Assembly (NCBI GenBank): GCA_039030125.1
Contig: JBCCEV010000003.1
Coordinates: 1-50,790 of the forward strand
Source of the DNA: Pseudomonadota bacterium
GTDB taxonomy: Bacteria; Pseudomonadota; Gammaproteobacteria; Ga0077536
Length of the DNA stretch: 50,790 bases
Reading direction: 5' to 3'
Positions 1 through 50,790 of the stretch are shown here, piece after piece. A program made the translations under genes and the position numbers. How positions within the stretch are numbered: position 1 is the stretch's first letter; every line of letters begins with the position of its first letter. The notes beneath the pieces are model-generated. The model worked only from the letters and a program-made list of their open reading frames with translations. It was not told the DNA's origin and made no database searches.

Positions 1-290
1 CGAACATGATGGCGGTGGCTCCGCTGTTCGAGCCGGTAAAGATGATGCAGGGCGGTGCAGGCTGGTGGCCGGCGGAGTTGGGAGTAGGTGGGCCCCAGCA
101 TCTCGACAAAGATGCGGCGCTCGCTGGAAATCGCGAACGTTGCCGAAACGCCATCAACCAGTTTGAGCGGTTCGTCGTCTTCCAGTTCGCGATAAATGAG
201 TACCGTGCTGCCGGGTGGCTGCGTGTCGATGAAAAGCTCGACGATATGTCCGTGCGGTGGCACCTGATGCGACAGGTCGTGTTCGATCAT
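1..290 (-). CDS. Hypothetical protein, partial (no stop before window edge)
   Basis: Manual translation from ATG at 290 gives MIEHDLSHQVPPHGHIVELFIDTQPPGSTVLIYRELEDDEPLKLVDG..., open to position 1; co-oriented with the upstream globin; missing from the ORF track because it has no stop. Confidence 0.45.
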   Translation of the reverse strand, partial: MIEHDLSHQVPPHGHIVELFIDTQPPGSTVLIYRELEDDEPLKLVDGVSATFAISSERRIFVEMLGPTYSQLRRPPACTALHHLYRLEQRSHRHHV

Positions 291-349
291 CCATGTTCTC
301 TTGATGCTTCCCTACGTAATAATAATAGCAGTAGTTCGACAATAAGTGG

Positions 350-796
350 CTAAAGCTGATCTGATTCTGCCGCGCTGTCCGCCATTGCTTGACTGCGCTT
401 AACGATTGCGTTGGCCGGTACCGATAATTGCTCGACTAGATAAGTTCGAAAGGCTTTATCGTCGATACACTCATCGATAGCTTGCGCCATGCAGCTTAGC
501 CATTGATCTCGCTCTGGCAGTCCAACGGTCAGGTGTTGGTGGGCCCGGGGGATATTCAGGGAGCCGTATTTCGCTTGATAGTTACGCGGTCCCCCCAACC
601 AACCACAGAGAAAAACCGCGAGCTTATCGCGGGACATCGTCCGATCAGGCGGGTGCATCTCCCAGATTGTTCTAAATCTTGGATCGGCTTCCATCAGGTC
701 ATAAAAGGTGTCAACCAATGCCCGGATCCCACGCTCACCGCCGGCGGCTTTAAAGGACGCATCACCAACACCAAACTTAGCGGGATCCGTTGTCAT
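350..796 (-). CDS. Group II truncated hemoglobin (trHbO-like)
   Basis: GG..GIRALVDTFY, FLCGWLGGP, RAH (proximal His) and ERDQWL motifs. Confidence 0.9.
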   Translation of the reverse strand: MTTDPAKFGVGDASFKAAGGERGIRALVDTFYDLMEADPRFRTIWEMHPPDRTMSRDKLAVFLCGWLGGPRNYQAKYGSLNIPRAHQHLTVGLPERDQWLSCMAQAIDECIDDKAFRTYLVEQLSVPANAIVKRSQAMADSAAESDQL

Positions 797-1074
797 CGAA
801 AGAATTCAACGGCGAAAGTGACCGGACCGGTGACCCTGACATGATGTTTTGCGGCCGGCAGGATATGAATGCTCCTTTGGGGGCTTGCTACCAGCGTTCT
901 TTCTTGACCGGCTTCGGTGACAACGAATTCAATCTCACCGTGGCTAACGACTAATTTCCCCCAAACCCCAGCGGCCGTTTGATGATCTTTCAGCAGGCCT
1001 TTGGGGACCGTTTCCTCAGTAAAGGCGGGGGTTGTCTTGTAACGCGTGAGACCATCTGGAAGCTGCTCGATCAC
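793..1074 (-). CDS. DUF1971 / TehB N-terminal-like cupin protein
   Basis: YKTTPAFTEETVPKGLLKDHQTAAGVWGKL...HHV...VEF pattern; 4-nt overlap with the globin gene. Confidence 0.8.
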   Translation of the reverse strand: MIEQLPDGLTRYKTTPAFTEETVPKGLLKDHQTAAGVWGKLVVSHGEIEFVVTEAGQERTLVASPQRSIHILPAAKHHVRVTGPVTFAVEFFR

Positions 1075-1153
1075 GAGTCAAACCTCTACAGATAGCTCAC
1101 TATGGATGTGTTGCAGCATGCCGCTCGTGTGGGTGAGCGGTGTGGCGAATGTC

Positions 1154-1483
1154 TCAAGCGTTCTGCGCGGCTTCTAAATCCGCTTTTCGAGCGCGTACTT
1201 CTTCAACGTCGCACACGTTGCTATCGGCAAGAATTTTCTCCGCGGCGCTAAGCCAGTAGAGATAGTAATCTTCGCCGGTGTCGCTAGCGCCCGCAGCTTT
1301 GATCTCTTTGGCAATATAGTCGGCCCAGTCCGGCCATGTGAAATGGCCTTCTTGATGCAGGTGCACCACGATCCCAAACGCGCGCGCCTCCCACGGTTCG
1401 CGAAACACAATGTCATGGTCATCATCGAGAGGCAGGCGCGAGATCTCGTCGAGCGAGGGTAGATTTGAACGCTCGGTAGTCAC
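1154..1483 (-). CDS. Nitrile hydratase accessory/activator protein (P14K-like)
   Basis: FREPWEARAFG...FTWPDW...YYLYWLSAAE; GTG start at 1483 overlaps the beta-subunit stop (TAGTG). Confidence 0.9.
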   Translation of the reverse strand: MTTERSNLPSLDEISRLPLDDDHDIVFREPWEARAFGIVVHLHQEGHFTWPDWADYIAKEIKAAGASDTGEDYYLYWLSAAEKILADSNVCDVEEVRARKADLEAAQNA

Positions 1484-2154
1484 TAATCGTCGTCCCGCGC
1501 GGACACCAAATAGTCGTCCCAGAGATCGACGAAGATAGAGTCGTTGGCCGAAGCGCCCGCGCCCCAAACTTCCTGCGCGCTGAAATAAACGCTGTAGCAG
1601 TGCTGTGGTTTCTCGCCCTTGCCGTGCGCGCTGCTATCTGGAAAAACGAACACCCCGTGGTCCTTGTCGATGCAGCCGAGCTTATCGCGAACATATCGCG
1701 GCAGGCGCGTGTGACCCGAAGGGTTAATGTTCTTAACGATCACCATGTCGCCTTCTTTGAACTTCGGCTTCGCGTCGATATCAATGCGGGCGCTGGCGCC
1801 ATGAGAAACGATTTTCGGCACGGCTTCGGGCGCCAAGGCGGGTTCAATTTTCTCCGCGTTCGGATCGGCCTTGCCGGTGCTGAGTTCATCAGCGCTAATC
1901 AAACCGTTTGCCACCAAGACCGTTTCGAAAGCGTGAAGCCAGTGTTCGTAATAGGAACTGTCCAGATACTCCAATGCCCCCATGCGCTCGATAGCATGAC
2001 GAAATTCATCGAGGTTGTAGCCACCGGCGGCAAACGTGGTGGGAAACATCCCCATTACGCGCTTTTCCCAATCGTGATGGAACACCGGCTCGTTCTTTTC
2101 AATTTCCAGCGGGCCCATGCCTTCCATGCCGCCCATATCGTGAATACCGTTCAA
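1483..2154 (-). CDS. nthB: Nitrile hydratase beta subunit
   Basis: MNGIHDMGG N-terminus, DEFRHAIERM, SYYEHW, GHTRLPRYVR, VDLWDDYL. Confidence 0.97.
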   Translation of the reverse strand: MNGIHDMGGMEGMGPLEIEKNEPVFHHDWEKRVMGMFPTTFAAGGYNLDEFRHAIERMGALEYLDSSYYEHWLHAFETVLVANGLISADELSTGKADPNAEKIEPALAPEAVPKIVSHGASARIDIDAKPKFKEGDMVIVKNINPSGHTRLPRYVRDKLGCIDKDHGVFVFPDSSAHGKGEKPQHCYSVYFSAQEVWGAGASANDSIFVDLWDDYLVSARDDD

Positions 2155-2177
2155 CGTTTTAAACCTCAGTATTGACC

Positions 2178-2795
2178 TTAGCTTGGCGAAAGCGCTTCGG
2201 TCACGCCAATCATTGAATCACGAGTCACCAACTCGGCAAGTTCTTCCTCGCTCATGCTCGCGGTGCCTTCGGGACGCTTGGGCAGCACCATGTATCGCAG
2301 CTCCGCGGTCGAATCCCAAACCCGAACCTCGACCTCCTTCGGGAGTTTTGTCCCGAATTCCTTCAGCACACCGCGCGGATCTTTAACCACGCGAGAACGA
2401 TAGGGGGCGGCTTTGTACCACACTGGGGGCAGGCCCAGTGTTGGCCATGGATAGCACGAGCAGAGTGTGCACACGATGACGTTATGGACTTCGTCGGTAT
2501 TTTCCAGTACCACCATGTCTTCGCCTTGGATCCCCGAATAGCCCAGTTCAGAGATGGCGGCGGTGCCGTCTTCCAGCAGCCGTTGTTTGTAATCCGGGTC
2601 GCTCCATGCCTTAGCAACGACTTGCGCACCGTTGCGTGGGCCGACTTTGTTTTCGTAAGTATCAACCAGGGCATCGATCGCAGCGGGGTCGATAATCCCT
2701 TTCTCGGTTAATAGGGTTTCCAGCGCTTTAACGCGCAATTCCGGATCCGTGAGTTTCCGGTTATGCGGATGCGCGTGATCGTGGGTGTCGCTCAT
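2178..2795 (-). CDS. nthA: Nitrile hydratase alpha subunit, cobalt type
   Basis: VCTLCSCY metal-binding motif (Thr/Tyr = Co-type; Fe-type has CSLCSCT); His-rich N-terminus. Confidence 0.97.
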
Positions 2796-2809
2796 GGGAC
2801 CTCCGCAAA

Positions 2810-4330
2810 TTAGGTGTTTTTCCAGTCATATTTCTGTTCAAACGCATAGGCGGCATTCAGGATTTTCGCCTCTTCATAATGCTTGCCAATGAGCATCATA
2901 CCGATTGGCAAGCCCTCTGACATCGCGCAGGGCAGCGTCATCGCGGGATGACCGGTGGCGTCAAAAGGCGCGGTGTTGGGGAGCATCTCAAGGGCCCTGG
3001 CAACATACTCTTCGCGTGAGCAATTGGGATCTGGGATCTTGGTGGCCTTGAGCGGTAGCGTTGGCATAACTAACAGATCGTACGCCTCAAGCGCCGCATC
3101 GTAAGTCGCACGCAATTTACGAGACAGATTTTGTGCTTTTGAGTAGTACCGCCCGTTATAGGCGTTTTGCATATATTCAGCCACCAGGATCACAAGTTTC
3201 GTCGTCTCTGAAAGATCGTTTGCTCGTGTCAGGCGCCCGCCAGCGAAGGCATCGAGCAGGCTGGTATTGTACTCACCGCGCCAATTCGTACCCATGCTGT
3301 TGCCGTTGAGCATAACCTGCAAGGCACCTTCGAAAGCGATCGGGCTCCAAATCGCCGTACCATCGAGATGCATCGGAATGGAGATCGATTCGACTTCGGC
3401 GCCAAGCTTCCCGTAACTTTTGGCGGCTTTCTTGACGGCCTGATCGACATCTTTTTCCGAGAGTCCGGCCCAGCCGAAGCCCTCTTTGACGATCCCTATT
3501 TTCAAACCTTTAACATCACCGCTAAGCATCTTCGTGTAGGCCTGGGTTTTGACGCTGTATTGGCGGGGATCGAGCCCATCCTCGCCAGCGATCACCTCCA
3601 ACAGAAGCGCGCAATCGGTGACGTTTTGGGTCATGGGGCCAAGATGATCGATCGTGAGCTCAATTGGGAAGGCGCCGGTATAGGGCACCAGACCGTGCGT
3701 TGGCTTCAAACCATAGATGCCGCACCAGCTCGCCGGCATGCGCACCGAACCCCCTTGATCGCCACCGATCGCCATATCGACTTCACCCGCTGCAACGAGC
3801 GCCCCGCAACCTGCCGATGAGCCACCGGTCGTGTGTTCCGGGTTGTGTGGATTGCGCACTGGACCGGTGGCGTTGGTATGACTGCCGCCAGAGAAACATA
3901 AGTTCTCGCAAACCGCCTTGCCAACCACTTCCGCACCGGCGTCCAGGACCCGCTCAACCACGGTCGCGTCAACGTCAGGCACATAGCCTTCGAGTACGCC
4001 GCAGCCGTTCATCATGGGCACGCCGGCAACGCAGACGTTGTCTTTAATGACGACTGTCTTGCCTTTGAGCTTGCCTCGGCTCGCGCCTTTGATCGAACTT
4101 TTGTAGTACCAGGCACCGAGTGGATTTTCATCGGGCTCGGGCCGGTAACCAATACTGCGCGCATAGCGTACCGGTCGTTTAGGTTCCACCAGCTCATCGA
4201 CCCGCCGGTAAGAGTCGAGTGCGCCATCAATGAGCCCCAGAAAGGAGGCCATGTCTTCGTCGGTCAAATCGAGCCCGTGCTGGGCGGCGATGAGTTCTAG
4301 GTCTTCTGGCGTCGGGTTATTGACCGGCAT
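2810..4330 (-). CDS. Amidase (amidase signature family)
   Basis: IKDN Lys, [19 protein letters not shown] Ser-cisSer-Lys triad; directly upstream of nitrile hydratase. Confidence 0.95.
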
Positions 4331-4448
4331 GGGTGTCTCCTGGGTTATTGCGGATCAATTTACACGCTCGAAAGCCCCGGATAAACCACGCGTCGCACGG
4401 GGGGATTTGGTTTTGTCCCCGCCCTAGGACTCAGTTCGGTTTGCGAGC

Positions 4449-6728
4449 TTAGGGCAGGCTCCGCAGGTCATGTAAAACAGGATCGCTTTTGACTGCGATT
4501 TCATTGTCGATGAGTGTGCCGCAACCCGGGCAAAAGAATTGCCGGAACTCGACGGCGTCGTCGATATACTTTTCTGGATCGCCAATTAAAGGGTTCGAAG
4601 CGGCGACAGCGCGGTCTTCGCGCACGCAGGCATCTTTGTAGTTTCCACTCGATTCACCAAGGACGGTTGAACACTTCTCGCAGGTCCAATAGCTAGTGCC
4701 ATTTTCTTTGCGTACGTTGATGCCGCTCTGCGCTTCATAGATTAGCTCGCCGCCGCTTTGTTTAAGATCGGATGCCGGTTTCGTGCGCGCTTTGCGCACC
4801 GCGGCGCGATGGGTCTGGGTAGCGCCGGGATCGACGCGTCCACCACTGCTCAAAACGGCGCCGTAAATTTCATGCGCTGCGTCCTCGCTGATTGCGTAGT
4901 TTTCTAGATCGCTATCGATATCCAGTGGGTCACGATCAAAGGGATCGCCAAAACCACCGCCGCCGGTCCACCGCACCGCGTAAACGTCGCTCGGGTGTTG
5001 CTCAAAGTTCTGTTCGCGCAATTCCAAGTGCGTGTCCGTGCCCACGACTTCACTGGCGTCCTCGGGCATTTCGCTGCGTTCGATGCGGGCCATGATGTCG
5101 CTGTCGCGAACGAAGGTGTACGCGTTAGTGGTGGACGGGTAGCCACCCATCATGCCCGATGAGGTCGGGGTGGCGTTGCCGGAGGACAAGGTATCTTGCG
5201 TGATGTATTCGGTGTTGTGCGGAATAAAGCAACTCTCCGCACTCAAACCCCCACGGTATTTACCCGCGCCGCCAGAGTCAGCAAGCTCTTTGCGATAGAG
5301 AAACAAGACCGGGAAACTCTGCTCGGTATGTTCGACGTTCGGTAACTGGCAAATCGGTGTGCGTGATTGGCCGCCGGTGTTAATGCCGTCGGCTTTCGCG
5401 AAGGCGCCAATGGCGCCGCCGATCGGATCAACGAGCAAGTAACCGTATTTTTCGCCCCATTGATCGGTGCCGCGAAAAATCGTGGCTGGCCACTGACTTG
5501 TCCCCCCAATGCACATGATGTCGCGACGAAGTTCATCGTCGGGATAGATGAGCTTGGAGATCACGTTGTAGGCGGGGTAGAGCGAAATTTCCATGGATTG
5601 AATTGGCGCGGTCGATACCGACGCTGGAAAATCGGCGCAGTTGAATGTCCCTGGCGTAGGGTCGAATTCAATATGGCGCAGGGCGCCGCCCACGGCGAAA
5701 TACTGGTCCCAACACAAAAGCTCATTGATCGCGACCATGATGGAGCCCCGCCAGCCTGAATAGGTCGCGTTCATCGCGCCGTCTTGCGGCGCCGTCCCGT
5801 CGTTGGTGAATAGAAGTTTATTGCCTTCTTTGCGCAAACCGATCATCACGCGATGGGTGCGGCGGTCGCCGGGGCGGCAGGCTTCGATATAGGTGCGATC
5901 AAACCACTCGCCATCCGGCAGCCGCGCCATCTTATCGAGAAAAGATTTCTCGGAATTGTCGACGATCTGTTTCATCACGCCCTTAACGGTTGCCGGGCCG
6001 TACCGTTTGATCAACTCGATAACCCGATCGCGCGCGGTGGTGTTGCCTGCTAATTGCGCGCGAAAATCGAGTGCTACCAGCTCGGGTTTGCGCGAGCAGC
6101 GCAAGTAAACCGCTTCGATGTCCTTGCGGACTTCGTAGTTCTCGACGATCTTGAGTGGCGGCAACAAGATCCCCTCATCAAAGGCCGACTCCGCTGACGG
6201 GCAAAAGCTGCCCGGCGTAATGCCGCCAATGTCGTACTGATGCAGGCAATTGGTGACCCAACAAAAAAGCTCGCCTTCCCAGAAAATCGGACACAGCAGC
6301 ATCACGTCCTGTTGATGTGCGGCCCCCACCCAGGGATCGTTGGCGATGAACATATCGCCCTCGGTGATCCCGGGGTTATCGCTGCGGTTTTCCAGCGTCC
6401 ATTTCACCTGGGTGTCAGTCACGCCGGACATGTATTGCATGTAGGGCCCGAAATAAACGAACTCCGCGTCTTCGGTGAGGATCGATGGGTTCAAATCCAA
6501 CGCGTACATGGCTACCGGTGAGCCCGACAGGCGTTGAATTGTGGCGCCATGCTCTTCATTGATCTGCCATAGATTGTGGCGCACCACCTCGTAGGTCACC
6601 GGATCGATTTCGCGATCCCAGGTTTGATGAAGCTTGAGCTTGGGCGAAATATTTAAGGTTTCCCCTGGCACGTAAGGATGATTCACACCGTCAAAATTGA
6701 CGCCGGTCGTTTGACTAATACGGGTCAT
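4449..6728 (-). CDS. Hydantoinase B/oxoprolinase (acetone carboxylase alpha-like) subunit with fused C-terminal acetone carboxylase gamma-like Zn domain
   Basis: NDPW...AHQQD, CLHQYDIGG..PGS, DSGGAGKYRGG, GGGGFGDPFDRDP; C-terminal CEKC...YKD...RQFFCPGCG. Confidence 0.88.
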   Translation of the reverse strand: MTRISQTTGVNFDGVNHPYVPGETLNISPKLKLHQTWDREIDPVTYEVVRHNLWQINEEHGATIQRLSGSPVAMYALDLNPSILTEDAEFVYFGPYMQYMSGVTDTQVKWTLENRSDNPGITEGDMFIANDPWVGAAHQQDVMLLCPIFWEGELFCWVTNCLHQYDIGGITPGSFCPSAESAFDEGILLPPLKIVENYEVRKDIEAVYLRCSRKPELVALDFRAQLAGNTTARDRVIELIKRYGPATVKGVMKQIVDNSEKSFLDKMARLPDGEWFDRTYIEACRPGDRRTHRVMIGLRKEGNKLLFTNDGTAPQDGAMNATYSGWRGSIMVAINELLCWDQYFAVGGALRHIEFDPTPGTFNCADFPASVSTAPIQSMEISLYPAYNVISKLIYPDDELRRDIMCIGGTSQWPATIFRGTDQWGEKYGYLLVDPIGGAIGAFAKADGINTGGQSRTPICQLPNVEHTEQSFPVLFLYRKELADSGGAGKYRGGLSAESCFIPHNTEYITQDTLSSGNATPTSSGMMGGYPSTTNAYTFVRDSDIMARIERSEMPEDASEVVGTDTHLELREQNFEQHPSDVYAVRWTGGGGFGDPFDRDPLDIDSDLENYAISEDAAHEIYGAVLSSGGRVDPGATQTHRAAVRKARTKPASDLKQSGGELIYEAQSGINVRKENGTSYWTCEKCSTVLGESSGNYKDACVREDRAVAASNPLIGDPEKYIDDAVEFRQFFCPGCGTLIDNEIAVKSDPVLHDLRSLP

Positions 6729-6739
6729 GACAATACTCC

Positions 6740-8848
6740 TTAGGCGGTATTAGGGTCGATCACGAAATTACCCAGATCGTCGACCGCAACCTTCTGGTCT
6801 GGATGAACCACCATCGACGTGGTTTGCGTTTCGACCACGCAAGGGCCGTCGATGCTGTTGCCGGGTTTAAGTTTATAACCATCAAAGATGGGTGTGGCCG
6901 CGATTCGCTGCCATTCAGCCCAATAAATTTCGCGCTCGCCGGTCTGCGCATCATCGGGGATCTGGTCGCTCATTTCCGTCGCGCGTTGAAGGCTCGGTTT
7001 GATCGACGTCGCCTGGGCGCGGCAGCGAAAGGTCACCGCTTCGAGTCTGGCGCCCGGCAAGGCCGCGCCTTTGCCATAAAGCCGCTCGTAACGTTCCACA
7101 AAGCGTGCGCGCAGCGCTTCAAGCTGATCGGTGGCGACTTCGCCGCTGTCCAGATCAACCTCCACTTCGTTGATTTGTCCACGGTGGCGCATGTCAATGG
7201 AGAATGAAAATCGTTGTTGCGCTTTGGGGATCCCGTCCTCATTAAGTTGGCGTTCGCCATGTGCGTGGAGATCGCCAAGCAGCGCGTTGATTTGCGACAC
7301 GTCAAAGGGTGAGGACATGATGTTCACTTTCTCATCAACATGCAGCGTGTCTGCCGATGCGGCACCAAACGCACACCACACCGCGGCGGTATCGCCCTGT
7401 GGAACAATCACGCTTTTGACGCCGAGCTCCCGCGCGGCGACGCCCATGTGTACCGGTCCGGCGCCACCGAACGCAAAGACCACGAACTCCCGTGGATCGA
7501 GTCCTTTTTGGACGGTAACTTTGCGGATCAAATCCGCCATCTGGAACTCGGCAATCGTCGCCACGCCACTGGCTAATTCGTACAAGCTCATGCCGAGTTC
7601 ATCGGCCAGTGCTTGAAGCGCGGCTTCGGCAGCGGCTTTATCCAGCGAGAGAGTGCCGCCGGCGAAGTTTTCAGGGTCGAGATAGCCGAGCACCAAGTCG
7701 GCATCGGTGGTGGTGGGCACGGTTCCCCCGCGGCCGTAACACACCGGACCTGGCGCGGCACCCGCGCTGTCGGGGCCCACGCGTAGAGCCTTTGTAGCCT
7801 TGTCGATCCAAACTTTGCTGCCACCGCCGGTGCCCAAGGTTTGCACATCGACCTTGGGTAAGAAGTATTCGTATTGGTTGACCAAGCTCTTGTAGGAGAC
7901 CACCGGTGCGCCTTCGTGAATCACGCCGACGTCGAATGAGGTGCCGCCGAGATCGGTGGTAATGATATTGGGATGATTCATAACCTGACCGAGGTAAACC
8001 GATCCCGTGACGCCCGACACCGGTCCTGAGTCCAAGGTTAACAACGGCGCTTGTTGGGCCTTTTTAACCGAGATCGTGCCGCCAGCGCATTGGGTGATCT
8101 GAAGCGGCGGCTTGTAGCCCATATCTTTGAGGCGGGCATCAAGCCGGGTGACATAGCCAACGGTTTCCGGGCCAATGTAGGCGTTGAGCGCAACCGCCGT
8201 CGTGCGTTCGTACTCACCCCACTTCGGCGCCAGTTCCGTGGAGCAGGTGACATAGGTGTCGCCAAGGATTTCCTGGGCGAGCGCTTTGATCCGGTGTTCG
8301 TGTTTCGGTTCGAGGAAAGACCACAGGCAACAAATTGCCAAAGCTTCGCAACCGGCGCTCTTCAATTGTTCAATAGCGTGCCGGGCCTCATCCTCGTTGA
8401 GATCGACAATGACTTCGCCGAAGCAATCCACCCGCTCTGAAACTCCACGGATCAGACGCTTGGGGATCAGGGGGTCGGGCTTGCTGCTCTCTGGGATATG
8501 CACGATCAATTTAATGTCCTGACCACTCAGCCCGCGGGAACCCCGCATGATGTGGATGACATCGTTATGCCCTTTGGTGGTGACTAATCCCACCTTCGCG
8601 CCACGGCGTTGAATGATCGTGTTGGTGCCGACCGTGGTGCCGTGGGCAAGGACGCTGATGGAGTCCAACAGCTCGTCGACGGGCAGGCCGATCCGATGAG
8701 CGGCGCGGTTGATTGCTTCAAGCACACCCTCGGCGAAGTCGTGCGGTGTCGACGGTGCCTTAGCGATCGTTAGCTGTCCGCTATCGTCGATGAGAACGCA
8801 GTCGGTGAAGGTGCCGCCGATATCGAGGCCACAGAGGTAAGAGGGCAT
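6740..8848 (-). CDS. Hydantoinase A/oxoprolinase (acetone carboxylase beta-like) ATP-binding subunit
   Basis: DIGGTFTD, HGTTVGTN, SGPVSG, DLGGTSFD, GPDSAGAAPGPVCY, FGGAGP. Confidence 0.93.
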   Translation of the reverse strand: MPSYLCGLDIGGTFTDCVLIDDSGQLTIAKAPSTPHDFAEGVLEAINRAAHRIGLPVDELLDSISVLAHGTTVGTNTIIQRRGAKVGLVTTKGHNDVIHIMRGSRGLSGQDIKLIVHIPESSKPDPLIPKRLIRGVSERVDCFGEVIVDLNEDEARHAIEQLKSAGCEALAICCLWSFLEPKHEHRIKALAQEILGDTYVTCSTELAPKWGEYERTTAVALNAYIGPETVGYVTRLDARLKDMGYKPPLQITQCAGGTISVKKAQQAPLLTLDSGPVSGVTGSVYLGQVMNHPNIITTDLGGTSFDVGVIHEGAPVVSYKSLVNQYEYFLPKVDVQTLGTGGGSKVWIDKATKALRVGPDSAGAAPGPVCYGRGGTVPTTTDADLVLGYLDPENFAGGTLSLDKAAAEAALQALADELGMSLYELASGVATIAEFQMADLIRKVTVQKGLDPREFVVFAFGGAGPVHMGVAARELGVKSVIVPQGDTAAVWCAFGAASADTLHVDEKVNIMSSPFDVSQINALLGDLHAHGERQLNEDGIPKAQQRFSFSIDMRHRGQINEVEVDLDSGEVATDQLEALRARFVERYERLYGKGAALPGARLEAVTFRCRAQATSIKPSLQRATEMSDQIPDDAQTGEREIYWAEWQRIAATPIFDGYKLKPGNSIDGPCVVETQTTSMVVHPDQKVAVDDLGNFVIDPNTA

Positions 8849-8958
8849 AGGCTTGCAGGCTTTTTTGGGCAGTTCGTTGTTATGACTAAACAGGGACCAA
8901 GCCCTGTCCTCCCCAAGTTTACAATGGCCGGGGAGTGCTATAAACCGATGATAGAACC

Positions 8959-9747
8959 ATGAGTGAACCTTTGATTCAGCTTGCTCGCGATAGCCGCAAC
9001 GTCGTTACGGCCACCATGAACAGACCCGAGAAGAACAACGCTTACAACGGCGCGCTATTGCAAGCCCTAACCGGGGCGCTGGCGTCTTCACGCAATGATG
9101 ACGCGGTGCGCGCCTTGGTTGTTCGCGGCGCCGGTAAACACTTTCAGGCCGGCGCCGATCTCGATTGGATTGGCGCACTCAGCAAGCAGGACAGCGCTGC
9201 GAACCGAGCGGCCTCGGCGTTGACCAGCAATACGATGAAGGCCTTGTTTGAATTTCCGGTACCGACGATTGCACTGATCCAGGGCGCGTGTATCGGCGGC
9301 GGCACAGGGATCGCCGCATCTTGCGACATTGTGATCGCCGAGGAAAACGCGGTTTTCGCGATCAGCGAAGCACGCTGGGGAATGATCGCAAGCATCATTT
9401 TTCCGCAGCTGGTTCAGGCGATCGGTTTGCGACACGCGCGCCGTTACGCATTAAGCTGCGAGCGTTTTGACGCCACCCAAGCAAAGCTAATGGGTTTCGT
9501 TCACGAAGTAGTGAATCCTGGTGGCCTTGATGTAGCGCTCGAGGCACTCCTTGCCTCATTGCTGCGGGCCGGGCCGGAGGCGCTGCGAGAGAGCAAACGG
9601 TTGTTGTTAGCGCACCCCGATGTCCAATGGCACGAACTCGAAGCCGCGCATGCCAAGGCGCGTCAAAGCGCTGAGGCCGCAGAGGGGATTATGAGTTTCA
9701 AACAACGACGCGACCCATCCTGGTTCTCCCCGACCGATCTCCCTTAG
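8959..9747 (+). CDS. Enoyl-CoA hydratase/isomerase family (methylglutaconyl-CoA hydratase-like)
   Basis: NRPEKNNA, FQAGADL, GACIGGG, FAISEARWG. Confidence 0.9.
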   Translation: MSEPLIQLARDSRNVVTATMNRPEKNNAYNGALLQALTGALASSRNDDAVRALVVRGAGKHFQAGADLDWIGALSKQDSAANRAASALTSNTMKALFEFPVPTIALIQGACIGGGTGIAASCDIVIAEENAVFAISEARWGMIASIIFPQLVQAIGLRHARRYALSCERFDATQAKLMGFVHEVVNPGGLDVALEALLASLLRAGPEALRESKRLLLAHPDVQWHELEAAHAKARQSAEAAEGIMSFKQRRDPSWFSPTDLP

Positions 9748-10493
9748 CGCAGGTGCGCCGCCACGCATTTAATGCCGGGTTTCAAATTGAAGCGCTTCTT
9801 CACGATCCTAAGGCCGTGGCGATTGAGCAATCGCGCGAGCGTGAGGTAGCTGAAGTAATAGAGGTGTTCGGAGGGTTTGATCTCGGACCATTCGCCAAGA
9901 TCCCGGGGTACCCGCCAATGTCCGACGTCCGGGGTACCGATATCAATAATGCCGTCGGGTTTGAGGATCCTTTTCAGCTCTTCGACGAACGCCGGCAATT
10001 CGGGGACGTGCTCGATAACGTCATACATGGAGATCACATCGAAGTGTTGATCGGGAAAATCACAGCTTAAAAGTTGCCCGTGACTCAGGTTGGCCAAACC
10101 CAATGAGTGCTTGCCGTAGTTGATGGCCGCTGCTTCCAGATCGACGCCCCAGGCTTCGAAGCCGGCCTCGGTCGCGGCTTTTACAATGAATCCCGCAGAA
10201 CACCCCACGTCGAGCCAGCGGCCGGTGCGTTCGTACCGGCTTTTGATTCTGGCAACTCTGCCGTGCGCGCGTTTAAGCTTTTTCTCGGCTTTGGCGAGGT
10301 AGGTATCACTATAGGCGGCGTCGTAAGTTTCGCTAACGGCATCGAATCGCGGCCGAGGGTTGATAAGGACCAATGTGCAGCTCTGGCACCTCACGAAAGG
10401 CTCGCCTTGTTTTTCGAACAGGTCGGCGAAATCATCGCCGTCGCAAACGGGACAGCGGATTTTTTCAAAGTTAGCAGTGGCCGATCCGCTCAT
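9744..10493 (-). CDS. Class I SAM-dependent methyltransferase with N-terminal Zn-ribbon
   Basis: CPVC...CQSC, LDVGCSAGF, DVIEHV, LKPDG, EHLYYFS. Confidence 0.88.
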   Translation of the reverse strand: MSGSATANFEKIRCPVCDGDDFADLFEKQGEPFVRCQSCTLVLINPRPRFDAVSETYDAAYSDTYLAKAEKKLKRAHGRVARIKSRYERTGRWLDVGCSAGFIVKAATEAGFEAWGVDLEAAAINYGKHSLGLANLSHGQLLSCDFPDQHFDVISMYDVIEHVPELPAFVEELKRILKPDGIIDIGTPDVGHWRVPRDLGEWSEIKPSEHLYYFSYLTLARLLNRHGLRIVKKRFNLKPGIKCVAAHLR

Positions 10494-11188
10494 TCACCGA
10501 CGCTTTCAATCAACACACCCACCGAACCCCCGCGGGCCGTGAACGCCAGGTAGCGGTATTGGATTTGGTGCGACGCTACGTATTGTTGAAACGCCTTGAA
10601 TTCGTGTGCCTGCCAATTGGGATAATTGAAATACTCATCGAACACGATAACGGTGCCGGGGACAATGCGTTTAGCAAGGTTTGAGAAAATGGTGGCCGTG
10701 GAGGAGTAAAGGTCGCAATCGACGTGAATAAACCGCACCGGATCGTGCTCAGCGACGAGGAATGCCGGTAGAGTTTGGTCGAACAAGCCTTGCTGGAGCT
10801 GCACGTTGGCGGGAACCTTGGGCAAGCCTTCGCGCTTGAATTTACCCTGGGATTCGGTCGTACCCGCCCAATCTTCGGGCAGACCTTCAAAAGTATCGAA
10901 GCCGTAAATTGTCGTGCCCCCAAAGAGTTTGGCCAGCTTGCGGATGCTGCTACCGGTGGCGACGCCGAACTCAAGGCATAGACCATCGCGATTGGTCTGC
11001 TTTGCGCAGTATGCGAACAATTCGTCCTGTCCGCGGCAGATGATCGCCTCTGCCATGCGCGACATCACATAATCCGCCGAGTCCGCGCGCGCCCGGTTTT
11101 GCAGCTCCAGCAACAGGTCTTTGGAATAGAACTTGTGCACAAAGCGCCGATACCAGCGTTCGCGGAGGTTGGCGAAGGGGTTTTTCAT
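10490..11188 (-). CDS. TylF/MycF-like class I SAM-dependent methyltransferase
   Basis: LEFGVATGSS, GFDTFEGLPEDW, HVDCDLYSST, VFDEY; start set at ATG 11188 (MKNPF) rather than the longer ORF. Confidence 0.85.
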   Translation of the reverse strand: MKNPFANLRERWYRRFVHKFYSKDLLLELQNRARADSADYVMSRMAEAIICRGQDELFAYCAKQTNRDGLCLEFGVATGSSIRKLAKLFGGTTIYGFDTFEGLPEDWAGTTESQGKFKREGLPKVPANVQLQQGLFDQTLPAFLVAEHDPVRFIHVDCDLYSSTATIFSNLAKRIVPGTVIVFDEYFNYPNWQAHEFKAFQQYVASHQIQYRYLAFTARGGSVGVLIESVGE

Positions 11189-11297
11189 GGTTTTCCAAGA
11201 CCCGGAATAAGGCGCTATTTTAGCGATATCAAACAGCGCCGCGAGGCTTACTAAGTGATTAGAATAAGTATCTGTGGCGTAGGGGAGGAGACCTAAG

Positions 11298-12230
11298 GTG
11301 GGTATTGAGTTTACCCCTTCGGGAGTAATGACGATCACGACGGACTTCGGTCATCGTGGGCCGTTTGTCGGCACCATGAAAGGCGTGATCCTCAGCCGCG
11401 TACCGAGCACGCAAATCATCGATCTAACCCATGAGGTGTATGTCCATTGGCCGGCCGAGGCGGGATTTTGGCTGCGGCGCGCCTATTGTTATTTCCCCCG
11501 CGGCACCGTCCATTTAGCGGTCGTAGACCCGGGCGTGGGGACGGCCAGGGATATGTTGCTCGTCCTCGCCGACGGCCACGCCTTTATCGCTCCTGATAAT
11601 GGTTTGCTTGGCGAGGTCATTGAAAATTTGGACGGCGCGGTGCTTCGCTTGCAGGGCCGAGCCGTTGACAACCTGAAACTGGATAATGTCAGCGCCACCT
11701 TTCATGGCCGTGATGTGTTTGCGCCAATTGCAGCCGCGCTTGTCGCTGGAGACGCGTCGCCTGCCGACTTGGGCGAGCTTACCGAAGACTATATTCCTTC
11801 AATCGTTGAACCGCCGGAGCGCAGGGGGTCGCAGTGGATAGGGATCGTGATCACGTCTGATAACTTCGGCAATTTGATCACCAATATCGAATCGCAAGCG
11901 CTTGACGGTATGCGCAATCCCGTTGTGAGCGTTGGTGGGCGGGAAATTGCGGTGGCAAGAACGTATGGGGAGGTAACGCCCGGCAATTTTCTCGCATTGG
12001 TCAACTCGTTCGGCGTTGTCGAGATCGCTTGCGCCGAGGGTAGCGCCGCCCATGAACTTGGTATCGCGCGGGGAGCACCGGTAAGCCTCGCTGATGCGGG
12101 GCTAGTCGGAAAGACCAAGAGCCGCCAAGATGAACCAAACAGCGAACGCAGCATTGCCTCTCCCGCCCGGGCCGGCAGGTCTACCAATCCTCGGTTCCTT
12201 ATTATCGATGGGCCAACTCCCGCACCTTAG
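11298..12230 (+). CDS. DUF62 SAM hydrolase (SAM hydroxide adenosyltransferase; fluorinase/chlorinase superfamily)
   Basis: ITTDFG, VVDPGVGTAR, APDNG, SATFHGRDVF, DNFGNLITN. Confidence 0.92.
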   Translation: MGIEFTPSGVMTITTDFGHRGPFVGTMKGVILSRVPSTQIIDLTHEVYVHWPAEAGFWLRRAYCYFPRGTVHLAVVDPGVGTARDMLLVLADGHAFIAPDNGLLGEVIENLDGAVLRLQGRAVDNLKLDNVSATFHGRDVFAPIAAALVAGDASPADLGELTEDYIPSIVEPPERRGSQWIGIVITSDNFGNLITNIESQALDGMRNPVVSVGGREIAVARTYGEVTPGNFLALVNSFGVVEIACAEGSAAHELGIARGAPVSLADAGLVGKTKSRQDEPNSERSIASPARAGRSTNPRFLIIDGPTPAP

Positions 12231-13542
12231 TGTTCACCAAATCACGCGCAAATATGGCGACGTGTGTGGCATAAAGCTCGGTAACGTCTTTACCGTTTTT
12301 ATCTCCCATCCCCAGCTCCTTAATGAAGCGTTCAGCAAAACCACGGTCTCCGATCGGTGGATGGGCGAGATCATGGGCGCGCTATCGGGCGGCGGTGCCG
12401 ATATGGTTTTCATGAATTACGGTGATCAGTGGCGGCAAATGCGACGCTATGCGAACCATGATCTGTTCAACACCAAGCGTCTCGCGCAAATTCGCGTCGA
12501 GCACATGGAGCAGGTGGTTGCGGAATTGGTCGATGACCTCAAACGCTGCGCCGCCGAGCACGAGACCTGCGAGCCGTCGATACTGATCCCGGAGAGTAAC
12601 GCCGAACTTATTTTTCGTTGTTGCTTTGGTTTGCCGCAAGAACGCGAGGAAGGCTTTGCTGAATCGCGCAAAGCGCTTCTCGATATCACTTTCTGGGCAT
12701 TTGAAAACGCCAGCGCCACGAATCCCGCTGACTACCTCCCGCTGTTGTCTTTTTTACCGAACAATGCCGTGGGTAAAGCCCAGGAGGTGGCCGCCGATCG
12801 TGATCGCTTGATCGATGATTTGATCGACACCGTACGGCAACGTCCGGGGCGCAATGCCAACGCGCCAACGTGTTTGCTCGATGTGATGCTCGCTAAACAA
12901 GAATTGGGCGAAGTCGATCAACCGACCGTGCGCTATATGATGGGCGACATGCTGGCAGCCGGTATTGATACAACGGCCCAAACGCTCGCTTGGACCTTGC
13001 TGTTAGTCGCCAATCGGCCTGCCGTACAACAGCGAATCCACGAGGAAATAGATGCCATTGCGCCGGGTGAGGAGCCGCCCGATTATGCCAAGCGCGGCGA
13101 GTTACCTTATCTTGAGGCAGTGCTTCTTGAGAGTATGCGCTATCGCACGATCGGGCCGTTTGCGGTTCCGCATAAGGCCGTCGAGGACACCGAAATCGAC
13201 GGCTTTAGGATCCCCGCCGGCTCGCAAGTATTAGCCAATGTCTATTCAATTCATAACGACCCGCGATTCTGGGATCGCCCTGATCAATTCATTCCACAGC
13301 GTCATATCGGCGTAGAAAAATCAGAACGCAAGAAATATTCGACGCTCGTGCCATTCAGTGTGGGTCGCCGTCAATGTCCGGGTCAGAATTTCGCGATGAT
13401 TTCCATGTGGTTGCATCTAACCCGGATATTCCACGGCTTCCAATTGTCGCCTTCATCGAGCGGGCTGTTGCCCGAAGATGAAGTGTTCGGTCTGACCGTC
13501 TCTCCCAAGCCCTACAAACTCACGGTTACCGCCCGGCACTAA
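12130..13542 (+). CDS. Cytochrome P450 (eukaryote-like E-class)
   Basis: PPGP hinge, I-helix AGIDTT, ExxR (ESMR), PERF-like FIPQRH, heme-binding PFSVGRRQCPG. Confidence 0.95.
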   Translation: MNQTANAALPLPPGPAGLPILGSLLSMGQLPHLSVHQITRKYGDVCGIKLGNVFTVFISHPQLLNEAFSKTTVSDRWMGEIMGALSGGGADMVFMNYGDQWRQMRRYANHDLFNTKRLAQIRVEHMEQVVAELVDDLKRCAAEHETCEPSILIPESNAELIFRCCFGLPQEREEGFAESRKALLDITFWAFENASATNPADYLPLLSFLPNNAVGKAQEVAADRDRLIDDLIDTVRQRPGRNANAPTCLLDVMLAKQELGEVDQPTVRYMMGDMLAAGIDTTAQTLAWTLLLVANRPAVQQRIHEEIDAIAPGEEPPDYAKRGELPYLEAVLLESMRYRTIGPFAVPHKAVEDTEIDGFRIPAGSQVLANVYSIHNDPRFWDRPDQFIPQRHIGVEKSERKKYSTLVPFSVGRRQCPGQNFAMISMWLHLTRIFHGFQLSPSSSGLLPEDEVFGLTVSPKPYKLTVTARH

Positions 13543-14368
13543 TACCGCGGGTATGCGGGCCCAGGGCGCTTAGCAGCAGGCCAACCTTCACGATGTAGTT
13601 GGAGATTAAATGGGGCGCGGCAAACGTTTCGAGGGCTTCGACGACGGCAGGCCTGGAACTGGTCTTGGACGGGATCTCAATGAGGCCAGCCAGCGCTCGG
13701 CCTTGCTGATGAGCGTGGTCTTGCACGGTGGCGATGCAGCTTGCGATCTCGTCGCGATAAGGTCTGAAACCTCGAACAGTTTCGCTAAGGAAGGCCGGCC
13801 AGTGCGCGAGATGCCGCGGTACGCCTGCGATCACCGGGCCAAGCGGGCGGCCGGTCCCAAGCGCCTCTAATGCCCGCGCATCGGCGCGCAGGGCCGCGCT
13901 CATTTTCGATTCAGGGATCAATTCCGGTAGTGTCCCAATGGCCGCCTCGGTGTTTGCCATCGCTGTTGTTTTGGGCGCTGGCGAGGCCGGCTGCCCCTCA
14001 AGGGCCGCGAGCAAGGCGCACAGCGCGATAAGGTTAGCCGGGTTTGTTCTCTGGTAGTTTTTCAGAACGTCTTCGATCCTCAACCACGCTTCGGTATCGA
14101 GGGAGGCCGTATTGAAGTCAATGGAAAACGAGGCCAGTTTCGCCGGCCGCTCGAAATCCCGCACGCTACTCGCCGCAGATCCAAGATAGCCATCGGTATA
14201 CAGTGGCCTTAGGGACTTCCAAACCCAGCCCAAGGCCCCATCGAAGGCCGCCAGATGGCGCCAGATAAGGTTCACCGTGGGCGCGTTCAAGACCGTGCGA
14301 ATATCTTCATACAGCTCGGCGATTTCACCGGCAGCGGCGTCTTCGGTGACGCTCGGAAGTTTATCCAC
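13526..14368 (-). CDS. Hypothetical protein, DehI-like (group I haloacid dehalogenase-like) two-repeat protein
   Basis: Repeat 1 EDAAAGEIAELYEDIR..LNAPTVNLIWRHLA..W..LRP; repeat 2 IPESKM...PRHLAHWPAFL...FRP. Confidence 0.55.
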   Translation of the reverse strand: MDKLPSVTEDAAAGEIAELYEDIRTVLNAPTVNLIWRHLAAFDGALGWVWKSLRPLYTDGYLGSAASSVRDFERPAKLASFSIDFNTASLDTEAWLRIEDVLKNYQRTNPANLIALCALLAALEGQPASPAPKTTAMANTEAAIGTLPELIPESKMSAALRADARALEALGTGRPLGPVIAGVPRHLAHWPAFLSETVRGFRPYRDEIASCIATVQDHAHQQGRALAGLIEIPSKTSSRPAVVEALETFAAPHLISNYIVKVGLLLSALGPHTRGISAGR

Positions 14369-14376
14369 GCGCGTGA

Positions 14377-15252
14377 CTACAACCTTGCAATCACTTCATC
14401 GCCGAGTTTCTTAACGTAGTCACTGATGTCCGATTCTGTAGCGCTCAAGTTGAACAGCTCACCGCCAGTGGTCGGAGACAATGCAATAAGACGCTCGATG
14501 CCCAAGTCTTGATAACGTTTGGCTAAGTCCAAATCGATGTTGCCAAACGGGGTGACGCTGAGCTCAAGCTTGCCCAGGTGCGCGGGGCGGTTGCCGCGGG
14601 CCAAGGCCGCCTCCAAGCCTTGCACGCACTCAGCGGTCGCTTCCGGGGACAGACCAAAGCCGTACCAACCATGACCGTGACTTACCGTTCGTTCAAATGC
14701 GCCCTGGACGTGACCGCCGAAGATCACGGGGGGACCGCCCTTTTGCAATGGTCTGGGCAAGGCTTTCACTCCAGCGAAAGAAACGAAATCGCCGTCGTAG
14801 CTGGGGTCCTCTTCGTTCCAAATGCTTTGCATCGCTTCGAGGTACTCCACAGTACGCGGACCTTTATCTTTAAAAGAAACGCCAAGCGCATCGAATTCCG
14901 CTTTGAGATATCCGATACCAACGCCAAACAGCAGACGGCCACCGCACAATACATCAAGGCTGGCCATCTCCTTGGCAAGCACCAGCGGGTTACGCTGGGG
15001 CAGGATGATGATCCCCGTGCCAAATTTGATTTGCTGGGTCTGAGCAGCCAGCCAGGCAAACGAAATATTGGGATCAAGCATTGGGTAATCTGGTGGTAAT
15101 GGCGAGCCTTCAACTTGCGGATCTGGAAGCACGATGTGTTCACCGGCCCACAATGAATCAAAGCCTGCCGCTTCGGCTATTTTTGCGACGTGGCTGCTCG
15201 CTAACGGATCGCTGAGTGGCCCCATATTGATCCCAAAAAGTCCAAATTCCAA
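14377..15252 (-). CDS. LLM-class (luciferase-like) probably F420-dependent oxidoreductase, Rv2161c-like
   Basis: AEAAGFDSLWAGEH, LPQRNPLVLAKEMASLDVLCGGR..GVGIGYLKAEF; TTG start with GGAGG upstream. Confidence 0.88.
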   Translation of the reverse strand: MEFGLFGINMGPLSDPLASSHVAKIAEAAGFDSLWAGEHIVLPDPQVEGSPLPPDYPMLDPNISFAWLAAQTQQIKFGTGIIILPQRNPLVLAKEMASLDVLCGGRLLFGVGIGYLKAEFDALGVSFKDKGPRTVEYLEAMQSIWNEEDPSYDGDFVSFAGVKALPRPLQKGGPPVIFGGHVQGAFERTVSHGHGWYGFGLSPEATAECVQGLEAALARGNRPAHLGKLELSVTPFGNIDLDLAKRYQDLGIERLIALSPTTGGELFNLSATESDISDYVKKLGDEVIARL

Positions 15253-15320
15253 AAGCTCAACCCTCCATACAGCGTGCTGCCGATTATAGGTAACTCGGGC
15301 TTCGTTCGATTGCGCCAGGC

Positions 15321-15350
15321 AAAAAAAAAGGGCTCCCTGGCAGGAGCCCT
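15321..15350 (-). terminator. Rho-independent terminator
   Basis: Minus strand AGGGCTCC-TGCCAG-GGAGCCC followed by 9 T. Confidence 0.9.
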
Positions 15351-15480
15351 AAATAACTCGTCGCGTAAGCTAAGGGCTGGCTTGATCGCGTCGATTCACT
15401 CCAACGACTTGATTCGCACCGCTCCTAGAAGCGCCGCAAAGAAGTCGTTGAAGCACAGTGCATCGGTTGCGAGATGCACG
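15321..15480 (-). ncRNA. Candidate sigma-54-dependent small RNA (~160 nt)
   Basis: Lies between a -24/-12 promoter and an intrinsic terminator; 5' hairpin GTGCATC-N8-GATGCAC at predicted +1; long stem CTTCAACGACTT...AAGTCGTTGGAG; no credible ORF. Confidence 0.65.
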
Positions 15481-15490
15481 AGTTCGACTA

Positions 15491-15507
15491 AGCAAGCCCG
15501 ATGCCAG
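15491..15507 (-). promoter_or_regulatory. Sigma-54 (-24/-12) promoter
   Basis: Minus strand CTGGCATCGGGCTTGCT: GG-N10-GC, matching the TGGCA...TTGCW consensus. Confidence 0.75.
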
Positions 15508-15580
15508 CTTGGCTATCACGTTGTTTTGTCCGGTTTTTTGTATTTGACGTGCGTTTACCGGCCGGGCATCCGCGAGAAAG

Positions 15581-15640
15581 TGTAAAAATCCTTTAACAAA
15601 ATGCTCATGCTAAGTGCGTGATTTTCTGGCGATTTTTACA
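15581..15640. promoter_or_regulatory. Putative enhancer-binding-protein sites
   Basis: TGTAAA-AATCCT-TTAACA at 15581-15598; TGTAAAAATC (15581-15590) and GATTTTTACA (15631-15640) form a perfect 10-bp inverted repeat 100-160 nt upstream of the predicted start. Confidence 0.5.
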
Positions 15641-16360
15641 CTAATCGGTTGGATTCACGGTGAGTTCGCGCAGATCCAGATAGCTTCCCGAGGGTGCATT
15701 TCTGATGGCACTGAGCGCCTGACCGATCCGCTGGGCGACGATCTCGGGGGGCGGCATGCCGGCGGTTCCCATCGCTTGTTGAAGACGGGCCGTGGACGAG
15801 AACCTCGTTGCATCGACCGTTTTAATGTAGTCCTGCATCGCGGTGTGGATCAGGCCTGGCGCCAATGCGCACAGGTGGGTTGCCGGCAGTTCATCGCGAT
15901 AGAGCTGGGTCAACATATTGAGCGTCGCTTTTGACAGCGCATAACTCCCCCAACCGCGATTTCCATTAACGCCCGCGCCGGAGGACACTAAAACGACTTG
16001 CTCCGGCGGCGTGTCAAGCTGGCACATCCAGTCCAAGATAATTTTGTTCGCCCACACATTAACTTCCATCGCCGCGCGAATATCTTGCAGCGGGGTGTCG
16101 ACCATATCTCTGAACGGCTGCAACACTCCGGCGTTGAGGTACGCCAGATGGATGGTCCCGCGCGATGACTCGATCGTCGAGAGCGTTTTCTCAAGTGCGG
16201 CAGTGTCCGCGAGGTCACATTGCATGCTAATCAACGCATCATCCGTGAGCGCTGGGCGCCGCCGGCTGATCCCCAATACCGCGTCGTCGGTTTCGAGATG
16301 GTAGCGGGCAAGCGCCTCACCAAGGCCACTACTGTGTCCCGTGATCAAGACCTGTCTCAT
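15641..16360 (-). CDS. Short-chain dehydrogenase/reductase (sepiapterin/benzil reductase-like)
   Basis: ITGHSSGLG, NAG, SSGA, YALSK, APGLIHTAMQ. Confidence 0.9.
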   Translation of the reverse strand: MRQVLITGHSSGLGEALARYHLETDDAVLGISRRRPALTDDALISMQCDLADTAALEKTLSTIESSRGTIHLAYLNAGVLQPFRDMVDTPLQDIRAAMEVNVWANKIILDWMCQLDTPPEQVVLVSSGAGVNGNRGWGSYALSKATLNMLTQLYRDELPATHLCALAPGLIHTAMQDYIKTVDATRFSSTARLQQAMGTAGMPPPEIVAQRIGQALSAIRNAPSGSYLDLRELTVNPTD

Positions 16361-16455
16361 CGCCGGATCTCCGTCAGGTTTGAATTACCATAACATCTGC
16401 GGCAACGTCCGCTTGGAACACTCTACAATCGCCTTAAGAATAACGATCTCGTGCT

Positions 16456-17610
16456 ATGGAATTCGATTCGCTTGATGAAAAAACGCTGAGGCTGCGAACC
16501 GGCGAGAAGTGGCAGCAGTATCCGCCGGATGTCTTGCCGGCATGGGTCGCGGATATGGATTTCGAGCCGGCCGAAGCGATCGCGACAGCGTTGCGCGAGC
16601 GCCTCGATAACGCCGATTTGGGCTACCCGCGGGCGTTTCGCGATACCGGATTGGCCGAACTTTTTGTTACCCGCATGGCGGACCGTTTCGCCTGGCACGT
16701 AAAAGCTGGAGACATCACCCCGATCAACGATGTGGTGCAGGGGATCTATCTCGGCTTGTTGAGCATTGCCGAGCGCGGTGATGGCGTGATTATCCAAACA
16801 CCAATCTATCCGCCATTTTTGCGCGCGGCCAAACACACCGAGCGCGCGGCTCTGATTTGTCCACTACGAATGGGCGGGAGTCGCTATGAAATCGATTTCG
16901 ATGACTTGCGCGATGCGGCGCGCAAGGGTGCCCGGGTGTTGTTGTTCTGCAATCCTCACAACCCGACGGGACGGGCCTTTAGCCAACGTGAACTCGAGGA
17001 GTTGGCAAACTTCGCGGTTGAAAATGATCTGTGGGTGATCTCAGATGAGATTCACGCCGATCTAACCCTTGGCGACACCCAGCATATCCCTATCGCGTCG
17101 CTGAACGAACAAATTGCCGAGCGCACAATAACGCTCATGTCGGCGAGCAAAGCCTTTAATATTGCCGGTCTGTGCATGGCTTTCGTGCACTGCCAAGGCG
17201 CGCAGCTCAAGAAACTATTTGCCAGCATTCCAGCCCATACGAGAGGGGGCACCAACGCCCTCTCAATTGCCGCGGTCAGGGCGGCCTGGACGCAAGGCGG
17301 TGCTTGGCAAACCAGCTTACGTGCGCAGTTAACCAGCAACCGCGATACCGTCGCCCGACGTGTCGGTGTTTGGAGCGATTTTCTGCACCAGCCGCCGGAG
17401 GCGACCTATCTGGCCTGGATCGATTGCAATCACACTGCGATCGCGGATAAACCCTATGAGTTTTTTCTGGAAAAGGCGCGGGTTGCACTGAGCGATGGCC
17501 GCGCTTTCGGCCGCGCTGGTGAGGGGTTTGTGCGTCTCAACTTCGCGACCTCAAGCGCGTTGCTCGACGAGATACTTAGCCGCCTGGAAGATGCGATCGC
17601 CGAGATTTAG
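16456..17610 (+). CDS. PLP-dependent MalY/PatB family C-S lyase (cystathionine beta-lyase-like)
   Basis: WVADMDF, CNPHNPTG, SDEIHAD, SASKAFN, EATYLAWID, RLNFAT. Confidence 0.92.
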   Translation: MEFDSLDEKTLRLRTGEKWQQYPPDVLPAWVADMDFEPAEAIATALRERLDNADLGYPRAFRDTGLAELFVTRMADRFAWHVKAGDITPINDVVQGIYLGLLSIAERGDGVIIQTPIYPPFLRAAKHTERAALICPLRMGGSRYEIDFDDLRDAARKGARVLLFCNPHNPTGRAFSQRELEELANFAVENDLWVISDEIHADLTLGDTQHIPIASLNEQIAERTITLMSASKAFNIAGLCMAFVHCQGAQLKKLFASIPAHTRGGTNALSIAAVRAAWTQGGAWQTSLRAQLTSNRDTVARRVGVWSDFLHQPPEATYLAWIDCNHTAIADKPYEFFLEKARVALSDGRAFGRAGEGFVRLNFATSSALLDEILSRLEDAIAEI

Positions 17611-19035
17611 TTATCCTTGACGGTAGGTCCAAGCAAGCACGGCATTCTGTAATTCCGTGCCGCTACCCCAGTGCACATCCTTGTGATTAACGAATAGCGA
17701 TACTGCGAATGTCTCGCCGCTTTGTGCGCGCACAAAGCCCGCGATCGCCACCACATCATCAAGGCGGCCGGTTTTAAGGTGCATTTTCCCGGCTTCGCGT
17801 TTGCCGCGAAAGCGTTTGCGTACCGTTCCATCCTTACCGGATATCGCCATCGAGGAGACGAACTCAGGCATATACGGATGGCGCCAGGCGGTGAGGAGCA
17901 TGGCGTTCATAAACTCGGCGCTCAATCGCGAGCGACGCGACAGGCCGGCGCCGTTGTCGATGATGATGTTGCCGGCGGGCAGGCCTAGATCGAGCAAATG
18001 AGTCTGCGCTTGCTGGGCTCCCTGCAGCGGCGTTACCGGCGGCGTTTGTTGTACCGCGGCCAAGGTTAGCAGCAGTTGGCGCGTCATCAGGTTATTGCTC
18101 CATTTGTTCAAGGGGCGAATAATTTCTGCGAGCTCGCGACCGCGCCAAACCAAGCGCGGGGTTTCCTGTGCTTCGACCTCATCGTTTTTGTAGGTGCCCT
18201 CGATGCGGCCTCCCCATTGGCGGAATAAAAACTTGAACATCCCATAAACATAAGCCGGGTGTGAAAGCGCGGTGCGGGCTAAATCATATTTACGGCAGCT
18301 TGCGGGCATGGAGCCGGAGAATCGCACCTCGTCGGCGGCTGGCAAGTTACGAACATCCATGATGATTTTTAAACCGTTGCCGCGGCATTTCCCGTTTACC
18401 AGCTTAACGGTCGATTGAACGTTCAGATTTGGCAGCGGTGGATTGTGGATGACGTTGACCTTGCCGGCGCCGCGGTTTGGAACCAACTTAAAGTCGAAGG
18501 CCTTGAAATTAACGCTTAGGGCGCTCGGCTGGACGTTGTAGAGGCGGTGGGATTGACCATCGAAATCATCCTCATCTCCGGGGATCGGCGCGAAAATGCT
18601 GTCGTCGATCACTAAATCGCCGGTGATCTTCTCGATGCCAAGCTGATTTCGAATCTCGCCGACGAGCTTCCAGAACTCCTCGGTCACGAGATAGGGATCG
18701 CCGTGCCCTTTGAGTACAAGGTCGCCATCTAACGTGCCATTTTTTAAAGAACCACGGATATAAACTTCGGTTTTCCAGGTGTGATTGGGTCCAAGCAGAT
18801 CGAGCGCGACAAAGGTGGTTACCAATTTTATCGACGACGCCGGGTTGCGAAGAACTTCAGCGTTGAGTGACAGGCGTGGCGAAGTCTCGCTGGTACTTTG
18901 CACGATCACACTGACGCCACTTGCCGGAATATTGTGCGCCTTCATCACCCGGGCAATCGGTTGAGGTAGCTGAGCGGCCGCGCCCGCTGAACCAAGAGCA
19001 AGTGCGCACGCCACCGCTATAAGGACGGTTCGCAT
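17611..19035 (-). CDS. dacB: D-alanyl-D-alanine carboxypeptidase/endopeptidase PBP4
   Basis: Signal peptide, PASSIK (SxxK), SNN, GAGLSR, KTG. Confidence 0.93.
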   Translation of the reverse strand: MRTVLIAVACALALGSAGAAAQLPQPIARVMKAHNIPASGVSVIVQSTSETSPRLSLNAEVLRNPASSIKLVTTFVALDLLGPNHTWKTEVYIRGSLKNGTLDGDLVLKGHGDPYLVTEEFWKLVGEIRNQLGIEKITGDLVIDDSIFAPIPGDEDDFDGQSHRLYNVQPSALSVNFKAFDFKLVPNRGAGKVNVIHNPPLPNLNVQSTVKLVNGKCRGNGLKIIMDVRNLPAADEVRFSGSMPASCRKYDLARTALSHPAYVYGMFKFLFRQWGGRIEGTYKNDEVEAQETPRLVWRGRELAEIIRPLNKWSNNLMTRQLLLTLAAVQQTPPVTPLQGAQQAQTHLLDLGLPAGNIIIDNGAGLSRRSRLSAEFMNAMLLTAWRHPYMPEFVSSMAISGKDGTVRKRFRGKREAGKMHLKTGRLDDVVAIAGFVRAQSGETFAVSLFVNHKDVHWGSGTELQNAVLAWTYRQG

Positions 19036-19058
19036 GAAATTGAGTGACCTAAAGCGTG

Positions 19059-19646
19059 TTAATTTGGTTCGCGGTTCTGATAGTGATATTCAGGGTTGGG
19101 TTGCATGTCCACCGCGCTTGCGACCCGGTTCGACATATTGAAGAAGCCAGCAATATTCGCGATGTCCCAGATATCTTTATCCGTAAAGCCAGCGTCACGC
19201 AGCAATTGACGATCGGCGTCATCAATTTCAAAACTTTGGCGCGTAACTTTTACTGCGAAATCGAGCATGGCTTTGTGTCGCACGGACAGCTCCGCAGCTC
19301 GATAGTTCATGACTAAAAGTTCGCCTAGGGCAGGATCGCCGGAGTATGCGCGCACCGCTTGTCCGTGCGCGGTTAAACAATAGAAGCAGTGATTCTCCGA
19401 TGAGACGACGACCGCGATCATCTCTCTTTCCAGTTTGCTCAAACCCGATTCGCCGAGCATCAAAGCGTTATAGAAATCCGCAAAAGCGGACAGATGCTGG
19501 GGATTATGACTGTAAGCCGCCAACACATTGGGCAGCAGGCCAAGTTTTTCTTGGCAGATCTGGAAATATTTTTGCATTTCCTCTGGTAATTCATCGTGGG
19601 CTGGCTGCTCGATATCGAGCGCGATGATTTCTTTCTTTAACGACAT
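19059..19646 (-). CDS. AhpD/CMD-like peroxidase-related protein
   Basis: EREMIAVVVS..NHCFYCLTAHG, FNMSNR. Confidence 0.9.
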   Translation of the reverse strand: MSLKKEIIALDIEQPAHDELPEEMQKYFQICQEKLGLLPNVLAAYSHNPQHLSAFADFYNALMLGESGLSKLEREMIAVVVSSENHCFYCLTAHGQAVRAYSGDPALGELLVMNYRAAELSVRHKAMLDFAVKVTRQSFEIDDADRQLLRDAGFTDKDIWDIANIAGFFNMSNRVASAVDMQPNPEYHYQNREPN

Positions 19647-19656
19647 GAAGGGTCCT

Positions 19657-20199
19657 CTAGAACAAGCTCATTTGACTGAGGCGATTGTAAACGCCTGGTA
19701 TTTGCCCACAATCGAGCGCGTCGCTGAGCTGGTGTTCGATTGCTTGGCGCGGTCCAACGATATGCTGGACCGCAATGTTCAGGCGGTGGGTTAAATAATC
19801 ACTGATCAAGCGACGGTGACACTGTTGGTGATCGGCCTCCGCGCACATTAACGCCGTGATCCGGCCATGAGTGCGCGCGAGCAGCTCCGCGAGCGTGTTG
19901 GCGAAGTTCTCGGTGTCCATGTGATCGGCGAAGCCTTGAATGGTGCCAGCCAAGGCGGCGTGTGGTGAATCCGCCTTGCTGGTCCTAAATCCCCCAAGGT
20001 CCTTGCCGTACCACTGGTAGTCAATGCCGTAGTTGGCCAGCTCGGCTGATAATTTTGCGCGGTGAAATTGTGGGTTACGGCGGCTGCGAGGTTTGGCGCG
20101 AACATCGCACACCAGGCGAACCTGATGGCCCTGGAGGCGTTGCACGAGGTCTTCGATCGTGAAGTTACTGTGACCGATGGTAAAAATCTCAGCGGTCAT
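19657..20199 (-). CDS. DUF488 family protein
   Basis: FTIGHS, DVR..PRSR, LGG, LMCAE....CHR; start at ATG 20199 overlapping the upstream stop. Confidence 0.88.
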   Translation of the reverse strand: MTAEIFTIGHSNFTIEDLVQRLQGHQVRLVCDVRAKPRSRRNPQFHRAKLSAELANYGIDYQWYGKDLGGFRTSKADSPHAALAGTIQGFADHMDTENFANTLAELLARTHGRITALMCAEADHQQCHRRLISDYLTHRLNIAVQHIVGPRQAIEHQLSDALDCGQIPGVYNRLSQMSLF

Positions 20200-20609
20200 T
20201 TGAATCTTTGCAGGTACCTGGCCAGGTGATTTTCGACGAACCAAGCGGGATCCCAATTTTCATCGCTGAGTAGTTCCGCGTACTGAGGATATACGATATA
20301 GGTTTGCGCCGCTTCGCGCTGGCCCGAGGCTAAGGTGATCGTTACCGATTGCCTGAAGTAGATAGCGTCTTCGAAGGCATCTAAACGCGCCCAGATCTGG
20401 GGATCAATGTCGCGGTACAACACACCTGCTGCCCGCGCTCCGGCTTTTGGGATCATCCCAGGGTAAGGGGCTTCGTGAACCCGGTAGGCGGCGTGGTCGG
20501 CAAGCTCGGCCTCGGCGGAAACCCGTGAGTGCCCGGTGATTGCCGCGAACAAGGACTCGAACACCAAGGTGCCATAAGCAAACAGACGATCGGGCAGGGG
20601 ATCTGTCAT
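20196..20609 (-). CDS. Gamma-glutamylcyclotransferase (AIG2-like) family protein
   Basis: LFAYGTL, YPG, LDAFED..Y.R. Confidence 0.85.
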   Translation of the reverse strand: MTDPLPDRLFAYGTLVFESLFAAITGHSRVSAEAELADHAAYRVHEAPYPGMIPKAGARAAGVLYRDIDPQIWARLDAFEDAIYFRQSVTITLASGQREAAQTYIVYPQYAELLSDENWDPAWFVENHLARYLQRFK

Positions 20610-21004
20610 TCGGTGCTGGGGTCGCTGTCGGTAATCATTGGCCGATAGGCCAGATAGACGACGATGATCCCAACCGCGTTGGCCGCCAGATCGTCGATGG
20701 AACCCTGCCGTGCCGGCAAGGTGTGCTGCACGACCTCAAGGGCGCCACTGTAGGTAAAGAGCAGGGCGGCAAGGTAAGGCCAGGATTTTTGCGGATAGGC
20801 GTGCGCAAACCAGCCCATCATCACGCCGTAGGCGAGCGCGTGGCGGATCTTGTCGTTCCAGCCGATCAGATCGTCGAATGTTTCGACCGTTGGCACGGTG
20901 GAAAGCACGAAAATCGCAGCCAGACCCATCCAACCCGCTAACAGCCAGATCCGGCGGGCTTGACCCGGTTGTAATAAAGTCTCTCGAGTGTGCAGCAAAA
21001 TCAT
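20606..21004 (-). CDS. VanZ-like membrane protein (start uncertain)
   Basis: DKIRHALAY, LEVVQ..LPARQGS..DLAAN..G; hydrophobic helices. Confidence 0.8.
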   Translation of the reverse strand: MILLHTRETLLQPGQARRIWLLAGWMGLAAIFVLSTVPTVETFDDLIGWNDKIRHALAYGVMMGWFAHAYPQKSWPYLAALLFTYSGALEVVQHTLPARQGSIDDLAANAVGIIVVYLAYRPMITDSDPSTE

Positions 21005-21072
21005 TGTGTTCGGAGCGTGGATCCTGGGATCCCGGTGCTCAGGATCCAAACTTGTCGGCCGCTAACGGAGTT

Positions 21073-22134
21073 ATGAAACGTTCGTTTCTTAGAAGCATTA
21101 TATTCGCAGCCCTGTTCTGGCCGCTTGAGAATAACGCGGCTGATTTCATGGCAGGCGTAGCCGCGTACAAGCGCGGCGATTTTCCCGGCGCCTTGGAAAT
21201 CTTTCGCCCCCTGGCAGGCGATGGCGACGCGCGTGCGCAATTCGCCTTGGGCTTGCTGCATGACAACGGTGAAGGGGTGGTGCGCTCCGACGAACAAGCG
21301 GCCCATTGGTATGCCTTGAGCGCGGCCCAGGGTTACCCCAAAGCACAATACAACTACGGCCTGCTCATTGAGAATGAGCGCGTAGCCGCGCTCGTCAAAG
21401 CAAGCGCGAGTCAGTGGTATTTCAAGGCGGCGAGCGGGGGCAACTCCGATGCGGTGGGGCGTTTATTCCGTCTTGCGGAAAACGGCGATCGCAGCTCGCA
21501 GTCGCTTCTTGGCACGCTGTTCATGAATGGCCGCGGGGTCGTAAAAGACGCGGGCAAAGCGCTGGGATGGTTCGTCAAAGCCGCTAAACAGGGCGATGTT
21601 GATGCGCACTTTGCTCTGGGCGTGCTTTATGAAACCGGACAAGCGCAACGCCAATCATTCACAAAAGCCGCTGAGCACTATCAAATTTCAGCCGCCGCCG
21701 GACACCTGGAAGCAATCTACAATCTGGGGCGCTTCTATCGTGTTGGCCGCGGTACCGCGCGAGATTTTGAGCGCGCTCGCGCTCACTATACGACCGCTGC
21801 CGAGGGTGGTTTGCCGATCGCGCAGTTCGCGCTCGGTATGTTGTTCGAAGCCGGCCAGCAAGGCTGGCCGCAAGATCCGGAGCAAGCGCTGCACTGGTAT
21901 CAAAAGGCGGTGGAAAATGGCAGCGGTGACGCGATGGTGAATTTGGCTTTCTTTTACATGCGCGGCGAGCATGTTGCCCAGGATCTGGATCGCGCGGCAA
22001 GCTTATTGCGTGAGGCGCAACGCCTTGGACACCCGTTGGCCGGTGAAAACCTGGAAGTCATTAATAGCGCCGCGGCGACACCCGCGGCGATGAATGTCGC
22101 GAGCTATGACGCGGTGGAGAACGCGTCTAAATAG
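21073..22134 (+). CDS. Secreted Sel1-like repeat (TPR) protein
   Basis: Repeated AQFALG..Y..G.GV..D...A..WY..AA..G; ATG 21073 with GGAG upstream and a signal peptide. Confidence 0.9.
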
Positions 22135-22979
22135 CTGAGCGCGACTCCCGCGAACAACACCAGACCGACCCAGTTGTTGTTTTTGAACGCTTGAAAGCAC
22201 CCGGCGCGTTCGCGTGTTCGGATCAGGTGTTGTTGAAAGCCAAATAGCAACGCCACTACGAGGCAGGCTACATGAAAGGGTGCGGTAAGTTCGGCTTGGC
22301 GTCCAAGCAGGAACAGTCCAAGCAGCATCAGCGCTTGCATCGCACCAATGATGATGCGATCGGCTTCGCCGAAAAGGATGGCGGTCGATTTCACGCCGAT
22401 CTGGATATCGTCGTCACGATCGACCATCGCGTATTGGGTATCGTAGATCAGCGCCCACAGCACCGTAATGCAGAGCACCAACCAGGCCAGCGGCGGAATT
22501 TCGTTTGACTGCGCGGCGAACACCATCGGTACGCCCCACGCGAACGCGAGGCCTAAGTGCAGTTGCGGAAGATAGGTGTAGCGCTTGGCGAACGGATAAG
22601 TAGCGGCCAAGAGCACGGCGACGAGGGCCATAACGATCGTAAGCTGGTTGGTGAATAACACCAAAACCCCAGCCAGCGCGGTGAGCGTTGCGCTCACAAT
22701 CAGCGCCTCGGCGGGCGTGATCCGGCCGGTCACGATGGGGCGCTGGTTGGTCCTTTGGACCTGGCCATCGAAGTTCCGATCGGCAAAATCGTTAATCGCG
22801 CAGCCGGCCGAGCGGGTCAGAAATGTCCCCAGCACAAAGATCGCCAACACCTCGAAGTCAGGGACACCCGCCGCCGCCAGCCACGCGCCCCACAGTACCG
22901 GCCACAGCAAAAGAAGAACACCAACGGGTCGATCGAGGCGGATCAAGTCGGCATAGGCCTTTAATTTATCAAGCGTCAT
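22104..22979 (-). CDS. ubiA: 4-hydroxybenzoate octaprenyltransferase
   Basis: [41 protein letters not shown]. Confidence 0.96.
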
Positions 22980-22994
22980 GATCGCTGGTGATGG

Positions 22995-25079
22995 CTACAC
23001 GTGCGCGTAGCTTTCGCGCTCGGCGACCCAACGCCTGATCAGAGGTTCGGCGTTTTGCGGACATTGATTGAGAATGTGAGAAGCGGCTTGATGGACGCGC
23101 GGCAACAAGCCTGCGTCGCGACTGAGATCGGCGATGCGATAGCTGGCCGCGCCCGCTTGCCGCGTACCCAGCACTTCGCCCGGTCCGCGAAGCTCCAGAT
23201 CGCGCTCGGCGATGATAAATCCGTCGGTAGTTTCGCGCATTGCGTGCAACCTTGCTTTTGCCATCTCGCTGAGCGGGCCCCGGTACATCAGCACACAGTC
23301 TGAGATTGCGCTCCCGCGGCCGACTCGCCCACGAAGTTGATGGAGCTGCGAGAGACCCAAGCGCTCCGCGTTCTCGATGATCATCAGACTCGCGTTGGGA
23401 ACGTCAACGCCGACCTCTATGACTGTCGTTGCAACCAACACGCTGGTCTGTGCCCGGGCGAAGGCCGCCATCGCTTCATCTTTTTGCTGATCCTTAAGGC
23501 GCCCGTGAATCAGGCCCACGTTAACGGAAAGCGCGCTGCACAGATGCTCGTAAGTTTCAGTCGCCGCTTGCGACTCGAGCGTGTCGGACTCGTCGATCAA
23601 AGGGCATACCCAATAAACTTGACGTTTGGCGGCGCATACTTCGGCGATCCGCTTGACGATCTCATCGCGGCGGGTGTCGGGGATCACCGCTGTTTTTACC
23701 GGCTTGCGCGACGGTGGCAACTCGTCAATCACCGACACGTCGAGATCAGCGTAGGCGGTCATCGCCAGAGTTCGCGGGATCGGTGTGGCGGTCATGATCA
23801 ACTGATGAGGCCGCCGGTTACCCGCCGCGCCTTTATCACGGAGCGCCAAGCGTTGATTAACCCCAAAACGGTGTTGTTCGTCGACAATGATCAAGCCCAA
23901 ATTTCCATACTCAACATCGTCTTGGAAAAGCGCGTGGGTGCCCGTGATGATCAGGGGCTTGGCTGCGGCGATGGCGCGAAGTCGAGTACCGCGTTCCCGT
24001 TTACCCAGGCGCGAGGTCAAACTAATAACCGGGATCTTCAAGGGCTCATACCACGCCCGTAGATTTCTCTCGTGTTGTTCGGCAAGCAGCTCCGTGGGTG
24101 CCATCAAGGCAACTTGAAAGCCGGCGTCGAGGGCGTTGGCGGTGACTGCCGCGGCGACGGCTGTTTTGCCGGAGCCCACATCTCCTTGCAGCAGGCGCAG
24201 CATTGGAGTGGGTTGCTTGAGATCATCCTGGATTTCTCCGATCACCCGTTGCTGTGCATTGGTTAGATTGAAATCAAGGCCGTCCAAAAAGCGCTCATGG
24301 TAAGTACCCGAGTTCGAAATAACCGGCGCGTCAAACTGGTTGGACTCGGATCTGAGCTTTCTTAAACTCAAATGGTGGGCCAGCAATTCCTCAAAAGCCA
24401 GACGTTGCTGCGCCGGGTGGCGCTGCTCGGTAAGCGCCGCGAGTTGGATATCTGGCGAAGGACGATGCAGGAGATTGATGGCTGCGTATAAGCCTGGGAG
24501 GGCGAGCTTGTCAGTCAACTCGAGGGGTAACAAATCGAGAGTGCCAGTGTCCTGCGCGATTTCCAGCGCCTTCAAGGCCTGGTCACTGAGTTTGCGCAGC
24601 GTTGCCTGATGGAGACCCTCGGTACTGGGATAGATGGGCGTCAAAGTTTCCGCAACATTGCTCGGCAGATCATCGTTTAGAAACTGATATTCGGGATGCA
24701 CCATCTCAAGCGATCGCGCGCCGCGCCGGGCCTCGCCAAAGCAGCGGATCCGTTTCCCGGTTACAAAGTTGTTTTGTTGGGCGCGCGAGAAATGAAAAAA
24801 ACGCAGATGAATCGCCCCGGTGCCGTCGCTCACCCGGCACACCAGCGAGCGCCGTCGGCCGTAAGCAAGCTGGGCGGCTTCGACTTGCCCTTCGATGAGT
24901 ACTTCGGCTTGATGTCGCAGCGATCCGATGGGCGTTACCCGGGTACGGTCCTGATAGCGGCTGGGCAGGTGAAAGAGTAAATCTTGAACTTTTTCGATAT
25001 TAATCCGCGCCAGGTTTTCGCGCAGCCGCGGACCCACGCCGCGCAGATCAGTTACCGGCGCATCCAGTTCAGGGGTCAA
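22995..25079 (-). CDS. recG: ATP-dependent DNA helicase RecG
   Basis: [41 protein letters not shown]. Confidence 0.98.
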
Positions 25080-25465
25080 GGTCGTCGGGTCATTATCGCG
25101 TCCATCTCCACGGCCACGCCTTTGGGGAGTGCCGCGACCTCGACGGCGGCGCGGGCCGGGTAGGGATCGTCAAAATACTGCGCCATGATTTCGTTGACGG
25201 CAGCGAAATTATTGAGATCGGTCAAATACACGGTGAGTTTTACGCAATCATTGAGCGCACCGCCGGCAGCTTCGCAAACCGCCTGCAGGTTATCGAACAC
25301 GCGACGGATTTGATCCTCCACCGGTCCCTCAACGACACTCATGGATGCGGGATCCAGCGGTATCTGCCCAGATAGAAAAACGAGGTTGTCCACCGCGATC
25401 GCTTGTGAATAGGTACCAATGGCCTGCGGCGCTTTCGCGGTGACGATTGGTTCTTTACCGTTCAC
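25076..25465 (-). CDS. ridA: RidA/YjgF family enamine deaminase
   Basis: [29 protein letters not shown]. Confidence 0.9.
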
Positions 25466-25468
25466 TGG

Positions 25469-27619
25469 TCAACCACGTTTACGATGGACGCGATCCACTG
25501 GGTCGGTGTGGCGCAATACCCGCAACAAATCCGCAAGCTGCTTGCGGTCGCTAACGCCAACCAAGACCCGCATGGTTGAATTAGATTCGTCGCGCTCGGC
25601 CGTATCGACACTTTCGATATTGCAGCCAAGCTCCGAAATTGCGGCGGCCACGGTCGCCAACGCGCCGCGGCGATTTTGAACTTGCAACACCAACTCGACG
25701 GTAAATTCGGTTTCAATGTTCTCGGCCCAATCAACATCCACCCAACGACTTGGATCGGAGCGGAATTCAGCAACGTTGGTGCATGATGCCTGGTGAATAA
25801 CAATCCCGCGGCCAGCCGTTAAGAAACCCATGATTGGATCGCCGGGGATCGGATGACAACAGCGCGGCAGGGTCACCACCATGCCCTCGCCGCCGTGAAT
25901 CAACAGCGGGCCGGGCGTCGGCCCGTCGGCGTGACGCGCGGGTTTTTCCTCAACCGTATCGGCCTTCTCGCCAACCAGCGCACGGGCCACCAGGGGAGCA
26001 GGGCGCACGCCCAAACCCACTTCCTCGGCGAGCGTTTCGACTTCATCGACTTCGAAACTCTTGAGTGACTCCCGAACCTGCTTCGGATCGAGTTTGTCGA
26101 GATGGCTTGAGAATCGCTCAAGCTCGCGGTTGAGCATGCGTTTGCCCAACGTTCGGGCTTCGTCTGACTGCAGGTTTTTAAGAAAATGCCGAATGTTTGC
26201 CCGGGCCTTACCGGTGACGACAAAATTTAGCCATCCGGGATTGGGACGCGCCCCGGGCGCGGTTACGATTTCAACCGTCTGCCCGTTGGTCAACCCAGTG
26301 CGCAGCGGCGCCAGGCGCCGGTCGATTCGACAACCCACGCAGGTATTACCCAAATCGGTGTGGATCGCGTAGGCGAAGTCGACTGCGGTCGCGCCTCTTG
26401 GCATTTCCATGATCTCACCCTTGGGCGTAAACACGTAAACCTCGTCGGGAAAAAGGTCGATCTTGACGTGCTCGAGGAATTCCTGGGAGTCGCCGGCCTT
26501 GCGCTGCAGTTCCAAAACGCCAGTGAGCCAATCGCGTGCCCTTTTGTGGGCGCTTTTCGCCACCGCATCGCCTGACTTATACAACCAATGGGCGGCTACT
26601 CCGGCTTCGGCGACTTGATCCATTTCATTGGTGCGGATCTGAACCTCAACGGGCACCCCGAACGGTCCAAACAAAACCGTGTGCAGTGATTGATAACCGT
26701 TGATCTTGGGGATCGCAATGTAATCTTTAAAGGTCCCGGGGACCGGCTTATAGAGCGCGTGGACAACCCCGAGCATCCGATAACAGGTGTCGACGGAATC
26801 AACGGTTATGCGAAAAGCGTAAACATCATGCACTTCGGAGAAGTGCAGGTTCTTCTCCTTCATTTTGCGGTAGATGCTGTAGAGATGTTTCTCGCGCCCG
26901 ATCACATGGCCGACCAGTTGTTCCTGACGGATCCGGCGTTTGATGCGATTTTTGATTTTGGAAACCACCTCCTTGCGGTTGCCCCGGATCTTGTCAATGA
27001 CGTTGCGCAGCACCCCGTAACGCAGCGGATAAAGCGCTTCAAAACCAAGCTCTTCTAGCTCCAGGCGGATGGTGTTCATCCCGAGCCGCTGGGCGATGGG
27101 CGCGTAGATATCCAAGGTCTCACGGGCGATCCGTCGCCGTTTCTCGGAGGCTAAGGCCCCGAGCGTGCGCATGTTGTGAAGTCGATCGGCCAGTTTGACC
27201 AGGATGACGCGAATATCGTCAGCCATCGCCATCAACATCTTCTGAAAATTTTCCGCTTGCGCTTCAGCGTGTGTTTCGAATTCGATTTGTGTGAGCTTGC
27301 TCAGCCCGTCGACAATGTCCGCGACCTCGCTACCGAACTCCCGATTGATTTCCTCCTTGTTGAGCGAGGTGTCCTCGATAACATCGTGGAGGATCGCAGC
27401 CATCAAGGTTTCGTGGTCCATCCTCATGGAGGCGAGGATGCTGGCCACTTCGATCGGATGCTGAATATAAGGCTCGCCGCTTTTGCGCATTTGCCCGTCG
27501 TGGGCTTGGGAAGAGATCCGGTAGGCGGCGCGAATTTTTTTGATCTGATCGCCGTTCAAGTAGGAACGGCCGCGACGGCACAGATCGTCGATGCTGAGTT
27601 CTCTGACGGCAGCTTGCAT
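25469..27619 (-). CDS. spoT: Bifunctional (p)ppGpp synthetase/hydrolase
   Basis: RKSGEPY, intact HD (LHDVIED), KLADRLHNMRTL, EVQIRT, TGS and ACT domains; downstream of rpoZ. Confidence 0.97.
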   Translation of the reverse strand: MQAAVRELSIDDLCRRGRSYLNGDQIKKIRAAYRISSQAHDGQMRKSGEPYIQHPIEVASILASMRMDHETLMAAILHDVIEDTSLNKEEINREFGSEVADIVDGLSKLTQIEFETHAEAQAENFQKMLMAMADDIRVILVKLADRLHNMRTLGALASEKRRRIARETLDIYAPIAQRLGMNTIRLELEELGFEALYPLRYGVLRNVIDKIRGNRKEVVSKIKNRIKRRIRQEQLVGHVIGREKHLYSIYRKMKEKNLHFSEVHDVYAFRITVDSVDTCYRMLGVVHALYKPVPGTFKDYIAIPKINGYQSLHTVLFGPFGVPVEVQIRTNEMDQVAEAGVAAHWLYKSGDAVAKSAHKRARDWLTGVLELQRKAGDSQEFLEHVKIDLFPDEVYVFTPKGEIMEMPRGATAVDFAYAIHTDLGNTCVGCRIDRRLAPLRTGLTNGQTVEIVTAPGARPNPGWLNFVVTGKARANIRHFLKNLQSDEARTLGKRMLNRELERFSSHLDKLDPKQVRESLKSFEVDEVETLAEEVGLGVRPAPLVARALVGEKADTVEEKPARHADGPTPGPLLIHGGEGMVVTLPRCCHPIPGDPIMGFLTAGRGIVIHQASCTNVAEFRSDPSRWVDVDWAENIETEFTVELVLQVQNRRGALATVAAAISELGCNIESVDTAERDESNSTMRVLVGVSDRKQLADLLRVLRHTDPVDRVHRKRG

Positions 27620-27668
27620 GTTGAGTCAGAGCGCTATCGATGTGATTGGACGCGAACGCGTCGGGTGT

Positions 27669-27965
27669 CTAGATCTCTTGATCGTCCGGCGGTAAGCCCG
27701 CAGCGACCTGCTGCTCGGCGAACTCGGCAGCCAATTCGTACTCCTCGGCGGCACGCTCCTTGGCTTCAATCTCATCGAGGATCTCTTGGTTCATCAAGCC
27801 ATCGGCGATTTCGCGTAACGCGACCACGGTGGGCTTGTCGGCTTCGGGCTCTACCAGTGGCTCGGCACCCATGGCGACTTGACGCGCGCGACGGCTCGCG
27901 GTGAGCACCAGATCGAAGCGGTTGTCGATGTACTCTAAGCAGTCTTCTACTGTGACTCGGGCCAT
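27669..27965 (-). CDS. rpoZ: RNA polymerase omega subunit
   Basis: MARVTVEDC...NRFDLVL.A..RARQ...[11 protein letters not shown]. Confidence 0.98.
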
Positions 27966-28043
27966 ATCCTGTCTCGCACGGTTAGTGAGGTAAAGCGGGG
28001 CCGGATCCTACCAAAATCCACGCCTCGGCAACACTACCAGCAC

Positions 28044-28682
28044 CTATTTTTGCCCGGTGATGAGATCGGCCAGATGCTCACCGTGACGGGCCAGAAATGT
28101 CGCCGTGCGCAGGGCGTGGACTTCAATGATCGACCGCAGCGCCGCGCAGGCGTCGTCGAATTGATCATTGACGATCACGTAGTCATATTCGTGCACATGC
28201 GACATCTCCGCGAGGGCCTCATTCATACGGCCCTCGATCGCATCGGCTGAGTCCTTGCCGCGGCCTTCGAGCCGCCCGCGCAAGGCCTTAAGCGAGGGTG
28301 GCAGAACGAAAATCGAGACCGCATCCGTCGAGTGCGCGCGAATGCTGCGCGCGCCTTGCCAGTCGATTTCCAAGATGACATCGCATCCCTGATCGCGCAC
28401 CGCCGCGACCGCTTGGTGAGAGGTGCCGTACGAGGCGCCAAAGACAACGGCATGCTCTAGAAACTCGCCGGCCTCGACCATCGTTGCAAACTCGCCCGGC
28501 GCGACGAAGAAATAGTCCTTTCCTTCTTGTTCACCGGGCCGTTGAGCGCGCGTGGTATGAGAGATGCACGGCTTGATTGTTGGGCATTGTTCGCTGACCG
28601 TTTTAACCATCGAAGTCTTGCCTGCACCGGAGGGTGCCGAAATCACAAACAACTGTCCCTGATGCGCCCCCGCCTCACTCAA
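28044..28682 (-). CDS. gmk: Guanylate kinase
   Basis: SAPSGAGKTS, SHTTR..RPGE, EIDWQGA; probable TTG start overlapping the yicC stop. Confidence 0.95.
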   Translation of the reverse strand: MSEAGAHQGQLFVISAPSGAGKTSMVKTVSEQCPTIKPCISHTTRAQRPGEQEGKDYFFVAPGEFATMVEAGEFLEHAVVFGASYGTSHQAVAAVRDQGCDVILEIDWQGARSIRAHSTDAVSIFVLPPSLKALRGRLEGRGKDSADAIEGRMNEALAEMSHVHEYDYVIVNDQFDDACAALRSIIEVHALRTATFLARHGEHLADLITGQK

Positions 28683-29541
28683 GATTTTGTACCTGTTCAC
28701 GCATTTGTTCGATGAGCACTTTAAGTTCGACCGCGGCGTTGGTGGTCTCCAAATGGGCCGACTTGGAGGCCAAGGTATTTGCTTCGCGGTTGAGTTCCTG
28801 CATAAGGAAATCAAGGCGCCGTCCAATGGGCTCCTTGCTTGCGAGCACGCGTCTCACTTCTTCGATATGGGCGGTTAGCCGGTCAAGTTCCTCGGCGACA
28901 TCCAATTTTTGCACTAACAAAGCGCTCTCTTGTTCGACCCGCCCTGCATCGATATCGCTGGCGAGTTCTATTATCCGCTGCTGATGACGCTCGGTGAGGT
29001 TCGCGATGATCGCGGGAACTACCTCTTGCAGTTTTTCGACCTGAGGTCCCATCGCGTCACACTTGCCGAGCAACAGGGTGGTTAAGGTCGCGCCTTCCCG
29101 GGCACGCGTCTCGATTAAGCTATCCAATGCTGCATCGAGATGCTCAAGGATCACTTGTTCGGCCTGACTTGCATCGATTTTTTGTGATTCCACCACGCCC
29201 GGCCAGCGCAATACATCAATCGGGTTTATCGGCGCCAAGGTCTCAAGAGTTGAGCCTAATTCGCTTGCCGCGCGCGCGATATCCTTGGCTAAGTTTTGAT
29301 TCACCGTGATCCCGCCCTCGGCCGTCGAAACGAGATCGATTTTTAAGTTGCAATCGATTTTGCCGCGCTTAACCCGGGCGGCCAGGCGATCTCTGATCGC
29401 GGTTTCAAGCCCGCGAAAATTCTCCGGCAGTCGGAAGTGTGGCTCAAGGTAGCGGTGATTTACCGAGCGCAATTCCCAAGTACCGTTACCCCAGGGTTGA
29501 GAAAACTCAACGCGTGCAAATGCCGTCATGCTATGTGGCAT
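28675..29541 (-). CDS. yicC: YicC/YloC family endoribonuclease
   Basis: SMTAFAR, SVNHRYLE, GRRLDFLMQELNREANTLASK, EQMREQVQNLE. Confidence 0.96.
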   Translation of the reverse strand: MPHSMTAFARVEFSQPWGNGTWELRSVNHRYLEPHFRLPENFRGLETAIRDRLAARVKRGKIDCNLKIDLVSTAEGGITVNQNLAKDIARAASELGSTLETLAPINPIDVLRWPGVVESQKIDASQAEQVILEHLDAALDSLIETRAREGATLTTLLLGKCDAMGPQVEKLQEVVPAIIANLTERHQQRIIELASDIDAGRVEQESALLVQKLDVAEELDRLTAHIEEVRRVLASKEPIGRRLDFLMQELNREANTLASKSAHLETTNAAVELKVLIEQMREQVQNLE

Positions 29542-29668
29542 GAAATAATCCGTTCGGTCGTAAAGGGATCATCTTAACTGTTCAGGTGATCCGCTCAAAC
29601 AATGGAGAGCGTTAGTCCCCAACCTGGATCGGTATAATGCCGATAAGCGACCAACAAGAGAGATCTCC

Positions 29669-30391
29669 ATGAGCAAACGGCCTAGCGGGCGCGCACCCGA
29701 TCAACTCCGAGACGTGCGATTCACCCGTGATTACACACGCCACGCCGAAGGCTCGGTGCTCATCGAATTCGGCGATACAAAAGTGTTGTGTAACGCCAGC
29801 GTGGAGGAGAAAGTTCCGCCGTTCTTGAAAGGTAAGGGCAGCGGCTGGGTCACCGCCGAGTATGGGATGTTGCCGCGTTCGACGCACACACGCTCGCGCC
29901 GGGAGGCAAGCCAGGGTCGTCAAGGCGGGCGAACGATGGAGATTCAGCGCCTCATCGGCCGCTCGTTGCGAGCGGTGATGGACATGCAGGCACTGGGTGA
30001 GCGCACCATCACGCTTGATTGCGATGTTTTACAGGCGGACGGCGGCACCCGCACGGCGTCAATCACCGGTGCATATGTGGCGCTGGCCGATGCCGTTCAG
30101 CGTTTGTTGGATGCAGGCAAGCTCAAAAAGAATCCGATCCACGGCGCGGTGGCCGCGATTTCCGTCGGGATCTATGAGGGCACGCCTGTTTTGGATCTCG
30201 ACTACGCCGAAGATCACGTGGCCGAGACCGACATGAATATCGTAATGAATGAAGCCAAGCAGTTTATCGAACTGCAGGGCACGGCTGAGGGACATGCATT
30301 CCGTCGCGACGAACTCGATGCCCTGTTGGCGTTGGCCGAGCGCGGCATCGAGGAATTAATCGCCGCTCAAGATAAGGTTTTGAAACAATAG
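29669..30391 (+). CDS. rph: Ribonuclease PH
   Basis: [43 protein letters not shown]. Confidence 0.98.
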
Positions 30392-30990
30392 TGCGCGAGT
30401 TGGTTCTCGCGAGCGGCAACCCCCGGAAGCTTCGAGAGTTCCGCGCACTGCTCTCAGACCCCGACATCCAGGTATTAAGTCAATCCGAGCTCGGCGTCGC
30501 GAGTCCTGAGGAAACAGGACTCACTTTCGTGGAGAACGCTTTGATCAAGGCACGCCACGCCGCGCACCACACCGGTAAGCCCGCGGTGGCGGATGATTCC
30601 GGGATCGCGGTTGACGTGCTCGGGGGGCGCCCGGGCATATTTTCAGCGCGCTACGCGGGCGTCGGCGCCAGCGACGAGGAGAATCTCTCGCAATTGCTGG
30701 CTGATGTGCGCCAATTTTCCGACAAGCAGTTGAGCTGCCGCTTTGTTTGCGTTCTTGCCTACCTCGGCGCCGCCGACGATCCGCTTCCGCTAATTTGCAC
30801 CGCCACCTGGGAAGGGCGCTTGATCCGCGCACCGCGCGGCGAAAATGGTTTTGGCTACGATCCTATTTTTTTTCTCGACGATCACGGCTGCACCTCCGCT
30901 GAGTTAGCGAGTGAGGTTAAAAACGAGATCAGCCACCGGGGTCAGGCTTTTCGGATGTTTCACCAACAATTCCGCCGGTTCCCGTCTTAA
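30391..30990 (+). CDS. rdgB: dITP/XTP pyrophosphatase
   Basis: ASGN..KL.E, EETG.TF.ENA, ADDSG, GFGYDPIF, KNEISHRG. Confidence 0.96.
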   Translation: MRELVLASGNPRKLREFRALLSDPDIQVLSQSELGVASPEETGLTFVENALIKARHAAHHTGKPAVADDSGIAVDVLGGRPGIFSARYAGVGASDEENLSQLLADVRQFSDKQLSCRFVCVLAYLGAADDPLPLICTATWEGRLIRAPRGENGFGYDPIFFLDDHGCTSAELASEVKNEISHRGQAFRMFHQQFRRFPS

Positions 30991-31012
30991 CGGGCATCAA
31001 GCGTTCCGTCCG

Positions 31013-32149
31013 ATGATTGTTCCTTGTTCGACGGCCGCGCTCTACGTGCATCTCCCCTGGTGCGTCAAAAAATGTCCTTACTGCGATTTCAACTCGTACG
31101 AAAAACGGGGCGTCCTTGCTGAACATGACTACGTTGATGCCCTGCTGGCCGATCTTGATGACGAGCTCGATTGGTCGGCACCGCCGGAGATAACCTCGGT
31201 ATTTTTTGGCGGTGGCACACCCAGTTTGTTCAGCGCTCAGGCCATCGGGCGGTTGCTCGATGGATTTGCTAAGCGGCTGCATTTCAGCGCTGACGTTGAA
31301 GTGACGCTGGAGGCGAATCCTGGCGCGGCCGATGAGGCACGGTTTCGAGGTTACCGGGCGGCGGGAGTCAACCGGCTATCCATTGGGGTACAGAGCTTTG
31401 ACGATACCTGTCTGCGCCAACTCGGGCGCGCGCACGATTGCCAAGCAGCGGATTCAGCGATAGCGGCGGCTCGAAGTGCGGGCTTTGAGAACTTCAATCT
31501 CGATTTGATGTATGGGCTACCGGCTCAGGGCGCTGGCGCAGTGAGCGACGATCTGCGCCGGGCGCTTGCAAGCGAGCCGACCCACATTTCCTGGTACCAA
31601 CTCACTATCGAGGAGAATACGGCATTCGCGAAGCGGCCACCGGCGCTGCCGGATCCGGACCTCATCGATGAGCAGGCACACCTGGGGCTCGATATCCTCG
31701 CCGCTTATGGGTTTCAGCGCTACGAAGTCTCGGCCTTCGCGCAACCTGACAGGGCCTGCCGCCACAATCTCAACTACTGGGAGTACGGCGATTATCTTGG
31801 GATCGGTGCTGGGGCCCACGGCAAACGGACCTCATCACGCGGCGTTACCCGCAGCGAACGGGTGCGAAATCCGGCGCGCTTCATAAATCAGCAAAACCCA
31901 GTGCGGCGCGAAGCGGTCGATGAAAGCGATTTAATCGCGGAGTTCATGATTAACGCGCTGCGGCTTAAAAACGGTTGTGCGTTAAATCTCTTTGAAGCGC
32001 GGACCGGGTTGGGGCGCGAAGTATTGGCGACCCATCTGGCCACCGGACGGGCACGGGGATGGTTAGCCGACGATCCCATCCGGATCGCCACGACCGAGCG
32101 TGGATTTCGTTTTCTAAACGATGTCCAACTGTTGTTCCTAGAGGGCTAA
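31013..32149 (+). CDS. hemW: Radical SAM heme chaperone HemW (YggW)
   Basis: LYVHLPWCVKKCPYCDFNS, GGGTPS, EANP, HNLNYW; rph-rdgB-hemW synteny. Confidence 0.93.
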   Translation: MIVPCSTAALYVHLPWCVKKCPYCDFNSYEKRGVLAEHDYVDALLADLDDELDWSAPPEITSVFFGGGTPSLFSAQAIGRLLDGFAKRLHFSADVEVTLEANPGAADEARFRGYRAAGVNRLSIGVQSFDDTCLRQLGRAHDCQAADSAIAAARSAGFENFNLDLMYGLPAQGAGAVSDDLRRALASEPTHISWYQLTIEENTAFAKRPPALPDPDLIDEQAHLGLDILAAYGFQRYEVSAFAQPDRACRHNLNYWEYGDYLGIGAGAHGKRTSSRGVTRSERVRNPARFINQQNPVRREAVDESDLIAEFMINALRLKNGCALNLFEARTGLGREVLATHLATGRARGWLADDPIRIATTERGFRFLNDVQLLFLEG

Positions 32150-32580
32150 AAGTCGTAGGGGCCAGCGGTTTGGATCGCCTCGGGCATCCAGGTTTCGTGA
32201 ATGTGTAGCCAGGTCAAGGGTTCACCGTGTTCGAACAGCACGCTCGCCAGCCGCGCGTTCTCGGGCGGTTTCGAGGCGCGCGCATTGCGCTGCCATTCCT
32301 CGTAGGTTGCTAAGACCTTGCCATCGAATTCGCGCCGCAGCGTTACGTTGCGGATCGCTATTCTAAATTCTGGGTTGCTCGCGTGATTGTCCCTCACGGC
32401 GGTGGCGAGGTCATCGAGCGATAGAATGGTGCCGGCTGGCGGGATCAGCAGGAATTCAGGATCGAAGCGCGACAGGAACTGCTCCCCGAAGCAATCGCTT
32501 GGCAACTGCCCCGAAAACCAGCCGACGAAGAACTCATGAAGCGCCTCGATTTCTTCGCGCACTTGCTCGTGTAGTGTCAT
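32146..32580 (-). CDS. DUF4440/NTF2-like hypothetical protein
   Basis: LHEFFVGWFSG...YEEWQ...WLHIHETW pattern. Confidence 0.7.
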   Translation of the reverse strand: MTLHEQVREEIEALHEFFVGWFSGQLPSDCFGEQFLSRFDPEFLLIPPAGTILSLDDLATAVRDNHASNPEFRIAIRNVTLRREFDGKVLATYEEWQRNARASKPPENARLASVLFEHGEPLTWLHIHETWMPEAIQTAGPYDF

Positions 32581-32590
32581 ATACGGATTG

Positions 32591-32803
32591 TTAGCCTGCC
32601 GGGGTGCCGGTGTCGTGCACCTGCGCGTAGAACACTTTCTGGTTATGGAGTTTGCCAAGCAAGCCGTTCAGATCGCGAATTCGCTGCGGTTGTTCTTGCG
32701 CGCCCGCCAGGGTGTTGTTGGCGGCGATTTCCCGCCGCAGCGCCTGCTCGATCATTTCGATGTCGCTGGGGAGAAGTTCAAAAGAGCGTCGGAATTTAGC
32801 CAT
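32591..32803 (-). CDS. Small conserved hypothetical protein (70 aa)
   Basis: MAKFRRSFEL..DIEMIEQALR...LLGKLHNQKVFY; GGAGG upstream. Confidence 0.7.
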   Translation of the reverse strand: MAKFRRSFELLPSDIEMIEQALRREIAANNTLAGAQEQPQRIRDLNGLLGKLHNQKVFYAQVHDTGTPAG

Positions 32804-32888
32804 CGTTGAGCCCTCCGTTAAGGGCGGTGGCGAGGGTAACGAGCGGATCATTGGGCAAAAGGCCAGCGGCCCCAGTATCAGCGTGCAT
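32796..32888 (-). CDS. Candidate 30-aa small protein
   Basis: GGAGG 8 nt before ATG; MHADTGAAGLLPNDPLVTLATALNGGLNDG; stop overlaps the next start (ATGGCTAA). Confidence 0.35.
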   Translation of the reverse strand: MHADTGAAGLLPNDPLVTLATALNGGLNDG

Positions 32889-32968
32889 ATGAGCTTCCTC
32901 CATCATGCGGGCTGTTGAGCGTTGGGCGCGATCATACTGATCGGCCACCGGTGCGGCAACGTTTGAGC

Positions 32969-33601
32969 TTAAATCTGATGGCCGTAGGTGTCTTTGAAAG
33001 CGATCTCTTCAACGGGCCGGCGCGTGAGCTTTTTTGGAAAAGCCTTGGCGGGCCAACCCAGCATGACGACGGCGACAACGGCAAGCTCGGCAGGAATTTG
33101 CAGTAAGGATTTCACCTGCGGTTCGACCGACGCATGCAGCGTCGTCAGCGCCGCGCCTAGCCCGCGCGCCCGCGCGGCCAGCAGTACGTTCTGCACGGCG
33201 GGATAAATCGAGGCGCCACCAACGACGCTCAGACGATCGAGCTCGAGGTCGGTGGGATGCACGCCCGATAGATCTGCGCAAACAACCAGGTGGACCGGGA
33301 TCAGTTCAAGGTGATTGGCAAAATGATCGGCGTCTTCGAGGACTTTCGGGCGGGCGCCGATCCGTTGCGAGCCGGCCTGTACGCTTTCCATGTATTCGTT
33401 CCAGATCGGCAGGTACAGGTCTTTCAGTTTCGCTTTCTTCCCCTCATCTTGAACCGCGACAAACGTCACCGGTTGACGGTTGCCGCCGCTTGGCGCCCAG
33501 CGCGCGGCAGAGAGCACTTCCAAAAGCACCTCATCGGCGAGTGCATCGGGTTTGAAATACCGACAAGTACCGTTGGTACTCATGATTTCGTGCAAATCCA
33601 C
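32969..33601 (-). CDS. Nitroreductase family protein
   Basis: CRYF..D, ARWAPSGGNRQP, SIYPAVQNVLLAARARGLG, TRRP. Confidence 0.9.
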   Translation of the reverse strand: MDLHEIMSTNGTCRYFKPDALADEVLLEVLSAARWAPSGGNRQPVTFVAVQDEGKKAKLKDLYLPIWNEYMESVQAGSQRIGARPKVLEDADHFANHLELIPVHLVVCADLSGVHPTDLELDRLSVVGGASIYPAVQNVLLAARARGLGAALTTLHASVEPQVKSLLQIPAELAVVAVVMLGWPAKAFPKKLTRRPVEEIAFKDTYGHQI

Positions 33602-33621
33602 CGCGCGACTCCGGAGCCAAA

Positions 33622-33870
33622 TTAGCCGCCGTCAAATTGTTGCCACCACTGGTTTTCCAAGTTTGCCGTGTCGATCGGTTCGTAAGTGACTTCGGGCGGA
33701 ATGACCGCGGCTGGCAACACACCTGCCTCGTCGCCCCCCGCGGCACTTGGCGCGGCAGAAACCGGCGCGGCAGTGCCGCCACCTCCAGATTGGCTTGAGG
33801 CTGGGTCGTCGCCTGCGCAGCCGACAGCAACGAAAGCGCAAATGATTGAGAAGATGATTGCTTTGTCCAT
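33622..33870 (-). CDS. Small putative lipoprotein
   Basis: Hydrophobic signal with lipobox VAVGC, low-complexity linker, C-terminal ENQWWQQF. Confidence 0.6.
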   Translation of the reverse strand: MDKAIIFSIICAFVAVGCAGDDPASSQSGGGGTAAPVSAAPSAAGGDEAGVLPAAVIPPEVTYEPIDTANLENQWWQQFDGG

Positions 33871-33938
33871 CGTGAACCCCCCTGTGGACCTGATCTAAGG
33901 ACTATATCACCGTGTACCCCTTGGCACGAAGGTTTCCC

Positions 33939-34364
33939 TCAGTCGTGATCGGGCCCCACTTTGCGGCGGTGATTCTTGGTGGCCGAGCGCCGTTTTTTGT
34001 CGGACAGTCGCGCTTCGCGTGCGGCCCTGGAAGGCCGGGTCGAAATTCGTTGCTTGCGCGGTTGCCGGGCTTTACTGAGCAACGCGCGAAGGCGCTCGAG
34101 GGCGTCCTCGCGATTCTTCGACTGCGTTCGGTATTGCTGTGCCTTGATTCGAACGACACCCTCTTTGCTGATGCGGTTGTCACGAAGCTTGAGGAGCCTG
34201 GCTTTCGTCGATTGGTCAAGCGACGACGCCTTGATATCAAATCGCAGTTCGATTGCTGTGGCGACTTTGTTGACGTTCTGCCCGCCTGGGCCTTGGGCAT
34301 GTATCGCGGTTAGTTCAATTTCGCCAAGGGGAACACCCAGGGGCTCATCCTCGCGCGCGCTCAC
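33939..34364 (-). CDS. arfB: Alternative ribosome rescue peptidyl-tRNA hydrolase
   Basis: GPGGQNVNK, RTQSKNREDA, basic C-terminal tail. Confidence 0.95.
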   Translation of the reverse strand: MSAREDEPLGVPLGEIELTAIHAQGPGGQNVNKVATAIELRFDIKASSLDQSTKARLLKLRDNRISKEGVVRIKAQQYRTQSKNREDALERLRALLSKARQPRKQRISTRPSRAAREARLSDKKRRSATKNHRRKVGPDHD

Positions 34365-35761
34365 GGGGAAACGCGCTGATAGTTGAGTCGTTCGCCTTGG
34401 AAGATCGGTTGCTCGCCATCTGTTGTCGCAATGATGATTGTCGCCGCGCCGTCGCCGCGGCGGGCAAAACGCGGGCCGCCGAGCGCGAACAGCCTGCGGG
34501 GCTTGCCGTTGCCAAGCCGGGTAAAGAGCTTGTCGCCCTCGCGTACGATCACCAAGGGCTGCGGATCGCTGGCGCTAAAGCGCCGGGTGAGCGTTTCGTA
34601 GCGGCCGAGCGTCGTCTCCAAGGCAATTTCTTGCAAGGGCACGTCCATTAACGATCGCTTGGGCCTGCCGGCCACCAGCAACCGCTCGACCGCGGAACGG
34701 ATCTCCCGCAAAGGCGCATGCTTAAACGCATTGATCATCACAAGATAGCCTTTGCCAATTTCATCGCTGTAGCCGAAGTGGGCGAGATAGCCATCGCCAT
34801 CGCCACCGTGACCATAAAATGGAACGCTATCAACGTACCAGCCGTAAACCCCAAGCCCGTAGCCGAAGCTCAGTCCGTGTTGGGCGGCCAGGGTCGTTTG
34901 CGCACGCTCGACACGCGCGATGGTCGATTCCTTCACGAGCGCGGTGCCGTTGGGCAGCCGGCCTCGGTTGAGAAACAGCCGGATAAATCGACCCGCGTCA
35001 TCGACCGTGGTGTTGAGGGCCCCAAAGGGTCTGAACAACATGTGCCAGTAAGGGATTGGGGTATGAGCGTCTGAGTCGTAACCGGTGATCAAGCGATCTG
35101 CGACGTCGCTTAGAAAAAAACTCGTGTCGTGCATGTTCAACGGCGCCAGGATTTCCTCGCCGACGAAAGATTCGAATGTCCGCTGCGCTGCGTTTTCCAA
35201 CGCTAACGCGGCGAGTCCGGCGCCAGCGTTGGAATACACCATATAGCGCCCCGGCGGCCACATCATCTGACGGTTGCCGGGCGCGACACGAACGGCGTCT
35301 GCTAATGCGATTGGGGCGGGATCGGAATGGTTCATCTCACCCCACGACAAATCCATCAGGCCGCTGGTGTGCTCCAGAAGCTGCGCGATGGACACCGGTG
35401 CGTCGCCCGCATAGGCGTTGGTAAATAGCTCGGCGTCTATGTGATCCTTGAGGTCACTTTCAAGTGACAGCAGCCCGCGCTCGCTCGCCATCGCGAGTGC
35501 GAGGCCGGTAAATGATTTGGTGATTGAGCCGATCCGAAAGACGCTCTTGCGGGTTACCGGCTCGTTTCGCGCGCGATCGGCGATCCCTCTGATCTCGGCA
35601 AGCAGTGTCTTTTCACGATCGGTGATCACTACCGCATAGGCGGCGATGTCGTGGCGCTCGCGGATCGCATCGAGCCGCTGCGTTAACGTCTCCAGATCAG
35701 CGCTCGCCACAGCACCCCAGGCGAGCCAATAAAGTATGGCGGGTGTTAATAGACGCTGCAT
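34361..35761 (-). CDS. Serine hydrolase, beta-lactamase class C-like family
   Basis: FRIGSITK (SxxK), LLEHTSG, YSN, HGG; signal peptide. Confidence 0.88.
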   Translation of the reverse strand: MQRLLTPAILYWLAWGAVASADLETLTQRLDAIRERHDIAAYAVVITDREKTLLAEIRGIADRARNEPVTRKSVFRIGSITKSFTGLALAMASERGLLSLESDLKDHIDAELFTNAYAGDAPVSIAQLLEHTSGLMDLSWGEMNHSDPAPIALADAVRVAPGNRQMMWPPGRYMVYSNAGAGLAALALENAAQRTFESFVGEEILAPLNMHDTSFFLSDVADRLITGYDSDAHTPIPYWHMLFRPFGALNTTVDDAGRFIRLFLNRGRLPNGTALVKESTIARVERAQTTLAAQHGLSFGYGLGVYGWYVDSVPFYGHGGDGDGYLAHFGYSDEIGKGYLVMINAFKHAPLREIRSAVERLLVAGRPKRSLMDVPLQEIALETTLGRYETLTRRFSASDPQPLVIVREGDKLFTRLGNGKPRRLFALGGPRFARRGDGAATIIIATTDGEQPIFQGERLNYQRVSP

Positions 35762-36177
35762 CTTTCGAAACTTTCCAGGAACTCATCATCTTGTGGGCGG
35801 TGACGATAATGCAGGAGATGGGCCGGGCATTGACAGTCGCTGGCACCGAATCCGGCGATCGGTACCGTGGCCGCCGTACTTTGTGCGAGATGCCTGGCGA
35901 GTTGGTGTTCGAGCGCCTCGGCGCTGATCCAAACAGCACAGACCGGAACTTGGGTGGTCAAACGATCGATATGCCAGTGGATGGTCTTCGACTTCCGGCA
36001 ATGGCGCCCAATTCGGGCGCGCAGACCACCGGGACCAAAAGCGCTGCCCACATAGATATAGAAGCCGCTGCTCAACAGGTGACGGGTACTTTGAGGCGGG
36101 GCGAGCACCGGCACCTTAGCGGGTGTGTGCAACAAAAGCGCATAGGTGCCGCCCTCGCGTGGTAGTGCAGATTGCAT
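35746..36177 (-). CDS. GIY-YIG (Uri) superfamily nuclease, DUF123-like
   Basis: GTYAL...GFYIYVGSAFGPGGL.AR..RH...HWHID.L...E...GFGASDC.C..HL. Confidence 0.82.
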   Translation of the reverse strand: MQSALPREGGTYALLLHTPAKVPVLAPPQSTRHLLSSGFYIYVGSAFGPGGLRARIGRHCRKSKTIHWHIDRLTTQVPVCAVWISAEALEHQLARHLAQSTAATVPIAGFGASDCQCPAHLLHYRHRPQDDEFLESFERCSVY

Positions 36178-36225
36178 GCCCTGATTGTAGGCCGGTTTTA
36201 AGAACAGTCGTGATAGAGCAAGGGC

Positions 36226-36254
36226 AAAAAAAAGCCGCCCCTTGGGGCGGCTTT
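36226..36254 (-). terminator. Rho-independent terminator after nhaB
   Basis: GCCGCCC-CTTG-GGGCGGC stem preceded by an 8-A run on + (U-tract on -). Confidence 0.85.
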
Positions 36255-36277
36255 GTTGCACCTGAAAGCGTGAGGTC

Positions 36278-37783
36278 TTAGAGCAGGTAGATCACCGAGA
36301 GCAAGCCCGTGATGCTCATGGTGATGGTGTAGGGAAGGGCCATTATCACCATGCGGCCATAGGACAGGCGCAGCAGCGGCGCCAACGCCGAAGTCAGTAA
36401 GAACAGGAAGGCCGCCTGACCATTGGGGGTCGCCACACTTGGAATATTGGTGCCGGTGTTAATGGCAACGGCCAACAGGTCGAACTGCTCGCGCGTGATG
36501 GTATTGGCATCCAGCGCCGCCTTGACCTCGCTGATGTAGACGGTGGCGACAAACACGTTGTCGCTGATCATGGAGAGAATACCGTTGGCGAGGTAGAAAG
36601 CGCTGGTTTGAACGGTGCCTTCAAGCTCCAGAACCCAGGCGATAACCGGCGAGAATAAGTGTTGATCGTGAATTACCGCCACGATGCCGAAGAACACCAC
36701 CAGCAGCGACGTGAAGGGTAGCGCTTCTTCGAATGCGTGGCCGATTTGGTGCTCTTCGATCACGCCGTTAAACGCGGTGGCGAGAACAATAATCGTCAGT
36801 CCGATAACGCCGACCTCGGCCAGGTGAAATCCCAACGCGAAGCACAGAAATATTGCGACTATCGCCTGCACAACGATTTTGGCGTTGTCGCGAGTGGTCC
36901 GCCGATCGGACTCAAAAGTGTCGTAGTCCTCAAGGATTTTTCGCACGTTGTCCGGCAGATCGGCGCCAAAGCCAAACCATTTGGTTTTCTCCAGCGCAAA
37001 ACAGGTGAGCATTCCCACCACAAACACCGGCATTGAAACCGGTGCCATGCGCACGAAGAATTCCACGAACTCCCAGCCCGCGACTTTTGCGATCAGCAAG
37101 TTCTGCGGCTCACCGACCAAGGTGCAGACGCCGCCGAGCGCGGTGCCGACTGCGGCATGCATCATGAGGCTACGCAAAAATGAGCGGAAATTTTCAAGGT
37201 CGTCGCGATGCGTCTCATCGATTGAATGATCATGGGTCGGATCGTGCTCATCGCCGTAGTGCTTACCGGATCTGATTTTATGGTAGACCAGATAAAACCC
37301 CTGCGCGACTGCGATCACCACGGCCGTCACCGTGAGGGCATCGAGGAAAGCGGATAACACTGCCGCGACCGAGCAGAACAGTAGCGACAACAGGGCTTTC
37401 GATCGAACCTTCACCAGGATCTTGGTGAAGGTAAACAACAGAAGCTCTTTCAGGAAATAGATCCCCGCCACCATGAACATCAACAGCATGATGACCGGGA
37501 AGTTGTGCAAGGTTTCCTCGTAGACCGATTCCGGCGTGGTCAGTCCGATAACCACCGCCTCGATGGCCAGCAAACCACCTGGCTGCAGCGGATAGCACTT
37601 CAGCGCCATTGCCAGGCAGAAGATAAATTCCAGGATCAGAATCCAGCCCGTAATAAAGGGTCCCACAACGGTGAGCAAGATCGGGTTGGCAATGAGAAAC
37701 CCGATGATTGTCCATTTAAACCAGATCGGTGAAGACCCAAGAAAGTTGTCAACGAATGCGCGTTGAAATGTCTGGCTCGTCAT
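36278..37783 (-). CDS. nhaB: Na+/H+ antiporter NhaB
   Basis: [61 protein letters not shown]. Confidence 0.96.
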
Positions 37784-37952
37784 GGAACCCCCGTTCCCAA
37801 TAGATTCAGCAACCGTCGCCATTCGATCTGTCCTCCACATGAGACCGGCGCACTGGATAGGCACCGTTATCGACTTATCGACAGACGACGAGAAAAATTA
37901 AATATTAACCGCGATATTCGGATCCGATGCGCTTGGGGCTAAGCCTGCCGCT

Positions 37953-40616
37953 TCACGCGGCGAGTTGCCGCAGAACGTAGTGGAGGATGCCCCCATTTTG
38001 ATAATAATCCCACTCCTTTGGCGTATCGACGCGCACCCGGCATGGGAAACGGGTGTGCTTGCCATCTTCGGCGGTCGCGATCACGTTGACGTTTTTGGCC
38101 CCGGCGATGAGCCCTTCGACGGTGAACGATTCAGAACCTGTCAGGGCCAGTGAATCGGCGCCTTGACCGTCTTCGAAGACCAGTGGCAACACGCCCATAC
38201 CCACCAGGTTGCTGCGATGAATGCGCTCAAAGCTTTGCGCGATAACCACCCGCACGCCGAGTAAGATGGTGCCTTTGGCCGCCCAGTCACGCGAAGAGCC
38301 CGTGCCGTATTCCTTGCCAGCAAGAACGATCAACGGCACACCTTCGTCCTGATACTTCATGGCCGCATCATAAATGGTCATTTGCTCACCTGAGGGTTGA
38401 TAGCGGGTCCAACCGCCCTCGGTCCCTGGGGCCAACTGATTGCGCAGACGAATATTGGCGAACGTGCCTCGCATCATGACTTCGTGATTACCCCGGCGCG
38501 ATCCGTAGGAGTTGAAATCAGCGGGCAACACCCCATGTGCCGCAAGGTAACTGCCAGCGGGGCTGTCGGCGTTGATATTACCGGCCGGCGAGATGTGATC
38601 GGTGGTGATGGAGTCGCCGAGTTTTGCCAGCACCCGGGCATTTTCGATGGGGGTGATCCCGGGAGCGGTTTTCGACATATTCACGAAGTAAGGAGGATTT
38701 TTGACGTAGGTCGAAGCGTCATCCCAATCGTATCGATCAGAGGCGGTAACCTCGATCCCGGCCCAGCGTGCATCGCCCGCATAGACACTGTCGTAACTCG
38801 TTTTGAACATGTGCGAATCGATGGTTGCCGCGATGGTATCTTGGACTTCTTTGGCGCTCGGCCATAGGTCTTTGAGATAGACATCCTTGCCATCGCGATC
38901 TTGGCCGATCGGATCCTTGCTCACATCAACGTCCATTGATCCCGCGATGGCGTAGGCAACCACCAGCGGTGGCGAGGCAAGGAAGTTCATTTTGACCTCG
39001 GCATGCACGCGTCCCTCAAAATTGCGGTTGCCGGAGAGCACCGAGGTCGCGATGAGTTGTCCATCTTTTATGCCCTGACTGACATGCTCCGGCAAGGGGC
39101 CGGAGTTACCGATGCAAGTCGTACAGCCATAACCCACCGTATAGAATCCCAGTGCCTCCAAGTGCGGGCTCAAGCCCGCTTTGTCGAGATAGCCGGACAC
39201 CACTAACGAACCCGGTGCCAAGCTGGTTTTGACCCACGGCTTGACCTTGAGGCCTCTTTCGTTGGCTTTTTTCGCCAACAAACCGGCGCCCACCATGACC
39301 GAAGGGTTGGAGGTATTGGTGCAGGAGGTGATGGCGGCAATGACGACCGCGCCATCTTTCATTTCGAATGCTTCACCGTCGTGCGCGACGCTCGCTGATC
39401 CGCCACCGTCGCGATTTTTGATCATCTCCGGCAGGATGTTGGTGAACGTACTCGCCGCATCTGTTAGCGCGATCCGGTCTTGCGGCCGCTTGGGGCCGGC
39501 AAGCGAAGGCACGACCGTTCCCATATCCAACGCCAAGGTGTCGGTATAAATCGCATCCGGGGTGTTTTCATCGCGCCATATCCCGCAGGTCCTCGCATAA
39601 GCTTCCACCAGTTCCACCTGCTCGGCATCGCGGCCTGACAGGCGCAGGTAGTTAACGGTTTCGGCGTCGATGGGAAAAATCCCGCAGGTCGCGCCATACT
39701 CTGGCGCCATATTCGCCAGCGTCGCGCGGTCGGCCAGGGGGAGTTGATCGAGGCCCGGACCGTAGAACTCAACGAATTTACCCACGACACCTTTTTCGCG
39801 CAGCATCTCGACCACAATTAAGACTAGGTCGGTCGCGGTTGAACCTTCGGGCAATTTGCCGGTGAGTTTGAAGCCCACCACTTGCGGGATCAGCATGGTT
39901 ATCGGTTGACCGAGCATCGCCGCTTCAGCTTCGATACCGCCCACGCCCCAGCCGAGCACACCGATACCGTTAATCATGGTGGTGTGCGAATCGGTGCCGA
40001 CCACGGTGTCCGGATAAGCACGCCATTTACCGTCCTTCTCGGCGGCGAACACCGTGCGCGCTAGAAATTCCAGATTAACTTGGTGGACGATGCCGGTGTC
40101 GGGCGGCACGACGGCAAAGTTAGAAAAAGCTTCCTGTCCCCAGCGCAGAAATTCATAGCGCTCCTTGTTGCGCTCAAACTCGATTTTGGCATTCAGATCG
40201 ACCGCATCTTCGGTGCCGTGCACATCGACCATGACCGAATGGTCGATCACGAGTTCGGCGGGTGAGAGCGGGTTGATCTTGGCGGGATCGCCGCCCAGTT
40301 TCTGCATCGCATCGCGCATCGCAGCGAAATCGACGCAGGCGGGCACGCCGGTGAAATCCTGCATCAAAACCCGAGCAGGCGTGAAAGCGATTTCTTGGTC
40401 TGGCTCCGCCAGCGCATCCCAGTTTGCCAGGGCTTCAATGTCATCTTTAGTGATGTTCAGGCCATCCTCAAAGCGCAGCAAGTTCTCGAGCAAGATTTTC
40501 TGCGCATAGGGAAGCCGGTCCACCGGGTAGCGATCGCCCAACCGGGCAACGCTGAATATTTCATATTCTTTGCCGCCGACCTCCAGCGTCGCGCGCGCAT
40601 CGAATGAATTAGTCAT
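37953..40616 (-). CDS. acnA: Aconitate hydratase A
   Basis: [46 protein letters not shown]. Confidence 0.98.
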
Positions 40617-40768
40617 TAGAGTCTCCGAGGGGTAGTCGTCGATCAAAAGCAAGGAGAATAGCGGCGCGTATTATCGGCAATTGGCAGTGAATTCCCAAAT
40701 GCCAAGGCCACCGGGCGCAGCCCCGATCCCCGCCACGCGGTGCACCTTTTTTGCCGCCACGGGCCGGT

Positions 40769-41926
40769 TTAGTGCATGCCCGTCTCGGTGATCACAGCGC
40801 CGCCCAGGCATTGCGCACCATCGTATAAAACGACGGATTGCCCAGGTGTAACCGCACGTTGCGGCTGCTCGAATTTAACGAAGATTTGACCCGCCTCGCG
40901 AACTTCAACCTGGCACGCTTGGTCGGCTTGCCGGTAGCGCGTTTTGGCCATGCAGCGCAGGCCACCAGCACCGGCCGCCGGTGGCGGCGCGTGCGCAACC
41001 CAGCTTGCTTGCGTCGCGGTTAACCAATTCGACATGAGGCGTGGATGCTCGTGTTCCTGGGCGACAACCAGCGCGTTGTCGGCAATTGATTTCTCAATCA
41101 CGAACCACGGCGCTTCGCGGGCGCCCTGAACACCGCCTATTCCCAGTCCCTGTCTTTGGCCCAGCGTGTAAAACGCCACTCCGTCGTGCTCGCCGATGGC
41201 GCGCCCGTCTTCGGTTAGCACTGGACCGGCTTCAACGGCAACATAGTTCTTTAGAAATTCGCGAAAGTTTTGCTCGCCGATAAAACAGATCCCGGTGCTG
41301 TCTTTTTTATTGTGGTTTTCAAACCCTGCCTGACGCGCGATTTCTCGCACCTTGGACTTCTCAATTTCACCCACCGGAAACAGCGATGCGGCAAGCTGAG
41401 CTTGCCCTAGGGTGTATAGAAAGTAGGTTTGATCTTTATTGTCATCTTGGCCCTTGAGCATTTGGTGCCCATCATCTTGTTGGGCAATGCGCGCGTAATG
41501 GCCGGTTGCGATGAGATCCCCGCCCAGTTTTTTCGCTTCATCGAGAAACGCTTTGAATTTTATTTCGCGATTACACAGGACATCTGGATTGGGCGTTCGT
41601 CCAGCGCGGTATTCGGCAACGAAATCTTCGAAGACTTCCGACCAGTAAGCTTCGGAGAGATCGATCGTGTTCAAGGGAATTTGCAGCTTGTCGCACACAT
41701 CGAGTGCATCGTGGACGTCGTCTTCCCAACGACACTGACCGCTATCGTCGGGTTCATTCCAGTTTTTCATGAACAGCGCGCTGCAGCGAACGCCGAGTTC
41801 TTTGAGCACCAAGCAGGCAACCGCGGAGTCGACGCCGCCGGAAATTGCCACCACCACGTGAGGCTTGTCGGCCACCCGCGGCGCCAGGCCCGCCAGGATC
41901 TCGTCACTGATTGTTGAGGTAGGCAT
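40769..41926 (-). CDS. mnmA: tRNA-specific 2-thiouridylase
   Basis: SGGVDS, TPNPDVLCNREIKF, ATGHY, KDQTYFL, DSTGICF, TPGQ. Confidence 0.97.
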   Translation of the reverse strand: MPTSTISDEILAGLAPRVADKPHVVVAISGGVDSAVACLVLKELGVRCSALFMKNWNEPDDSGQCRWEDDVHDALDVCDKLQIPLNTIDLSEAYWSEVFEDFVAEYRAGRTPNPDVLCNREIKFKAFLDEAKKLGGDLIATGHYARIAQQDDGHQMLKGQDDNKDQTYFLYTLGQAQLAASLFPVGEIEKSKVREIARQAGFENHNKKDSTGICFIGEQNFREFLKNYVAVEAGPVLTEDGRAIGEHDGVAFYTLGQRQGLGIGGVQGAREAPWFVIEKSIADNALVVAQEHEHPRLMSNWLTATQASWVAHAPPPAAGAGGLRCMAKTRYRQADQACQVEVREAGQIFVKFEQPQRAVTPGQSVVLYDGAQCLGGAVITETGMH

Positions 41927-42365
41927 CAAGTAGGGACAGTGGATAACGCGCGCCGTTCTCAAAGTCCTCAATGGAGCGCATGACCAAGGGGCTGCGGTGC
42001 ATTGCCCGGCGTTGTTGGGCGTGTTCACGATTGAGCCAGACGATACGTTGAATTTCATCGTCCAAGCGCTGGTCCGGATCATGTTCGAGCGGGGTCGCGG
42101 CAAAACAGAATCTCAAGAACGTTTCCCCCGGGGTCTCTGTTTCCAGCAGGTAAATACCGATCAAGGCATCGACCCCAACGCGCCAGCCCGTTTCTTCCTG
42201 GGTTTCGCGCACGCACGCCTCGATTAATGTCTCGCCCGGATCGAGGTGTCCCGCTGGTTGGTTGAGCACCAACTCGCCGTCGGCGATTTCTTCGACGAAA
42301 AGATACTCCCCGCCGCGCTCGACGATGGCCGCCGCGGCGACATGTGGTTTCCAAATTTCGCCCAT
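41904..42365 (-). CDS. nudJ: NUDIX hydrolase NudJ-like
   Basis: WKPHV, NQPAGHL..GETL..A..RE..EETG; upstream of mnmA. Confidence 0.88.
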   Translation of the reverse strand: MGEIWKPHVAAAAIVERGGEYLFVEEIADGELVLNQPAGHLDPGETLIEACVRETQEETGWRVGVDALIGIYLLETETPGETFLRFCFAATPLEHDPDQRLDDEIQRIVWLNREHAQQRRAMHRSPLVMRSIEDFENGARYPLSLLDAYLNNQ

Positions 42366-42374
42366 GGTGCGCCT

Positions 42375-45300
42375 CTAAATCTTCTCGATGACCGGATCTT
42401 CCCAAGAACCGGTTACGGTGTATTCCTTGCTCAAAACGCGGTCGACCTGTTCTGGGATTGATTTAAAAACTTTTTGCCCAAGATAAACCGCGGCGCCAAC
42501 CCCCACGCCAACGGGTCCGAACAAGGCGCTGGCAACCGGGAAGCTATCGGAGAGCGCCGGGGTGACGACCACATGTTGGTCGTAATCTTGTTGGGCTAAG
42601 CCGGTGCGGCCGGACACGTCTACCCGTGCGGCGGGCCCGGCCACGACCAGGCTGTCGGTATAGGCGTTACCGTCTTCAAGAAGGAATTTGCCTTCAATCG
42701 TGTCAAAGGCAAAACCTTTATTGAACAAATCATCAAAATCGAGCGACAGGCGCCTTGGCAGCGATTGCACGCTTAACAAACCGAACAGCCGGCCTGAGCC
42801 CGGCTCGATGTCGAGTAATTTTCCGGCGGCGACGTTTAGGTCCAATTGACCATTTAATTTATTGAGTTTGAAGTCGCTAGGCATGCCAAGCCATTCGGCA
42901 CCGATATCAATATGCGTCTGGCCGCCATCGAGCGCCGCGACATCGTAACTGAATGATCCGAGTAAATTGGCTAGCGAATCGCTTTCGATTTCAACATCCA
43001 TCGCACTCACATGCTGATCTTCAATGACGTCCCAGCGACCGGTCGCGATGGCGTTAAAACCGTTGTTGTCGCTGACCAGTTGCTTGAGCTCCAGACCCGT
43101 TGCGGTTTTCACCGTCTCGATTTGCGTGGTGCCAAAATCAATATCTCGAAAGACCAGCGCCTCACACGCGAAGTCAAGCGCCGGCAGGCGGCGTGGATCG
43201 ACCAATTCGCGTTGCGCCTGCGGCAGTGCGTTGGGTACGCGCAAACGCTCAAGCTGCAAGGCTAGGGTGGCATCGGCAATGGGTCCGGTGGGCACCATGA
43301 TCTGACCCGCCACGTCTTGCCCCTCGATATTAATCCGCCAGCCGCCGTCACTGGCCGCCGCTTGGACCCTGTTGCTATTGAACTCGCGCCCCATGAAACG
43401 GATAACGTCGAACTGGAGATTGACATGCGTTGGGCGTGAGTGCGCCCTGCCGTGCCCGAAAAAGCGTTGGTTCCATTCGGGGAAATCGAGTTCGGGCAGA
43501 TGGCCTTGAATGTTAACGCCCGGTTCATTCGCGACCGGTTCGGCTAATGGCGCACCTAACTGATAATCGGCTTGAGCCACTTTGCGCCGCTTGCCGTCGA
43601 CGCGATGCTCGTCATCCATTGTTAAGTGAGCGGTGACGAGATCGGCATATTGGACGTTCGTGGAAATGGTGCCCGCCGAATCGCTGATCACCTCAACACT
43701 TAAAGCCCTGGGCATGGCCGCCGTTTTTGAAAACGGCTCGCTGAGGTCAAAGGCTAAACCTTGCAAGGATGATTCGATCCTCAAGCGTCGCGGCGGATCG
43801 TTTGTTTCATTTTTCTCCGGGAGTGATAGGGTCGCCCGCCAAGGCATTGAACCCTTCACCGTTTGGAGCGCCTGCGCATGGCCAAGCCAGCGGTGGAACG
43901 TAGGAGCCCAGCGCTGCAAATAGCCCAGCACTTGCTCGCCGCTTGAAGTTCCGGTGAGATGAAATTCGCTCTGATAGTTCGGATCGTCCAGTCCGCCCTG
44001 AACAATGAGCGACACCGGTGTGCCCTCGAAGCTGCCGCTGAGCTGCTCTCCGTACCAATCCTCGCGAGTGAAGCTGACCGCGCCGGTGATGTCGCGAATT
44101 TCGGTTCCGTAGCCGGTGTAGGTGGTGCCCTTGAGGTGTGCTTGACCCAGGATTTCTTTCGGGCCGCCTTTATAGAGCGCGATGTTGAGATCGAGCATCA
44201 TGTCCAGCGGACCGGCGAGCGTTAGTTTTTCGAGCTTGCCCGCCTTACCTTTCTTTAGCGGGCTGTTGGCAACAATGTACTTGGCGGCCTTAACCGTACC
44301 GGTCGCACTCCCTTCCATGTGCAACATGCGTTTCTTGATGTAGGTGTTTGGTAGGAGCAGCTCGGCGTTTTGAATGTCGGCGCCCGCCACGTGGCCCCTG
44401 GAGATTGTCGCGGTAACTTGGGGGCCGTTGGTGCCGACGGTGAAATCAAACCCGCTGCCCGCGGGCCAGCGTTTTGAATACTCAACGTTAGCGTTGGCAA
44501 AATCAAAGCGCCCCTTGAAAACCCCCTCACCGTGATGAAACGGAAAGGCCTCAAGCGGCCCGCGCAGCACCGCAAAGCCGCCATTCAACCGGCCACTTTG
44601 AAACAATCCACGCATCCAGTTTTCACCCTTGGCCGGCAAGATGGCTTTTGGCAACAGACGGTGCAACGCGGTGGCGTCACCGGCGCCAAGCTCAATGCGG
44701 GCCTCAACCATCGGCCGCTCGCCGTTTGGGAGCTTAAGGTGAACCCTTGAGCTCAACGGTATCCCCTCGAACTTCGTTTCGAGCATGGGTAGGGAGAGCA
44801 CCGCGCCGCTCGCATTGAAAGCGACTTCCAGTTCTGCTTCTAGATCCGCCAGCGAAATTGATTCCGCCAACCAGCGTTTGGAAAACAAACGAACCTGGGC
44901 GCTGTCAATTTTGAGCGCTGTATGTCCGGTGCGAACGACGATATTCAAATCGAGCCCAACCGCGCCCGGGTATCGTGCCGAGTCGGGCAACTCCAAATCT
45001 CTGACTTCGGCATCGGCGAAATACGATGGCGGTGCCTTGCCATCGGAAATCCAAGCCATCGACAAATGCTCAAGGCGGCCGTCGGGGAGGCCATCGGCGA
45101 GAAGCGTTCGCAGCAGTGCGGCGTCATCAGCATTGGCTTGCAGGGCAGCGGCCAGGCTTGAGATATCGAATTGGGCCGCGCGCGCGAAAATCTCGCGCTC
45201 GCCGGTGTGTGCTTGACTCCAAGCCAGCGACACCCGGCCTACGGTGCGCTTGCCGTCGGGCAAATCGAGATCCGCGAGCCCCAGCCGCCAGCCGCCGGCG

Positions 45301-46139
45301 CGTCGCTGGAGCGCGCCATTGGTTTTAAATCCGCGGCTTTTATTTTCGGCGGCGAACAGCGTTTGTTGGAGCTTGGCGTTCTCCCAATGCGTCCACGCGG
45401 TTAAGTCAATCGCTGGCGTTTGTATGAGTGAGTCGAGTCGACCGGAGTCATCTAAAAAGGACGTTTTCAGTCCCACTACACGAAAATTTATGGAGCCGCT
45501 CCAAGCGTCGGTGAGCGGATCGCCTTGCGACCTTAAATCGATGCGTGCGGCACCACCGATATGTTCAGGCAGAACCACGTAGCTTGATATGAGTTTGAGG
45601 GGCCCGTCATTTCTAACCGCGACGCTGAGGTCTTCGAGGTGGAAGCGCCGGTCTTCGGCACGATCGATGATCTCGAAATCCGCCCCGTTCACGGCAAAGT
45701 GATCTTGCTCAATGATCCATTTAATAATCGGCGACTTGGGCGGCGGCATCCCGGCAACAGAGAAACGCCCATCTTCGTGGCGGATCAGAGTCAGGCGCAC
45801 GCCGCTTAATACGACTCGCTTGGGGATCAGCTCCGCGCGCAGTAAAGATGCAAGCGGAGAAATTTCGATTTGCGCCCTTTCAAAGCGCACTAAGTCTTGC
45901 TGACGGGTGGGATCCTGAAAGGTCAATCCGTCGATGTGAACACGCGGTGTCCAACCGTCCCAGGTTGCCGAGATTTCACCAAGATCCAAGGGTCGGCCAA
46001 TTACCTCGGCGACCCAACTTTCAATATTGGTTCGCTGCTCGCTGATTTCGGGCAAGGCAAACCGCAATGTAATTGCGATCAGGCTTAGCCCCAGCAGCAA
46101 GACCGCAATAACAAAGCGGATCGGTAGTCGCATGGCCAT
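42375..46139 (-). CDS. yhdP: YhdP family AsmA-like lipid transport protein
   Basis: 1254 aa with N-terminal TM anchor; C-terminal GRLFGLLS..SLPRRLSLDF.D.F..GFAFD, GSWEDP; follows rng. Confidence 0.9.
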   Translation of the reverse strand: MAMRLPIRFVIAVLLLGLSLIAITLRFALPEISEQRTNIESWVAEVIGRPLDLGEISATWDGWTPRVHIDGLTFQDPTRQQDLVRFERAQIEISPLASLLRAELIPKRVVLSGVRLTLIRHEDGRFSVAGMPPPKSPIIKWIIEQDHFAVNGADFEIIDRAEDRRFHLEDLSVAVRNDGPLKLISSYVVLPEHIGGAARIDLRSQGDPLTDAWSGSINFRVVGLKTSFLDDSGRLDSLIQTPAIDLTAWTHWENAKLQQTLFAAENKSRGFKTNGALQRRAGGWRLGLADLDLPDGKRTVGRVSLAWSQAHTGEREIFARAAQFDISSLAAALQANADDAALLRTLLADGLPDGRLEHLSMAWISDGKAPPSYFADAEVRDLELPDSARYPGAVGLDLNIVVRTGHTALKIDSAQVRLFSKRWLAESISLADLEAELEVAFNASGAVLSLPMLETKFEGIPLSSRVHLKLPNGERPMVEARIELGAGDATALHRLLPKAILPAKGENWMRGLFQSGRLNGGFAVLRGPLEAFPFHHGEGVFKGRFDFANANVEYSKRWPAGSGFDFTVGTNGPQVTATISRGHVAGADIQNAELLLPNTYIKKRMLHMEGSATGTVKAAKYIVANSPLKKGKAGKLEKLTLAGPLDMMLDLNIALYKGGPKEILGQAHLKGTTYTGYGTEIRDITGAVSFTREDWYGEQLSGSFEGTPVSLIVQGGLDDPNYQSEFHLTGTSSGEQVLGYLQRWAPTFHRWLGHAQALQTVKGSMPWRATLSLPEKNETNDPPRRLRIESSLQGLAFDLSEPFSKTAAMPRALSVEVISDSAGTISTNVQYADLVTAHLTMDDEHRVDGKRRKVAQADYQLGAPLAEPVANEPGVNIQGHLPELDFPEWNQRFFGHGRAHSRPTHVNLQFDVIRFMGREFNSNRVQAAASDGGWRINIEGQDVAGQIMVPTGPIADATLALQLERLRVPNALPQAQRELVDPRRLPALDFACEALVFRDIDFGTTQIETVKTATGLELKQLVSDNNGFNAIATGRWDVIEDQHVSAMDVEIESDSLANLLGSFSYDVAALDGGQTHIDIGAEWLGMPSDFKLNKLNGQLDLNVAAGKLLDIEPGSGRLFGLLSVQSLPRRLSLDFDDLFNKGFAFDTIEGKFLLEDGNAYTDSLVVAGPAARVDVSGRTGLAQQDYDQHVVVTPALSDSFPVASALFGPVGVGVGAAVYLGQKVFKSIPEQVDRVLSKEYTVTGSWEDPVIEKI

Positions 46140-46142
46140 CGG

Positions 46143-47666
46143 CTACAGGATCACGATGTCATATTGTTGTTGGTTGTAGGAATTTTCCGCTTGAAATTGA
46201 ATGGGCGTGCCGATGAACCGTTCGAGCTCCGCGACGCTGGCGTTTTCCTCGTGAAGTAATTGGTCGACCACTTCCTGCGAGGCAACCACCAGCAGCTTTT
46301 GTGCGTCGAACTGCTTTTGCTCGCGCAATATCTCCCGGAATATCTCAAAACAGACCGTTTCAACTGTTTTCACCGATCCACGTCCATTACACGTAGCGCA
46401 CGGTTCGCAAAGCACGTGCTCCAAGCTTTCACGCGTGCGTTTTCTGGTGACTTGGACCAGGCCCAGGGAGGTCAGTTCGCTAATGGCGATTTTTGAATGA
46501 TCTTTCTCGAACGCTTTTTCCAGCGCGCGTAGCACCTGGCGCTGGTGCTCGGCGTCGAGCATATCGATAAAATCAATGATCACAATGCCGCCGAGATTTC
46601 TTAACCGTAATTGACGCGCGATCGCGTGGGTCGCTTCGAGATTGGTTTTAAAAATGGTTTCTTCGAGATTTCGGTGCCCTACGAAACCGCCGGTATTGAC
46701 ATCGATGGTGGTCATGGCCTCTGTTTGGTCGACGATTAAATAGCCGCCCGATTTCAGATCGACCTTGCTTTGCAGTGCGCGATCGATCTCGTCTTCAGCC
46801 GAATAGAGATCAAGGATTGGCCGCTCGCCGGGATAGTGTTGCACTTTGGGTAACAACTCGGGGGTAAATTCCTTGACAAACTCAGATACGTGTTCGAGTG
46901 TTTCTTGTGAGTCGATGAGCACGCGCTCGGTGGCATCCACCGAGATATCTCGGATCGACCGCAGCACCAAGGGCAGATCTTCGTAGATCAAGGCCGGCGC
47001 CGCCGCCGTTGAGAGGCGTTGCTGCAGCGACTCCCACAACCTTTGCAGAAATGACATGTCACGTTGAATGGCGTCAACCGTCGCGCCCTCGGCCGCGGTG
47101 CGAATGATGTAGCCACCTTCGCCGCGCAGTTGCGATTGAAAGGTGGACATGTCGATCGTTTCGACCATCTCGGTCATCGATGACAAGCCTGGCGCCAATG
47201 AGGTGACGATGCTTTCCAAGCGGGTTCGCTCTTCCTCGTTTTCGATCCGCTGGGAAATCCCAATCGCGTTCGATTCCGGCATAAACACGAGATAGCGCGA
47301 GGGAATACTGATTTGGGTGGTGAGTCGAGCGCCCTTTGTGCCCAATGGATCCTTAGTGACCTGCACGGGCAGTTGTTGCCCTTCTTCAATGAGATCGGTG
47401 ATCGTGGGCTGCACTTCATCGTTGTCCTCAGAGCCGTTGGGACGCGCGATATCGTTGGCATGTAAGAACGCCGTGCGCTCGAGGCCAACCTCTAAAAATG
47501 CGGCACCCATCCCCGGCAGCACGCGTGACACCTTGCCCATGTAAATGTTGCCAACGAGTCCGCGGCTGCGCTCGCGCTCGATGCTGACTTCCTGCAAGAC
47601 GCCATTTTCGATGGCGGCGACGCGGGTCTCATGCGGCGTAACGTTGACCAGAATTTCTTGTGCCAT
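46143..47666 (-). CDS. rng: Ribonuclease G
   Basis: ETRVA, GNIY.G.V.RVLPG, KDPLGTKGARLT, IDVNTG, LRNLGGIVIIDFIDM, CATC. Confidence 0.96.
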   Translation of the reverse strand: MAQEILVNVTPHETRVAAIENGVLQEVSIERERSRGLVGNIYMGKVSRVLPGMGAAFLEVGLERTAFLHANDIARPNGSEDNDEVQPTITDLIEEGQQLPVQVTKDPLGTKGARLTTQISIPSRYLVFMPESNAIGISQRIENEEERTRLESIVTSLAPGLSSMTEMVETIDMSTFQSQLRGEGGYIIRTAAEGATVDAIQRDMSFLQRLWESLQQRLSTAAAPALIYEDLPLVLRSIRDISVDATERVLIDSQETLEHVSEFVKEFTPELLPKVQHYPGERPILDLYSAEDEIDRALQSKVDLKSGGYLIVDQTEAMTTIDVNTGGFVGHRNLEETIFKTNLEATHAIARQLRLRNLGGIVIIDFIDMLDAEHQRQVLRALEKAFEKDHSKIAISELTSLGLVQVTRKRTRESLEHVLCEPCATCNGRGSVKTVETVCFEIFREILREQKQFDAQKLLVVASQEVVDQLLHEENASVAELERFIGTPIQFQAENSYNQQQYDIVIL

Positions 47667-47869
47667 ACGCGAGAACTACTGCGTGGCGATCCTGGATCGG
47701 GGCCGCCGCGACGGGGTAAAAATGAGTTAATTCAATAACGTGTCGAGGATTATTCGATTATAGCGAGCGGCGTGCACCAAAACCTAGCAAAATCGCCAAC
47801 TTGCGAGAATGCTCACAGCTAAAAAAAGGCCCATGATCACCGCGGATCGAGCGTATAATCGCCCGCCCC

Positions 47870-49102
47870 ATGCTCGGCGAATACTCCACCGAAACGCTTG
47901 CTGTGATCCTCGCGACCAGCGACGGCAGCGATCTGAAACCCCTTGCGGACCGTCGCGCCTGCGCGGCAATGCCTTTTGGGGGGAGCTACCGGATCATCGA
48001 TTTTGCGCTAACCAACTGCCTGCATTCCGGGGTGCGGCGTACGATGGTGTTAACCCAATATCATTCCTTGTCACTGCAAAATCACTTGCGTGATGGGTGG
48101 TCGATTTTCAACACCGAATTGGGCGAATTCATAACCCCCGTGACACCGCCGATCAGCCCGGATGAAACTTCGGTTTACACCTCACCGGGTAGCGCCTTGT
48201 TTCGCAACCTCTATTTGTTCCAAGGGGTCACCGAGCAGAACATTCTGGTGATCTCTGGCGAACAAATTTACCGCATGGATTATGCGGCGATGTTGCGCTT
48301 TCATATCGACAAGGGCGCTGATGTCACCATTGCCGCCGTTGATCGAGAAGATATCAACGGCGCCGAATTCGATGCGGAATTGCGTTGCGAAATAGATAAG
48401 GTCGTCGCCATTAATCGCTTCAACCGCGAAAATCTGGACGAAAAATCGCGTTTACCGATGGGGGTCTACGCATTTAGCCGAGATTACTTAATCGAGATCT
48501 TGCAACGGGCTGGCGCCGACGGCGTGAAAGCCGTCGATATTGATGGCCTGGTGATGAATCACCAGGCGCCAGACGACACCATCAGCGTCTATGAATTTGG
48601 TGGCAGCGTCGGGCGGGTTTCGCAGGATCGCTATTGGCGCCAGCTCGACTCGCTTGATCATTACTACCAAGCGAACATGGATCTGCTGGAACTTGATCCA
48701 CGCCTGGATCTTTATCAAGTGTCCTGGCCGATCCGCACGCATCAGACCCAACGTCCGCCAGCGCGAACCGTACCCGGCCGCTCGGACAACGAAGGAATTT
48801 GCGTAAATTCAATTGTATCTGGCGGCACCGTGATAGCCGGTGGTGGCGTCAATCATTCCGTGCTGGGCAATCGCGTTTATATCGACGATGGCGCGACGGT
48901 GGAGGAGAGCATTTTGTTTTCCGATGTTCGCGTCGGCGAAGGCGCGCAGTTAAGGCGCTGCATCTGCGACCGCGGCGTTGTGATCCCGGCAGGCGAGCAG
49001 ATTGGTTTCGATGCTGCCATTGATCGCAAGCGCTTTCATGTTACCGACGAGGGCGTTGTGGTGATCCCGGTCGACCATGTTTTTGAGGCACCTGAATCGT
49101 AA
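47870..49102 (+). CDS. Glucose-1-phosphate adenylyltransferase-like protein with degenerate active site (GlgC/GlgD-like)
   Basis: PFGGSYRIIDF.L.NC..SG, LTQY, YRMDY, YYQANMDL, WPIRT and C-terminal beta-helix are present, but catalytic motifs are altered. Confidence 0.85.
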   Translation: MLGEYSTETLAVILATSDGSDLKPLADRRACAAMPFGGSYRIIDFALTNCLHSGVRRTMVLTQYHSLSLQNHLRDGWSIFNTELGEFITPVTPPISPDETSVYTSPGSALFRNLYLFQGVTEQNILVISGEQIYRMDYAAMLRFHIDKGADVTIAAVDREDINGAEFDAELRCEIDKVVAINRFNRENLDEKSRLPMGVYAFSRDYLIEILQRAGADGVKAVDIDGLVMNHQAPDDTISVYEFGGSVGRVSQDRYWRQLDSLDHYYQANMDLLELDPRLDLYQVSWPIRTHQTQRPPARTVPGRSDNEGICVNSIVSGGTVIAGGGVNHSVLGNRVYIDDGATVEESILFSDVRVGEGAQLRRCICDRGVVIPAGEQIGFDAAIDRKRFHVTDEGVVVIPVDHVFEAPES

Positions 49103-49265
49103 GCTTCGAACCGTCGTGGCACGTGCATTCGCGTCGGCCTGTGGTTTGACTGAAGAACGAAAGCGGTCCCAGGGTAAGGCTGTGCGCTTACCGTGTGAAT
49201 CCGTGGCCGCGATCCAAAAGACTGCCTCGATCTCTGTTCTGAAAAACAACGCCCAATTCGACGCG

Positions 49266-49862
49266 TTAGAGCGCGCCCATCTCTTCCATCTGCTCGACTA
49301 TCGATTCCGCCATCACACGGTAGCCGGCGGCATTGAGATGAATCGGATCGGATTTGTATTTAGGCTGTCGCAAAAGATTTCCTAGAAGCTTCTCGACAAG
49401 CACGACGTTATGTTCTTCTGCAAGCTCCTTGTAGAGTGGCGCTACTTTCGAAAACAGCTTCTTCTCTGGCACCCCGATCAACAAGATCTGAATACCCTTG
49501 CCCTGGGCCAAAGTAATCATCGCCGCTAGATTAGATTTGGTTTGTGTTCGTTCAACGTTGCGGAGAATGTCATTACCGCCTTCTAAAAGAATCAAGAAAT
49601 CGGGATTAGTGTTCTCCAGCACGCTTGCGAAACGCGCCAACCCTCCGGCCGTTGTTTCTCCTGACACGCCGGAGCCGATCACTTCCAAGCCGCTCAGCTC
49701 GCCCAGCACCGAGGGGTAGCTATCTTCACTCGTTGCGCCCACACCCACCGTTAAGCTATCGCCGAAAGCCAATATCGTGCCGTTATCGGGAATACGTTCG
49801 AGATCTTCGGACCCGCATCCATTCAGCGTTAGCGCGACGATAAAGAGGAGGAATTTAGCGAT
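49266..49862 (-). CDS. GDSL/SGNH arylesterase-like lipoprotein
   Basis: FGDSLT, GVSGETT, GGND, DPIHLN; lipobox LNGC; best-placed start is ATC at 49862. Confidence 0.85.
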   Translation of the reverse strand: MAKFLLFIVALTLNGCGSEDLERIPDNGTILAFGDSLTVGVGATSEDSYPSVLGELSGLEVIGSGVSGETTAGGLARFASVLENTNPDFLILLEGGNDILRNVERTQTKSNLAAMITLAQGKGIQILLIGVPEKKLFSKVAPLYKELAEEHNVVLVEKLLGNLLRQPKYKSDPIHLNAAGYRVMAESIVEQMEEMGAL

Positions 49863-49878
49863 TGGATTTCTCCGGATT

Positions 49879-50580
49879 CTAAAAGGGGTCAGAGCCCTTT
49901 TTCGCGGGTCTGCCACGTCGAGCGTAGCCAAGCTTGCGGCCGATCATACTCTCAATCTCTCTACGAAAACGATCAGAGCCAAGCGGTGTACCGGATTCCA
50001 AATGCGTTCGGATACTATCGACGTCGCGTTCTTTAACTAATCCTTCAAACAAGCGCCCATATATTTTCTGGCGCTCGATCGCCGTTGTTCCGAGGTTTCG
50101 ATAACCCTGTGAATCGACCAGCCACTCATGTGTTTCACCCCTCGCGTTGCGACGGAAACTGGACCAACGATATAGCCCTGCCTCTAGGACCATCCCTGCT
50201 CGCACCGGATTGAGTTCGATATAGCGGGAGCACACGAGAGCGTAGCGCTCTGAGTCGACCACGCTACCTTTATGCCGACCTTCCCAGAGGGTTCCTGAGC
50301 GTTTGTAGGTGTGATTCACGTATGTCACGTACTTGCTTCCAAGGTGCTGCAAAACGCGGCTGATGGACGACTCGTCATGTGGCGTCATCAGTAAATGCAC
50401 ATGGTTGGTCATGAGCACGAACGCGTGCACTGCGCAGCCGTAACGCTCCGCGCTTTCTCGCAGAAAGCTCAGATAAGTCGCATAGTCGCTATCGTCAAAA
50501 AATACAGCTTGGCGATCATTACCGCGCTGGACGATATGGGCAGGAACGCCCGGGACATAACATCGCCGTTTCCTTGGCAT
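49879..50580 (-). mobile_element. REP-associated tyrosine (HUH/Y1) transposase, RAYT-like
   Basis: MPRK.R, HIVQRGNDR, FVLMTNHVHLL (HUH), YIELNPVRAGMV, YRWSS. Confidence 0.9.
49881..49902. repeat. REP-like imperfect palindrome, left copy
   Basis: AAAAGGG-GTCAGAG-CCCTTTT; 49886-49901 is the exact reverse complement of 50636-50651. Confidence 0.75.
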
Positions 50581-50635
50581 GTTGTAACCTCCTTGTTGGT
50601 TTTGTTGGTAGATCCTTTACCAACGCAAAAGAACG

Positions 50636-50651
50636 AAAAGGGCTCTGACCC
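50636..50651. repeat. REP-like repeat, right (inverted) copy
   Basis: AAAAGGGCTCTGACCC, a 16-bp inverted match to 49886-49901, upstream of the transposase start. Confidence 0.75.
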
Positions 50652-50668
50652 TGAAGGATCCCCATTAA

Positions 50669-50790
50669 TTATCGGTTGAAGAAAGCATTGTTGGCCAACA
50701 TGTCTCGGTGTTTGTCAGCGATTTCAAATTGTCTGGTATCAAAATTCACTCGGTTGTCGTGTAGAGCCCGTCGGCCCAGATAAATAATCG
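50669..50790 (-). CDS. Possible C-terminus of a gene entering from outside the window
   Basis: Open frame ...IIYLGRRALHDNRVNFDTRQFEIADKHRDMLANNAFFNR* ending at TAA 50669. Confidence 0.3.
   Translation of the reverse strand, partial: IIYLGRRALHDNRVNFDTRQFEIADKHRDMLANNAFFNR

Follow-up and report, generated by a model that had tools for sequence, protein, structure and literature searches.

The question raised by this locus is how a bacterial chromosome comes to carry a gene for a cytochrome P450 that resembles the microsomal enzymes of animals and plants, and whether that gene reached its present position from a eukaryote or from other bacteria. The window that we have analysed (the whole stretch of 50,790 nucleotides) is a single contig of 50.8 kb, on which the P450 gene is flanked by genes for YhdP, NhaB, RNase G, MnmA, SpoT and RecG. 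The NhaB homologues are 73-81% identical, and the 13 of them that carry organism names comprise nine from Gammaproteobacteria, three from Proteobacteria and one from Pseudomonadota; as judged from these sequences the host, a marine and uncultured bacterium, belongs to the Gammaproteobacteria. Its genome, which is 88% complete, yielded no 16S rRNA gene. To our knowledge, the origin of animal clan 2 and of the plant CYP71 clan, the two largest radiations of eukaryotic P450s, is unsettled, and full-text literature searches brought up no account of near prokaryotic relatives for either. An earlier note on this DNA had proposed either a eukaryote-to-bacterium transfer that was since ameliorated in composition, or a bacterial sister lineage of clan 2. 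Our own reading, which we hold to be probable, is that the gene encodes an intact, soluble member of a bacterial clan-2/CYP71-like family, that it was acquired long ago from other bacteria and that its product is an O2-activating hydroxylase independent of CPR.

The P450 gene and its likeness to microsomal enzymes

The gene (12130..13542, plus strand) is an uninterrupted open reading frame of 470 amino acids, and the Pfam profile PF00067 spans the whole protein (residues 12-466 on profile positions 1-462; E 2e-96, 324 bits, cut-off 22.8); its product is a real, full-length cytochrome P450. In an alignment of 30 family sequences (A1), more than 100 columns are invariant and every one of these is retained here. 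Reading along the plus strand, the landmarks are a PPGP proline hinge at residues 12-15 (12163..12174), with P13, G14 and P15 invariant in 30 of 30 sequences and no preceding transmembrane helix; the I-helix AGIDTT at residues 277-282 (12958..12975), with the acid-alcohol pair D280-T281 and invariant G278, D280 and T281; the K-helix ExxR motif, here ESMR, at residues 334-337 (13129..13140; E334 and R337 invariant); a PERF-like motif at residues 389-392 (13294..13305), in which P389 and R391 are invariant and F392 has become H, the query deviating as PQRH from the family consensus PERF; and the heme-binding loop FSVGRRQCPG at residues 409-418 (13354..13383; F409, G412, R414, C416 and P417 invariant), with the codon of the thiolate Cys416 at 13375-13377. 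The heme-thiolate loop FxxGxRxCxG, the ExxR motif and the I-helix acid-alcohol pair are all present in the query and invariant throughout the alignment.

All seven motifs quoted in the earlier note occur in the translation (residues 11-24, 41-45, 97-106, 198-210, 343-377, 408-418 and 453-462), and its description of a gene without anchor or introns holds: the frame is uninterrupted and the N-terminus lacks a hydrophobic stretch, with a maximum of 1.19 for the 19-residue Kyte-Doolittle mean within the first 60 residues. On the same scale, the N-anchored representatives used for comparison were tagged at a threshold of 1.7, and about 57 of the 67 that were kept exceed 2. The protein is a single domain, without the reductase fusion of the CYP102-like self-sufficient type, and its sequence is that of an E-class P450 with no class I-type character. 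No sigma-70-like promoter was found in 11000-15800 and no Rfam family in 8000-18000.

Of 303 sequence matches in the PDB, the top 60 are without exception microsomal P450s of eukaryotes, beginning with CYP73 (9e-63) and zebrafish CYP17A2 (9e-62) and continuing with CYP1A2, CYP1A1, CYP1B1, CYP76AH and CYP2D6. A Foldseek comparison with the PDB, made with an AF2 model of moderate quality (pLDDT 75.8), gave CYP1A1, CYP76AH3, CYP2D6, CYP76AH1, CYP1A2 and CYP17A1 as the best matches (TM 0.73-0.85), and the nearest Atlas feature clusters are likewise eukaryotic. Sequence and modelled fold thus support the view, already taken in the earlier note, that this is a P450 of the eukaryotic clan-2/CYP71 type (E-class group I), unlike the class I P450s of bacteria. 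The proline hinge, which the note had counted among the motifs typical of microsomal enzymes, is not diagnostic of eukaryotes; CYP4/102-like P450s of the host's own family also start with LPLPPGP.

The anchor-less bacterial family and its deep origin

A protein search returned 419 matches, the best of them 44-51% identical to the query and about 473 residues long. Scanning of a species-genome collection gave 77 family loci, all titled Dehalococcoidia, SAR202 or Chloroflexota, a uniformity that is biased because the scan used two peptide patterns and reaches only relatives that keep them; the query protein alone gave no match in this collection and alignment A1 was required. At least 70% identity to a protein of these 77 loci is seen for 116 of the 119 top matches. 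Among 1.84 billion representatives, anchor-less sequences of about 470 residues (32-44% identity) come first, followed by N-anchored ones of about 500 residues (at most 35%), and in the best 150 everything past the query's own family is eukaryote-type, with no second bacterial family in between. The family is monophyletic with the query included (SH-aLRT 100, and 95.3/99 in further trees), and these sequence comparisons place the query in what may be called the anchor-less Dehalococcoidia-type P450 family, for which we know of no CYP number. By the CYP naming convention, P450s of at least 40% identity belong to the same family and subfamilies are split below 55%, so that the query would share a family with the Dehalococcoidia-type P450s as a different subfamily and, at no more than 35% identity to eukaryote-type sequences, would stand outside the named clan-2/CYP71-clan families. 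The earlier note had set established bacterial P450 families against its eukaryotic reading; the best matches are indeed bacterial, but their family is none of those that it named.

Within the family, the query and its nearest relative (P0002) form a basal branch that is sister to the sampled Dehalococcoidia sequences and not nested among them (support for the remaining group 71/90), and a metagenome-contig scan with an alignment of these two found no relative. The family is sparse in bacterial genomes (3/301, 7/201 and 2/28), and is a patchy accessory gene in marine Dehalococcoidia, both SAR202-type and sponge-associated Chloroflexota. No fused members were found among proteins of 824-2350 residues, which is weak evidence, and four longer matches are eukaryotic tandem P450 models.

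In a tree with five bacterial E-class outgroup rows, all from the host's own family, the query lineage joins the animal clan-2-like and plant CYP71-like rows, apart from the other E-class P450s of that family (SH-aLRT 99). On the eukaryotic side our trees are confined to these clans, which were labelled with the help of PDB matches and of named sequences from grass, frog and camel, and the rows were selected by similarity to the query. The backbone becomes a polytomy under a site-heterogeneous model, and AU tests on placement within the clan-2/CYP71 group, made as iqtree2 LG+F+G4 constrained searches under a model simpler than the mixture model, gave p values of 0.17-0.65 with no placement rejected. 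For the bacterial family, both a position as sister to eukaryotes and one nested within them survive these tests.

It is possible, and we put it forward tentatively, that the whole anchor-less family goes back to a single microsomal P450 of clan-2/71 type which passed from a eukaryote to a bacterium in ancient times; this proposal is about the deep origin of the family and does not conflict with an inter-bacterial transfer of the present copy. The absence of anything but eukaryote-type sequences past the family among the best 150 representatives speaks for it, as do the nesting of the bacterial clade among eukaryote-type rows in FastTree and again in a fast ML tree that included named sequences from frog, camel, grass and fungi, the linking of the family to the animal-like group in the best-likelihood constrained tree (AU p 0.65), the rare and patchy bacterial distribution and the retention of the hinge without an anchor. 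The nesting may, however, reflect long-branch attraction, since the bacterial stem is long (0.5-0.8), and the fungal row that joins the bacterial clade has a branch of 1.58. The polytomy also weighs against such an origin, as do the survival of a single clade of all eukaryote-type rows in the AU test (p 0.48), the choice of rows by likeness to the query, the restriction of the trees to these eukaryotic clans and, among bacteria, to the host's own family, and the occurrence of LPLPPGP in other bacterial E-class P450s. Similarly tentative are the particulars of the proposal, namely that the anchor was lost, the PPGP hinge kept and the electron supply switched to a CPR-independent one. With the same reserve one might envisage a eukaryotic P450 that was captured by a marine bacterium, shed its anchor, came to work independently of CPR and later moved between Chloroflexota and Gammaproteobacteria; if this were true, it would be a rare documented case of a P450 of the eukaryotic detoxification or biosynthesis type naturalised in bacterioplankton.

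Rather doubtful, in our estimate, is the converse proposal that the family arose in bacteria long ago, as a sister or progenitor-relative of the eukaryotic clan-2/CYP71 radiation. It would agree with the AU result for one clade of all eukaryote-type rows (p 0.48), with the internal depth of the family (about 37% identity at the lowest among anchor-less representatives) and with carriers that seem to do without CPR, as a bacterial P450 would. Against it stand a very patchy distribution, so far one class plus the present genome, and the fact that it is the best topology in no tree built here; the note's "bacterial sister lineage of clan 2" is to this extent compatible with the tests and favoured by none of the trees. 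The family, which is soluble, monophyletic and the nearest prokaryotic neighbour of clan 2 and the CYP71 clan, provides a concrete object with which to test the origin of these clans.

Electron supply and proposed function

The earlier note had seen no ferredoxin or reductase nearby, and we concur: Pfam searches of 46 further non-overlapping ORFs in the window found neither a ferredoxin nor a P450 reductase, no ORF with a ferredoxin-type Cys motif lies near the P450 gene, and no ferredoxin or reductase genes adjoin the family's P450s in the Dehalococcoidia loci. Regex matches of 3Fe-4S-like type near the Dehalococcoidia P450s were discarded, most of them being other-frame matches inside the P450 reading frame. 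A genome search for a diflavin reductase, which the note had suggested, yielded one protein that is CysJ-like and not a CPR. This is the host's only PF00667 protein (645 residues, with Flavodoxin_1, FAD_binding_1 and NAD_binding_1 domains), encoded on another contig; it scores 557 bits with TIGR01931 (cysJ), below the equivalog cut-off of 668, and 434 with NF004859 (cut-off 432), and its gene adjoins one for a CysI-like sulfite/nitrite-reductase hemoprotein. The host genome, at 88% completeness, holds this CysJ-like diflavin reductase alone and no dedicated CPR. A PF00667 protein is found in none of the five Dehalococcoidia carrier genomes, which suggests that the family as a whole is independent of such a reductase; the anchor-less family apparently works without CPR.

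It is unlikely that the P450 is served in a class II-like manner, that is, reduced directly by the host's CysJ-like protein as a bacterial homologue of CPR with FMN, FAD and NADPH domains. The host does encode a protein of the appropriate domain composition, and eukaryotic P450s of this type are served by CPR, but this protein scores as cysJ, its gene lies on another contig beside that of a sulfite/nitrite-reductase hemoprotein, and the Dehalococcoidia carriers have no counterpart (0/5). Reduced ferredoxin is the usual donor for bacterial P450s according to Landry et al. (2017, PMC5395668). In the CPR-independent reading that we prefer, electrons would probably be supplied in trans by a non-CPR partner such as a ferredoxin/flavodoxin system, with the CysJ-like diflavin reductase as a conceivable alternative source in the present host only. 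The heme would activate O2 by means of the D280-T281 acid-alcohol pair and the Cys416 thiolate, and the predicted reaction is the hydroxylation of an organic substrate. Of the neighbours of the Dehalococcoidia P450s, a GMC oxidoreductase lies at position -1 in 27 of 69 loci, and a dienelactone hydrolase and an FmdA/AmdA-like protein are also frequent; since the GMC oxidoreductase is absent here, the Dehalococcoidia context provides no function that can be transferred to the present enzyme. A naturally soluble enzyme of the clan-2/CYP71 fold would in any event lend itself well to structural studies and biocatalysis.

The inserted block and comparison with known systems

The gene order kept in relatives is hydantoinase B/A, methyltransferase, SAM hydrolase, a variable slot, short-chain dehydrogenase (SDR), aminotransferase, DacB and CMD; in one relative (L110) the SDR gene begins 17 bp past the SAM hydrolase. 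In the present genome the slot holds three genes in about 3.2 kb. It is bounded on the left by a native SAM hydrolase (11298..12230, plus strand; SAM_HAT_N and SAM_HAT_C by Pfam and NCBIfam), which has orthologues (54-66% identical) in 13 of 15 genomes of the same family, and on the right by a native SDR (15641..16360, minus strand; Pfam), with orthologues of 47-49% at the same position in three of six relatives. The P450 gene is accompanied in the slot by a gene for a 280-residue protein (13526..14368, minus strand) that is weakly like DehI and (R)-2-haloacid dehalogenases (PDB phmmer: 5gzy 4.5e-6, 3bjx 3.9e-5), gives no Pfam or NCBIfam match and has homologues in just three of the 24 genomes from the same family, and by a gene for an F420-dependent LLM-class oxidoreductase (14377..15252, minus strand; TIGR03619, from Pfam/NCBIfam searches), for which no counterpart was found at the same position in six relatives. 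No orthologue of the P450 was found in the 24 same-family genomes (best match 31% identity) or, at E <= 1e-60, in 300 same-class and 400 same-phylum genomes, and the P450 is the only gene common to this locus and the Dehalococcoidia loci. The borders of the insertion show no direct or inverted repeats and no mobile-element scars. A terminator-like hairpin of 9 pairs with a T8 tail (15329..15350, minus strand) follows the host SDR gene and lies between it and the inserted LLM/DehI-like pair. Plant CYP79 and CYP71 enzymes take part in aldoxime-nitrile chemistry, and a nitrile hydratase and amidase lie 8-11 kb upstream of the P450; a tie between the two was rejected, as this cluster is native (a 71-72% orthologue occupies the same place in relative G014) and hence outside the insertion.

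The position of the P450 gene within an inserted block argues for horizontal acquisition between bacteria, and its composition, which matches that of the host, for an old transfer; GC (0.548) and GC3 (0.614) fall inside the range of 29 other window genes, as expected of the ameliorated gene that the earlier note described, while the Dehalococcoidia homologues have a mean GC of 0.634. From sequence evidence of this kind, the gene most likely came from other bacteria and not directly from a eukaryote. It would have arrived together with the DehI-like and F420/LLM genes in a variable slot, long enough ago for its composition to have come to match the host. For the host, the gain of an extra oxygenase along with the DehI-like and F420/LLM proteins presumably broadens the range of organic compounds that can be attacked.

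The overlaps on both sides to which the note had drawn attention fared differently. The convergent overlap of 17 nt with 13526..14368 (minus strand) stands. Upstream, the SAM hydrolase ORF as given overlaps the P450 gene by 101 nt, its 46-residue tail covering the P450 start, and this is probably a 1-nt assembly indel, because the G-run at 12098..12101 (plus strand) is one G shorter in an independent assembly of the sole run that contains the stretch, and because the three-G version puts a TAG (12103-12105) in frame, so that the SAM hydrolase terminates in ...RGAPVSLADAG, with the P450 ATG 25 nt downstream, in agreement with the position of the C-terminus in the proteins of six relatives. The stretch was found in that single DNA run, its probable source; no RNA runs containing it are listed, and two more runs of the same study share almost no words with it. 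The independent assembly spans both insertion junctions at an even depth of 8.0-8.7 and breaks within the P450 gene at 13074-13103, where a contig of 3,288 nt with a depth of 6.4 shares 30 nt; continuity across this point rests on the window's assembler, on equal depth (8.08 and 7.98) and on colinearity with the family. The low depth (about 8), the single run, this branch point inside the gene, the 1-nt indel 30 nt upstream and the degenerate PERF motif might suggest a mis-assembled or mis-binned piece of Chloroflexota DNA, or a decaying, non-functional relic, which we consider highly improbable: both junctions to syntenic host genes lie within single contigs of the independent assembly, gammaproteobacterial core genes stand on either side on the same contig, the composition is like that of the host and not of the Dehalococcoidia homologues, and the ORF is intact with all family-invariant residues kept. 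A direct and recent transfer of the gene itself from a eukaryote to this gammaproteobacterium, as the note had entertained and as the eukaryotic character of the best solved-structure matches and nearest Atlas feature clusters might suggest, is barely conceivable given relatives of 44-51% identity that are bacterial (against at most 35% for any eukaryote-type sequence and 23-30% for named ones), a place inside the anchor-less bacterial clade (support 100 and 95.3/99), host-like composition and an insertion within a syntenic gammaproteobacterial block.

Among known systems, the eukaryotic microsomal P450s of clan 2 and the CYP71 clan share with the query the PPGP hinge, the I-helix, ExxR and the heme loop, and the solved ones most like it in sequence (E 9e-63 to 1e-46) are the cinnamate 4-hydroxylase CYP73A (6vby), CYP17A2 (4r20), CYP1A1, CYP1A2, CYP1B1, CYP76AH1, CYP76AH3 and CYP2D6. 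These enzymes have an N-terminal membrane anchor, whereas the query is the product of a bacterial gene and has none, and identities are low: 22-28% in structural alignments with the solved eukaryotic structures, 23-30% with named frog, grass, camel and fungal proteins and at most 35%, mostly 28-33%, with any N-anchored eukaryote-type representative. Bacterial CYP51 (PMC7947880) and CYP102A1 (P450-BM3) are likewise soluble, eukaryote-like E-class P450s in bacteria whose direction of descent is debated, but they belong to other clans, and BM3 is fused to its reductase while the query is a single domain. The host's own CYP4/46/102-like P450s (L089, L090) are just 27-29% identical to it. Far closer are the Dehalococcoidia/SAR202-type P450s (e.g., JBGPJN010000125.1, OZ240206.1 and MPNC01000010.1, the last being SAR202 bin87), which are 44-51% identical over their full length and share with the query a single domain of about 470 residues, a hinge at residues 12-15, the lack of an anchor and more than 100 invariant residues; they differ in being carried by Chloroflexota, the query by a member of the Pseudomonadota, and in their GMC oxidoreductase, dienelactone hydrolase and FmdA/AmdA-like neighbours, which are absent around the query. 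Landry et al. (2017, PMC5395668) proposed that P450s of SAR202 carry out the first oxidation step on recalcitrant dissolved organic matter; that study deals with the same ecological carriers and, in its portions consulted here, names only P450s of the CYP125 type and makes no mention of a clan-2/71-like family.

A eukaryote-type P450 gene in a variable chromosomal slot

The P450 gene is an uninterrupted open reading frame of 470 codons at 12130..13542(+), spanned in full by the Pfam p450 model (E 2e-96, 324 bits). Its product carries the full catalytic signature: a proline hinge, PPGP, at residues 12-15; the I-helix motif AGIDTT, with D280-T281; ESMR as the ExxR motif; the PERF-like motif PQRH; and the heme loop FSVGRRQCPG, with Cys416. 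No hydrophobic N-terminal segment was found, the maximal 19-residue hydropathy within the first 60 residues being 1.19. The best 60 of 303 matches in a PDB sequence search are all eukaryotic microsomal enzymes, headed by CYP73 (9e-63) and CYP17A2 (9e-62) and followed by CYP1A2/1A1/1B1, CYP76AH and CYP2D6. An AF2 model (pLDDT 75.8, pTM 0.80) retrieves the same eukaryotic proteins in a fold search (TM 0.73-0.85, 22-28% identity), and the nearest ESM-Atlas feature clusters are likewise eukaryotic. NCBIfam returns bacterial matches only, all of them sub-threshold (the top one 131 bits vs a cut-off of 700). The eukaryote-like character to which an earlier note drew attention is real; all seven of the peptides it quoted are found in the translation, and it was right that the gene lacks introns and its product a membrane anchor.

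Gammaproteobacterial core genes lie on both sides of the P450 gene in its contig (YhdP, RNase G, MnmA, aconitase, NhaB, HemW, RdgB, RNase PH, Gmk, SpoT, RidA, RecG and UbiA), and the NhaB homologues that bear an organism name (73-81% identity) are from Gammaproteobacteria (nine), Proteobacteria (three) and Pseudomonadota (one). We found no orthologue of the P450 in 24 genomes of the same family, where the best match has 31% identity (E 3e-40), and none at E <= 1e-60 among the 300 same-class and 400 same-phylum genomes sampled. The SAM hydrolase gene immediately upstream is inherited vertically, being present in 13 of 15 same-family genomes at 54-66% identity. The host genome (88% complete) has ten PF00067 matches, on contigs C60, C27, C106, C128, C115, C11 and C132; three are E-class P450s (that of the window, one CYP4/46/102-like and one CYP97/3A/102-like) and seven are class I-like, with three of the latter on C106.

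When the window was compared by tblastn with six 20-kb regions from relatives, a conserved gene order emerged: hydantoinase B, hydantoinase A, methyltransferase, SAM hydrolase, a variable slot, SDR, aminotransferase, DacB, CMD and DUF488. In one relative (L110) only 17 bp separate the SAM hydrolase, 9482-10321(+), from the SDR, 10338-11060(-), and in two others (L105 and L109) the slot is occupied by an unrelated ORF of 283-304 aa. In the window it holds, at 12130-15252, the P450, a 280-aa protein and an F420-dependent LLM oxidoreductase. The 280-aa protein, 13526-14368(-), belongs to the same inserted block as the oxidoreductase; it has no Pfam or NCBIfam match, is weakly similar in its N-terminal part to DehI/(R)-2-haloacid dehalogenases (5gzy 4.5e-6, 3bjx 3.9e-5) and occurs sporadically, in 3 of 24 same-family genomes. 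The GC content (0.548), GC3 (0.614) and synonymous-codon fit (-1.12) of the P450 gene fall inside the range of the 29 other genes of the window, and homologous Dehalococcoidia genes have a mean GC of 0.634. We conclude that the P450 gene is a horizontally acquired accessory gene that has been ameliorated; amelioration was part of one of the earlier note's two readings. No repeats or mobile-element scars were found at the borders of the insertion.

The independent assembly available from Logan, whose sole run containing this DNA was used, has both junctions within single contigs (10500-13103 and 15083-17000) with depths of 8.0-8.7. Within the P450 gene the assembly is interrupted at 13074-13103, where 30 nt are shared with a contig of 3,288 nt and depth 6.4; a second contig, of 362 nt and depth 4.1, shares an exact 30-mer with the gene at 12347-12376. 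Both diverge from the gene past the shared 30-mers, and the sample may contain a related gene or a strain variant.

The same assembly bears on the gene overlaps reported earlier on both sides of the P450. As it stands in the window, the SAM hydrolase ORF (11298..12230) extends 101 nt into the P450 gene; in the Logan assembly the G-run at 12098-12101 is one G shorter, and this three-G form puts a TAG at 12103-12105 in frame with the hydrolase, whose C-terminus, RGAPVSLADAG, then matches the end point of six relatives' proteins. The upstream overlap then gives way to a spacer of 25 nt ahead of the ATG of the P450, and is itself probably artefactual; the convergent overlap of 17 nt downstream stands. 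No promoter-like or terminator-like site was found between the SAM hydrolase and P450 genes, and a strong terminator-like hairpin, 15329-15350(-), lies 3' of the host SDR.

Further host-specific insertions lie beside the slot, namely an enoyl-CoA hydratase, 8959-9747(+), and a TylF-like O-methyltransferase, 10490-11338(-), neither with a counterpart in the six relatives' regions. A nitrile hydratase (alpha, beta and accessory beta-like) and amidase cluster, 1157-4330(-), beside a hydantoinase/oxoprolinase (acetone-carboxylase-like) pair, is native and outside the insertion, as it is kept at 71-72% in a relative (G014). An IS200-like (Y1_Tnp) transposase, 49882-50580(-), is found at the contig end.

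Bacterial relatives and deep origin

Searching a set of 5.8 billion proteins yielded 419 matches, the best 119 of which (the window's own protein excluded) have 43-51% identity and mostly 470-480 aa. An alignment of 30 of the best relatives has more than 100 invariant columns, every one retained in the query. Scanning one genome per species from this alignment gave 77 loci, all in records titled Dehalococcoidia, SAR202 cluster or Chloroflexi/Chloroflexota, several being sponge-metagenome bins; the scan relied on two peptide patterns only and is biased to relatives that retain both. At least 70% identity to a protein from one of these loci is seen for 116 of the 119 top matches; the closest match to the query, P0002 (51%), is only 50.5% identical to the best of them. 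The family is a patchy accessory gene in Dehalococcoidia-type carriers as well, since around one carrier (G041, itself counted) it occurs in 3 of 301 genomes of the class, 7 of 201 of the order and 2 of 28 of the family.

Among 1.84 billion cluster representatives, searched exhaustively, there are 55,281 matches at E <= 1e-3 and 2,032 at E <= 1e-30. Anchor-less proteins of 450-485 aa, with 32-44% identity, take the first single-domain ranks; next come proteins of ~500 aa with a hydrophobic N-terminus, a hinge at residues 28-60 and identities of at most 35%, mostly 28-33%. Representatives were tagged as N-anchored at a hydropathy threshold of 1.7, and about 57 of the 67 kept exceed 2. Many multi-P450 models of 800-1,600 aa are interspersed among the ranks, and a search for longer proteins identifies these as frog, grass, camel and fungal. 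The direct eukaryote-to-bacterium transfer that had been proposed does not hold for this gene, whose best matches are bacterial at 43-51% identity vs at most 35% for the N-anchored type. Its proximate origin is most likely inter-bacterial transfer, and the bacterial family to which it belongs is established yet uncharacterised.

Whether that family as a whole came from eukaryotes is a separate question. A FastTree of 104 rows (the query, seven family members, 83 of 150 representatives, and nine E-class and four class I P450s from the host and its kin; the other 67 representatives were multi-domain, <430 aa or >560 aa) places a 22-row anchor-less clade (local support 99) within a eukaryote-type assemblage. 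With 49 hand-picked rows, IQ-TREE (LG+C20+F+G4, PMSF, quick) gives SH-aLRT values of 100 for the bacterial clade (15 rows), 100 for an animal-like clade (12 rows) and 99 for a plant-like clade (10 rows), and joins 44 rows against five bacterial E-class outgroup rows (CYP4/46/97/102-like by PDB matches) at 99; its backbone is a polytomy. Clade labels come from the best PDB matches of the representatives (P0201, CYP76AH/isoflavone synthase/C4H; P0161, CYP2D6; P0187, CYP17A1; P0142, CYP17A2/CYP1B1), and named rows added later fell as expected, a grass indole-2-monooxygenase in the plant-like clade and a frog CYP2A5-like and a camel protein in the animal-like one. In a 42-row family tree (UFBoot) the bacterial clade is supported at 95.3/99, with the query and P0002 sister to the remaining members, themselves grouped at 71/90 only.

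As far as the outgroups used can show, these trees would place the lineage in the clan-2/CYP71 supergroup. AU tests (LG+F+G4) rejected none of four topologies: bacteria with the animal-like rows, which has the best likelihood (p 0.65), all eukaryote-type rows as one clade (0.48), the unconstrained topology (0.43) and bacteria with the plant-like rows (0.17). Positions sister to and nested in the eukaryotes would both fit, and the sister lineage offered by the earlier note as its alternative is compatible with the AU tests. Its observation of the P450 is confirmed overall, and its interpretation is retained for the clan-2/71-like character, the amelioration and the want of a partner gene nearby; for the proximate origin, inter-bacterial transfer takes the place of transfer from a eukaryote.

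Electron supply and neighbouring genes

Retention of every residue needed for O2-activating monooxygenation suggests that the P450 is an active hydroxylase. It is a single domain; the search for longer proteins found no family member fused to a reductase, and no partner gene adjoins the P450 in the window, as previously remarked, or in the Dehalococcoidia loci. The diflavin reductase search proposed for the host genome found one such protein, CysJ-like and of 645 aa, on another contig beside a sulfite/nitrite-reductase hemoprotein gene; the only other trace of a flavodoxin domain comes from a fragment at the end of a contig. Because none of five Dehalococcoidia carriers, three of them complete chromosomes by record titles, has a PF00667 protein, the family as a whole would not depend on CPR. 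Bacterial flavodoxin systems are able to supply electrons to microsomal P450s. The most likely donor would be a ferredoxin or flavodoxin system working in trans, which agrees with what PMC5395668 says in general of P450s in bacteria.

The P450 is the sole gene common to the window and the Dehalococcoidia loci. Of the 77 loci, 69 had neighbourhoods that could be evaluated; at the other eight an overlap filter had lost the P450 ORF. A GMC oxidoreductase lies directly upstream on the same strand at 27 of the 69, a dienelactone hydrolase at -2 at 17 and a convergent FmdA/AmdA-like gene downstream at 20; the window contains none of the three. Adjacency to the GMC oxidoreductase suggests hydroxylation followed by alcohol oxidation in Dehalococcoidia, a reading not transferable to the window. 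P450, GMC oxidoreductase and dienelactone hydrolase (often first) possibly form a three-gene oxidative module in these SAR202-type bacteria (L009-L085).

Comparison with known systems

By its sequence the protein is a member of the P450 superfamily that stands outside all named eukaryotic CYP families, given its identity of at most 35% and its want of an anchor; it is neither of the class I operon type nor a BM3-type fusion. CYP nomenclature conventions set 40% and 55% identity as the limits for family and subfamily, by which the P450 would share a CYP family with the Dehalococcoidia genes and fall in a subfamily of its own. Full-text searches turned up no paper that describes this anchor-less bacterial family, though it may already have a CYP number. 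In the portions consulted, the SAR202 P450s of PMC5395668 are of the CYP125 type only, and PMC7947880 deals with bacterial CYP51, Dehalococcoidia entries included. Two distant matches (G043:C42:584663-585148 and G044:C34:363-866) lie within open frames of ~676 aa in two Chloroflexota genomes, and these may correspond to the fusions of GPP34 with a P450 that PMC11706023 describes from sponge symbionts, whose architecture differs from that of the window P450.

Follow-up and report, generated by a model that had tools for sequence, protein, structure and literature searches.

The 388-nt gap that runs from the stop codon ending a short-chain dehydrogenase (SDR) gene to the start of a luciferase-like oxidoreductase (LLM) gene houses, on the minus strand, a tightly folded and gene-less unit of ~160 bases, which is probably a regulated small RNA. 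Judged by its sequence, the region upstream of the unit's promoter appears to match most of the published PEP-CTERM box. With about even confidence, we read the unit as a functional small RNA whose expression would depend on both PrsR and sigma-54.

The preliminary description had interpreted 15321-15507 as an unannotated sigma-54-dependent small RNA, an interpretation that is partly supported by the present analysis. The promoter, three hairpins, A/U linker and terminator with U9 that it listed are all present on the minus strand of 15321-15507, each where it had been placed. Likewise, the central proposal, a sigma-54-type promoter immediately 5' of a unit with strong structure and a terminator at its end, is borne out by the sequence and by the fold.

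The promoter and the folded unit

The window, i.e. the whole stretch of DNA analysed, comprises 50,790 nt of a metagenome-assembled genome (88% completeness, 260 contigs, 4.08 Mb). The SDR gene (16360-15641, minus strand) lies upstream of the candidate RNA. The LLM gene (15252-14377, minus strand, TTG start, TIGR03619 type), also described as an F420-type oxidoreductase gene, starts 69 nt past the candidate RNA's terminator on the same strand and belongs to an LLM oxidoreductase operon spanning 15252-13526. The features found between the two genes are collected in Table 1.

Table 1. Features of the candidate RNA unit and its upstream region, in the order of transcription
Feature	Position	Strand	Details
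Distal enhancer-like half-site AGTGTAAAAATC	15631..15642	minus	contains TGTAAAA, inverted copy of the proximal site
Proximal enhancer site TGTTAAAGGATTTTTACACT	15579..15598	minus	3' part TTTACA 15586-15581
Sigma-54 promoter CTGGCATCGGGCTTGCT	15491..15507	minus	GG 15505-15504, GC 15493-15492
Hairpin 1, GTGCATC/GATGCAC	15458..15479	minus	7-bp stem, loop UCGCAACC; begins at about +2
Hairpin 2 (long)	15398..15454	minus	helices of 13, 6 and 5 bp; apical loop CUAG; five G.U pairs
Hairpin 3	15358..15394	minus	helices of 3, 4 and 4 bp; 9-nt loop CAGCCCUUA
Single-stranded A/U-rich linker AGUUAUU	15351..15357	minus	immediately before the terminator
Intrinsic terminator	15321..15350	minus	15350-15329 with a 9-bp GC-rich stem and a 4-nt loop; T9 15329-15321

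The promoter consists of TGGCAT (15506-15501), the spacer CGGGC and TTGCT (15495-15491), with GG and GC exactly ten bases apart, as in the sigma-54 class rule TGGCAC-N5-TTGCW. Given that this is the spacing of -24/-12 promoters, transcription is predicted to start near 15480, counting the C of the GC element as -12; the promoter itself ends 11 nt before hairpin 1. An identical 18-mer, GCTGGCATCGGGCTTGCT, is found ~45-50 nt 5' of signal-peptide ORFs in two other genera, G073 and G084.

By itself, the strict sigma-54 pattern is not enriched genome-wide: its 10 matches compare with 7 when the genome is reversed, and eight scrambled patterns give 1-21. Seven of the 10 matches are nevertheless intergenic. 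Since just three fall inside coding DNA, few of the intergenic matches should be due to chance; about nine tenths of the genome is coding, and hence well under one chance intergenic match is expected. Apart from the candidate promoter, the six intergenic matches are located 25-110 nt ahead of flagellar, PEP-CTERM protein or exopolysaccharide (EPS) genes. The EPS gene behind one of these matches encodes a PEP-CTERM-system glycosyltransferase. A first pass for 8-mers shared among the genome's sigma-54 upstream regions was uninformative.

The candidate RNA, with predicted ends at ~15480 and 15321 on the minus strand (~160 nt), has a fold far beyond chance. At 162 nt it folds to -71.2 kcal/mol, compared to -48.6 +/- 3.7 kcal/mol for 200 dinucleotide shuffles, none of which does as well (z -6.14). 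The 131-nt body that remains after removal of the terminator folds to -53.9 kcal/mol, a value that is equalled by 4 of 1500 GC-matched random genomic 131-mers. For hairpin 1, the MFE and centroid structures agree and the pair probabilities are near 1, while the unpaired probabilities identify hairpin 3, with its 9-nt loop, as the most accessible part of the molecule. The structure contains 51 pairs, six of them G.U, and its helix mismatches include no A.C; as a result, the minus-strand transcript folds 8 kcal/mol better than the plus-strand one. This pattern favours RNA-level structure on the minus strand, although the evidence is modest, given that the fold algorithm itself favours G.U pairs.

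Between 15100 and 15800, three terminator-like sites were detected, versus 0.8 +/- 0.8 in shuffled sequences, and the one at 15321-15350 is the strongest. It is also the sole terminator-like site 3' of the SDR gene. With no other terminator available to this gene, the SDR mRNA probably ends at 15321-15350 as well, and the candidate RNA could also arise by processing of the SDR mRNA.

An upstream region resembling the PEP-CTERM box

Haft et al. 2006 (PMC1569441) define the proteobacterial PEP-CTERM box as three consecutive elements. The first is a 17-nt motif 1, which has TTTACA at its 3' end and in some cases occurs in more than one copy; the second is a spacer averaging 62.8 +/- 10.6 nt (range 32-92); a sigma-54 motif completes the box. 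The authors predict motif 1 to be the binding site of the response regulator PrsR, and state that a few of the boxes precede non-PEP-CTERM genes (PMC1569441).

At the candidate promoter, TTTACA at 15586-15581 matches the 3' end of motif 1, and an inverted copy is located at 15640-15634, 52 nt further upstream. The spacer between TTTACA and TGGCAT measures 74 nt (15580 to 15507), which is inside the published range and one SD above the published mean. The two copies belong to a perfect 12-nt inverted repeat, AGTGTAAAAATC-N40-GATTTTTACACT (15642-15579), the distal half of which overlaps the final two bases of the SDR stop codon. Any such 12-nt repeat appears in 74 of 3000 mononucleotide shuffles of 15300-15720. 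The exact 12-mer of the distal half-site occurs a single time in the genome, and an exact scan of the genome contig collection for the inverted repeat returned one chance match, in an AT-rich Mycoplasmopsis.

The full motif 1, which takes the form TGTC-N6-TTTTACA in the host's bacterial family, is absent, the 17-mer at this position being GTTAAAGGATTTTTACA. Its 5' TGTC is missing: the candidate site reads GTTA, or TGTT given one extra base, whereas TGTC or CGTC starts 16 of the 17 canonical motif 1 sites compiled from the family. It should be noted that the form TGTC-N6-TTTTACA refers to these compiled sites.

The occurrence of the motif elsewhere was then considered at two levels: (I) in the source genome, TTTTACA/TGTAAAA is present 166 times over 4.08 Mb, and two copies lie within 150 nt of each other at just three places (15579-15642, and on contigs C148 and C225), all of which adjoin sigma-54 promoters; (II) among the family's 81 genomes, the composite TTTTACA-N48-78-strict sigma-54 pattern has 13 matches in 12 genomes and none when read backwards, while the canonical pattern TGTC-N6-TTTTACA-N45-75-TGGC-N8-TGC has 46 matches in 32 genomes and none in the control. 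The paired-motif promoters of C148 and C225 precede PEP-CTERM genes, as judged from C-terminal sequences and NCBIfam matches; the C148 protein passes the curated PEP-CTERM domain cut-off, and the C225 protein has a sub-threshold family match only. Among the composite matches in relatives, two of 11 are without TGTC; of these, one stands ahead of a CsbD-like gene and one ahead of an ORF with a signal peptide. Thirty canonical loci were fetched, and 18 of these continue into an ORF recognised by the PEP-CTERM pattern; several further ORFs at these loci resemble PEP-CTERM proteins but are cut off or missed by the pattern.

Because the promoter carries the enhancer motif and the spacing of the PEP-CTERM box, PrsR may be proposed as its specific activator. 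The genome encodes PrsR (TIGR02915, 691.2 bits, cut-off 502.6) in tandem with PrsK (TIGR02916, 669.5 bits, cut-off 300) on contig C229, as well as two exosortases, hfq and RpoN, the DNA-binding domain of which scores 234.7 bits on contig C186. In total, ten full Sigma54_activat enhancer-binding proteins are encoded in the genome, none of them within the window. LuxO, GlrR or NtrC sites were not recognised at the candidate promoter when it was compared by eye with the known sites of these activators.

The candidate shares with the PEP-CTERM box the presence of TTTACA twice, the 74-nt spacer, the strong -24/-12 promoter, a genome with PrsK/PrsR and exosortases, and a motif pair that recurs at two of that genome's PEP-CTERM genes. 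It differs in that motif 1 is without its 5' TGTC half and its second copy is inverted, and in that a ~160-nt gene-less RNA with a terminator follows in place of a PEP-CTERM ORF.

An orphan unit and a box-driven RNA family in relatives

The preliminary description did not recognise the unit as Qrr, CrcZ or GlmY, and Rfam gives no match at gathering scores across the whole window. At E up to 10, five weak matches (13-21 bits) appear over 15200-15700, all at the terminator end. The window contains no tRNA or tmRNA. By BLAST, the unit is single-copy in its own genome and has no match in 60 relatives; in the 81 family genomes, only short matches with E 0.001 or weaker were obtained, and the loci read behind them (nine for the terminator region, six for the upstream/promoter region) proved to be terminators, other promoters or coding DNA. 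R1, a covariance model built on the unit's body, finds only the unit itself in its own genome. Its single match in the 81 family genomes, at 22 bits, was rejected, as it lies antisense within a 414-codon ORF. The plasmid and phage collections gave no match either. The collection of homologues, put forward in the preliminary description as a check, thus yielded none. Given that no homologue was found in any genome, plasmid or phage set searched, the candidate RNA is an orphan and, by sequence, appears to belong to no known family.

The flanking genes lead to the same picture. LLM synteny was surveyed at 78 loci in genome contigs and 80 in metagenome contigs, and the ten closest loci that include upstream sequence were read (64-75% identity, from isolate/MAG contigs and metagenomes); none has such a unit upstream. 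For the SDR gene, peptide patterns retrieved no close relative, and its 11 orthologues in the family (47-54% identity) are without the unit and have other, mostly convergent genes downstream.

A different RNA, referred to here as family M, was encountered behind canonical boxes in relatives. At these loci, a canonical box is followed by ~180 nt of non-coding sequence with a terminator, and then by metY on the same strand. Family M was first seen at two of the 30 canonical loci, at one composite match and at two separately fetched canonical matches. BLAST and nhmmer detect it in one genus in 10 of 11 genomes, in a second genus in one of two, and in a third as a partial copy (the 3' part) in one genome; the copies always stand ahead of metY. 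In each of the 10 copies for which upstream sequence is available, TGTC (once CGTC)-N6-YTTTACA is followed by a gap of ~61-62 nt and TGGCA-N6-TTGC. An alignment of 11 copies supports a structure of 38 pairs, in which 94.4% of the cells are paired. Double changes affect 16 of the pairs; none of 500 shuffles reaches this number (5.7 +/- 1.7), and slid partners give 2-6. No Rfam family matches family M, the best result being a sub-threshold 25-bit match to GcvB in one genome. On the strength of these boxes and of the covariation, PEP-CTERM-box promoters in this bacterial family do appear to drive a conserved gene-less RNA.

Nevertheless, the candidate RNA shows no detectable homology to family M. 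The nhmmer profile of family M has its best match in the source genome at E 0.21, elsewhere than the candidate RNA, and a family M covariance model (R2) finds nothing across that genome at E below 0.98. At the candidate RNA, R2 scores merely 6.4 bits on 15319-15458, mostly over the terminator, and homology was rejected on these grounds; with such a score, family M serves as a precedent by analogy. The two have in common the bacterial family, the promoter type, the succession of parts (three hairpins, of which the 5' one is small and the second long, then a U-rich linker and the terminator), and a same-strand metabolic gene that follows. Family M differs from the candidate in its canonical boxes (TGTC-N6-YTTTACA, at 61-62 nt), and it is conserved with covariation, while the candidate RNA stands alone.

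Possible roles of the unit

Under the small RNA reading, PrsK/PrsR together with RpoN would switch on the candidate RNA alongside PEP-CTERM surface proteins and the exopolysaccharide/floc programme. PrsR would activate the promoter via the PEP-CTERM-box-like upstream region, and the sigma-54 promoter would then transcribe a discrete ~160-nt RNA on the minus strand from ~15480 to 15321, where transcription would stop at the strong intrinsic terminator, common to the upstream SDR gene. The product would most likely be a trans-acting regulatory RNA, for which the likeliest points of contact with mRNAs and Hfq would be hairpin 3, at its open 9-nt loop, and the A/U linker with the U-tail. The hallmark of Hfq-dependent small RNAs can be found in the sequence, namely a 9-bp stem with U9 preceded by an AGUUAUU that is predicted to be unpaired; this linker and tail fit the usual Hfq-binding module. 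Target prediction, which had also been suggested at the outset, singled out no partner. Using accessibility-weighted duplex scoring with a background of 2252 start regions (genome-wide portion 2256/14037), none of the 13 candidates considered, i.e. eight PEP-CTERM genes, an EPS glycosyltransferase, glmS, a glmS-neighbouring regulator, LLM and SDR, goes beyond the best 19% of the background.

The failure to find a target, together with the species-specific nature of the unit and the degenerate left half of its enhancer, would also suit an evolutionary leftover, whereby a PEP-CTERM-type promoter, deprived of its gene or copied without one, fires or fired into non-functional sequence. Each PEP-CTERM gene forms a unit by itself, turnover of these genes is rapid and their boxes precede varied genes, and the transcript would simply end at the terminator of the SDR gene, which would need one anyway. 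We consider this explanation somewhat unlikely. A non-functional sequence would not be expected to fold with a z of -6.1 and to rank in the best 0.3% of genomic 131-mers, nor to show six G.U against zero A.C within its helices, and the two 12-nt enhancer arms are still perfect copies of each other. No coding trace of a lost gene is left: a search for a relic PEP-CTERM ORF, by tblastn with eight PEP-CTERM proteins and by HMM scans of the frames, returned nothing credible.

An unlikely alternative, though one with the gene order on its side, is that the sigma-54 promoter serves the LLM operon and that the RNA and its terminator form a cis-acting leader, i.e. a conditional attenuator. The short distance to the LLM gene on the same strand is compatible with such an arrangement, as is family M, which invariably has a same-strand gene behind it. 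In addition, the LLM gene had been credited with a promoter of its own. The TATAAT behind this claim does exist (15288-15283), but it stands alone, with no usable -35 element, and a promoter scan of 15100-15800 made zero sigma-70 calls. On the other hand, an attenuator calls for an alternative fold, and none competes with the terminator, which is strong in view of its GC-rich stem and U9: when the candidate RNA was folded with the terminator's 3' arm withheld, the 5' arm remained unpaired, the remaining hairpins were unchanged, and no antiterminator formed. Furthermore, no riboswitch family in Rfam matches, and the ten LLM orthologue loci that were read are without such a leader.

It is quite unlikely that the arrangement is a coincidence, with a chance match to the promoter pattern next to a structured stretch that is no more than the SDR mRNA's 3' untranslated region with its terminator. 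The strict sigma-54 pattern is indeed about as frequent genome-wide as its scrambled versions, and the SDR gene has no second terminator behind it. However, chance would have to bring together three features, i.e. a promoter 11 nt before a hairpin, a TTTACA at box distance, and a perfect inverted copy of it. The restriction of paired TTTTACA to three genomic places, each at a sigma-54 promoter, and the lack of composite matches in the reversed controls of 81 genomes, also argue against it.

Finally, open frames for a small protein exist (a 26-codon GTG frame, 15479-15399, and a 12-codon ATG frame inside hairpin 1), yet a coding function is very improbable, since neither has a Shine-Dalgarno sequence and their starts are buried in the stem of hairpin 1; moreover, the frames overlapping the unit have no NCBIfam match at E up to 10, and the two longer ones have a single sub-threshold match in Pfam (E 0.21).

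Returning to the small RNA reading, to our knowledge PrsK/PrsR has been known only as a predicted activator of PEP-CTERM surface-protein genes. It is possible, and we suggest it tentatively, that in this uncultured gammaproteobacterial family the system has a riboregulatory arm, consisting of the box-driven family M and of lineage-specific RNAs such as the candidate. If true, box-driven RNAs would couple the floc/exopolysaccharide programme to metabolism. Placed under a PEP-CTERM box, a small RNA would provide the PrsK/PrsR-exosortase system with a post-transcriptional output and would also be a compact reporter of PrsK/PrsR activity. As an orphan, the candidate RNA is weak evidence by itself; taken together, the candidate RNA and the conserved family M make the idea directly testable. 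Full-text searches of the PEP-CTERM literature, over main texts, yielded no RNA driven by a PEP-CTERM box or by PrsR. Wastewater bacteria require PEP-CTERM proteins in order to form flocs (PMC9850573).

Small RNAs that depend on sigma-54 are already a known kind, and the candidate would be the first to be tied to the PrsK/PrsR regulon. Known examples and their activators are Qrr (LuxO), GlmY (GlrR), CrcZ/CrcY (CbrB) and NrsZ (NtrC); Qrr, GlmY, CrcZ and NrsZ have each proved to be a two-component system's output node. The candidate resembles them in its enhancer-dependent promoter, its short structured RNA and its intrinsic terminator, as well as in the presence of Hfq in its genome; it differs from them in having no match to an Rfam model and in its proposed activator, PrsR. 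CrcZ, in particular, has CA-rich repeats, which the candidate RNA does not. A GlmY-like identity was also considered, given a GlrR-like activator that adjoins glmS (C47), and was rejected, as Rfam returned no GlmY/GlmZ match, no sites of the GlmY-type motif TGTC-N10-GACA were seen by eye, and no special pairing to the glmS leader was found.

The position of the unit also recalls MicL and DapZ, which are 3'-UTR small RNAs with a promoter of their own. Like these, the candidate RNA lies downstream of a coding gene, shares a terminator with it and has an internal promoter, the difference being that this promoter is located in the spacer past the stop codon and not inside the coding region.

A metY-adjacent RNA in related genomes

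Relatives of the window's organism carry a conserved, gene-less RNA of ~180 nt that has no detectable homology to the window's own RNA; it is preceded by a canonical PEP-CTERM box (the predicted PrsR site) with its sigma-54 promoter, closed by a terminator, and followed downstream by metY in every case. One genus has it in 10 of its 11 genomes and a second in 1 of 2; a third genus holds an incomplete copy. When the copies were aligned (alignment A4), double changes were found in 16 of 38 pairs, a count not reached in any of 500 shuffles. Covariation in this RNA is thus clear. It matched no family in Rfam.

Shared sequences at terminators and promoters

In several unrelated loci from five other genomes of the family, all drawn from an ascertained sample found via similarity to the query, GCCTGGCGC follows the terminator T-runs, and the same is seen in the window (TTTTTGCCTGGCGC). 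At the other end of the unit, the window's promoter, spacer included, recurs exactly as the 18-mer GCTGGCATCGGGCTTGCT in two other genera, ~45-50 nt upstream of signal-peptide ORFs. Among all the family's sigma-54 promoters, about 2 such identities are expected by chance. The recurrence nevertheless shows that the exact sequence occupies a promoter position elsewhere too.

Small genes behind boxes, and gene clusters

A TTTTACA plus sigma-54 composite that lacks the TGTC half precedes a gene for an 81-codon CsbD-like stress protein, which suggests that the reach of the PEP-CTERM box extends past PEP-CTERM genes. Behind a canonical box in G069, a 60-codon ORF is almost entirely signal peptide plus PEP-CTERM tail.

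The genes adjoining the window's unit may form a small tailoring or catabolic cluster; their 280-codon product has no family match, and hydantoinase A/B and an amidase lie farther upstream. Elsewhere in the same genome (G000), the GlrR-like activator on contig C47 scores 562 bits versus a cut-off of 763, and the glycosyltransferase is a sub-threshold match of the TIGR03013 type (PEP-CTERM system), its ORF truncated where the contig stops. Outside the enterobacteria, a GlrR-like regulator adjoining glmS may hint at a GlmY-like circuit.

Positions of the features (L, fetched locus; G, genome; C, contig)
Feature	Location
metY-adjacent RNA	L345:1610-1798 (G086); L346-L353; L334 (G017); L306:1310-1493 (G021)
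Post-T-run GCCTGGCGC	window 15310-15329; L002, L008, L009, L010, L015
Promoter 18-mer	L026 (G073); L027 (G084)
Composite, CsbD-like gene	L301 (G017:C1:5035126-5035222)
60-codon ORF	L317 (G069:C157)
Two methyltransferases, SAM hydroxide adenosyltransferase (SAM_HAT), cytochrome P450, 280-codon protein, LLM oxidoreductase	window 9747-15252
glmS, GlrR-like sigma-54 activator, BarA-like hybrid kinase, sigma-54 promoter, glycosyltransferase (in this order)	L284:3117-10405 (G000:C47)
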